From: Eledone cirrhosa
Lineage: Eukaryota
Direction of reading: 5' to 3'
Assembly (NCBI GenBank): GCA_964016885.1
Contig: OZ024745.1
Location: 94,612,001-94,676,000 of the forward strand
Length of the DNA: 64,000 nt
This document shows positions 1-64,000 of the stretch, one piece after another. A program made the translations under genes and the position numbers. Each line of letters begins with the position of its first letter. The first letter of the stretch is position 1. The notes beneath the pieces were generated by a model that saw nothing but the letters and a program-made list of their open reading frames with translations, made no database searches and was not told the origin of the DNA.

Positions 1-803
1 TGGGTGTGCATGTAAAGACGCTGCTTGAATCTATTGGCGGTTAACCCTATGTAGGCCCTACGGGACGTGGGTGTTTCAACCTTACATTTGTAGACAAGGT
101 TACTACAGAGGCATTTCCCGTATAGGGGGCAATCAACCCGATTCCTACAATTACAGTTAGTACTAACTACAGGGTTGCACGTGTTCCTACGGCTAGGTAG
201 TTTAGCTAAATTTGAAGCTGCGATGTTATGTGCAAGGTTAGGAGTCGTAGAGTAAGAAATTTTAATAGTATTTCTATTAAAAATTTTACTATATTTATGT
301 GTAGGGGGAAAATGCTTCGTAATAAGGGAAAGAAAGATCTTAGCTAATGGTGTGGCCACCTCCATATTATATGGTGGGTTATACCAACAAATACGAGGGA
401 TCCATTTCTTCTAGGTATATTTTCGTACTCTGTATATGCTACCTTATCGACAAATCCACTCCGAGCATACGATCTATACGTGGATATTTTACGTCTTGAT
501 GTGGTAGCTAGGTATATGTTTTGTTTATACCATTACTTATTTGCATAGCGAACGTTTCCACGAACCAAAGTATCGTCTTCCTGTCTTCCTCCGGTTGCAA
601 CGTTTTTTGAAATATCCACTTCTGCATTTACAGATTGACTTTGTTAGTTTCAGAAGGTCCCGTTGAGGGTGAAAGCAACGATTCTTTGCTTAAACTTTAA
701 TCTGTTATTTTAATAAATATTTACTCTACGGTTCTTATATATTTGATATATATTTATCCTTATCGAGCCCTCTTTGGATTTTAGTCTTCAAATGTATTAT
801 TAT

Positions 804-868
<65 letters not shown>

Positions 869-956
869 CAGAAGGGATATTCAATTTGTTGGTAATTCAA
901 CAAATATAAAGGTTTATAGCTGATTCAGAGCACTCGACAAGCTTTCTGGAGTATAA

Positions 957-1237
957 TATTCAATGATATTAAATAAATAGAAACTATATTTATAAAACCA
1001 TATTTATTCTATTATATATATTTCAAGGGTACCAGATAAATTTCCTATCCAAATCCTTGGATAGGAAAACTTGAAACGTTAAGGTATATTTTCCTTGGTT
1101 ATGTCAAAATTTATAAAACACACTTCGTATTTTATCTGATGATAGCGTACCAAAATTCTGGTACCCTTGAAATATATATAATAGAATAAATATGGTTTTA
1201 TAAATATAGTTTCCTTTTATTTAATATCAATGAATAT
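957..1237 (+). mobile_element. Non-coding PLE-type fragment with inverted arm and type I HHR
   Basis: Arms of about 80 bp (957-1036 vs 1157-1237) are reverse complements. The HHR at 1128-1188 overlaps the right arm. Confidence 0.65.
1128..1188 (+). ncRNA. Type I hammerhead ribozyme
   Basis: TATTTTAT CTGATGA [TAGCGTACCA AAATTC TGGTACCCTT] GAAA TATATA TA ATAGAATA. Confidence 0.7.
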
Positions 1238-1241
1238 CAGC

Positions 1242-1906
1242 GATGGTTGCTAAACACCGTACGGCTTAATTCGGGATGATTGTTTACAAACACACCGAGC
1301 ATTATAATAAATGTTCGGTAAATCCATACGTACATATATATGTGTATGCATGTATGTATATATATATACATACTACTGTACGTCTGTATACATATATGTA
1401 TGTACGTATACATATTATATTTAAGTAACAGCCGTACTAAGAGTGAGAAATGAAATTTCGTTTCATTTTTTCCGTTTATCGTTTTCGGTACACCCGGCAG
1501 ATTAACTCACTCGATATGCAAATTAGGCTGCTCAGCCGTTAATATGCATAAGGAAAGTATATACTTTCAGATGTTCAATCATCTGTCAGGAAGGTATACG
1601 GTGCTGACGATAGCTAATAAGCTTGAAACTAGTACAGCGTTCCTTTGTCAGTGTTGAACAAACGAGCAACGATGGTTGCTAGACACTGTACGGCTTAATT
1701 CGGGATGTTTGTTTACAAACACACCGAGCATTATAATAAATGTTCGGTAAATCCATATGTACATATAAATGTGTGTGCTTGTATGTATATATATATACAT
1801 ACTACTGTACGTCTGTATACATATATGTATGTACGTGTACATACATACTTACATTTAAGTACCAGCCGTACTAAGAGTGGAAATGAAATTTCGTTTCTTC
1901 TTTTCC

Positions 1907-1910
<4 letters not shown>
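1242..1910 (+). repeat. Partial tandem (429-bp period) of an HHR-bearing non-coding element, family B
   Basis: gatggttgct recurs at 1242 and 1671. Related copies at 33225-34163, 35405-35600, 36415-36455 and 39770-39900. Ends in (TA)n. Confidence 0.8.
1599..1639 (+). ncRNA. Minimal type I hammerhead ribozyme (family B)
   Basis: CGGTG CTGACGA TAGCT AATA AGCTT GAAA CTAG TA CAGCG, with palindromic stem III ACTAGT. Confidence 0.75.
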
Positions 1911-1975
<65 letters not shown>

Positions 1976-2984
1976 CATATGTGGGTGCCTGTGATCTATA
2001 TACACTGGCCATAGACACACACACACATATATATATATTTATTTATATATATATATATACATACACACTCACGCACATATAAATATATACACAACAACAT
2101 CACCAGCTCCCTCTCTCTCTTCCATTCTTCTGTGTCTCCTCTCCCTCTCTCTATTTCTCTATTTCAATCTACTCTCTCACAACCACTATCTCGTTCTCTA
2201 TATCCTTCTCTTTCTCTGTTTATGAAGGTACCAGGAAAAACCCCATTCTCGGGAACCCGTCCTCTGATTTACGCGAAATTTGTTTTATTCCATTTCTATT
2301 TGCATTTTAGGGTCAACTTCCTTTCAAAGTATTTTCCCATTATGCGCCCTTTTGGCTGTATTACATTACATTCAAGCAAGCAAGCTTGCAAGCAATCGCA
2401 GAGCTTTAGTAATATATAGAAGATAGATTGCACAATACTTATTTGTTCACTTTGTTATACTTCCCGTTCTCGCACGGCTGTCTCTGTTTAATAACTTTGG
2501 CAGATATAAAAATAAATCCCGAACTTTACTCGTGCAAAGTTTCTTTCCTCCAAACCACAATCATGCTGATAGGAAATATATTTATGGACATCTGTGCCAT
2601 CCATAATAATGAGAATGGCAGGAAGTTAGATCAAGTGTATATCAGTTGCATGAGTTTCATTTCGTAGCTACATCAAATTGAATTAGAATAGCTATATTTT
2701 GTTTTGAAATAAACGCATAAAACTTTGAACTGATTTGATCAAACGTACTATAAGTGTTTTTCACATTGCTACACTATATAAAGAGCTATCGAAATGTGAA
2801 ATTATTCCAACCGAAACCACTATATACATGGTATTCGTTTCATCGACACCGGAAGTATTATAGTGTCGACACATGTTTCGTTTATTTGAACACAAAATGT
2901 AGGAAGGTGAAATTAAATAGTGCAAATCTATTATTCTGAAACTTTACAGTTTTTAACACTCAGCCGTCCTATACACAAAGTTGC

Positions 2985-3230
2985 ACAGCCTAGTGGTTAA
3001 GGCTTTGAGATCACGATCGTAATATCGTGGGTTCGATAGATGAATCGGACGGCGCTTTGCCTCATTGAGTAAGGCAGTTCCGTTCACGTTAGTCTAGTCA
3101 ACTAGGTGAAAATCAACATTACCAGCTGTATTTGGGTGACTGACGGGTAGGAATCGTGGTATCTTGATCTGTCATTTGCTAAACGCCGATGAAATCTGCA
3201 TAAGCTACGGCTAGATGAGCTAGGCAGGAA
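2985..3230 (+). mobile_element. Diverged tRNA-derived SINE (family 2)
   Basis: A-box-like tagtggttaagg and B-box-like ggttcgat, followed by ttgagtaaggca...ttcacgtt as in the 20641 copy. Confidence 0.55.
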
Positions 3231-3376
3231 AGGGACTTTGAACATTCCTGCACATTTAAATTATAATGAAATATTTAATCATACACGTAAGAATACTTAT
3301 AAGAAACCATGGTATGGATTTAAATGAAGTAACCCTATCTCATACACACACGCTCGCATGGAGGTGGTACACACGT

Positions 3377-3430
<54 letters not shown>

Positions 3431-3581
3431 GATGACTCAAAAGACGAGAGTCCATTCGAAAATATAATAACGTTTTTACAATTAATGTACAATAAATAAA
3501 AGGGCAATACTTTGAAATGATCTAATGGCTTTTGGGACACCCTGTATAAATACACACACACACACATATATATATATATGT

Positions 3582-3613
<32 letters not shown>

Positions 3614-3616
<3 letters not shown>

Positions 3617-3731
3617 GGAACGAGTAGGACCCCGACGGCTGAGCTCAAGCCGTTTCGACGGCTAATTCTGCGTCCAGAATTAGCCGTCGAAACGGCTTGA
3701 GCTCAGCCGTCGGGGTCCTACTCGTTCCTAT
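3614..3731. repeat. Perfect 57-bp inverted repeat with 4-nt loop, containing the 3' half of an HHR
   Basis: 3614-3670 is the reverse complement of 3675-3731. GAAA CGGCTTGAGCTCAGCCG TC lies at 3689-3711. Confidence 0.85.
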
Positions 3732-3807
3732 TACCCACTCTACTACCCTAAGTATTGAGTACTTTGGTGCGTTATGGTCCATCTGGTTCCTTACCACATT
3801 TCCTTCG

Positions 3808-3906
<99 letters not shown>

Positions 3907-4002
3907 TTTTGAGTTTATGTTGGTTGTATACCAACACCTCAGTATGCAGGCTGGAGCACTCGAGGAAGTGCGCAGGTTGGTTTGGTTACTCCGGAGTAGT
4001 GT

Positions 4003-4554
4003 AAAATAAAGTTAAATAAAAGTCAAATGATTAAAATTTACCTTCGTTTATTACTGCTATATATATTTCAGTGACAGCCATCTTTGGCTGTGACCTCTTC
4101 AGGCAGTTTGAATTAGTATGGTATAGACAAGTACATATGTTGTTTAGGTGTATAATATTGTCAATACTCTGATATGCCCAGTTCCTTGTTGGGTTGTTAA
4201 TTCACTGAGGAACTGGAGTCATATGAATTCAAACAAACGAATTTCACTGTCAAAGGTCCCCTTCTCCTCTCATTGGTCAGTTATTAGACCATTCCTCATT
4301 CTAAGTGTTGTTATTGTTGGAGTTAGCTTAAAAATTGATAAAATGTTCCTTTAACACCTTGTCCCTTCTAGCATTTTATCAATTTTTAAGCTAACTCCAA
4401 CAATAACAACACTTAGAATGAGGAATGTTCTAATAACTATACCATACTAATTCAAACTGCCTGAAGAGGTCACAGCCAAAGATGGCTGTCACTGAAATAT
4501 ATATAGCAGTAATAAACGAAGCTAAATTTTAATCATTTGACTTTTATTTAACTT

Positions 4555-4560
<6 letters not shown>
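4003..4560. mobile_element. Fold-back non-coding element with an HHR in each arm
   Basis: 4372-4560 is the reverse complement of 4003-4348 less an internal ~150 bp. HHRs at 4053-4107 (-) and 4456-4510 (+). Followed by (TA)n. Confidence 0.75.
4456..4510 (+). ncRNA. Type I hammerhead ribozyme
   Basis: ACTGC CTGAAGA GGTCACAGCCA AAGA TGGCTGTCACT GAAA TATATA TA GCAGT. Confidence 0.8.
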
Positions 4561-4631
<71 letters not shown>

Positions 4632-4849
4632 TTTAATTTATTAATTTATTGATATTTTATTTGAGTGACACGAATCTTCCTGGTCGTTCTTTTTCGGCTG
4701 CACGGGTGATTTTAGGCATGATCTCTATGTGTTGGTAATTTAACGATGGTTATAGCTCTGATTTATCCAAATTATTGAGCCCTCTGCCACACATGTCGGA
4801 TATTGTTTATCGTGATTTCGTGGGCCGATATTCCGATTCTCGATTATTC

Positions 4850-4917
<68 letters not shown>

Positions 4918-4979
4918 TTAATATAGATGAGATTCTACAGGACTAGAACTGTTTCATTCCCGATTCAACCCGGAATAAC

Positions 4980-5056
<77 letters not shown>

Positions 5057-5058
<2 letters not shown>

Positions 5059-6005
5059 ATCTTATAGACGTGCTCTTTGAAGCTAGTAAAATGAGGTATA
5101 CTCTTGATAAGTCGGCAGACCTCACAAAGGCTCTATATCTCTATGATGTATTGTTTTTGATTATGCCACGAAACTACGTAGTCGAGGAATCTAGAAGCAG
5201 TTTAGGTATGATACATCTTATTACTAATTATATCTAAATGTTTCTTCTCTCTTCATAATGTACTTTTAGCTCTGATACTGGTTCAGTCTAATCCATTCGG
5301 ATTGGTTTGTCCCAGTTATTCATAGAGCAACATCGGTTAAGGTTGGCACCATTAACTCAAGGATGGATGTGGATATATTCATGTATATGTATGTGTCCGC
5401 ATGTATCTGTGTGTTTCTCAATATATTGTTTATAACTCCCCCTGGTCGAGTAATCCTTAAAGTGTAGTGACTGCTGGAAAGCTGCCATTACTCATACTTC
5501 TTGCCTCCTTAACCACCTCTTCTTCCGCCTCGATATAAATACCCCCTCCGCCTCCGTGGTATTTTTTTCAGGGTTATAAGGGGCTTAGCTCTGTTTCTTG
5601 ACCGTCGTATCACGTGATTGACTCCCCCTCCGCCTTTTGGGATTCTATCTCACATCTTATAAACGTGCTCTTTGAGGTATCCTCGTGATAAGTCGGCAGA
5701 CCTCACAAAGGCTCTATATCTCTATGATGTATTGTTTTTGGTTATGCCACGAAACTACGTAGTCGAGGAATCTAGAAGCAGTTTAGGTATGATACATCTT
5801 ATTACTAATTATATCTAAATGTTTCTTCTCTCTTCATAATGTACTTTTAGCTCTGATACTGGTTCAGTCTAATCCATTCGGATTGGTTTATCCCAGTTAT
5901 TCATAGAGCAACATCGGTTAAGGTTGGCACCATTAACTCAAGGATGGATGTGGATATATTCATGTATATGTATGTGTCCGCATGTATCTGTGTGTTTCTC
6001 AATAT

Positions 6006-6010
<5 letters not shown>
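5057..6010 (+). repeat. Partial tandem repeat (~580-595 bp period) between (TA)n tracts, with one HHR-like motif per unit
   Basis: 5057-5430 is repeated at 5652-6010. GAAA CTACGTAG TC GAGG occurs at 5170 and 5751, but the upstream cores are degenerate (TTGATAA / GTGATAA). Confidence 0.7.
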
Positions 6011-6047
<37 letters not shown>

Positions 6048-6940
6048 ATGTTTAGACGCTCGCATGTGTACGTGTGTGTTTTATAGTTGAAGAGCTGAGA
6101 ACTTGTGTGTGTGTGTCAAGTCACTTTAAATACGATCTTTATTCCACGAGTAATTCTTTCTTATTTAGTATCAATCGACTCAATAAACTAATCAAACAGA
6201 ATAGCTTATTGTGCTATTTAAGGCATACTCCACTCCAATTGTGTGACCTTTACTGGTGACATTTATATATATGTTGGATATATATGTTCCGAAAGCAAAG
6301 TTCTTACCGAAATTTTAGAGAATACTGAAATATATAAATACATCTCTACTGGAAAGACATCTCTACTCGTCATATAATTTAATGCGAAGTACATGGTGTT
6401 AACTGAAGCAAATATATTCGTTAGCAGAAATAAATGGTCAGGAGAAATATGTTCAAAATCTTTAACTCGTTTGTCTAGGTAATTAGTTCAAATCTTAACA
6501 ATTCTGATAAAGCATTTTTACGGTCTTAATTGAAGACCATAAAATTAAAAATAAACGCAAGTAATTTTTGTTTAACCACAGGTCAAGCCTGATCATGCAG
6601 ACCTGGAATCATATGCATTGTAGTCATGACCATCTTGTCATTTTTTAATGGGGGAGCGGGATATATAGGATATGATGTTAAATTCTATATTGTGCAATGC
6701 GTCATTTCATATTTAAAGACAGTATGATGTAATTTGAGATATATTTGGTTGCTATTCTGTGCAGCCTCGTTGGCTCAATAAAATATATTGTAATGTATAA
6801 ATTATAACAGTCCCTTATCGTTAAAACATATACATAATCTCTAAAGTGATATTTCTCCAGGAAAATCTTATGTTGTTTTTTTATCATTAAATAACCGTGA
6901 TAATTAAAAACAATTATGGGATCATAAAGTCGTTATAATA

Positions 6941-7120
6941 ATTATTTCTACTTTTGGCACAAGGCCAGCAATCACCCAGAACATTACTGGTACTTTATTT
7001 TAGCGATCCCGTAAGGATGAAAGGCAAAGTTAACCTCGACGGGATTTGAACTCAGATCGTAAAGGTACGTAATTATGCTAGAAAGCATGGCGTCCGACCC
7101 TCTACCGATACTGTCAATTC
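6941..7120 (-). mobile_element. tRNA-derived SINE (family 1)
   Basis: Reverse complement of the ggattggcagtatcggtagag...gagttcaaatccc...ggccttgtgccaaaagtagaaa repeat. Confidence 0.8.
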
Positions 7121-7385
7121 AATAATAGTCGATCACTATAAACATGGTCATTTGCACATTTCAAATTTCGCACACATTTCAAATTTGAAAATTTTCCAAA
7201 GTTATTTAACTGAACCGCTGGTTACATTTCTAGCTACAGGCTTAAAAACTTTGTTAAATAAACAGATTTACTGGCAAGTGGTACTTTAGGGCAGTGGTTA
7301 TTATAGCTCTCGACCAGCACCCGAGAACTGCAGTGTTCAATTCCTGGCACGCACCTCTGTCCACATTTTCTCAACTATTATTTAT

Positions 7386-7655
7386 AGTCGATAAAATAAA
7401 GTACCAGTAATGCACTGGGATAATTGCTGGCCTTGTGCCAAAAGTAGAAACAATTATTAAGGGCTGTGGATTGGCAGTATCGGTAGAGTGCCGGCCGCCA
7501 TGCTTTACAGCATAGAGTTACGGCCCTTTATTATCTGAGTTCAAATCCCGTCGAGGTTAACTTTGCCTTTCAACCTTACGGGGTCGATAAAATAAAGCCC
7601 CAGTAATGCACTGGGATAATTGCTGGCCTTCTGTCAAAAGTAGAAACAATTATTA
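7386..7655 (+). mobile_element. Family 1 SINE, 3' half plus a full copy in tandem
   Basis: A box tggcagtatcgg, B box gagttcaaatcc, tail gtagaaacaattatt. Confidence 0.8.
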
Positions 7656-7959
7656 AGGTCATTTGCACAGGGTTGCAAACATTTTGAATTCCAAATTTTC
7701 CCAGTGCTTCTGATATATTAATGATTCCTATTAACGTGTTAAAAATTAAAATGATAAAATCAAAGAAATCATGAATTTTTAGCAGATTTTTATATATTAC
7801 ATCCTTCTGTAAAATAAGCTTAATTTTGTTATGATTTGCTCTTAAATAGCAACATCATAATTGCGATTAATTATGAAATGTTATAATATATTATAATTAA
7901 TATTATAATACGCATTTTCATAGCACAATATAGAACTACTTAATAGGTAATTGGTACAA

Positions 7960-8135
7960 CCTGTGATTGGAGGGGCCAGTCTTGTCACATTTTGTATCAC
8001 GCCGAATCTCCATGAAAACTACATTAAGGGCACACGTGTCTGTGGAATGCTCAGCCACTTGCACGTTAATTTCATGAGCAGGCTGTTCTGTTGATAGGAT
8101 CAACTAGAACACTCATCATCGTAACCGACGGAGTG
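7960..8135 (+). mobile_element. 3' part of a family 2 SINE
   Basis: Matches 20780-20938 (cttgtcacatt...cgtaaccgacggag). Confidence 0.7.
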
Positions 8136-8142
8136 ACCTCCA

Positions 8143-8193
<51 letters not shown>

Positions 8194-8322
8194 TTTTTGT
8201 TATATCTTATTTTATTTTTATATTTTGTTATTGCCTCCTCCTTATTGAGGACGCCTTTTTGTGTAAACTCCCCCCTTTGTACTTGTCCCACTTTTGATGC
8301 CCTAGTGGCAAATAAAAGAAAC

Positions 8323-8374
<52 letters not shown>

Positions 8375-8555
8375 ATCTCGGAGAAGATAGACGTGTTTTT
8401 GTTTCGCTCCTGCATTTTGTCGGAATTTATTACGAGAAGCGGTAGGTTTGTTTAAGTAACTTGTTATTTGTTGTGTTTAACCCCTCGACTGGGTCTGCAG
8501 ACGTTGGGTAAAATATATTTCGCCCCTTTTTGGGGCGAAATTTAATAGTTATAAG

Positions 8556-9437
8556 TTGTCGATAAAAAGTCGTTTAGTGACAATTGACGCCATTAATACG
8601 ACACATGCCACGCCCCTCAAGGAAAGTGATAGAGAGAAGGTAGCAGCACACCGCTGTAAGCCTTCCCTCCTCACTCCCGCAAAAGACACCACGGAATCAA
8701 AAGAAAAATTTGTGGAAATGGGTGAAAACCCCAAAAGTAACAATTACACAAACAAGAACAACAATGACAATAACAACACAACTAACAACATCAACAATGA
8801 CAATAACAACACAACCAACAACACCAATAATGACAACACCAATAAAGGAAAAAAGCAAGCCAACACGAATAACAACAACAACAATGATAACAACACGAAA
8901 GAAAACGGACCCACAGCTGAAGTCACCTTCGCACAGGCGGTCCGAGAAACGCAGACATACAAGGCACTGGACATCTCGAATGCCAAGAAATTGCTGAAAG
9001 AAGCAAGGAATTGTGTAACTTTCGGGGAAGGTGGGGAATTCACAATTACCTTTACGATAGGCGAATCCACCGGGGGCGTATTCAGCGGCAATAGCCTTGA
9101 AGTTCTGGTCCAAATGAGACCAGAACGGATAGCAAGAATACCGCAGCGTGTGTCCCTGGCTGGAGTCGCCTTCATAAACATTTCTGTTGAGGGCAGGCGG
9201 CCTTCATGCTACCACTGTTCAAGAAGTGGTCACCTGAGGGCTTCCTGTCCCCTTTTAAATCCCCCCCCCCAAAAAAAAGACACTTCTGTCCACCCCACAC
9301 ACAACAACACCACAACAACAACCACAACAACACGAACAAATAACAACACAAGACACTGTCCCACCCAACCCCTCCCCACCTATAACAAATACAAAAGCAA
9401 CCACAATAAAACCCCAAAATATACCCCTCCCCACTAA
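8556..9437 (+). pseudogene. LINE ORF1 (gag-like, CCHC zinc knuckle), frameshifted after the knuckle
   Basis: VEGRRPSCYHCSRSGHLRASCP with Asn/Thr-rich linkers. Related reading continues to about 10040 in other frames. Confidence 0.8.
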
Positions 9438-10095
9438 CACGGACGAGGACCCCTTATCAACGTCACCTAGTGACGACGAGAGAGAACCCTTTCAACCGGT
9501 TAAAAGAAAGAAAAGAAGGTACCACATTAACAAAAATGCAACAAACACACAACCACCAGCACAAACAGAACAAACATCACAAACAAAAAAAACCACCTCT
9601 CCCGAAAACATAACACATGATTCAAAATGCAAACACACGCAAGAACAACAAACAAAAACAAACACAACACAACAAAAACAGTATACATACATCAACACAA
9701 ACAACAAAACACTTGTGCAAACAATAGACAAAGATCCTTCGGTGGAAACCGAAGGGAAAATGTTCACCAACGCGGCGACTAAACCGCATTTAAAAATGAT
9801 TAGGTTCCCAAGGGACACCTACGCAATACTCATACAGAATTTTCCCGAGGACGTGGGGAACCCCTGTACTAGACCTAGCAACCGCGTCCTCTTGAAATGT
9901 TTCAAAACCACCACCCCAGACACCCCTCCCCCACCAAATACCGCCACCCCATCACACACTGATGTGCCCACCACATCCAAAACCACCACCCCAACAAACA
10001 ACCCCACCGACACCCCTATGGAAATTATGCAGCCCAGGAGAAGGACAGGTAGGTGTCTTTTCCTTTTTCTCCACTCCAAACTCTTCACCACCAAC

Positions 10096-12820
10096 ATGGT
10101 TGTTATAAGAGTTGGATGTTTATATGTGCGCGGCCTGGGGATGTCCTGGAAGCAGGGCAAACTCTTAAATGACCTCAGGTCGCACAGAATGGATGTGATA
10201 GCTATTTGCGAGTCCGGGTTCAGCAGCGAGCACCAACTGGCCTCCATCTTCGACGACTTTGAGATCTATGCATCTCTCTGTCAGCCGGGGGCTGGGGACG
10301 GGGTGGTCGTTCTGCTGTGAAAACACCTGGGCCTCGCAACACGGAAGGTACACCTGGACCCCGAGGGTCGACTGGTGGTTCTAGACGTCTGCAGGTGGCA
10401 GATTATGCCCCATCTGGGACACCGCGACCGGACTTCTTCCAGCGCCTAGAGACTTTTCTGGGAACGTCTCGCTTCATACTTTTAGTGGGGGACTGGAATG
10501 GTATCCTGGATGCACGTTGGGACTGTGTAGGGGCATGTCTCGATAAAGGGGGTGTAACAGCCTCAAACGGGTAATCGGCCGATTTGATATGGCCGATAGA
10601 TATCGACTTGATTTTCCGACTGTGCCACTGTGGACGTGGACTAATCTTAGCGGAATATCTAGGTCGTACCTAGATAGATTCCTAGTTAGAATTAAGGATA
10701 GGGACATATTAAGCTGTCCACGAATGTTCATGGTTGACTATTAGGATCGCAAGTTGGTGACAGGAGAGGTCAACTTTGATAGAACCCATAGACAAGGACC
10801 CGGTTACTGGAAGCTAAACCTGTCCTTATCGACAAACAAAGCTTACAGTAAGCGGATTAGCACTCTAGTTAAGCAGCGGTTGACGGGGGAAATTGTCAAC
10901 AACAGGTGGTGGGGCTCTCTCAAGAGAGAAATTAGAATAGAATCGATAGGTTTTAGTCAGAAATTAGCATCAGATAGGAATAGAACTAAAAGGGAATTGA
11001 TAGAGTAGAAGAGGCAATTAGGAGGGGCAACGTGGCCGGCGTGCTGGCGTCAAGAACGGTCCTAGACCAGTTCTTTGACCCGAAGTACGAGGGATGCGTT
11101 GTCAAGAGTAAAATACGTACTCTGGGTAACGAGGGAGCCAAAGCTATTAGCTGGGCCCGAGTGACAGGCAAAAAGTTGAAACAAGTCAACGATTCGGATG
11201 TGCGCGGCCTTTCAACGGCGCTTTGCACGACTGTTCGGGAGGGGCGGCGGGCCGGCTGAGGCCATGGATTTAGGTCCATACCTCGACGGTCTGGCGTGGT
11301 TCTCGGACTGGGAGGCGAGGTCCTGCGAAAGGCTGATTTCAGCCGCTGAAATAGGGGAAGCGCTGAGCCAATGTGGCAAACGCAAACCTCCTGGTCTCGA
11401 TGGTCTACAATACGAACTTTATGTAGCGATGCCGGACTTCTTCTCCTATCTCCTCGAGGCGGTCTACTGCAACTGGCAACAGAACGGGAGAATTCCCAGT
11501 TCTGTGACCAAGAGCGTAGTCCCGCTGGTGAGGAAGGACGAGAACAAGGGGATGACATAGATAACTTCAGGCCCATAACTCTTCTTAACACAGAGTTAAA
11601 GATTTTAGCGAAGGTGTTAGCTAAGAGGTTGGCGCTTGTCATCGGGAACCTGGTGGGAGAAGCGCAGACATGCACAATCCCGTACAGGTCCATACACGAC
11701 AACCTGCACCTCATGCGATACATCGTAGAGAGGGTAGGGAACGTACTCGGCTTTGGTGGGGCCCTGATCAACTTCGAGCAGATCGGCACCTTACTGGAGG
11801 AATACGAAAGGTTTACAGGAGCCAAGCTGAACCGGGACAAGTCCGTCCGTTTGCAACTCGGAACATGGAGAGGCAAACCGATGCCCTCCGACGGCGTGGT
11901 CGGACGCTGGACGGAGGGACCGGTGAAGCTGCTCGGGATCTGGTTCGGACCGGACCTCCAGGTGGAGAAAAACTGGGACGAGGTAACGGGCAGGGTGTTT
12001 GCACACGCCCAGAAGTGGGCCGAAGGCAAACTATCCCTGAAAGGTCGAGCAGAGGTGGCGAACACCTATATAGCGTCCGTCATCTACTACCGCTTGACCG
12101 TCATGCCTGGTCCAGCAAAAAGACGCACGCGAAAATGGAGCGCGCGCTCTTCCGATTCCTTTGGAAGAAGCGTTCCCCTTTGGTGAGAAGATCCATCTTC
12201 CCTCAACACCCTTCGAACGGAAGGCTGGAGATGCCGTGGCTGACGATGCGTAGACACGCATTAAGGCTACGGTACCTCCAGGTATTCCTCACCGGTCAGC
12301 CGGTGTGGGCCTCTTTTGTGAGGCGAGCCGTTGGCAGTGCTACCGAGGAGCTCTACCCGTTCGGGACAAGCTCTACAGACACGGGCGCCTGGGTAGGGAC
12401 CCCTCGAAGTAGATCTGTCCAAGATGCGTGCGTGACGAGGAAACCGTTGCGCACGCATTCGTACACTGCCCGGGCGTTGCTCACCTGTAGGGCTATGTGG
12501 AACGACTACTGTCGCGGGTGGGACCAATCCGGTTGACCACCGAGTACATTGTCACGATCAAACCGCCTCCCCCTTTCAAAAACGAAGGAGAGGCGCTTTT
12601 CCTCTGCGTGATAGCTATGGCGAAAGAGGTTGTATGGTGGATGAGGTTGAAAGGGCTGAGGTCAGACACATTTCTCTCCGGCCAACAACTACACTTTTTT
12701 TCAAGTACCATTTTAGAAGAAGGCTCAGAACGGAGAGAGAGGTGCTCTACCTCAGCAAGTTTTATGAAAGGTGGGTGAAAGTGCCGAGTGAATGGGCCTT
12801 CTCTCTATATCAGCCTGTAG
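10096..12820 (+). pseudogene. LINE ORF2 (APE endonuclease - reverse transcriptase - CCHC), disrupted
   Basis: GCLYVRGL..DVIAICES, LVGDWN, GPGYWKLN, PGLDGL, NFRPITLLNTELKILAKVLAKRL, CPRC..EETVAHAFVHC. Frameshifted, with the RT catalytic core deleted near 11776. Confidence 0.9.
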
Positions 12821-13121
12821 GTGAGAGAGGAGAAGAAGGAGGAGAGGAAGGGAGCACCGGCTCTTTGAGCTCCTGAGGAGGAGGGTTGCACATTTTTTTC
12901 GGGGGTGAGTGCGACCACCCTAATGAGGACTTCGATTGTTGAATTTGATTTGTTATATGTTTTTACACGTCCTTTGAAATGTATGTAAACTCCCCCACCC
13001 TTGTATTTGTCCCAATCTTTGATGCCCTGGTGGCAAATAAATAGAAAGTTATCTATGTATCTATCTATCTATCTATATCTATATATCTATATCTATATCT
13101 CTCTTTCTCTCTCTCTCTCTC

Positions 13122-13200
<79 letters not shown>

Positions 13201-14269
13201 AGAGAGAGAGAGAAATATGTAAAAGAGACACACCTACACACTTTTATGTAGGAGCCTTACACATTCTTGATGTTATGGTTCAGTTCTTGAATGTGCAGAC
13301 CTGTGACCAAAGTCATTCCAGTTACAAAGGGCTTGTTTTCAAATCCTGCATTGTACATCTAGGATAACATTATCCAACGTGTTTCTTCATTTTAGGAATG
13401 TAGGGTATTTGCTTGATGGAGATTCGACTGCTTTTTCTATCTGATCGAGTTCTAATGGTAGCTCACGCTGTAACATATTGTAGTCGCGGTAGAGCCGTGG
13501 ATTAAATACATTGCAATAGTCAATTACGTTTGTCTATTTTCTAAGTTGTCATCCCATTTTACTACTGTCGATATAAATACAACGACTGATAACAAAGAAT
13601 AAAATAACTGATCATTTTATGTTTTATGTACAATTTCATGTTACAATTACTATAGATTCTAATGCAGTGTTTCCGCTGAAAGATTAATGAATTTAGGAAT
13701 GTGTGGTTGTTTTAATAGCGTCCAATATATTAATAGCGTAATTTCTTTGATCGTTAGATAAAAATAGTCAATCTTTAATTTGTTAATTAGAGCTATAGAA
13801 AGCAAAACTGATGATATTTTTGGAATCAACGTCCTAAATGCATCCTAGAATAGGCCTAATGTCTACGTTACTTACCCCTCCCACTGTTCCCTCGTAACCT
13901 CCGCCTTCTTCAAACCCACCGACTCCCACTCCTACCTCGACTTCACCTCCTCCCACCTTACACACACCAAACAACCCTACTTCCAACGCCACCAGATATG
14001 CCGCCTCTGCAGCCGAGATGCTGACTTCGAGACTCAGGCCCTGTCTCTGGTCAGGCATTTCATCCAGAGAGCCCCCCCCCCCCTCTCCCTCGTCCACGCC
14101 GCCCTCACTCGCGCCCACGCAGTCCGCCTCTCTACCACCTTCACCCAACGCCCTGACTCCTTAATCCACCGTTTCCCCACCCCGCCCACCGCAACATCCA
14201 CCGCCTCTTCCGACGCCTCCAGTCCAACCCATCCACCTCCCCCATCTTTCCACCCACCCCTCACCTCCT

Positions 14270-14720
14270 TCAAACGCGCGCGCAACCTCCGCAACCTCCT
14301 CGTCCGCAGCTCCCTACCCCCAACCACCGCCCCCCCCTCCGGTTCCCTTCCCTGCTCCAGATCCCGCTGCCACACCTGCCCCCTCATTACCAACACCACC
14401 ACCTTCCAAGGTCTCAACGGCCACTCTCTCTCTGTCCGGCTTGCCTTCCACTGCACCTACTCCAACCTCACAGAGTGCAGAGCAACCTATGTCGGACAGA
14501 CCGGACGTCGCCTGGCGGATCGGTTCACGGAGTACCTCCGAGATATTCGTCTCGGCGGGAGTTCCTCCATCGCCCGCCACTTTGTTTCCCCTGGACACTC
14601 CTCCAACAACCTCACCACCGTCTGTGGCCTGATCGAGTGCCATCAGACCCCCGCAACCCACGTTAGGGCCGAAAAACACACCATCTTCACCCTACAGACC
14701 CACACCCGCCCACCCGTCTT
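14270..14720 (+). pseudogene. PLE Cys-linker + GIY-YIG endonuclease remnant
   Basis: My translation: FKRARNLRNLLVRSSLP..PCSRSRCHTCPLI..FHCTYSNL..YVGQTGRRLADRFTEYLRDI..IARHFVSPGHS. Confidence 0.8.
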
Positions 14721-16250
14721 CCTTTAGCCTCGACCGTCCCTCTCCCCCTCCCCTACACACACCCGCTACTAACACCACTAAAACACACACCTCCACTTCC
14801 AGCCACCCCCACCCCTTTGGTCCATCCCACAACTAATAATACTAACAACCCCCACCCCTCCCCCTATCACACGTGCACCCACACACTCAACACGCACACA
14901 CACACACCAGTACATACATACACTCACTCAAACAACTACCACAAACCCCCTCCGACACATCCACATCCGACCACCCCAGCACTAATAATACTAACCCCCC
15001 CCCAACCCACCTTGTCCCTCACCACACATACACACGAACACACAGCACATACATACACTCACCCACACTCACGTACACACCGATACACAGCCCACTCCAC
15101 ATCCGCACTACCACCACTAGCCCGCACCCACTCGCATTCGACACGCCCCACAACTAATAATACTAACACGCACCCTACCACACACACACACTCATACCGA
15201 AACACGCAAACACACACCAGTATATTACACTCACTCATACTGTACCCAGCATCTTTCACCCTCCGTACTACCCCCCCCCCCCCCACACACACATCCTACT
15301 AATACCTCCACTATTATACACACAACCCTCTCATACACACCGCCACCCTCTCCTTCAACTTTGCACACTAACCCACCTCCTCTCCTGTCCACCACACCTC
15401 CGCACACACATACACACATTCCACACACACATACAGACCATTCCTGCCAACTACCACTCGCCTCTCTGTCATTCTCCTAACTGTTATCTCCTCTCTCCAT
15501 CGCATATTTCGCCCTCCCTTCTGCCCCGCCTGCCTTGACCATCTTGACCACTTCCAACTGCGCGCTCCCCCCTCACACTCTCTACTTCCTCTGCATCATT
15601 CCACGGATTCTACACCACTGGTCACACTCTCCAGACATCCACATTTTTATACTCGGATTTTTTCACCATCTGTCCATACACTCACCGGGAAAACATTCAG
15701 GAACACACACACACACACACTTACACTATTTTCGCACACACGCAACCATACATTCCCACGTATCCACACCACACAAAAACACACACACACACACACAAGT
15801 GCTTATCCTCACATACATATACTCGGCCTCTGGACTCCGCAAGCCCCCCTCTCCCCCACCAATCTCCCCACCCCTCCGACCCCTTCTTCATCCACAGGCA
15901 CACGCACACACTGACTTACTCCCAACCTCATGTACGCACTGGTTTTCTTATTACCCGAACATGGAACCTCGTTCTTCCCCAAACTCTCACACTGACATCC
16001 ACACATACACACACACACACGTACACCTACAGACATACACACACACCACCTTCGGACACCCTGTTTCCTTCTCCCCTATCCCCCACCATCCACGCACCAC
16101 CACCTCTACACGCCTCACGCCCTTTCACCACTTGTTTTCATTAACATTTTTTTACCCTCATTTTAATTTTTTTTCCTTCCCTTTAATCCCCCCTTTAATG
16201 TCTTTCCACCACTCCCCCCACACCCTCGGAACTCTTTTCCTCCCACTTTT

Positions 16251-16281
16251 CTCCTGACGAAGGACTTATGCCTGAAACGTC
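16251..16281 (+). ncRNA. Minimal HHR core
   Basis: CTGACGA AGG ACTTATG CCT GAAA CG TC. The 3' strand of stem I does not pair well. Confidence 0.55.
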
Positions 16282-16598
16282 GTCCCCCACCGCCACTCTC
16301 AAGCCTGAACCTAATACCAACACTGTTTGTACTGCACTCTTCGTTATTGTTTTGTTCAACAGTTTTGCAAGAGATGTCAAAGATGAATGGACCTGTTATT
16401 TTTATCTAAAGACATTTTTTTCAGTTTCATCCCGCCCATCCCCTCAATTTTCTCTTTTACTCTATCTTATTTCTCATTCTTTCTTCCGATGAAGGTCTAG
16501 CGTCCGAAACGTTAACACCCTCTTCCTGCTATATCAAGCGTTAACCTAATATATACCTTCCATATACTGTACCAATTGTGTTGTTATTTCTGTTTACC

Positions 16599-16668
<70 letters not shown>

Positions 16669-16735
16669 ACACACACACACATATATATAGAAATAATAAA
16701 TGTGAAGACTAAAATCCAAAGAGGGCTCGATAAGG

Positions 16736-16817
<82 letters not shown>

Positions 16818-17062
16818 TTATATATGCATATATATACATATATATATATATACGTATATATATATATATATATACGTATATTTATATGCGCATATATATA
16901 TATATATATATATATCAGGATAGAACCAGTTTTAAACTAGTTAGACCATTACTCAACAGAATACTTGATACTTGGGGTAGTAGAGGGTGGCTATATTAGA
17001 AAGAGTAAAGCTGCAACTCGTTCTAATATATATCCATATATAAATATATCTTTTGTCGCATC

Positions 17063-17152
17063 ACTAGTCTGAGGAGCATATCGATACCGGAGTCGGGTCC
17101 ATAACTCCTATGGGTAACCTTGAGCCAATCCTCTGTGAAACGCGCGTAACAG
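17063..17152 (+). ncRNA. HHR-like motif with long stem II insert
   Basis: CTGAGGA GCA...TGT GAAA CGCGCG TA ACAG. Confidence 0.5.
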
Positions 17153-17211
17153 GTCGATATATAATAAATATCTTTCATATGTAAACGAAACTTCCTCGTT
17201 TTTTCTATATC

Positions 17212-17229
<18 letters not shown>

Positions 17230-17250
<21 letters not shown>

Positions 17251-17290
17251 CGGAGAAGATAGACGTGTTTTTGTTTCGCTCCTGCATTTT
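17230..17290 (+). mobile_element. 5' tip of the Tx1-like LINE, following (CTAT)n
   Basis: Same sequence as the LINE start at about 8378-8438 (cggagaagatagacgtgtttttgtttcgctcctgcatttt). Confidence 0.8.
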
Positions 17291-17299
17291 CTCTAAGTG

Positions 17300-18450
17300 T
17301 TGAAGATATAGCTAGTGAAGATGCTCTTGGAAAATTATGTGATATTTTGCTTCATATTAAAAGGCAAGTTATTCAATTGTTCATTCTGAATATTATTTAG
17401 TTAAGAATGACAAACCACACTCTGATCACCTTACGTTACTGGAAGCTGCAAAGATAAATGGCATTGCCATTGTATTTGGCCAACAACCCCACAATAACTT
17501 TATAGCATATCTAGCAGATAAATGGCCAAATATCATTGTTTTAAGCCTATTTTCCTAGCGATTTGAAACGAAAAAGCAATGAGAAAGGTGATCTCTACTT
17601 CATGGATTTAGACCTAATTGAACTGCCTTGTCAGACAGCAGCAGCTATTGCCAGGAATTTATTGTATTGTCTCATCAACAAGGGAAGTCAACCTGATGTG
17701 ATAACTGGTACTGATTTAATTCCAGATTAGGAGTCACGGTGGGTAATTCGGTGAGAGAATATGGATTTGATAATTTTCCATCATGTATAGATAAATTGCA
17801 TTCTATTTATTGTAGATCATCTCTAAATCATAAGAAACGATTTTGAGGTCTTTCTTAAACTGAACGACAAGTTATCATGATGGGTCGTGTTATAAGTACT
17901 TAGCTAATTCTTTTCTAACAGTTTCGGTGGTATAGAAAAAACTGAGAAGAATTGCGTTTTCAAGAAATGAAAGATGAAAGGTTTAGAAGTGGCTGAAAAA
18001 ATAATGCAGGATGAATGAAAACTTGGAAACACGGGGATTTATTGCAAAGACTCGTCAAAACAGTTTTTGTTGAAGTTTTCACGACACGTTACATGAATTT
18101 GGCTTATTATCAGAATATTTAGAGCAACATCGCACCACGATTATTGATGCTGACAAATTTATCCATTATTGTATGGATTGAACGAACAACCTAGTACAAA
18201 TATTGAAGGGACGCTAGAAAATAGTAAATTAATAACCAACAAAATTGACTTTATTAATCATCTTCCATGTGCTGTATTTATGACAACATTCTTGATAGAT
18301 TTTTTTAAAAATTAGACCAGCGACATGTTTGAATCTGTGCTAACTGAAATTGTTGTCCTTAATAAAGGTTTCTGCTCCGATGAATTGTCACCTAATTGTG
18401 GAGAAGCTGCCAAAATCATAATCACTGTAAAATAATTTTCAACGCTTTTC
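17300..18450 (+). pseudogene. Heavily decayed hAT-family (ZNF862-like) transposase relic
   Basis: Broken frames FMDLDLIELPCQTAAAIARNLLYCL, IDKLHSIYCRSSLN and RQVIMMGRVIST resemble hAT motifs; recognised from memory only. Confidence 0.5.
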
Positions 18451-19921
18451 TTCTTCGATGGGGAGAGCGGGAGAGACGGAGGCAGTGATAGTGGAAGGTT
18501 GGCTCTTTTGTGTTCCGACCTGGTATATATATGTGTATATAAGAGAGAAGGAGTCTAACGTTTTGCGTTATTTGTAATGTTATTTATGCATTTGTAATGT
18601 TATATACTTATGTATTTATATATAAGCCCGTACACTCCTAATCAAAATAGAAGTAAGGCACATGGTAAATTCTTGAATAATTTTTTCTTTGGTTGAAAAA
18701 ACATACAAGCTTTTCTACTGACAGTATATATTCTATAGACACTATGACTGCATAACAAAACAAATTAAACATTTTGTTCAGATATTACGTTGACAATCTT
18801 GGACGCCGCATCCCAAAAGATTTACACTAATTTCTGAGCTGTTTATAACTTATTCTTGTCCGTATTATTGGTATGAAAGGACATGCAATTTCATGAACTT
18901 GAAAACGATAACACAATCAAGAATCCTCATAAATCAAATATCACACGTATATTTATTCAAATATATGTACCTCCTCTTGTTCACATTACCCTAACTCATA
19001 TGTTACAGCATAGCTGAAGTTCAGTAGATGATTATAGGACAAAAGTTTCTTTAGATCTGCGAACACAAATTACGTGTAACCCTTGGTAGAAATTGCTGTG
19101 AATCTTCTCATTGTTGAAATTTGGTAATTAGGTAATTAAATCGGCAAAATACATGATTTGAAGTCTTCTTTATTTGCTTCATAATTATATTTTATGATAA
19201 TCAGTGAATGCATATTTTATAAGTTATTCTATATTTCATTTTATACACTGAAAAGAAAGATATGTATTTACTAGCACAATGATAAGTGGGTGCGACATAT
19301 ATAAAAGCGGAGATATAAGATATGGAAAATATATTGTCAGCTCCTAAACATTTGCGGAACAATTCAAATGTCATTGACTAATATGATTCATTGATACTTT
19401 AATCAGTAAGAACCTTAAAATTAGAATGGCAAAATGTTAAATCTTCGAATCAGTTCCAAAGAACACACTCATTAGCGTATGCAGAAATATCAACTCACTT
19501 GTTCAAAAGTAAAGAAATCTTCGCATGACCATGGCTAATTTTCAATTTCCGAAAATAGAGATGAAATACACATATAAGCACAGACACACATAAACACACA
19601 CACATACACACACACATACTCTCTCTCTCTCTCATATACACAAACATGCACTTACGCTTACACACACGTGAATATACACATATATATACTCAGACAGATA
19701 CATATATGTATGCATTTTTTTTCTCGACTAGAAAAATAAATCCAATAATCAGGAAACGACCCATGAACTATATGAATTATGTTCTATCGTTCCAATTGTT
19801 CTTTTAAGAGTGAACAAATAGAATCCAGGAAAACAATAATGATCTGCGTCGAGAGTAAATATTTAATAGAAAGATCTCACAAAGAGGTTTGACGTTTGTG
19901 TGCAGGGGCTTTCATCATTAT

Positions 19922-20160
19922 CTTCTTCTTCTTCTTCTTCTTCTTGAGAGGGTCGTGGGGGAAAAGTCCTTAAACACTCCATCCAGCAGGCCCTGTTAGA
20001 AGCAACCGTCTCCAACTGATCCCGGTGGATCCCCAAGCTAGACCAGCCAAGCTTATGGGTGTTATCTAACCACCTTGCTCGGAGTCGACCCTTTGGGCCT
20101 CCCGTCGGTTGGTTTTGTCCACAAAATCTGTCCAGCGATTCTTTCCCGAGACATTCTAAC
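19922..20160 (-). mobile_element. 3' end of an RTE-type LINE with (GAA)n tail
   Basis: PKGRLRARWLDN..LETVASNRACW..PPRPS followed by GAA repeats. Similar fragment at 41655-41810. Confidence 0.7.
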
Positions 20161-20228
20161 CACTTGAAGCTTTCATCACTATTCAAGTGTATGTATAGTC
20201 ATGTGTGTGAACATAACATTATTTATGT

Positions 20229-20602
20229 GGATTGGCAGTATCGGTAGAGGGTCGGACGCCATGCTTTCCAGCATAGTTACGTCCCTTTACGATCTGAGTT
20301 CAAATCCCGCCGAGGTTGACTTTGCCTTTCATCCTTACGGGGTCGATAAAATAAAGTACCAGTAATGCACTGGGTAATTGCTGGCCTTGTGCCTAAAGTA
20401 GAAACAATTATTTATGTGGATTGGCAGTATCGGTAGAAGGTCGGACGTCATGCTTTGACGCATAGAGTTACGGCCCTTTCCATTCTGAGTTCAAATCCCG
20501 CCGAGGTCAACTTTGCCTTTCATCCTTACAGGGTCGATAAAATAGAGTACCAGTAATGTACTGGTAAATTGCTGGCCTTGTGCCAACAGTAGAAACAATT
20601 AT
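20229..20602 (+). mobile_element. Two tandem family 1 SINEs
   Basis: Copies at 20229-20410 and 20418-20602, each with A/B boxes. Confidence 0.85.
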
Positions 20603-20640
20603 TTATTAACCTATATACAAGACTAATACTTAGTAGTGAA

Positions 20641-20938
20641 GGCGGGAGGCTTTGTGGTTAGGGTGTTCCGTTTACTTTCGTAAGGTCGTGAGTTCGATTC
20701 TCGGCAGCACGTTGTGTTCTTGAGCAAGACACTTTATTTCACGTTGCTTCCGTCCACTCAGCTGGCAAAAATGAGTTGTATCTTGTCACATTCTGTGTTA
20801 CGCTGAATCTTCCCGAGAACTACATTAAAGGTACCCGCATTTGTGGAATGCTCGGCCACTTGCATGTTAATTTCATGAGTAGGCTGTTCCGTTGATCGTA
20901 TCAACAGGAATACTCGTCGTCGTAACCGACGGAGAGCC
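20641..20938 (+). mobile_element. tRNA-derived SINE (family 2, CORE-like central domain)
   Basis: gtggttaggg A box, gagttcgattc B box, then gtgttcttgagcaagacactttatttcac. Confidence 0.8.
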
Positions 20939-21650
20939 ATTGCACTACTTAGTAAGGATGATCCATCAACAATGACATTCATCTTCACGTGTTTCTTTAG
21001 TCTGATGTTATCATTGTTGTTACTTTAGAAGAGTTGCAGTCCGCTCAAAGTGATCTTCGATAATTCCAGCAGACACCAATCTGTTCTTTATACAAGAATG
21101 TAGTTTGGAATGTATTTCTTTAAAGACGGTGTTCAGTGATGAGAGAGAGAGAGAGAGAATTGACTGGGCTTTTTTCTATCAGGTAAAAACATTGTCAATG
21201 GGACATCGCAGGTTCGATCTTTGTACGATTTCTGATAGAGGAAAATTTTCAGCATGAAATTTTAAACTCCGAAATGAGTAATCTTAAAGAAATTAAAAAC
21301 GAAATGGCATTTTTTCCCTTTTTTTTCTTCTTTTTACAAACTAACTTAATCTGAACTTAACTGACATCAGCCAACGCATATTGATTATCCCAAATCTCGC
21401 TGGAGCGCTGTTTTTGTTCATGGAGACATGTTTACAATGAGGCATTCCAAAGAAAATGACAAGTCTAATTAGAAAATAATACTCGAGGCTGAAAGAATTT
21501 TAATTGAATACCATTGAAAGTTACTACTGTTAGTAAAAATGTAATATTAATCATAATCTCTGTATTTGCCAAAAAACAAAACGGCACACGAGGAGACATT
21601 ACAGGGAAAATTATAAAACTACTGAAGATTATATAAAGAGAAATATATAT

Positions 21651-21716
<66 letters not shown>

Positions 21717-21726
21717 TATATATATA

Positions 21727-21792
<66 letters not shown>

Positions 21793-21796
21793 AATA

Positions 21797-21975
<179 letters not shown>

Positions 21976-22045
21976 GTATATTATATGTATATATATATGT
22001 GTATATATATATATTTATGTATATAGTTATATGTATTTATATGTG

Positions 22046-22117
<72 letters not shown>

Positions 22118-22153
22118 CATATATAGAGAGATAGATATATACATATATATTTG

Positions 22154-23066
22154 ATAATAGGAAATACGTTCCTTCACGCACAAGGCGCCAAGGTACGCAT
22201 GTATTGTCCAACCAAATGCCAGTGTGGTTCAATGGCGGGTTAATAAATTAACGAGCCAGAACAAATATAAACAAGGTTTAGTAAATAATGAAAAAGTTTC
22301 AAAGTAAATTTTAAAAAATTGACTTTACCTACTATAGTTACCTTTACCGATCGGTTTCGAATCCCAAAAATAAAACGGAGACCATACGGCCTTCGTTGCA
22401 AAGAAAGATTCTCGTCAGAAGGTTCTTTTCATTCGAAGAATATAAAATTCCTGAATTTAAATCACAAACTAGCGCTATCAAAACTGTTCCTGGGATGAGA
22501 GTGGATGATGTAGAACAGGTTTATCAAGGGCCGTAGCAAAGATAGAGGCAAAAGGAGGTAGGTCAAACTAGCCACAGCTATTGATAGCAGCAGTCAGGAC
22601 GACCAAATTTGTTCTCAACGTTAGTGGAGGTAGTAGTAATAGGAAATACGTTCCTTCACGCACAAGGCGCCAAGGTACGCATGTATTGTCCAACCAAATG
22701 CCAGTGTGGTTCAATGGCGGGTTAATAAATTAACGAGCCAGAACAAATATAAACAAGGTTTAGTAAATAATGAAAAAGTTTCAAAATATCTTTGCTACGG
22801 CCCTTGATAAACCTGTTCTACATCATCCACTCTCATCCCAGGAACAGTTTTGATAGCGCTAGTTTGTGATTTAAATTCAGGAATTTTATATTCTTTGAAT
22901 GAAAAGAACCTTCTGACGAGAATCTTTCTTTGCAACGAAGGCCGTATGGTCTCCGTTTTATTTTTGGGATTCGAAACCAATCGGTAAAGGTAACTATAGT
23001 AGGTAAAGTCAATTTTTTAAAATTTATTTTGAAACTTTTTCATTATTTACTAAACCTTGTTTATAT
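22154..23066 (-). mobile_element. Retrozyme-like family A, second locus: 1.3 units of 482 bp plus inverted arm
   Basis: taataggaaatacg occurs at 22155 and 22637; 22787-23066 is inverted. HHRs at 22340-22423 (-) and 22908-22991 (+). Homologous to the 50121 array. Confidence 0.85.
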
Positions 23067-23145
23067 ATATTTGATATATATTTCTCTTTATCGAGTCCTC
23101 TTTGGATTATAGCCTTCACATTTATTATTATTATTATTATTGCGA

Positions 23146-23511
23146 TGGATTGGCAGTATGGGTAGAGGGTCAGACGCCATGCTTTGCACCACAGTTACGT
23201 CCCTTTACGGACTGAGTTCAAATCCCGCCGAGGTTAACTTTGCCTTTCATCCTTACGGGGTCGATAAAATAAAGTACCAGTAATATACTGGGATAATTGC
23301 TGGCATTGTGCCAAAATAGAAACAATTATTAATAGCAGTATCGGTAGAGGGTCGGGTGCCATGTTTTTCAGCAAAGAGTTACGGCCTTTTACGGTCTCTG
23401 AGTTCAAATCCCGCCGAGGTTAACTTTGCCTTTCATCTTTACGGGTTCGATAAAATAAAGTACCAGTAATACACTGGAATAATTGCTGGCCTTGTGTCAA
23501 AAGTAGAAACA

Positions 23512-23574
<63 letters not shown>

Positions 23575-23762
23575 GGGCGGTGGATTGGCAGTATCGGTAG
23601 AGTGTTGGACGCCATGCTTTCTAGCATAGTTACGTCCCTTTACGATCTGAGTTCAAATCCCGCCGAGGTTGACTTTGCCTTTCATCCTTACGGAGTCGAT
23701 AAAATAAAGTACCAGTAATGCACTGGGTAATTGCTGGCCTTGTGCCTAACGTAGAAACAATT
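23146..23762 (+). mobile_element. Three tandem family 1 SINEs in (ATT)n/(TAA)n
   Basis: Copies at 23146-23330, 23335-23515 and 23577-23762. Confidence 0.85.
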
Positions 23763-23776
23763 ATTATTATTATTAT

Positions 23777-23853
<77 letters not shown>

Positions 23854-23864
23854 ATATATATATA

Positions 23865-24568
23865 TCTGTGTATATATATAAAGACGAAGCTTTCTGTATG
23901 TGTGTGTGTGGACAATTTTTAATGAGGGCTCATATATTCTAAACCATTCATGCGATTTCTTTGAAATTTTTTAACGAGCTTCTCCTTGCACAAAACCTGT
24001 ACGTGATCTACAAAGGCTTTCAAAAATCGATATTGGGGCCTTTGGAGAAATTAAAAACTTTCGGTTATGTGTGTGAATGTTCGTGATTAAGTTAGACAAG
24101 AGGTATGTTTAAGTAAGACAAGAGTTATCTTTCGTAATTCGGCTCATTCGGATTTTAATTTACTCTTTGCACTTGAAACAAAAGGTACGCTTCCGTGAGA
24201 CTAACAATATCATTTTGTACATTTTACAACCAGCAATTTCTAACAGATTACTAAGTTAAATTATAGATTTGACATTGTATAATTTATCGTTTCAAGCTTG
24301 ATGTTCATACATTAAGTGATGTCATAACTTTTACAATATTATGCTTTGTACATAATAGTGTCTATTATTCACTTAACTTCTCTATTTCATGATGCGCTTT
24401 TACTGTTGTCAAAAAAGATACCGAGCTCACATATTAATTATTTCGTGCCTAAGGTTTTCATGTTTACATAAAGTACGTTTTTCTTCTATGTATTCAAATT
24501 TACTTGTTTAGTTTAATGAGCTACATCGAAAGCTATTTGAACCGTCCAAAGGACGGGTAGTTTAGCTC

Positions 24569-24570
<2 letters not shown>
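23865..24570 (+). mobile_element. Possible non-autonomous Helitron-like element
   Basis: Starts tc..tatatatataaagacgaagc..ctgtatgtgtgtg and ends in a hairpin (ccgtcc aaa ggacgg) followed by tagtttagctcgt. Confidence 0.4.
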
Positions 24571-24625
<55 letters not shown>

Positions 24626-24664
24626 CATACATATATATTCCACACATACATATGTATATATATA

Positions 24665-24963
24665 TTATTAGAAATGTTAGCCATCGCCGTATTTTGACTA
24701 AAGAAATTAAAGAAATTATTTAGCCTGATAGTGGGGTTAAGAACCCTCGGAGAAATGGAAAAAGATGAGTATTGACGTACAAGGGTGATGTGTTGGTGTA
24801 AATGGTAGCACAGTGGTCCGAATAACCAAAGATGTGGGTTCGACTCCCATGTACGTCAATACTATCTTTTTCCATTTCTCTGAGGGTTCTTAACCCCACT
24901 ATCAGGCTAAATAATTTCTTTAATTTCTTTAGTCAATATACGGCGATTGCTAACATTTCTAAT
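24665..24963 (+). mobile_element. tRNA-headed short element with an inverted copy of its 3' part placed upstream
   Basis: 24665-24783 is the reverse complement of about 24848-24963, with a tRNA-like head between the arms. Confidence 0.7.
24786..24858 (+). pseudogene. tRNA-like sequence (73 nt), probably a SINE head or pseudo-tRNA
   Basis: Acceptor TGATGTG/TACGTCA, D arm GTG TAAATGGTAG CAC, arm TGGT CCGAATA ACCA, T arm GTGGG TTCGACT CCCAT. The anticodon loop lacks U33. Confidence 0.65.
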
Positions 24964-25060
24964 AATTTCAAATCAACTCGCTGTTTCGAAAATATTCTTA
25001 CTTGTATATATATATATATACATATACACATTACACACACACACACATATGTATATACAT

Positions 25061-25143
<83 letters not shown>

Positions 25144-25238
25144 TGACTGAACATGCACATGCTTTTTCTCAGAAAAATGTTTTTTAATTTCATTCTCTTT
25201 TTTCTCTTCCCTATATTTGTATTTTATTTCTCCTTTTA

Positions 25239-25274
25239 TCTTCTGATGAAGAATTAGTGTCTGAAACTTCCAGG
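25239..25274 (+). ncRNA. Minimal HHR-like motif
   Basis: CTGATGA AGA ATTAGTG TCT GAAA CT TC, the same layout as the 16254 motif. Confidence 0.5.
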
Positions 25275-26247
25275 CACTTTTCCTACTATATAGATATATT
25301 TTCTTTGACCCCCCCCCCCCCATTTATACATACACTCTCAAGAACTTACCTCTCTATCCAAAATTTCCAGGATTCTCACTTGCGAGGTGTAATTATACCC
25401 CAATCCCCTCACCACCCTCTTTTGGTCTTATTAACTTTATTATGGTATTGCATCACTCACAATAAAGCGCCATCATTTAATCAATCTCTCCCATTACAAA
25501 AAATCATCCTCATTTGTAAAATACACCACTATTTTATTACTTTTTAAATTTCATCACATGTGGCACTAAGATCATTTCTATCTGACTATCACGGCAAACC
25601 CCAATATCATTTCTATCTGACCATCACAACAAAACCTCAATATCATTCTCACTCCATCTTCACTTCCCCAATCATCAAAAAATGAAAATTTTCTTCTTTT
25701 AATTTATTAATGTTTTAATATTTTATTTATATTACACCCTTTTATCTGTACATCCACTCTTACACCGCTCTTCTCCCAGAACCCCCAGACGCCCTATCTT
25801 CTCTCTCTCTCTATCTCTCTCTGTCTGTCTCTCTCTCTCTCTCTCTCGCTCTCTCTCTTCAACACAACAGGCTACTTTGAAAATGCGAGAAAGTTCCCCA
25901 GATAGTTAACAAGGACTTATCAGAATTAATATCAATAACGACTTATTGTAAAGGTTTGAATTATTAAAGAACATTAACTACCAGGGAAACCATTCTTCCC
26001 ATCTAGTGTAGTGAATTTCGTAAACCAAATTCATATCCAACGTTGTCAGTACACTAGTGCAGTCAGTCCGAGGAGGAGTTGTAATATACAAAATATAGTT
26101 AAATTCATACATTCATGTGTCGAATACGCACGTTTCACTGAGGAAATTTTTTAGCTCGTTAGTTCGACATCGAACAAACGAAACGCGAAACGCGCGTATT
26201 CCACAGATGAAGATATTGTGAACTTAACCAAATTATATATATATATA

Positions 26248-26512
26248 TATATTAATAAAAGAAATTCCAACTTTGTTTGATTTACTCGTTTTATTTACAA
26301 TCCTTTAAAATTTATAATGGTATTAGAATGAAATAGTATGGTAGAATATTAAATATTAACCTGAAGATTGCGAAAGCATGAAAGTACTTGTTCAATTAAC
26401 ACTTAACATTTAATATTCTACCATACTATTTCATTCTAATACCATTATAAATTTTAAAGGATTGTAAATAAAACGAGTAAATCAGACAAAGTTGAAATTC
26501 CTTTTATTAATA
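26248..26512 (+). mobile_element. Fold-back element (~110-bp arms) with an HHR in the spacer
   Basis: Arms at 26248-26359 and 26403-26512. Spacer AAC CTGAAGA TTGC GAAA GCAT GAAA GTAC TT GTT (26356-26395). Confidence 0.7.
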
Positions 26513-26994
26513 TAATCTTCTATACATAATCATACACACCCGTGTATATTTATCTCTCTATATATAAATATATATAGTGAATCTGGTCCCTTACGATTTG
26601 AACACATATATGTATATATCTGTGTTCGCTTTTCTTTTATATTCAGTTATAATATACGGCTCGGAAAAATCTCTTTTCTAGAGCTTTTTTATTGTAAGAG
26701 ACTATTTTGAGTTTCTAACTCAATATATACTTTTGATATATTCGGCTAATTCAAATGTCGAGTACACCTAGCTGATATTTTTTAGTGGTGTGAGTTTGTG
26801 AGACACGCTAAGTTCAGATACCATGTGCGTTTATATATACGCACACTATTCAGTTATTTAATATACTTAGAAGTGACCATTTCTTCAAATTGTTTTTAAT
26901 TAAGCATACGGTATATTACCAAATATACTATACATACATTCATATATATATATATATATATATAAAATCAAAAGATGGTTTAAAGAGTTCCATG

Positions 26995-27065
26995 TATTTT
27001 ATTATGCGCATTTCAAAAACAAATATCATCATGCGATGACATTTGCGTTTTCGTCAGATAAAATA
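26995..27065 (-). ncRNA. pLTR type I hammerhead ribozyme (3' copy)
   Basis: Minus strand reads TATTTTAT CTGACGA AAACGCAAATGTCATC GCAT GATGATATTTGTTTTT GAAA TGCGCA TA ATAAAATA. Confidence 0.85.
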
Positions 27066-28052
27066 GGGAGACATGATATGAAGGTTAAAAACACTTGTGA
27101 ATAGTGCGGTTTTAAATCAACATATGAATAGTAGTTTTAGATTGATGTGTGAAATTTGGAAAAAAAAATGAAGGGGAAAGGATGAAAAAGAGGAGGAGAT
27201 GATAGTAAAGAATGGAGGGGGAAGAGTATAATAAGAAAGGATGAGATAGGAGGAGAGATGGGTGATAGAGAGAGATAGATAGCTTTTATAACTTAGAAAA
27301 ATATATTGTTTTACAGAGAGAGGTTAAAAACCGTTGGAAGATAATATATAAATTAAAAGAATTTGAAAATTAACGAAGAGAAAAATTTAAGAATAATGTT
27401 AAATTAAGGTTTGTGTATTGAAGGGTTTAATAATATGTGCGATGAAAAGAAATTGTTAATATGTATTAAGAATAATATTGAGTTAAGGTTTGAATATTGA
27501 AGGGTTTAATAATATGTGCGATGGAAAGAAATTGTTGATATGTATTATTAAAAAAATATAAAAATAGTAATGTCATTAAGGATATATTGTGAAAAGAAGT
27601 AGAAGAGTGGATGAATATGTGTAATATATAGAAGTTAGATGAGCATGAAAGGGAGAACAAAGTAATGGATTGAGGATGAATGATCTAGCGTAAAAAAAAT
27701 GTTTATGTTTACGAAGGATTTTTCAAGGTGATAGTATAAAGTATTTAAAAGGGTAATAGTAAATTTTATGGCCAGTGATAGGATGGAAGAAGGAAGAGTG
27801 GATATATTGTGGTGAGTAATAATGAGAATTGGGAAGTATCCAGGAAGAAAAGGTACAGATTAGAGGTTAGAAATTAAAAAAAAAGGAAAACAAGAAAGAA
27901 AGGGAAGTGATAAATAGGAGTGATATAGAATGAGTAACTAGTATTATATAATGTATAATAAATAACATTGAAATAAGGTAGAAATATGGGTATATTTTAA
28001 AAGAAATAGGATTTAAAAGAAAAAGGATTTTAAATTGGTAAAGTATTAGATA

Positions 28053-30450
28053 TTAGCTGTATACCTTATGGAATGTTCTGTGGAATTTATGCAAGCAGAG
28101 AGAAAACAAGTCAGTGCGTCTATTTATTATAGAATCTAAATTAGATATAATGGTAAATTTCTCACATAAACAGAGATTACATGTCTTGGATAGAGAAGCA
28201 TTCAAGTATGGAGAAGCAGAACAAACCCTACTCCAAGAGATGTTATAGTTAATATTTTTGTCTTTCAAGGACCATATGAGTTCTGAGAGTGCGGTGTTGG
28301 TTCTTTTAAATTGGTATTTAAAGGACGAATGATGATTATAAAGACGAGCTTTAAAGGAGGTGGAAGTGGAGCCAAAATAGGTAAAGGAATTGGTGTCAGT
28401 TATAACTTTACATTCATAGATTAAGTTTTTTTCAAGACAATGGTTGTTGAGAGGACATTTATTTTTAACAGGGCAATTACAATTGCGATTACAGAGATTA
28501 ACAGAGTTATTAACAAGTGACCTAGTGTTATCTATAGAAGGAATTGGATTGGAGAAGTTATTTACTATAGGAATAATAGTTTCTTGATTTAGATTGGGAT
28601 TAAGAACATTTAATGAAGTTGCGTTTGACGTTGTATTTGGGTTTGCAGAAATTAGCCTAGATTTAACAATGACGTCGGGAGTACTATTACTATTATTATG
28701 ATATTCAGTGTTGGGAGGAAGAGATTTAGTATTTAGTATTTTATTGTTGTGTTTATAGATAATGTTGGAGATGTTGGAGGAGGTCGAATAGGAAAATGTT
28801 ATAGTGTGTTTGTTAAATATTTTACTATAAATATGTGAGGTGGGAAGCATTTATTTAAGGCACTAAAGAATAATTTAGGAATATTATTATTAATAGAGAT
28901 GGAGAAATGAGCATTATACCAGATTATGTTTTTGTATCTAGGTCTTTTATTAAAGGTATTGGAATGATCATAGAATTATTCTAGTGTAAGGTCTTCTAGA
29001 ATTTGTTTCTTTACTATATTTGATTTTATCAAGATAACCGCCTTTAGAAAGCGCGTTATTATAGTAATTGGCGTTAGCATCAAAGATGTTTTTATTAGAT
29101 GATAGGTTGGATATTCTTTTTCCAATATTACTAACTATATCATTCTTAATATTAGTGGGGTGGTTAAATTTAAAATTAACATAATTTAGATTCTCATTGT
29201 TTTTATGGTAAGGGTAATATAGGCCAGTGTCAAGATTAAGAGATACATCCAAGAAATTAGCTAGTTTGATGTTGCTATCAAATTCAATTTTTAAGTTATG
29301 TTGGTTAAAGAGATTACGTATATTGTTCTTAATAATATTAAGGTTAACTATGTTGCAATTTAAGATAGTAAAAAGTCCATCATCACGATAAATTCCACCG
29401 CGAAGTTGAGGAATTTTCCGATTCAAAGAATTCAAAATAAAGATACCAATTATATCTGTCAATTGGGATGAATCGGATGCTCCCATTGTGATGTCAAATT
29501 TGTTAGAGGTATCAGCTCTGGTCCAATATTCATTGTTGAACTCTAGGATGGTTTTACGTGCGGTGAGAATGATGTGAAGTTCATCTGTGGTGATGTCAGA
29601 ATATTTGTAAGCGAAAGATAGAGCATTATTGAGAAGTGAAGGCGAAATAGAAGAATAGTAGCTGGCAATATCAAATTGAATAAATTTTTGTTTGTTTTTC
29701 TTATTCAATTTGTTGAACCAGCCAATCACTTCAGAAGTACCAAACCATAAATTTAAGTTCGAAGTAGAGCAATTAGAACGAACCTGTGGGATAATTCTAT
29801 CCAAGATGGCTTTGCTAACAATCTCCAGATCTGATTTAGAGGGGGCGATTAGTCTAACAGGTGCCAAAGTTGTTTTTGTGATCCTTGAGATTTATCCTCG
29901 GAGTTCTTGGGAGGAATGGTTCGTTTTTTTTTCCCGATGCCAAGTTTTGACATAATCTCAGAAGCTTCAAAATTTATGGATTCTAAATTATCATGGTTGG
30001 TTTTGCGATATTTTTTCCTAAGTTCCTTAAGGATAAGGTTGTTATAGTTATCCTTAGAAATACCATATAAATTATTTGTTTTCTCGGAGTGGACTAAAAC
30101 ATTTTTTGAGGAATTTAGGTTTAAAATCGTGTTCTTGAGATTTACAAGGTGCTCTTGTCCTCTGTAAGGGTTTCTCTTGAATTTAAGATTTTTTATAATG
30201 TTAGTTAACTCCTCCTCGAATTGCACTAGATTTTTGTTAGAAGGAGGATTTCTTCTAGAATTAAATAAATGATCGAGAAAGATATGTTCCTTGGTATAGA
30301 AGTTCCCTTTTAGGCGCTGGTCATAGAAAAAAGCTATACATCTAAGCCTTCTCATAAAGGAGTCAGTTTTTTCAATTAGAAGTTTGGTGATTCAGATTTA
30401 CCAGGTATAGGAATGTCTTTAGTTGAAGTGGTTATGTTGTAATAATCCAT
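28053..30450 (-). pseudogene. PLE ORF: reverse transcriptase + C-terminal GIY-YIG endonuclease, a few frameshifts
   Basis: MDYYNITTSTKDIPIP..MRRLR; KFIQFDIASYYSSI; FDITMGASDS; GGIYRDDGL; NFLDVSLNL; CNCPVKNKCPL..C..NLIY..YFGSTSTSFKARLYNH; CNLCLCEK..NRR..CLH. Confidence 0.92.
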
Positions 30451-30644
30451 GTTGAAGAAGAAAAAGTGAAAGACCATCAATATGAGAGTTATCGCTCAAC
30501 TGTTATGGAGCAAGTTAATGTAGGAGGTGAGTTTTATTGTAGCACAATAAAGCAATTCAGATATCGTATAAGTAGCACTCTACAATTTGTAGGACTGGAG
30601 TATAAAAATATATAAGATCAAAAGATGGTTAAAAGAGTTCCATG

Positions 30645-30715
30645 TATTTTATTATGCGCATTTCAAAAACAAATATCATCATGCGATGACATTTGCGTTT
30701 TCGTCAGATAAAATA
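30645..30715 (-). ncRNA. pLTR type I hammerhead ribozyme (5' copy)
   Basis: Same sequence as 26995-27065, about 200 nt upstream of the ORF ATG. Confidence 0.85.
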
Positions 30716-32952
30716 GGGAGACATGATATGAAGGTTAAAAACACTTGTGAATAGTGCGGTTTTAAATCAACATATGAATAGTAGTTTTAGATTGATGTGT
30801 GAAATTTTGAAAAAAAATGAGGGGTGGGTGGGTTGGAAAGGATGAAAAAGAGGAGATGAGAGTAAAGAATGGAGGGGGAGGAGTATAATAAGGAAGGATG
30901 AGATAGGAGGAGAGATGGGTGATAGAGAGAGAGATAGCTTTTATAACTGAGAAAAATGTATTGTTTTACAGAGAGAAGTTAAAAAACCGTTGGAAGATAA
31001 TATATAAATTAAAAGAATTTGAAAATTAACGAAGAGAAAAATTTAAGAATAATGTTAAATTAAGGTTTGTGTATTGAAGGGTTTAATAATATGTTCGATG
31101 AAAAGAAATTGTTAATATGTATTAAGAATAATATTGAGTTATTGTTTGAATATTGAAGGGTTTAATAATATGTGCGATGGAAAGAAATTGTTGATATGTA
31201 TTATTAAAAAAATATAAAAATAGTAATGTAATTAAGGATATATTGTGAAAAGAAGTAGAAGAGTGGATGAATATGTGTAATATATAGAAGTTAGATGAGC
31301 ATGAAAGGGAGAAAAAATAATGAATTGAGGATGAATAATCTAACGTCGAAAAAAATGTTTATGTTTACGAAGGATTTTTCAAGGTGATAGTATAAAGTTT
31401 TTAAAAGGATGAGTAATAATGAGAATTGAGAAGTATCTAGGAAGAAAAGGTACAGATTAGAGGTTAGAAAATAAATGAAAAAAGGAAAAAAAAAGAAAGA
31501 AAGGGAAGTGATAAATAGGAGTGATATAGAATCGCAATTGTAATTGCCCTGTTAAAAATAAATGTCCTCTCAACAACCATTGTCTTGAAAAAAACTTAAT
31601 CTATGAATGTAAAGTTATAACTGACACCAATTCCTTTACCTATTTTGGCTCCACTTCCACCTCCTTTAAAGCTCGTCTTTATAATCATCATTCGTCCTTT
31701 AAATACCAATTTAAAAGAACCAACACCGCACTCTCAGAACTCATATGGTCCTTGAAAGACAAAAATATTAACTATAACATCTCTTGGAGTAGGGTTTGTT
31801 CTGCTTCTCCATACTTGAATGCTTCTCTATCCAAGACATGTAATCTCTGTTTATGTGAGAAATTTACCATTATATCTAATTTAGATTCTATAATAAATAG
31901 ACGCACTGACTTGTTTTCTCTCTGCTTGCATAAATTCCACAGAACATTCCATAAGGTATACAGCTAATATCTAATACTTTACCAATTTAAAATCCTTTTT
32001 CTTTTAAATCCTATTTCTTTTAAAATATACCCATATTTCTACCTTATTTCAATGTTATTTATTATACATTATATAATACTAGTTACTCATTCTATATCAC
32101 TCCTATTTATCACTTCCCTTTCTTTCTTTTTTTCCTTTTTTTAAAAATTTCTAACCTCTAATCTGTACCTTTTCTTCCTGGATACTTCCCAATTCTCATT
32201 ATTACTCACCACAATATATCCACTCTTCCTTCTTCCATCCTATCACTGGCCATAAAATTTACTATTACCCTTTTAAATACTTCATACTATCACCTTGAAA
32301 AATCCTTCGTAAACATAAACATTTTTTTTTACGCTAGATTATTCATCCTCAATCCATTGCTTTGTTCTCCCTTTCATGCTCATCTAACTTCTATATAATA
32401 CACATATTCATCCACTCTTCTACTTCTTTTCACAATATATCCTTAATTACATTACTATTTTTATATTTTTTTAATAATACATATCAACAATTTCTTTCCA
32501 TCGCACATATTATTAAACCCTTCAATATTCAAACCTTAACTCAATATTATTCTTAATACATATTAACAATTTCTTTTCATCGCACATATTATTAAACCCT
32601 TCAATACACAAACCTTAATTTAACATTATTCTTAAATTTTTCTCTTCGTTAATTTTCAAATTCTTTTAATTTATATATTATCTTCCAACGGTTTTTAACC
32701 TCTCTCTGTAAAACAATATATTTTTCTAAGTTATAAAAGCTATCTCTCTCTCTCTATCACCCATCTCTCCTCCTATCTCATCCTTCCTTATTATACTCCT
32801 CCCCCTCCATAATTTACTCTCATCTCCTCCTCTTTTTCATCCCCCCCCTCAATTTTTTCCCCAATATCACACATCAATCTAAAACTACTTTTCATATGTT
32901 GATTTAAAACTGCACTATTCACAATTGTTTTAACCTTCATATCATGTCTCCC

Positions 32953-33023
32953 TATTTTATCTGACGAAAACGCAAATGTCATCGCATGATGATATTTGTT
33001 TTTGAAATGCGCATAATAAAATA
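32953..33023 (+). ncRNA. pLTR type I hammerhead ribozyme (inverted copy)
   Basis: Same motif read directly on the + strand. Confidence 0.85.
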
Positions 33024-33145
33024 CATGAAACACTTTTAACCATCTTTTGATCTTATATATGTTTATACTCCAGTACTACAAACTGTAGAGTGCTACTTAT
33101 CCGATATCTGCATTGCTTTATTGTACTACAATAAAACTCACATCC

Positions 33146-33224
<79 letters not shown>

Positions 33225-33227
<3 letters not shown>

Positions 33228-34161
33228 TATGTATACGTACATACATACATGTATACAGACGTACAGTAGTATGTAAATAGATACATACATGCACACACAT
33301 ATATATATACGTATGGGTTTACCGAATATTTATTATAATGTTGGGTTTGTTTGTCAACAAACAGCCCGAATTAAGCCGTACAGTGTTTAGCAACCATCGT
33401 TGCCCTTTTGTTCAACACTGACAGAGGAACGATGTACTAGTTTCAAGCTTATTAGCTATCGTCAGCATCGTATAGCTTACTGCCAGATGGTTGAACGTCT
33501 GAAAGTATATGCTTTCCTTATGCATATTAACGGCTGAGCACCCTAATTTGCATATCGAGTAAGTTAGTCGGCCGGACGCACCGAAAACGATAAATGGCAA
33601 AAATGAAACGAAATTTCATTTCTCACTCTTAGTACGGCTGTTACTTAAATATAAGTATGTACACGTACATACATATATGTATACAGACGTACAGTAGTAT
33701 GTATATATATATACATACATGCACACAAATATATATATATATGTACGTATGGGTTTACTGTACCGAACATTTATTATAATGCTCGGTGTGTTTGTAAACA
33801 AACAACCCGATTTAAGCCGTACAGTGTTTAGCAACCATCGTTGCCCTTTTTTTCAACACTGACAAAGGAACGATGTACTAGTTTCAAGATTATTAGCTAT
33901 CGTCGGCATCGTATACCTTCCTGCCAGATGATTGAACGCCTGAAAGTATATACTTTCCTTATGGATATTAACGGCTGAGCACAAACCGAGCATTATAATA
34001 AATGTTCGGTAAACCCATGCGTACATATAAATATGTGTGCATGTATGTATATATATACATACTACTGTACGTTTGTATACATATATGTATGTACGTATAC
34101 ATACTTATATTTAAGTAACAGCCGTACTAAGAGTGAGAAATGAAATTTCGTTTCATTTTTT

Positions 34162-34163
<2 letters not shown>
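33225..34163 (-). mobile_element. Family B element: ~1.7 units (441-bp period) plus inverted arm
   Basis: HHRs at 33430-33470 (intact, stem I CGATG/CATCG) and 33871-33911 (core CCGACGA). 33982-34163 is inverted. (TA)n flanks. Confidence 0.8.
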
Positions 34164-34222
<59 letters not shown>

Positions 34223-34294
34223 TATATATATATGTGTGTGTGTGTGTGTGTCTGTGTGTGTGTATGTATATATATGTATATATATATATATCTA

Positions 34295-34867
34295 GGGTGG
34301 TTAAAATTCCCGCGATCCTAAGACGGGTTCTCCCCAACGGTCTATGTCCCTCATTTTCTCTGCCATGTCCTGTGTCTCCAACAGACCAGTGTCTGTCCTT
34401 AGGGCATCAACATATGTTAACTTCGGTCTTCCTCTTCCAGTGTGTCCATGCAGGGGCTCCCACAGGAGCACTGAGTGCAGTGTCAACTCTTGATGTCGGC
34501 GAGCATGTCCAGCTAACCTCAATCTTCTCTGTGTCACTTTCGAGCTGTCTTTTGGGAGGCTCCCGTACAGTCTGAGTTATTCATCCTTAGTGTATATTAG
34601 TTGAGGACTTCCTGTATTTGGGAGCAAAGATTGGGAATACGGAAAATGATGTGGTCGAGAGGAACAGCAAAGCCTGGGCGGCGTGCCACAGCTTGAGATC
34701 GGTGTGGAAGTCGGACCTGAAGATCCGCCTCTTCGTTGCTTTAGTGGAGTCTGTGCTACTGTACGGGTCTGAGACTTGGACACTGACTAAGAAACTCACT
34801 CAGATTGTGGATGGGTGCTACACGAGAATGCTGAGGATGGGTCTGAACATTAATCAGTATACACTGA

Positions 34868-34870
<3 letters not shown>
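34295..34870. mobile_element. RTE-clade LINE 3' portion with 5' inversion
   Basis: Minus 34295-34575: QRRLRLAGHARRH..GRGRPKLTYVD. Plus 34576-34870: DFLYLG..KIRLFVALVESVLLYGSETWTLT..RMLR. Confidence 0.85.
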
Positions 34871-34929
<59 letters not shown>

Positions 34930-34975
34930 ACACACACACACACATACACACACACACACACAAACACACACACAG

Positions 34976-35008
<33 letters not shown>

Positions 35009-35113
35009 ACTTAATATAAAAGAAAAACGAACACAGACATATACATATATGCTATTATTTTAAAGTAGTGACTATGTCACTTACTTCTTTTTTCAGCAAA
35101 GGAAGGGAGAGAA

Positions 35114-35154
35114 GCTGACAGATTCTGTTTCACACTGTTTGTGTTCCTCAGAGC
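35114..35154 (-). ncRNA. Compact type I hammerhead ribozyme
   Basis: Minus strand reads GCT CTGAGGA ACAC AAACA GTGT GAAA CAG AAT CTG TC AGC. Confidence 0.8.
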
Positions 35155-35515
35155 AACGTACTCGCCGAACTTTGCCGAAAATTATAGAGGCTGGATTCTT
35201 ATAGAATTCCAGTAATAATTATTACTGAAATTCAGAGCACCAATCCTAATTTTTAATTGTTGCTGGACCGGCAATTGCTCTGTATAATCAGTTCCTGTAC
35301 ATACATGAATGTATGTATAGTATATTTGGTAATATACTATACATACATTCATGTATACATCGCTATTTCAGAGCACCAATCCTAATATTTAATATATATA
35401 TATATCAGTGTTGAACAAAAGGGCAACGATGGTTGCCGAACACTGTACGGCTTAATTCGTGCTGTTTGTTTACAAACAAACCGAGCATTATAATAAATGT
35501 TCGGTAAACCTATAC

Positions 35516-35552
<37 letters not shown>

Positions 35553-35657
35553 CATGTATGTATGTATACTATTGTACGTCTGCATACATATATATGTATT
35601 AAGAAATAATTAAGAAATAAACCAAAGAAGCCTTCAATACATCAAAAGTCTTTATTA

Positions 35658-35695
35658 GCCAACAATGTTTCGTCCTATTAAGGACACATCAGGGC
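35658..35695 (-). ncRNA. HHR motif with A9>U change
   Basis: Minus strand reads GCC CTGATGT GTCC TTAATA GGAC GAAA CATTG TT GGC. Confidence 0.6.
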
Positions 35696-36118
35696 AAGTA
35701 AAGCTATAAGAAGCACTATCGGCCAAAACAAGCCAAAAACTCAGAAGAATATGGAGTATACATACATTAAAGCATAGGAAAATTATCAGGTAAAAATTAT
35801 CAAGTAAAAATTGCTAAGGAAGTGAATTACATTTTGAACCATATTACAAATATAGTACAATGCAAAAACTAAAGCTAAACACAAGTGGTGATATAAAGGG
35901 AGAATTACGGTGCTAAATATAATATAATATAATATAATATAATATAATATAATATAATATAATATAATATAATATAATTGATAATGATAATAATAATAAT
36001 ATGAAAAGGCCCAATAAACATACACATACATATACATATGTACACATATACATATACATATATATATATCAATACACATATCCATCTATACAAACCCAAA
36101 CTAACACCTATTAAGAGT

Positions 36119-36277
36119 TTAAATAAAAATAAAAATAAAAATAAAAATAAAAATAAAAATAAAAATAAAAATAAAAATAAAAATAAAAATAAAAATAAAA
36201 ATAAAAATAAAAATAAAAATAAAAATAAAAATAAAAATAAAAATAAAAATAAAAATAAAAATAAAAATAAAAATAAA
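36119..36277. repeat. (AAAAAT)n microsatellite
   Basis: Perfect hexamer run; an (AATAT)n run lies at about 35916-35976. Confidence 0.95.
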
Positions 36278-36453
36278 ACATTATTTACAGTATAAAATGA
36301 TAAAGAAATGAGTAAAAGTAAACATATAAAATATAATATACTATATAAATATATAATTAATAGTCTCCGGTCAATTTGCACAAACAGTATAAATATTACA
36401 ATAACACTATAATATCAGCCGTACTAAGAGTGATAAATGAAATTTCATTTTTT

Positions 36454-36491
<38 letters not shown>

Positions 36492-36499
36492 TAATAAAA

Positions 36500-38965
36500 A
36501 CAAAGAAATAAAAACAAAGAACAAAGTTCCTTATATTAAAAAAACTCATCATTTTACGATCGTTTCTAGGGTGTATAATTGTGTTGGTATGTATATCATA
36601 TAGATCTATGTAAAAATATTACAAATTATCAGAGGAAATATACACACCTTCACATATACATGCTGTCCTCAGAAATGAAAAGAATACTTTGGGGATAAAA
36701 AGAGTTCAATCCAGTGAAGGGTACACGAAAATTTGATGTTATTAAAGAATAATGTTAAAAACGAAGGAAAGTAAAATTTTAGGATAAGGGTAGTAGTGAG
36801 AAATATCAATCTTATATAAACTACAAGAAATCTAGATTCATAACAGGAAATTAAATTAATTTATAGGTATACTTTTAGGTATTAATTTTAGGAAAAGAGA
36901 GCTGTAAGAGGGAAATAAAATTATGAAGTTCTTTGTAGCAAAGTACTAATTATAGGTTAACTAAATTAAAAAAACTAATTATAATAATATGTAAAATATA
37001 AGTGTAAGGTGTATATTAATTAGGTTTACAATATTTGAAGGTTCTTTTAATTCTATTATTGCAAGATATAATTAATTCCTGTCGCTTATTTAATAGGATA
37101 TCCTCAGATTTTATGATTTCAAAAAGTTCCTGGGAGCATAACCTACACTCGTATCTGTTATTTTGATAAGGGGTGGCCCTTGTGAGCACACTCCATGTGA
37201 GGTTGTAATCGATATTCTTCTTTCTATAATTATTAATTGTTTCAACCAAGGATGTTGTATTAGCTAATGCGGCATTTTAAAAACTATGTTTATGGGTATT
37301 AAATCTTATTTTAAATTAGTTAGACGTAGTTCCTATATATGAATGAGTGGAGTCCTTAGTGCTAATTTTACATTTACAGACTATGTTATTAATAAGACAA
37401 TTTCCCTTTAATGGGAAATTTCTTTTGATTCTACAGTTACAACCATTCGTAAACATTATATCAGGGGAGTTAGTCAAAACTGGTGTGGAGTTTACAGGAC
37501 CTGTTATAGGTGAAGGACATGGTGGTTTGTTATGGTTTATTTTAGTATTATTATGGTTGGTTTGATGTAGTGGTGGTATATTTATGTTTTTTTTTACACT
37601 TATATGCGTTGTACGCACTTATATTCTGTTGTATATTTTTGGTAGGTGAGTAGGAAAATTTGACAGTTGATCTATTTAAAATTTGATAGTATTTATGGTT
37701 TGGCGGGAAGTTTTTCTCTAGCATAGTAAAAAACTTTTTAGGGATATTATTGTAAATTAAATGGAGTATTATACCAAGTAACCCGTCTATTACGGTTTCG
37801 ATATAGTTTCTTATATTTATACGATGTATCAGGATGTTTACTAAGAGAGTTACTATTAGTGAATTTATTATATATAGGTTTAGTTAGATTAACTGATTTA
37901 GAGGTTTTAGTCTGATTACTAGGAATTTTGTTAGTAATGTTGTTAACATGTATTTGAGTATTAGGATGAATGGTTTTTTGAAAGTCATTATATTTTATGT
38001 GAGAAGAGGTAGAGAAATTAAGTTTTAGGTTGGTATTTTGGGGTGGGTTTTTCATTTGGTATTTGTTGGTAATATTGGGTTGTATGTTTGAAGTATTTTT
38101 GGTGCAAGGTATAAAGACTAATTTGTTTTTGGGGCCGCTTCTAGCTAAAGCTTCGTTATAAAAGGGCGCGTTTTTATCGAATGCATCCTAGTTAGATGAA
38201 CGGTTAGAGATTATATGCTAGTGAGATATTATATGCTAGGTTTTTAAGGATAGATCTAGGGTGATTGGATTGTGAGTGTATGTAATGTAAGTTTTGGTTA
38301 GGTTTATGGTAAGGTTGGTAGATACCCATATATAGGTCTAAAGTTATATCTAGGAAATTGACTATTTTACTGGTGTTTTCAAATGTAATAGTGAGATTGT
38401 AATAGTCTTTGAGGAAAGTTCTAAGTTTTTTTCAATTTCTGATAGGCTAAGATTAGTGGAAAGAAGAAAACAGTCATCACGATATAAACCACCTTTAAGG
38501 TGAGGAAATGATGAATTAATGTTAAATAGAAGAAAGAGGCCCACAGGATCGGTAATTTGGGCGGAATCACTAGAGCCCATGGTAATGTCAAAGAGATTGC
38601 TATATGTATTTCTGGTCCAGTATTCCTTCTGAAATTCCAGTAGTGTTTGTCTAGCGTGCGTGATAATATTAATGTCATCCATAGTTAAGTTTGATCTATT
38701 TTTGGCAAATATCAAGGCTTTGTTCATGTGTATGGGTGATATAGAGGAATAATAAGCATCTATATCAAATTGTAGAAATGAAGCAGATGATTTATTTATA
38801 ATATTAGTAAACCATTTAATTACTTGGGATGTGTTTTCCCAGAGTGGTAAATTAACGTGTTTTCTTAATTGTGGGATGATTATATCTAAAAAAAAGTTAC
38901 CAATGATGCCAATGTCCGACTTGGAAGGGAATATAAGTCTTATAGAAGGATTAGAGTTAAAGTTA
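36500..38965 (-). mobile_element. Second, 5'-truncated Naiad-like PLE of a different family
   Basis: FLQFDIDAYYSSI, FDITMGSSDSAQ, GGLYRDDC, CNCRIK..YIGTT, CRLCSQE..LLNKRQE. Several frameshifts. HHR near the 3' end. Confidence 0.88.
36550..36677 (-). ncRNA. Type I HHR with ~100-nt stem II insert
   Basis: Minus strand reads CATTT CTGAGGA ... GAAA CGATCG TA AAATG. Confidence 0.65.
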
Positions 38966-38979
38966 GATGCATATATATA

Positions 38980-39721
38980 TATTCCTTGAATTTTCTTCTT
39001 TCTTATCTCCTTCCGTGCTCGTATTAAACCTATTATTTACTTTTTCCTATTACAATACATAAAAACAAACTTGGACCCTAAATAATTCCTCTGAGTTCAT
39101 AATTCATTTAATCTTTTCTTCATTCATTTTATCTCCTCAATATTTTTTTACTTTAATAATACATTTTAATAAATTCCTTTTCGCACATATTATTAAACCC
39201 TTCAATATATAAACCTCAAATAAATACTATTCTTAATTCCCTTTTCTTTAATCTTAAACATCACCATTCATAAACCTCATTAACTTTTAATTTCAAAATT
39301 TTTTTAAATTATATATTATCTTACAACGGTTTTTTTTTTATTTCTCTCTGTCAGACAATGTTTCTCAGTATTAAAGGTTATCTCTCTCTCTCTCACTCAT
39401 TTCTCCTCCTCTCTCATCCTTCCTTCGTATACTCCTCCTCCGTCATCCTTTCCTTATTATTATATTTTTTTTTCTTATTATTTTCTTTCTTCCTCTTCCT
39501 TACCTTTTCCTTCCCCCTTCCTTCTTTTGTTCCCAATCTCATATATCCATCTTATTTTATTTTTCATATGTTGATTTAACGCTTCAATGCTCGCAAGTGT
39601 TTTTTTAGCTTCATATCATGTTTCCCTATTTTATCTGATGAGAACGCAAATATCATCCCATGATGATATTTTTGAAATGCGCATAATAAAATACATGGAA
39701 CTCTTTTAACCATCTTTTGAT

Positions 39722-39725
<4 letters not shown>
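38980..39725 (+). mobile_element. Solo diverged pLTR related to the 26965 PLE, with HHR at 39627-39693
   Basis: TATTTTAT CTGATGA GAACGCAAATATCATC CCAT GATGATATTTTT GAAA TGCGCA TA ATAAAATA; the flanks resemble 32570-33055. Confidence 0.8.
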
Positions 39726-39765
<40 letters not shown>

Positions 39766-40255
39766 TACATACATACATACGTATGTACGTATGGATTATA
39801 TCGAACATTAATAATAATATTCAATTCGTTTGTAAACAAACGACCCAGGTTAGAAGCTGTACCGGTCGTCACCTGCTTGTTCAACACTAGCTTTGAGGAA
39901 CAATCAACATGTTTCTGGGTCATTACTCTTCACCAGAAACTTATATATATATATATATAGTAATAAAAATAAATGTGAAGACTAAAATCCAAAGAGGGCT
40001 CGATAAAGATAATATATATATATCAAAATATATAAAAACTATAGACCAAATATTTATTAAAATAACAGATTGATTTTTTTAGTTTCAGAAGATCCCGTTA
40101 TGGGTGAAAGCAGCGATTCTTTGCTTAAACTTTAATCTGTTATTTTAATATATATATATATATATATATATAGTGTTAGAAGGTAAGGCAACACAAACAA
40201 GAGATGGACAGTTTCCCTTCGTCACCTGTTTACTACGGAACATGGATGTTTCGGC

Positions 40256-40288
<33 letters not shown>

Positions 40289-40958
40289 ACATACATATTC
40301 TCGAGGTGATTGAGCCCTGCGAGGTTTAAAAATGCCCCAGAAACGTCGTACGCCAATATGGGGCGCTACGACTCCCTCGGGAGTTACATATCCATGCAAG
40401 CCCCACATATATATGTATCGTTGGATGGTTAGATGAACGTGTATGTGTGCGTTTATATATATGTGTATATGTATATGAGTGCATGTGCGGAACTCCGTAT
40501 ACTCCTGTGTTTCGTAAGTGAGATAAATTGTTTCACTTGGATAACCGACACTGTAAGATGATACTTACTTGAATTTCTTCTTTTGCATTGTTAAAAGCTT
40601 CTTACAATGGTATAATTTTCTTTAGCAAATACTGTATAATATACGGCTTGAAATCAAACACATCTGTCAAATATTAATGTTTTCAATTCATTGCGTGGGG
40701 AATATAGGGTCAAACAAATCAAATAATTATTGATCCTTTGAAAGTCATGCTATTTATTTCGACTATCAAATAATAGAATTTCAATATATATGGTAAAAGC
40801 AGTGAAAAGATAAGAAGTGTTGAATCAATAGAATACATTAAAAAGGACATAAGAATTGCAATTTGGTTGTACTGACATAACACTTGGTAGAGCAATAAAT
40901 GCTGTCTGTAGTAAGTTTTGGTATCAATATCATTTCTAATGACATGTCTGCATATATA

Positions 40959-41041
<83 letters not shown>

Positions 41042-41089
41042 GGATATTAAAGTGGCATGTCTGTATATATATATATATATGTGTGTGTT

Positions 41090-41131
<42 letters not shown>

Positions 41132-42899
41132 GGATATTAAAGTGGCATGTCTGTATATATATATGTGTGTGTGTTGTGTGTTTGTGTGTGCGTGCGTGTG
41201 TAAAGATATTTAAGTGGCATGTCTGTATATATATATATATATATATATGTGGGGTGGGGTTGGGGGTTGGGGGGTGGGGTGAGTAAGGGCTCTAAAATTG
41301 CAAGTCTGTATGTATATGTGTATTTGTGTGCGAGGGATTTAAAGTGGCGGTAAGCTACCAGTGAGTGGGGTTCACGACCCAGTGCCGATTCCCAGCCTGT
41401 TGAGCTACAGTCGATAAGATAGACTGAAAGAGGAAGAGAGAGAGAGAGAGAGAGAGGGTGATAGTTAAGATGAAGGAGAGAGTGAAGAAAGTGAAAAAGA
41501 TAGATAGCAGAGGAAGAGGGTAATAGAGAAGGTGAAGAAAGTGAGAGAGATGGTGAAAGTGTGAGGTTGAGAGAGAGAGAGAGTGAGGGTGAAAGAGAGA
41601 GGGTGAAAGAGAGAGGTTGAGGGAGAATGAGAGATTGTAGGTTCTTTTTTGTCTTCGTCTATTTATTCATAAGAGGGTCGTGGGGTCCGACTCCCGAGAC
41701 ACGACTTCCAAAGTGTCTTATCAAAAGCAACTGTCTCCAGTTGATCCCGCTGGATTCCCAAGCGAGGCAAATTTATCCAGTGTTTCTTTCTTTAGACATT
41801 CTAAGCATATGTTCGTAGTACCGGAGCTGTGATCTCTCGATTCGGAGAAGCAGCAGCTCCACCTGGAGCGACTCCCCGATATCGGAGCTACGTACCCTAT
41901 CATATAAGATTACTTTAAAAATACTTCGGAGAAATTCCGTGTTCTTTCAGAGATAACTCAAGATCCATGACCATAGGTAAGGCTAGGTATAAACACTGAA
42001 ACGAAGATAGTGAGGCTGGCCTTTACACTTATTTCCCTTCTTCTGATGACAGAGTGTTTAATAAGAATATTTCATTATATTAAAGAAACTCTCTTGCAAT
42101 GAATTGAGCTTTCTTTTCCTTGGCCTTTAGATAAAATGCCACGAAAATTCAATGCTAAATCTATTGTGCGAAAGTGTGCGCGAAGAGGTTATCCTGAAAT
42201 CAGAAACCTCTCTCAAATGCTTACAAAACTCTAGATTCGTTCAAAACACCAAAACACTTTGTGATGATGTGAAATCTGGAGACGACGGATTGTGTCTATC
42301 ACACAACTATATATGTATGAAACTGGGATAACTCCGATATAAAACTTGCGGCTCAGTAGTTACCGATGATATTGATCTTTTCTCCTTTTCGAGTTATAGT
42401 TACTGTCGCTCAGAGAGTGGAATTGGCTCAGTGCACAGTCTTTCCTCACTTTAAAAAAATATCTTCACGCACAGGCATTGCATGATAGAATTAATTAATA
42501 ATTATTAATAATGGCATATTGTACAATGGCCATACTCGATGACGAGGGGGCAGCCATCATGTATGTATATATGTATGTTCTTCTGGTTTTATAATTTCAC
42601 AAATTTTTGCCAGTAGAGAGAGAGAGTCAGTTTCTAACATAGACACAAGTCTCTCTCATTGGAATTTATACACCATCAACTAGGTAGATATGTATGCATA
42701 TCTGCATGCATGCATGTGTAGATATGGATGTTATTGTATGTGTGGATGTGTATGTTTTGAGTTGTATGTGTGCATGTGTATATGCTTTGTATCTGTACAT
42801 GTGTATATGCAGTTATTAGATGCACAATTTTTGGAATGTTTTACATATTTTTACTGTTCCATTAATGGATTGTACTTGTAATTTCCTAACTAGTTGTGT

Positions 42900-44680
42900 T
42901 CTTCCTGTTCCTGTGAAGCTCAGCATCTCAAGATTTGTATTGAGGCAGTTACTAACATATCCCAGCTTCTCTATGGCTCTGATAATAATGTCTGGGATTT
43001 AGCAAGTTGGAGAGCCTCTATCATCCAATAGTGGGGAACAGAATCGAAAGCTTTCCTGTAGTCCAGCCAGACTGTAGCCATATTCCTCCTAAGTTGTCGC
43101 ACCTCCGACATCGCAATTTTGTTGATTAGGAGTTGTTCAGCATATCCCCAACCCCTTTCTTTCCAGCTGCTTGTTCATCTGTGATGATGTTATTATTTTC
43201 ACAGTGATCTTGGAGGAATAGGTTCAGGCAGGCTGTATACATTTTATACATCAAATTATGGCATACAAGAGGTCGGTAGTTTTTTTTCAAGTGGGTGTCT
43301 TTGTTCTTGGGGACCAGTAATATTTGTGCTAATGTCAACCATTCTGGTATAAGTGTATCTCCCTTAAGAACTTGTTGGTAGCGGTCAGTAAGATACCTCC
43401 GATAGAATATCAGTTTTTTGTACCAGTAGCCGACACTCATGTCTCTTCCTAGTGTTTTCTTATCTTGGAGTTTTCCTATCAGAGTCTCAAGGGTACCCTT
43501 ACTTATTTCGTATGTTTTTGTTGTAGTGTAGGAGCAATAGTTCTTTCGGATTTCTCTTAGCCACACTGCATCTTGGTTAAAATTCTTCTTTTCTCCCCAT
43601 ATTTTTCTCCCAAAGGAATCTATGTCTTTCTGGAATGGGGCCTCAGCGATACTGATTATTTTGCCCTTCATATCTCTATAGTTTGGTTTCGTCTGAATCT
43701 TTTATTAAGCACTTTTCTTTTATCTACCTTCTTCAGGTATCGGCGTTTTTCGCTAACAGCTCTCAATTCTTGTATGAGGGTGATCAGCTTATATTGATGA
43801 GTTCTGGTTCTACTGTTACCAAACATCTTCTCTATTTTATTTTTCACTCTTTATTGGTGAGGAGTGAGGTTTTTGTGTGTTTGTTTGCATGTAAGGAGCA
43901 TTGTCACATGTCCTATGGTTTTTCATAGGTCAGCAATCTTTTTTCTATTTTAGTTATATATGATGGTATTTTTGGTGGTGTTTCTTTCTTGTTAATATCT
44001 CTGCTATCACCAATATAACGCTTCACTGTCGTTGCTAAGGCATATAAACAGGCGTTTATTTGCCAAAATGTTGGGGGTTTTATCCGTCGTAAATATTCAT
44101 CCCCATTTTCGTCAATAACACGTAATATTTCATTTTAAAAAAAAATTAAATATTGTTGTTTTTATAAGTTCAGCAAGAGAGATATTTATACATGAATTAA
44201 TTCCTCTCTGGAAGATTTCGTTGAGGGAAATTTTCAATTGTTTATACTTTTGATTATTATCATTATCGATAGTATTTTCCACAACATTCGAGGTAGACTC
44301 GGATGGTACACGTGGTGTCAAATTTCTTCGATTATTATTATTATCGATAGTGTTTTCCCCAGCATTCGAGATAGACTTAGATGGTACACGTGGATTCAAG
44401 TTTCTTACAGGCATAGTTGTTTCAAGGCACTGTTCGACCTGGCTGCTAGGAAGTCTAGTAGCATGGCGACCTGTAGCATATGTTGTTGATCCCATGTTTG
44501 TTGTGGGGGACATACAATTAATAATATTTATCTTATTTTTACGTTCAACAAACGTCGCTTGTTGGCGTAATTGTTTCGCTGTGAAGTGATTTAGCTCTGG
44601 GTGTATTTCGTCCCAGTGTAGCTTCATTCAGTTCATATAGCCAATGGAGGGGTTGTTTTTTGGCATTTTATAACAATTAA
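42900..44680 (-). pseudogene. R4/Dong-like non-LTR retrotransposon, N-terminal part to RT motif A
   Basis: IPEWLTLAQILLVPKN..KNYRPLVCHNLMYK..EQAAGKKG, then EQLLINK..VWLDYRKAFDSVPH in another frame. Clade assigned from memory. Confidence 0.75.
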
Positions 44681-45190
44681 ATATGTATGTATGTACGTAC
44701 GTACGTATGTATGTATGTACGTATGTATTTATATGAAATCCATTCAGATTTATGTAGGTTTTCCTCGAAGAAGTCAAGACGGTTATTAACAATGCATTTG
44801 TTCAAATTCGGTCGAACAGATCACAAAAGATATTTTTCTTCAGTGTTAACCTTTAAGTTTGTATTGTCATTTGTTTCTTATTCAGTATAAATCTTCACCT
44901 GCTTCCACCAAACATCAGCTGCAATTTTGATTATCTTCTTCATCTGAAACTCATTATTAATTTAATTACGTGTCACATAATGCACGATAATCATTAACAT
45001 TTTTAGTACTTAATACTACGTCTAGAAGTTATATACAATCCCTATATATATATGTCTTTCTTTCTCTGTCTCCATCTTCCTGTAGAAGCAATTTCTATAT
45101 TAAATCTCATTGTTTTTTCACTCTACTGATGTATTGAGTACCTCCTTATTCGCTGAGGTTACCCCCGATATCACACACACATACACGGAA

Positions 45191-45232
<42 letters not shown>

Positions 45233-45286
45233 CAGGAAAGAAGAGTGACACGGTTTGCTATACAAAAAAAGGTTTTTAATCTCATT

Positions 45287-45385
45287 GCTGACAATTGTTT
45301 CTCTGAACTGGTAGGTCTAGAGATCGCTTATTTTCACGTTATTCGATCACCAATACAAAGTTATAACCAGTCAATTCATCGGAGC
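45287..45385 (-). ncRNA. HHR-like motif (core CCGATGA)
   Basis: Minus strand reads GCT CCGATGA ..ACTGGT...ACCAGT.. GAAA CAATTG TC AGC. Confidence 0.55.
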
Positions 45386-45846
45386 TTGTGAGAATGAAAA
45401 GAATATACAGGCATGGCTACTATATATAGTAGTAATGGCATTCAATCAGAACAATAACAACAATACTAACACTGCTAGCAATAAATTATTTGAAATAATC
45501 ACATCAATCTAGGTTGGAAGTATAGTATATCTACGATTTTAGCGTGTAAAACTAGCTGACATGAGGCAGATGTATAACATTGACATGTAAAAGCTGTCAT
45601 GGGGTGTATTATATCTAGTGTAAAGATAAGCCGGTGGCTTTAAACAATATAGGTCTGGTGGCCGTAAGACTCATTTATTATCTGACAGATGAAGTATTTA
45701 TCACTGTAGTGAGGATAGTAATATTTGTGTGGTCTATATTAGAGGAAAGGGTTGTCTATCTTTCTCATCATCAATAACATACATGTATCAGACAACATTA
45801 ACAGAGTAGCAATACAATGGGCAAGTTAATACAGAGGTTAAGGAGG

Positions 45847-45904
<58 letters not shown>

Positions 45905-46070
45905 TACATACATACACACAAACACATATATATATACATACACACATATACATACTTATAAAGAGAACACATGGTGTCTATAATTAAAACAGGAGGAAGG
46001 TAAAGTTATGTTGTAGTAGTATTTTGAAATGTTCTTGGATTTAGGTTCATATAACAATAATTTGTTACCC

Positions 46071-46101
<31 letters not shown>

Positions 46102-46118
46102 TGAGATTCTACAATAAC

Positions 46119-46198
<80 letters not shown>

Positions 46199-47235
46199 GT
46201 GTATATATATATATATATATGTGTGAGTGTGAGTGTGTGTTTCTGTGCGCGTGTGCGCGTGTGAATGTGAAGGAGAAAATCTAGCTTTTGTTGCATGAAA
46301 TAAGAGAAAAATATATTCTCAATGATATTATACCATATATCTTATCTTACTGATGTTTGTGAAGCAGTTTATACAAGACAAACTCTACATCTAACCTCTT
46401 AATCGTGTTTATGAATCACTTCAAAAAATTAAGTTTTACATACACACACACACACACACACGCACATTCACACATATACACACCCCACATACACACATAC
46501 ACACTAAAAAAAACACACACACACACACACACTCAAACACATACATTAGACGAATACACGAAGAAACATTTGTAGGCATGTTCTCGGTTAAATCTGCTTC
46601 AGCAAATCTATTTTACCGAAGTAGTTGTAATGTTTCAAAAACCTTTATCGATTCTTTTTACTTCAACTTTCAATTTTTATTTCATCCTTAGATGCTATTT
46701 ATTAAGATATATCGTGGGATAAAAAAAAATATATATTATTTGCGGATGAATATTCCATTGCACTTGTAAGATGCTCAACATCCATGTTGATTTTTGTTTG
46801 TTAGATTACAGGAGAGTGTATGATATATAAATACATAACTAAAGGGAGGTAAAATGATATATTATTTTCAATAAATGTCTTTATATAAACACAAAATGGA
46901 ACATTTATTGTAAATGTTTGACAAGACAAATAAAAGGAATGCATTAAAACTTAAGCTATATATGTACGATGAAACAAGTTGATACGTAATAATATATATT
47001 ACAGGAACATTCTTATGAAATTTAACAATGTTTGTGTGATCCATTAAGTAAAAGTGTAGAACAGTGATACATTATTATATATAGATTCTCCTTCCTTTCT
47101 GAATACATTAAAAAACCATGATAAATATGAGTCCAAACCAGGAAGCTTTAATGATAAATATATATCAGTAACATTTCCTCAAGAAACGAATGACAGCAAA
47201 TTATTATATAAAGATCATATATATGTGTGTGTGCG

Positions 47236-47293
<58 letters not shown>

Positions 47294-49255
47294 TTAGAAT
47301 GCGTGTTTTCACTCCCGTGGTATTCAAAACATTCAAACATTAAGTGGTTGTGCACTCAATAATGTTGGGTAAATTATAGAGAAGTGGTGTGTTAGGAATT
47401 TCAAAGTTTCAGCTTGATTGATTCATCGATTACTTCTATCATTACTATAACTGATTTCCCTCCCACTAAAATTCTGCCCAGCCACCCCACTCAGAACATT
47501 AACCCTTTGGAAACCTATTCCCACCTAGATTGTCCTACACACATTACAGAGTAATAAAGATTAAATTATGTATAGATTCTGACACAGAAAATTTCCGTCG
47601 TAAAAGAGGAAAATGAAAGGTATGAAATCAGAAATTATAGAAAAACTTTCTCGGCATACATTAGATACATTCATTAGATTCGCAGACTCGAGCATTTAAA
47701 AATAAGCGTAATGATACCTATAGAAAAGTCTGTAATATCAGTTGTTGGCGTCTTGAGAAGAAATCTCCCGCGGGAACTTAAAAAACAACCATAAAGCTGA
47801 TAAGGTAACTGACGACAACAAAATTCAAAATCCAATGTTGTTTGTATTTTGGCCCTTAAGCCAAATATAATCTCACTGAGACAATGCCAATTATATATAG
47901 CGAATATAAAAAAAGACCATGTTTAGTTTGGAAATTATCAAAGTTTTCAAATCTAATTCTCTAAATGAATGCGTATATAACTCAGCGAAGGAGAATCTCT
48001 ACAGCAAGTAGATGACAAGCTTATCTTTTGTTAGCTTCTGATTTGCTTTATTTCCATGCTTGTCAATAATTGTTATACACGTGTTTACCGAATCTAATAT
48101 CTGTCATGGTATCTTGAACATTAACCAAATGCAGTGATCACCAATTAACATTTTAAAAATAGAACGAGTTATGGTGAAATAAATGGACACAGAACGATTA
48201 TGAAATATTCAAAATTTCATTGTCGTTAATTGTTGTCTAAATACCTCAAAATAATTCGTGTTTCAACAATATGAGTAGCATCAATAATTTCCCTAACCCT
48301 AAAAACTGTGCTGAGATGCAAATCATCAGAAATAAATGTAGGGCACTAAATGTCGTGTTCTGACCGAGTTCATAACGAGCCAATGAGAGAAGCCTCTATA
48401 TATTTACCAAATGATACAGCATTATTCAAAATGTTGGTAAAATTCGTTTGTTATAGTCATGTCAATCGATAAATTTAATTATATGTCTATAGGGTCAGAA
48501 TTCATTCTCCTCTGAGAAAAAAAAAATAGTCCATGGTGAAATCTTTTTACTGAAATATCGGGATTAACTTTAGTTTTACAAAACTACTGTTTGTAAAAAG
48601 GAAGGTAAAATTAGATAACGTAGTCATCGATATATACAGGTTCTAACAATGATGGAGTACCTCTTTGATCATAGGTTTACTTAATGTAAGCTGACATGGA
48701 TTTAAATGATAACATTAGGCTCAGACCAGTAGGGAAAAGAAAGTGTTAGGAAAACTTGAAGAGCATCCGAATAGACACTTAATCGTGATTAGTTCCATCA
48801 CTCCAGCTCTCAGTTGTTATAGAGAAAAGTAGGATAATACTCAAACGAAGATATTTATCTTGGCATGCACAACATATTTCAAATAAACCAACAGTAAATA
48901 ATCTAACTGAACAAGCTGGTGGTATAATATATAAATTGTATATAAATAATTTCATAAATTTGGATATAAATCTATTTCAGCATAATTTAGTTTCTATAAG
49001 CAGCGAATTTCTTTTGTGGTGATCTTAATTTCAATTTCAACGCTATTGCGTTATGTAGATAACTCTGTAATAATCGGAAAATAACCGCTTTCTAAAGTCC
49101 ATTTATCTTAATAAATAGAAGCTTTCATTCTTACATCCTGTACATCACGTAAACGATAATTGACGGCGAAAATAATAAATATACAGGAAATAGTTTAGTA
49201 GCAAGCAAATTATTTGAGGGTATTTAAGCGATTTCTGAGTTCTATATATACATAT

Positions 49256-50120
<865 letters not shown>

Positions 50121-50122
<2 letters not shown>

Positions 50123-53100
50123 AAGGTTTAGCAAATAATGAAAAAGTTTCAAAATAAATTTTAAAAAATTGACTTTACCTACTATAGTTACCTTTACCGA
50201 TCGGTTTCGAATCCCAAAAATAAACGGAGACCATACGGCCTTCGTTGCAAAGAAAGATTCTCGTCAGAAGGTTCTTTTCATTCGAAGAATATAAAATTCT
50301 TGAATTTAAATTACGAACTAGCGCTATCCAAAACTGTTCCTGAGATGAGAGTGAATGAAGTGGAATCAATTTTTTCAAGGGCCGAAGTAAAGATAGAGGC
50401 AGAGGGAGGTAGGTCAAACCGGCCGCAACTATCACTAGCAGCAGTCGGAACAACCCAATTTGTCTCTCAACAATAGCGGAGAGTAGTAATAATAGGATAT
50501 GTGTTCCTTCACGCATAAGGCGCTAAGGGACGCATGTATTGTCCAACCAAATGCCAATGTGGTTCAATGGCAGGTTAATAAATTAACGAGCCAGAACATA
50601 TATAAACAAGGTTTAGCAAATAATGAAAAAGTTTCAAAATAAATTTTAAAAAATTGACTTTACCTACTATAGTTACCTTTACCGATCGGTTTCGAATCCC
50701 AAAAATAAACGGAGACCATACGGCCTTCGTTGCAAAGAAAGATTCTCGTCAGAAGGTTCTTTTCATTCGAAGAATATAAAATTCTTGAATTTAAATTACG
50801 AACTAGCGCTATCCAAAACTGTTCCTGAGATGAGAGTGAATGAAGTGGAATCAATTTTTTCAAGGGCCGAAGTAAAGATAGAGGCAGAGGGAGGTAGGTC
50901 AAACCGGCCGCAACTATCACTAGCAGCAGTCGGAACAACCCAATTTGTCTCTCAACAATAGCGGAGAGTAGTAATAATAGGATATGTGTTCCTTCACGCA
51001 TAAGGCGCTAAGGGACGCATGTATTGTCCAACCAAATGCCAATGTGGTTCAATGGCAGGTTAATAAATTAACGAGCCAGAACATATATAAACAAGGTTTA
51101 GCAAATAATGAAAAAGTTTCAAAATAAATTTTAAAAAATTGACTTTACCTACTATAGTTACCTTTACCGATCGGTTTCGAATCCCAAAAATAAACGGAGA
51201 CCATACGGCCTTCGTTGCAAAGAAAGATTCTCGTCAGAAGGTTCTTTTCATTCGAAGAATATAAAATTCTTGAATTTAAATTACGAACTAGCGCTATCCA
51301 AAACTGTTCCTGAGATGAGAGTGAATGAAGTGGAATCAATTTTTTCAAGGGCCGAAGTAAAGATAGAGGCAGAGGGAGGTAGGTCAAACCGGCCGCAACT
51401 ATCACTAGCAGCAGTCGGAACAACCCAATTTGTCTCTCATCAATAGCGGAGAGTAGTAATAATAGGATATGTGTTCCTTCACGCATAAGGCGCTAAGGGA
51501 CGCATGTATTGTCCAACCAAATGCCAATGTGGTTCAATGGCAGGTTAATAAATTAACGAGCCAGAACATATATAAACAAGGTTTAGCAAATAATGAAAAA
51601 GTTTCAAAATAAATTTTAAAAAATTGACTTTACCTACTATAGTTACCTTTACCGATCGGTTTCGAATCCCAAAAATAAACGGAGACCATACGGCCTTCGT
51701 TGCAAAGAAAGATTCTCGTCAGAAGGTTCTTTTCATTCGAAGAATATAAAATTCTTGAATTTAAATTACGAACTAGCGCTATCCAAAACTGTTCCTGAGA
51801 TGAGAGTGAATGAAGTGGAATCAATTTTTTCAAGGGCCGAAGTAAAGATAGAGGCAGAGGGAGGTAGGTCAAACCGGCCGCAACTATCACTAGCAGCAGT
51901 CGGAACAACCCAATTTGTCTCTCAACAATAGCGGAGAGTAGTAATAATAGGATATGTGTTCCTTCACGCATAAGGCGCTAAGGGACGCATGTATTGTCCA
52001 ACCAAATGCCAATGTGGTTCAATGGCAGGTTAATAAATTAACGAGCCAGAACATATATAAACAAGGTTTAGCAAATAATGAAAAAGTTTCAAAATAAATT
52101 TTAAAAAATTGACTTTACCTACTATAGTTACCTTTACCGATCGGTTTCGAATCCCAAAAATAAACGGAGACCATACGGCCTTCGTTGCAAAGAAAGATTC
52201 TCGTCAGAAGGTTCTTTTCATTCGAAGAATATAAAATTCTTGAATTTAAATTACGAACTAGCGCTATCCAAAACTGTTCCTGAGATGAGAGTGAATGAAG
52301 TGGAATCAATTTTTTCAAGGGCCGAAGTAAAGATAGAGGCAGAGGGAGGTAGGTCAAACCGGCCGCAACTATCACTAGCAGCAGTCGGAACAACCCAATT
52401 TGTCTCTCAACAATAGCGGAGAGTAGTAATAATAGGATATGTGTTCCTTCACGCATAAGGCGCTAAGGGACGCATGTATTGTCCAACCAAATGCCAATGT
52501 GGTTCAATGGCAGGTTAATAAATTAACGAGCCAGAACATATATAAACAAGGTTTAGCAAATAATGAAAAAGTTTCAAAATAAATTTTAAAAAATTGACTT
52601 TACCTACTATAGTTACCTTTACCGATCGGTTTCGAATCCCAAAAATAAACGGAGACCATACGGCCTTCGTTGCAAAGAAAGATTCTCGTCAGAAGGTTCT
52701 TTTCATTCGAAGAATATAAAATTCTTGAATTTAAATTACGAACTAGCGCTATCCAAAACTGTTCCTGAGATGAGAGTGAATGAAGTGGAATCAATTTTTT
52801 CAAGGGCCGAAGTAAAGATAGAGGCAGAGGGAGGTAGGTCAAACCGGCCGCAACTATCACTAGCAGCAGTCGGAACAACCCAATTTGTCTCTCAACAATA
52901 GCGGAGAGTAGTAATAATAGGATATGTGTTCCTTCACGCATAAGGCGCTAAGGGACGCATGTATTGTCCAACCAAATGCCAATGTGGTTCAATGGCAGGT
53001 TAATAAATTAACGAGCCAGAACATATATAAACAAGGTTTAGCAAATAATGAAAAAGTTTCAAAATAAATTTTAAAAAATTGACTTTACCTACTATAGTTA

Positions 53101-53297
53101 CCTTTACCGATCGGTTTCGAATCCCAAAAATAAACGGAGACCATACGGCCTTCGTTGCAAAGAAAGATCCTCGTCAGAAGGTTCTTTTCATTCGAAGAAT
53201 ATAAAATTCTTGAATTTAAATTACGAACTAGCGCTATCCAAAACTGTTCCTGAGATGAGAGTGAATGAAGTGGAATCAATTTTTTCAAGGGCCGAAG
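50121..53297 (-). repeat. Tandem array of 6.5 near-identical 485-bp units, each with a type I HHR (retrozyme-like family A)
   Basis: Units start at 50121, 50606, 51091, 51576, 52061, 52546 and 53031. Minus-strand HHRs at 50190-50272, 50675-50757, 51160-51242, 51645-51727, 52130-52212, 52615-52697 and 53100-53182. Confidence 0.95.
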
Positions 53298-53635
53298 GAA
53301 CAGTTTTGGATAGCGCTAGTTCGTAATTTAAATTCAAGAATTTTATATTCTTCGAATGAAAAGAACCTTCTGACGAGAATCTTTCTTTGCAACGAAGGCC
53401 GTATGGTCTCCGTTTATTTTTGGGATTCGAAACCGATCGGTAAAGGTAACTATAGTAGGTAAAGTCAATTTTTTAAAATTTATTTTGAAACTTTTTCATT
53501 ATTTGCTAAACCTTGTTTATATATGTTCTGGCTCGTTAATTTATTAACCTGCCATTGAACCACATTGGCATTTGGTTGGACAATACATGCGTCCCTTAGC
53601 GCCTTATGCGTGAAGGAACACATATCCTATTATTA
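53296..53635 (+). repeat. Inverted arm of the array
   Basis: Reverse complement of 52912-53251, with 2-bp (ag) microhomology at the junction. Ends in (TA)n. Confidence 0.95.
53365..53447 (+). ncRNA. Type I hammerhead ribozyme, family A
   Basis: ACCTT CTGACGA GAATCTT..AACG A AGGCC GTAT GGTCT C CGTT..GGGATTC GAAA CCGATCGG TA AAGGT; cleavage predicted after GUA (53442). Confidence 0.9.
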
Positions 53636-53859
53636 TATATATATATATATATATATACATGGAAAACTAAAATGAAGAAATAAAGGAGGATTATTTTGAT
53701 GAAATACTTAACAAACGTTTTGTGAAAAGTTTCAGTTACATAACAGAAAAAATTAAGATAATTTATAAAAAATGTTTATAGAAAAGTTTTGTACCATTTT
53801 ATTAATAATTTTGAGAGATTGAAATTCTTTATAAAACTTTGGAAAATTAAAAAAAAATA

Positions 53860-54610
53860 AATTTAAATGAACATTTTGAGAAAATATTATGAAAAATCTG
53901 TGGAAAATATTTGAAAGAATTTTTGGTGAAATTTCTTTCGAAAATATTTTGATAAAAATTTAAAGAATATATACGAACGTCCTTTGAAGATCCTTGGTAA
54001 TGGGGGAGGATATCTTTGAAATGTTTGGGAATATATTTAAGAAAATTTTGAGTAAAAGCTTAGAAAACTATTTTAAAAAATATTTAAGAGAATATGTTGA
54101 AAGTTTTATAGAATTTTATCCAAATGTTTTTAGTAAACTTAGAGAAAATATTTTGAAAAAATTGCAGAATATTTTGCGAGAAAGTTTGGTGAAATTATTT
54201 CGAAAACATTTTGATAAAAGTTTAAAGAAAATTTCGAAGAAAAGTTTTGAGAGTAATTATCAGAAAAATGTTGATGAAACTTTTGCGAAAATTTTCTAAA
54301 AATTTTGAGAGAAATGTTTAAAAAAGTTTTCAAAAAATTAAAATTACCTGAAAATTTTGCGAGAAATTGTGGTGAAATTGAATTGTTTTTGAAAACATTT
54401 TGATAAAACTTTAAAGAAAATTCCAAGGAAAATTTCAGAGAAAACGTTTCTGAAAATCTTTAAGAGGAATTTTGGGGAAAAGTTTCCAAAAATTTTGAAT
54501 AAAAAGATTGTAGAAAATTTTGCGAGAAATTTTGGTGAAATTTTTTCGAAAATACTTTGATAAAAATTTAAAGAGAATTTCGAGGAAAACGTTTCGGAAA
54601 ACCTTTCAAT
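53860..54610. repeat. Degenerate A/T-tract satellite-like repeat
   Basis: Recurring gaaaattttgcgagaaatttggtgaaa..cgaaaatattttgataaaa at roughly 165-260 bp spacing. Confidence 0.6.
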
Positions 54611-54959
54611 CAACAACAATATAACTAAATTTGATTTATTTCAATATCTATATAATAATGCATATATTTATATATACACTCACGTAGTTTCGCTTAACTC
54701 ACAACTGTAGTTGTACAGATATGACTTCAACGAATATATCGGCTGCTTAGCGCATAATTTAATATAGTTACATATATATTTCTAAGGTAGGTGTGAAATA
54801 ATGACATCTTAAAAATATCAATAGTGAGACTTACTAACGAAATTAAAGATCTCAAGCCTGAGAATATCAGAAACATGCGCCATACCATAAGTAGAAGAAG
54901 CTCAAAGATTCTAAGGAATAAATCCGAGCATTTATTAAAAATAAAAAATTAAATTAAAG

Positions 54960-55073
<114 letters not shown>

Positions 55074-55942
55074 CATATCAAACAACGACAGGGTATAATT
55101 TGTAAAGAGTGTAAGCAGATATAGTTACGGAGGTAACATATCAAAATTTAACGAGAACTTTGAATATAGATACCTTGCAATAATGATTAATCTCCTTTGT
55201 ATATATTCCATTAAAGAAATATATTTCACCATCAATAGGTGAACCATAGATGTTAAATCCTGGATCGTCAGCAAAGGTGAGGATTTGGAACTATCTATGA
55301 TCACACCCTAAGAACAAATCAAGGAATAACGAAGAAAAGCACATATGGTTTGAAAAAATACACAGCGCACTGCCGTCACCCCAATGACGTGAATAGGCTT
55401 ATCGACAGCTAGAATAAACAGCCGAGGTCTTTGAACAGAAAAAGCTCTATTAATAAAATATATTGGAGCCGCAAATACTAACAAAATTAAAGATGTCATG
55501 TTTGAGAATATCAGAAACATGCGCCATATCACGCGTAGAAGAAGCTAAAAAGTTCTAAGGAATAAACACGAGCATTTATTAAAAATTAAATTAAAGATCG
55601 TTATACTTGGGGAGGGTTATATTTGTGTAATATTGCCAGAATTAATAACACAACACACTCACTGTTTGGTTGGTTTTCGCTTTTCGCTTCTGTGTCTTTT
55701 ATATCGGTTAATTTAATTTATTCGGTCCTCAATGTTGCCATTGACTGACCAACGGTAAAAAATACAGATACAATATAGACAAATTAAAGATCGATTGACA
55801 TATGCATATATATAAAATATACATATCAAACAACAATAAGGGATAATCTGTTACCTCCGTAACTATGTCTTCACAAATTATCCCAAGGCTCTGATACCAT
55901 CAACACTATAAACACAGAGCTGACATATCTAAGAACTGACTA

Positions 55943-55998
55943 ACTGCCTGATGAGGTCATAGACATTCAATGGCTATCATCGAAATATATATAGCAGT
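55943..55998 (+). ncRNA. Type I hammerhead ribozyme related to the 4456 motif
   Basis: ACTGC CTGATGA GGTCATAGACA TTCAA TGGCTATCATC GAAA TATATA TA GCAGT. Confidence 0.75.
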
Positions 55999-56039
55999 AA
56001 ATAAAGGATTATGAGTTCATGCAATTGACTTATGTTTCG

Positions 56040-56076
<37 letters not shown>

Positions 56077-56251
56077 CCAGTTAAGCCTGAAATGCATAGA
56101 CGGTTGTCCCACTTGCTTCTGCTGGACATCACCAGAGGGTGTTAGCCCCACGGTGTTTGCATAGCTACGGCTTCCTAAAACAGTATTTCTTTGGAGATAC
56201 GAAATATTTATACATATTGTATAGAGCTATGCTTGAAGCGAAATCCTATTT

Positions 56252-56356
<105 letters not shown>

Positions 56357-56423
56357 GTGGTAACACAACAGTTAGTTCACAATATCGAGAACAATTGTTT
56401 CACCTTAGCGGATCTTCAGCTCG

Positions 56424-56487
<64 letters not shown>

Positions 56488-56644
56488 ATATATGTATATA
56501 TATCATTTATATATATACACACAGATACACAGATACACACAGACACACACAGATAAACACAGACACACACACACACATATATATGTATATATATATGTAT
56601 GTATAAATATATATGTATGTATGAATATATATATACATACATAG

Positions 56645-56677
<33 letters not shown>

Positions 56678-57174
56678 TACACACACTAACACCATGATTT
56701 ATAATAGAGGCGTATTTGGAAGCATGTATAATATGTTTATGTATAATAAAAATTCGTAATATATATATTTCTTATTGGCATAATGAATGGTACAAAATTC
56801 ATGAAAATCTTTTGTTGTTAGCATTTCTAATCTATTGGGTTTGTTTTCATTTCCATTCAGAACGGATTTTGTTATAAGACCGGAATCATTGACTCATTCA
56901 ATAATTAGATATACGTGAATAGACTGATAAATCAAAAAATAATTCTTTGCTCCCATCTTTCTTTCTTTCTCAGACATGCATGGAAATATTTAGGGAATCT
57001 TTTATAATGTAGGATTACTATTATCAGTCAGTACATGTTCTAGCATAAAAAAACAACAAACACATTTCGACGTATGATTCGGAATAGCGAAGTTGAATGT
57101 ACATATGCTATTAGCGAAAACAGTGATTTTACTAATACACCTATCTATCTAAGAAAGATATCTATCTATCTATC

Positions 57175-58443
57175 TGGCGATGCGAAGTTCTGCGAAAGGC
57201 CGATTCCGGCCGCTGAGATGGGGGACGGGCTGAGCCAATGCGGCAAACGCAAATCTCCAGGTCTGGACGGTCTACCCTACGAATTTTACGTAGCAATGCC
57301 GGACTTATTCTCCGGTCTCCTGGAAGCGGTCTACTGCAACTGGCAGCAGAACCGGAAAATTCCCAGTTCTGTAACCAAGGGCGTAGTCACGTTAGTCAAG
57401 AAGGACGAGAATAAGGGGGATGACATAGGCAACTTCCGGCCCATAACTCTGCTAAATACAGATTACAGATTTTGGCCAAGGTGTTGGCAAAGAGGCTGGC
57501 GCTTGTCGTCGCAAACCTGGTGGGAGAAGCGCAGACATGCGTAATCCCGATCAGGTCCATACACGACAACCTCCACTTCATGCGATATATCAGAGAGGGT
57601 AGGGTGTAAACCCGGCTTCGGTGGGGCCCTGATCAACTTGGATCAGTCTAAGGCTTTCGATAGGGTTGACCATCGTTACCTGGATGCGGTGCTCGAGGCG
57701 GCAGGCTTCGGACCCGTGTTCAGGGGCTGGATTGCTGCAATGCACAGCAGCAACATCTGCTCAAGGGTCAAGGTGAACGGCTACCTCTCAGCGCCGTTCC
57801 ATATCACGCGATCCATCCGACAGGAATGCCCTCTCTCCTCCCTTCTGTACGTACTGACTCTCGAGCCACTACTGCGGAAGTTGGAGCTATAGCAGGGAAT
57901 CCCTTTGGAACCAGGACTGCGAAAAGCGGCGTCTGCCTACACCGACGACGTAACAGTAATGGTGTCGATCATCTCGCGAATCGGGGAGGTCGGCACCTTA
58001 CTGGAGGAATACGAAAGGTTTACAGGAGCGAAACTGAACCGGCACAAACCCGTCAGACGCTGGACCGAAGGACCGGTAAATCTGCTCGGGTCTGGTTTGG
58101 TCCGGACCTCCAGGTGAAGAAGAACTGGAACGATGTCACGGCCAAGGTGTTTGCGCTCACCCAGAAGTGGGGCGATTGCAAACTATCCTTGAAAGGTCGA
58201 GCGGAGGTGGCGAACACTTTTATAACGTCCGTAATCTACTACCGCTTGACCGTCGTGCCTTGTCCAGCCAAAACGCTCACCAAAATGGATCGCGCGCTCT
58301 TACAATTCCTTTGGAAGAAACGGCTCCTTTGGTGAGAAGATCCATCTGCTGCCAACACCCTTCAAACGGAGGGTTGGCGTGTATGTAAACTCCCCATTTG
58401 TATTTGCCCCCTTCTTTTGTGCCCTTGTGGCTAATAAAGAAAT

Positions 58444-58445
<2 letters not shown>
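57175..58445 (+). mobile_element. 5'-truncated Tx1-like LINE copy (RT region joined to 3' UTR) in (CTAT)n
   Basis: KSPGLDGLPYEFY, LDQSKAFDRVDH, SIRQECPLS, SAYTDDV; 3' aataaa then (CTAT)n. Confidence 0.88.
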
Positions 58446-58493
<48 letters not shown>

Positions 58494-58507
58494 GTCTATC
58501 TATCTAT

Positions 58508-61350
58508 AGGGTAGTGTAATAGCCTCAAAAATCTCATCAGCCAATTCCAACTGGCTGATAGATATCGACTAGACTTCCCAAGTGTACCACTGTGGACGTG
58601 GAGCAACCGCACTAGGTCTTCTAGATCGTATTTAGATAGATTTCTAATTAGACAGAATGAAAAAAACAAAACCGAAAACTGGTAGCTAAAGTAGAAGAGG
58701 CACTTAGGAATGACAGTACAGCTGATGTTCTAGCGGCGAGAACAGCACAAGACCAGTTCTTCAGCGTGAAACACGAAGGTTGTATTGTCAGAAGTAGAAC
58801 ACGTGTTCTACGAAACGAGGGAGTCAAAGCTGTTAGCTGGGCTCGAGTGGGAGTGGCGAAAAGTGGCAACAAATCCACAATTCGGTCCGTGCAAGATAAA
58901 GATGGACACATTCTACTTGAATCCAAGCAGATGTGCACGGCCTTCCAGTAGCATTTTGCAAAACTGTTCGGGCAAAGCGGTACGTCAAGGGAGGTGATGG
59001 ACTTCAGCTCCTATCTCGACGGCGTACCACGACCCCCGAGCACGGATGCAGAGAGCTGCGAAAGGCCGATCACAGCGGGCGAAATAGAAGATGCCCTAGG
59101 CCGCTGAGAGGAAGGCAAATCAGCCGGTTTAGATGGTCCGCCCTATGAGTTGTACATAGGCATGCCAGACTTGTTCTCTGGCGTCCTCGAAGCGGTCTAC
59201 TGCAACTGACAGCAGAATGGGAGGATTCCCAGTTCTGTAGGCAGAGGCGAAGTAACCCTGATCAGGAAAGATGAGAACAAGGGGGATGAGATAAACAATT
59301 TCAGGCCCATAAAACTGCTCAACACAGAGTTAAAGATTTTGGCCAAGGTGTTAGCAGCGAGGCTGGCTCTTGTCGATAACCTGGTAGGGGAAGCGCAAAC
59401 ATGTGCAATCCCGACCAAATCCATTCACGACAACCTCCACCTCATGCGATACATCATAGAGAGGGTAGGGTGTAAACCTGGTTTCGGTGGGGCTCTGATC
59501 AATTTAGATCAGTCTAAGGCATTTGATAGGGTCGATCAATACTTGAAAGCGGCTCTCAAGGCGCCGGCTTTGGTCCCGTCTTCAGAGGCTGGATCGTTGC
59601 CATCCACACCAGCATCTGCTCGGCAGTCAAGTTGAATGGCTACCTATCGGAGCCATTCCAAATCATGCGTTCCATCCGTCAGGGGATCCAGCTCTCCTCC
59701 ATTTTCTATCTACTGACTCTCGAACCATTACTGCGGAAGTTGGAGCTGTTCCAGGGCATCCTGATCTAAACAGGACTGCGGAAAACAGCGCCGGCCTATG
59801 CCGACGACATAACCGTAAAGGTGTCGAAACCCTCGGACATCGGGGTAATCGCAACCTATTACAGGAATACAAAACGTTGACAGGAGAAAGACTAAACCCA
59901 AACAACTCGGCACATGGAGAGGCACACCCATGCCTTCCGACAGTGTCGTTGGACGCTGGACGGAAGGATCGGTGTAGCTGCTCAGGTTCTGGGTCACGGC
60001 GAAGGTGTTTGCACTCACCCAGAAGTGGGCTGAGTGCAAACTCTCCTTGAAGGGTCGAGCGGAGGTGGCGAACACTTACATAGCGTCCGTCATCTACTAG
60101 CGCTTGACAGTTGTGCCTTGTCACCAAAATGGAACGCCTACTCTTCAAGTTACTCTGGAAGAAACAGGCTCCATTGATGAGGAACTCCATCTACTGTCAA
60201 CACTCTTCTAACGAATACTCTACTGTCAACACTCTTCTAATGCCGTGGCTGATGATGCGCAAACACGCGCTGAGCCTACTCCATCTCCAGGTGTTCCTGA
60301 CCGGCGAACCGGTGTGGCTGTCGTTTGTGAGACGAGCTCTTCCACAACTCGTCTCACTAAGAGAGCTGCAGTCCTGTGTCAAGCGAAGACTAAACATGGG
60401 CGCCTGGCACCTCGAATGCCTTCAGGCACTCACCAAGCGGAATCGGCAATCAGTGGAGACTCCACTTCGACATTCTATAGGGGATTAGTGGAGGATAAGT
60501 GCGACGACATTCTCGGGGAAAATCTAGGCATCGAGGAAGACGAACTGACCAGTCTGTTCGGGAGGACTTTCCGTCCAGGGCCTATGGATAACTTCCAGAG
60601 GTCTCTTGCCTGGCAGTGCTACCGAGGAGCTCTACCAGTTCGAGACAAAATCTACAGGCACGGACGCCCTGGCAGAGATCCTGCCAAAACGACCTGTCCA
60701 AGATGCGAAACCGTTCTGCACGCAATTGTTCCTGTGCCCAGGGGTGATCGACCTGTAGAATTATGTCGAACAGCTACTGTCACGTGTAGGACGCATCCAG
60801 TTGTCAGCCGAGTTCATCGTGAGGATCACCCCGCCGCCTTCATTTAAGAATAAAAGAGAGGCGGTCTTCCTATGTCTGGTGGCTATGGCGAAAGATGTAA
60901 TATGGTGGACGAGGTTAAAAGGACTGAGGGCAAGCACCTTTCTATCCGGACAACAACTCATCCCCTTCTTTAAGTATCACTCAGAAGGAAGGTAAGAGTG
61001 GAGAGAGAGGTGCTACACCCCATTAAATTCGCTGAAAGGTGGGTGAATGTGGCGAAAATGGCCCGGATGAATGGGCCTTCTCTGTATATAAACCTATAAG
61101 TTGAGGAAGATAAACATAAGGAAGACGGGAACAACTACAAAACGTGTTCCTGGTGTTGAGGATTTTTCTATTCACGGAGTGTATAACAGCCCCACAGTAA
61201 CGTTACCCCCCCCCTCCTAATAGGTATTTCAATTGTTTTATTTTTATATAGTTTATTGTTATTTATCATTGTTAAAGATTTTATGTAAAACCCCAGCCGT
61301 CATGTCTTGTAATGTCCCATTTTTGTACGCCCCTGTGGCAAATAAAGAAA
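58508..61350 (+). mobile_element. 5'-truncated Tx1-like LINE copy directly after (CTAT)n
   Basis: LDQSKAFDRVD, AYADDIT, CYRGALPVRDKI..CPRC..ETVLHA; many stops; 3' gtggcaaataaag. Confidence 0.88.
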
Positions 61351-61557
61351 GATATGCATAGCTACGGCTTCCTAGAACTGTATTTCTTTGGAGATAGGAA
61401 ATATTTATACATATTGTACAAAGCTATGCTTGAAGCGAAATCCTATTTCTTTTCTATATATATAATAATAGTGAGTATAACCGAAGTTACAGCTGCGAGT
61501 AGCAGATACGGAATCGATTTTTAATATATATATATATATATATATATCTGTCTGTAT

Positions 61558-61618
<61 letters not shown>

Positions 61619-62236
61619 GAAATATAAGATTCAATGGCGTTTCTCGAAACGTAACAACCTCCTGTATCGAACTAAAGAACACCAGACTACGATCTCTAAC
61701 TGGATTGTCGTGGATTATGTGAAAGGCATATAATCGAAATATACACTCCCTTGACCTTGAAAATGCCGAAGTACATGAATTACTTGACATCCCTGCGCTG
61801 TGCATCTCCAATACTTATAACACTTTTAATGCTTGCACTATCTTTAATGCTTATAATATTTCTCCACACACAGACTATATCAATCATATAAAGACTTTGC
61901 CACCAGATCTACCAACCTAACACTCTTATTTACCTACCTAAGTGCCTCTACCACACATATCTCTCTGCCACACTATATAAACAAGACGCACATGCGTGCC
62001 ACACATATAACATTTGCACTATATAACCACTTATCTTCATGTTGTACTTTAACCTATATCTTTGATTTTTGATTGTACCTATTAATATAAATGTAATCTC
62101 GAAGTGTGTACTGCCACTCTAAATTCTGTAATGAATGTTGACCCACAATGTTTGAATATGTATCAATGTTTGAATATGTATTGGTATGTCTCTCGGCTGA
62201 AAAGGAGGTCATATAACTGTCCATGCATTAATAAAT

Positions 62237-62283
62237 TGCTCCGAAGAATCCAAACCTCGGTTTGGAGGAAACAGCTGTAAGCA
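62237..62283 (+). ncRNA. HHR-like motif (core CCGAAGA)
   Basis: TGCT CCGAAGA ATCCAAACC TC GGTTTGGAG GAAA CAGCTG TA AGCA; relatives in both arms of 63277-63780. Confidence 0.6.
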
Positions 62284-62484
62284 CAATAATGTTTTGAACA
62301 GTTCTTTGATTCTTATATTTCATATAACTGCTCTGTAAATCATCTGATGTTTTTACATTGAGCTACTTAACTTACTGGTAATAAGGTAGTAATACATTAC
62401 TGCCTACCACTATTTAGGGTGTGTGTAAAATACTTACAACTGCTTAAGGTTTTGTGTTTACATAACCATAAATAGTATAACTAA

Positions 62485-62521
<37 letters not shown>

Positions 62522-63063
62522 CGGTAGATTCCCGAAAGGAATTGGGAAGTGACTACAGTTTAACTAGGTACTCAATACGTTGGTAGAGTATAAGAATCGT
62601 TATTTTGTATAGAAGTGATTTCTACATGACTAGAACTGTTTTAGTCCTGTAGAAGTCATTTCTATATAAAATAAATAAATATATATATATGTATATATGT
62701 GTGTATATATATATATATATATTATTAAGTGTAATTAAGTTTAAATTATTTAGAAGTGAAGCATATCAATTTGTCCCTGGATGTTTACTGAGGAGAGCAG
62801 GACATGATATTCCTACACTTATTCATCTCGAAACATATTTGGATTTTAAAGTTTAAACTTATCTACGGAACAGGTTTGATTTTGAAATTTAAATGTGTCT
62901 AAACATCATAGCCATTTGGCAATGCAGTTCGTCTTTGTTGATTTATTATTTTAAATTGATATGGACAAACTGTAGTATAATAATTAGTATACTTCATTCT
63001 GGCTAAATTTTCTTTTGCAATATAAATACAGATGTGTTGGTATCTGTGTTTCATCATATATAT

Positions 63064-63121
<58 letters not shown>

Positions 63122-63276
63122 TTAAGGATACTATTTATGGTTATATATATACTAAAACCTTTTCTAGTTATATATATTTTAAACCCCAAATAGTGAAAGA
63201 CAGTAATTTATTACTATCTTATTACCAGTAAGATAAATAGCTCAATGTAACAACACCAGTTGTTTTACAGAGCAGT

Positions 63277-63770
63277 TATATATAAATTACATGAATCAAA
63301 GTTCTGTTTAAATCATTTATTGGCTTACAATTGTTTCTTCCAAACCGAGGTTTGGAGTCTTTGGAGCAATTATTCAGTGATTTTTTTACATACTTGACCT
63401 CCTTTTCAACACAAGAGAAATATAGAAACATATGTATATATTGACCCACAGTGGGTTGACATCCATTATAATAATATAGCATGGCAATTTACATACAAAG
63501 ATTACAGTCATATTAAAGTAACTTTAACTTTAATTTTGTCCTTTAATATGACTGTAATCTTTGTATGTATATTGCCATGCTATATTATTATAATGGATGT
63601 CAACCCACTCTGGGTCAATATATACATATGTTTCTATATGTCTCTTGTGTTGAAAAGGAGGTCAAGTATGTAAAAAATCACTGTATAATTGCTCCAAAGA
63701 CCCCAAACCTCGGTTTGGAAGAAACAATTGTAAGCAAATAAATGATTTAAACCGAACTTTGATTCATGTA

Positions 63771-63780
<10 letters not shown>
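63277..63780. mobile_element. Fold-back element, ~240-bp arms, each with a degenerate HHR
   Basis: 63277-63516 is the reverse complement of 63541-63780. TGCT CCAAAGA ..CCAAACC TC GGTTTGG.. GAAA CAATTG TA AGCA at about 63690-63736. Confidence 0.8.
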
Positions 63781-63829
<49 letters not shown>

Positions 63830-63837
63830 TATAAACG

Positions 63838-64000
63838 CAACTCTGCCTCTCCTGGTCTTGATGGTGCTACGTACCTGCCTCTTAAACATGGTGGGGGACT
63901 TCCTTCTGCACCAGTTATCACGCTTCTTCCAATTCTGTCTGAACAACGGTGCTACTCCAGAACAGTGGAAAACTGCCAGTGTCATTCCTCTGTTCAAAAA
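63838..64000 (+). pseudogene. LINE RT N-terminal fragment, runs off the window
   Basis: SPGLDGATYLPLKHGG..FFQFCLNNGATPEQWKTASVIPLFK. Confidence 0.7.

Follow-up and report, generated by a model that had tools for sequence, protein, structure and literature searches.

Layout of the insertion

The window, by which we mean the whole 64,000-nt stretch of Eledone cirrhosa DNA that was analysed, holds a two-armed Penelope-like retrotransposon (PLE) between two (TA)n tracts. From left to right, sequence and self-comparison give a (TA)n tract, a main arm on the minus strand, an inverted arm on the plus strand and a second (TA)n tract, with the main arm comprising a pLTR, the 3' UTR, the ORF, a leader and an upstream pLTR that extends to 31532. 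The features of the element, followed by those of a related element in the window, are:

26942..26963, no strand: left (TA)n target tract (self-comparison and sequence)
26965..27931, minus: downstream pLTR copy, at the end of the 3' UTR, finishing at the 'short' end, 39-44 nt beyond the ribozyme cut
26995..27065, minus: type I hammerhead 1, with an 8-bp stem I and a palindromic stem III loop; predicted cut after 27003
28053..30450, minus: ORF assigned to the Hydra clade, ATG at 30450 and stop at 28053, encoding RT, an Asn/Ser/Thr-rich insert, a CxCX5C linker and, at the C-terminus, a GIY-YIG domain
30451..30652, minus: leader, about 200 nt from ribozyme cut to ATG, containing both hairpins
30494..30511, minus: leader hairpin 2, at +141 from the cut and 6 nt beyond the long end
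30577..30601, minus: leader hairpin 1, at +51 from the cut and 7-12 nt beyond the short end
30601..31532, minus: upstream pLTR, a partial tandem copy from which 59 nt present in the other two pLTR copies are deleted
30645..30715, minus: type I hammerhead 2; the cut is predicted after 30653, at a distance of 3650 nt from that of hammerhead 1
31530..31532, no strand: 3-nt microhomology at the junction of the two arms (sequence)
31530..33148, plus: inverted 5'-truncated copy comprising the endonuclease end, the 3' UTR, the pLTR and about 90 nt of tail, finishing at the 'long' end, 133-135 nt beyond the cut
32953..33023, plus: type I hammerhead 3; predicted cut after 33015
33149..33224, no strand: right (TA)n target tract (sequence)
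36490..39724, no single strand: sister Hydra element (left limit approximate), with an ORF remnant on the minus strand, an inverted pLTR, a hammerhead at +39635 and the same short end

The element has a unit length of 3650 nt and a 3' UTR of 1050 nt. Its inverted copy (1619 nt) is 97.7% identical to positions 28490-26951 over 1542 nt by self-comparison, and the (TA)n tracts on both sides indicate an insertion in (TA)n, as in the Hydra clade. These findings confirm the layout described in the first-pass annotation, which had reported a PLE with an RT plus C-terminal GIY-YIG ORF at 30450-28053, a 1.6-kb inverted copy of the 3' end upstream, (TA)n on both flanks and three hammerheads, two of them exactly 3650 nt apart around the ORF; the ORF does lie on the minus strand with the RT first and the GIY-YIG domain last. 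A two-armed layout with TA flanks is generic to PLEs.

The hammerhead calls rest on a descriptor scan, which placed three ribozymes with identical cores and stems at -27057, -30707 and +32961; at none of these positions did Rfam (E<=1) give a hammerhead, its matches being microsatellite miRNA noise. A strict-core scan of the window found 19 hammerheads, and none in each of 30 block shuffles. Conservation relative to the sister element is 115/120 in the hammerhead block and 335/471 in the upstream pLTR. The predicted energy minimum invades the catalytic core in the monomer (-15.8 free versus -10.8 open), the corresponding values for the dimer being -44.9 and -41.5. Since the open-core folds thus lie 3-5 kcal/mol above the alternatives, cleavage may need a dimer or help from a protein, and minimal PLE hammerheads are described as cleaving poorly in vitro (PMC4209133).

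Coding sequence, clade and history of the copy

Frameshift-aware alignment of the ORF with two homologs, P0007 and P0008, to which it is about 41% identical over 708-737 residues, revealed five frameshifts (at about 30390, 29930, 29860, 28970 and 28830) and no in-frame stops along the aligned path. The earlier description of 'few frameshifts' was therefore fair, and the copy is dead as assembled: it has no uninterrupted RT-EN ORF and cannot supply protein. Pfam gave no meaningful match to the three ORF pieces and, for P0007, no more than a sub-threshold GIY-YIG match, and no PDB match was found for the alignment. The YRDD core of the RT is intact, and an Asn/Ser/Thr-rich insert precedes the linker, CNCPVKNKC, which fits CxCX5C. 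The endonuclease lacks CCHH, having a single Cys between its LIY and YFG motifs, and CxxC and CxH flank the catalytic E and N (CNLCLCE..INRR..CLH). There is no insertion-in-fingers domain (IFD), as motifs A to B align gap-free to P0007 and P0008, and by eye the stretch before motif B has the length of the Hydra rows in fig. S7 of PMC8557442. Two further sites are altered in the present copy and read as Hydra marks in its sister copies: the DKT site is EKT here, with D at 30083 in all contigs and reads of other copies, and the N-terminal RWK site is RCI, with W at 30338 in other copies. The third RWK residue, I rather than K, is also variable in close homologs.

This motif set is that of the Hydra clade, for which a C-terminal endonuclease without CCHH, CxCX5C, CxxC, CxH, RWK, DKT, canonical hammerheads and (TA)n targets have been described (PMC8557442); the ORF has the C-terminal GIY-YIG domain, the linker, CxxC and CxH, and lacks CCHH and the IFD, and a canonical hammerhead lies near the 3' end as judged from sequence and predicted fold. 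At 3650 nt the unit exceeds the 'generally' <3 kb given for the clade, a length that is not diagnostic (PMC8557442). A homolog search of protein cluster representatives returned 172 proteins at E<=1e-30, and in 35 of the 40 long homologs the Cys linker follows the RT (before the RT: 0/40). In a tree built without labelled clade references, the RT falls together with P0007-9 and three proteins of Argonauta hians (FastTree support 0.997), a grouping that fits an octopod host. No motif-matched copy of Hydra-1_Obim was present among 156 related proteins, and no relatives were found in viral contigs. We conclude that the element almost certainly belongs to the Hydra clade. It had previously been assigned to the Naiads on the strength of a CNC..CPL..C linker and KxIPIP N-terminus, both of which proved to be motifs of the Hydra clade instead, a KNIP(I/T)P-type N-terminus being present in published Hydra proteins (PMC8557442). 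Although (TA)n targeting, an inverted copy and a length of 3.4-4.4 kb are Naiad-like, Naiads are described as having an N-terminal GIY-YIG endonuclease and no canonical hammerheads (PMC8557442), and with its endonuclease at the C-terminus, three canonical hammerheads, and DKA, CCHH and IFD all missing, the element has virtually no chance of being one; the domain order refutes that assignment.

The two arms carry a mosaic pattern of divergence, their inner 600 nt being identical and their outer 967 nt differing by 27 substitutions (Fisher p 6e-6). Divergence is unequal among the three pLTR copies, with 22, 13 and 9 private substitutions in 795 sites, so that a single template would require later conversion. 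Copying from one template, after which each copy diverged by about 1.4% and the arms converted one another, would fit the arm pattern, and an outgroup (71% identity) splits the sites that single out the upstream pLTR copy 5 to 5, as conversion predicts. The polarity of the pLTR changes has one read-supported site, 27832. Assembly collapse or two templates may also lie behind these patterns. That the copy is in truth young and intact, and that its frameshifts and the identity of its inner arms were produced by assembly or polishing, is improbable: such an artefact would accommodate the one frameshift that falls in an A-run and the contrast between inner and outer arm, but most of the frameshifts lie outside homopolymers and the substitutions in RW and DKT are absent from other copies. 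These other copies are represented by many contigs over the whole ORF, some of which differ at the frameshift sites 29936 and 30389.

Insertion ends, RNA template and leader hairpins

Both ends are found downstream of the ribozyme cut, the short one by 39-44 nt and the long one by 133-135 nt; a figure of +52 obtained automatically for the short end runs too far, into TA microhomology. The sister element stops at the same short site. With ends in these positions, a linear RNA extending from cut to cut cannot have been the only template. The bases at the ends correspond to the 5' end of such an RNA, and the template must therefore run through the ribozyme site. Release of a 3650-nt unit RNA by cleavage from hammerhead to hammerhead, as put forward in the first-pass annotation, is possible, and only its use as the sole linear template is contradicted. 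Priming of that linear RNA at its own 3' end would be in keeping with two identical hammerheads in one orientation 3650 nt apart and with a palindromic stem III that permits a dimer fold, but the DNA includes the bases beyond the cut at both ends, the main arm exceeds one unit, and a linear monomer would require internal priming at the 5' end plus a jump to the 3' end, which makes it very unlikely. The template could instead be a ligated circle, as has been proposed (PMC4209133), or an uncut tandem transcript, as favoured for Poseidon in vitro (PMC11167929). The sequence is compatible with both. In Poseidon the circle step is without support, since ribozyme cleavage is reported to be dispensable in vitro (PMC11167929).

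Just beyond each end the leader contains a CUC..GAG stem; these two predicted hairpins, at +51 and +141 from the cut, follow the ends by 7-12 and 6 nt respectively. Related metagenome loci (79, of which 54 have a hammerhead) provided 31 leaders that run on to the ORF start, representing 24 distinct families and not independent of one another. With patterns written after inspection of the sequences, at least one hairpin motif was found in all 31 leaders and two in 27 (shuffle means 1.7 and 0.025), and 50 of the 53 distinct motifs have a complementary closing pair (45 G-C, 4 T-A and 1 A-T). The leader as a whole folds no better than shuffles (z -0.24). There are 21 terminal copies among these loci, 13 with a family partner against which the end could be measured and eight without. 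Ten of the 13 ends stop 0-8 nt before a hairpin, equally divided between hairpin 1 (5) and hairpin 2 (5), and the remaining three (L021, L063 and L066) do not fit. By eye, a hairpin of this kind can also be made out in the Hydra-2_Amil consensus, where the available text of that source (PMC8557442) does not remark on it, and we found no description of twin leader hairpins in the literature searched, mostly open-access and with Repbase reports outside its scope.

The register between hairpins and ends suggests that the leader hairpins probably set the RT start sites. The hairpins could alternatively be promoter, translation or protein-binding elements, with the ends clustering only through microhomology to the TA-rich target. 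The 5-6 nt of TA microhomology that the short end can reach, and the position of the hairpins in related leaders, 30-140 nt upstream of the ATG, would agree with such a role, but microhomology at the long end amounts to only about 2 nt and five of the ten fitting ends have no TA flank and yet stop 1-8 nt before a hairpin, and we regard this alternative as unlikely.

With starts set by the hairpins, the insertion could have arisen as follows. The GIY-YIG endonuclease would nick both (TA)n strands, as suggested by the flanks and by the biochemistry of Poseidon, and the RT would prime internally on RNA spanning the ribozyme site, either the ligated 3650-nt circle or the uncut transcript of more than one unit; the ends downstream of the cut are observed, and the form of the RNA is conjectural. 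The first strand would start before hairpin 1 and copy 1.25 units, giving the pLTR tandem, and the second would start before hairpin 2 and copy 0.44 unit, which would produce the inverted arm and the tail of about 90 nt that it carries. The arms are joined at the 3-nt microhomology. Later mutation introduced the five frameshifts, and the inner arms were probably homogenised by gene conversion.

Non-coding families A and B, and relation to known systems

Two families of small non-coding elements, A and B, occupy the same window:

3905..4561, no strand: family A two-armed insertion, with a long-loop variant of hairpin 1 located 4-5 nt beyond the short end
22131..23081, no strand: another family B insertion, whose two ends are those of the array at 50113..53635
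50113..53635, no strand: family B array of 485-nt units plus an inverted arm, with a hairpin 4 nt beyond the long end

Other PLE types are present in the window as well (13849-14724, by eye) and could be helpers.

The first-pass annotation had proposed that these families share the architecture of the element and are mobilised in trans by its class of enzyme. The layout is indeed shared by A (4002-4561) and by both B insertions, and A and B also resemble the element in being flanked by TA and in having two fixed ends separated by about 95-115 nt. The likeness does not extend to the ribozyme or the pLTR: no hammerhead common to the families and the element was found by descriptor scan, and sensitive blastn (word size 7) with pLTR and leader against A and B gave short low-complexity matches only. 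Derivation of the families from the element's pLTR was accordingly rejected.

The hairpin is shared in part. CTCC-N6-GTTGAG occurs seven times in the window (chance mean 0.04), once in the element leader and six times in family B; it folds alike in both and lies 4-6 nt past the long end in two B insertions, which are 91-93% alike and have the same two ends with the hairpin in register. The short end of family B is followed by the 5' half of the motif only. TACTCC..GAGTGCT occurs four times (chance mean 0.03), in the element leader, its inverted copy, family A and one other repeat, and in family A the hairpin loop is long, at about 29 nt, and the minimum-energy fold is a different one.

A hairpin or variant 4-6 nt beyond one end of A and B supports the helper proposal at the level of the clade. 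It does not extend to the copy studied here, which is no helper itself because of its five frameshifts and is very improbable in that role. The hairpin suggests a helper from the Hydra clade without narrowing the candidates to the element's subfamily, and from these sequence patterns we judge that, on balance, Hydra-clade enzymes would move families B and A. A and B could also belong with other PLE families (Neptune, Poseidon or further Hydra subfamilies), as their remnants or their partners, and carry the hairpin through common pLTR ancestry. This possibility, which we place a good deal below even odds, would account for the lack of pLTR similarity beyond low-complexity matches and for hammerheads that differ from those of the element, and retrozymes are described as deriving from the pLTRs of many PLE families (bioRxiv 10.64898/2026.07.22.740005); against it, the two B insertions keep both ends with the hairpin in register, which points to a Hydra-type enzyme, if perhaps not one of the element's subfamily. 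Our preferred reading is that the element is a decayed Hydra-clade PLE insertion inside a TA microsatellite, that its start sites were set by the leader hairpins and that enzymes of its clade move B and A; we give this reading as a whole a probability of about 0.68. A more general and tentative suggestion, somewhat short of an even chance, is that any hairpin-bearing hammerhead RNA, such as those of A and B, can be retrotransposed in trans through a portable twin-hairpin signal on ribozyme-made circular RNA, with one start per nicked strand.

If true, the portable hairpin would provide the one-sided PLE tail with a defined cis code and would name the helper of animal retrozymes, bearing both on the choice of internal start sites by relatives of telomerase and on which enzyme moves these retrozymes. 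The locus offers a test case in having both fixed ends, the hairpins and the coding sequence beside hairpin-bearing non-coding hammerhead repeats. What the locus adds, at the level of genomic sequence, is the register of hairpins and ends and its sharing with A and B; the element alone is an ordinary decayed member of its clade.

That member is new and longer than usual, and its partial tandem, inverted copy and one-sided tail are the published PLE layout. The Hydra clade has already been described from octopus (Hydra-1_Obim of Octopus bimaculoides; PMC8557442, Craig et al., 2021), with the same domain order as the element and with CxCX5C, CxxC, CxH, absence of CCHH, RW, DKT, a canonical hammerhead near the 3' end and the (TA)n target in common, and an inverted 5'-truncated copy is likewise described for Penelope-13_HM (PMC8557442). 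The element differs from the account of the clade in that source in its 3650-nt unit (consensus lengths 1.1-3.0 kb), its 1050-nt 3' UTR and its Asn/Ser/Thr-rich pre-linker insert, and its tail of about 90 nt compares with 30-40 bp described for PLEs (PMC8557442).

Poseidon_Ac of Anolis (Frangieh et al., 2024, PMC11167929) resembles the element in its AT-rich target and in a hammerhead upstream of the starts; its two internal RT starts bound the tail, as we propose here, and both strands are cut and extended, as would be the case for the element. Poseidon_Ac belongs to a different clade and starts in an AC-rich stem-loop inside the ORF, 111-118 nt in, rather than at leader hairpins, and no twin CUC/GAG hairpins are reported in the available text (PMC11167929). 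For PLE hammerheads, Cervera and de la Pena (2014, PMC4209133) described ribozymes in both pLTRs with a palindromic stem III, as in the element, and proposed dimer cleavage and a circle as template for more-than-unit copies, which fits the cycle above; start sites are not placed in the text available from that paper, and the element adds predicted positions for them.

PLEs have already been proposed as retrozyme helpers (PMC7229834; bioRxiv 10.64898/2026.07.22.740005). Like the non-LTR retrozymes of metazoans (Cervera and de la Pena, 2020, PMC7229834; Li et al., 2026), family B consists of units arrayed in tandem, each with one type I hammerhead. As far as their available text goes, these retrozyme papers name neither a cis signal nor a clade-specific helper; here the hairpin would point to the Hydra clade.

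Relationship between the arms of the main element

In the main element, a decayed Hydra-clade Penelope-like element (PLE), both arms carry identical sequence over their inner 600 nt (27891-28490 versus 31530-32129). Divergence among its three pLTR copies is instead mosaic, the upstream copy being singled out at 15 of 20 sites versus 0 of 12 (p = 3e-5, with region boundaries picked post hoc). This combination fits either inter-arm conversion or assembly collapse.

Leader-hairpin motif and other repeats

The leader-hairpin motif, a CUC..GAG stem located between the predicted ribozyme cut and the ATG in the main element, matches at 26 places across the window, compared with an average of 9.1 in shuffles. 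The family B array of protein-less hammerhead units accounts for five of the 26 as repeats; there, the exact pattern is missing from one of the six internal units (near 51440; array part 50466-52906). More copies lie inside other repeats:

952, minus strand
3737, plus strand
45120, plus strand
62330, plus strand
62589, minus strand
63273, minus strand

The window also holds the following remnants:

13849-14724, plus strand: remnant of a PLE that has a CxxC linker, resembling Neptune on visual inspection alone and without a match in a Pfam search
9259-12533 and 57044-61101: decayed ORFs of non-LTR retrotransposons, with RT-like motifs judged by eye
24787-24858, plus strand: tRNA-like match (43.1 bits, exceeding the Rfam gathering score), possibly a SINE head

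Further Hydra-type sequences and adjoining hammerhead repeats

Other Hydra-type sequences and a further hammerhead-bearing repeat family were located as follows:

36490-39724: sister Hydra element
3-410, minus strand: Hydra ORF fragment, the third in the window, extending past its start
33147-34275 and 1238-2001: repeat family with hammerheads at 33465 (minus) and 1604 (plus)

Decay is further advanced in the sister element than in the main element, its short end (of the two insertion ends past the predicted ribozyme cut, the one nearer to it) is identical in position, and no hammerhead was found in its ORF arm ahead of the left TA tract. Units of the repeat family are spaced by ~441 nt, and the copy at 33147-34275 begins directly at the right TA tract of the main element. 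At the related metagenome locus L065, a second small two-armed hammerhead element (2541-2924) lies immediately behind the TA tract of a Hydra insertion.
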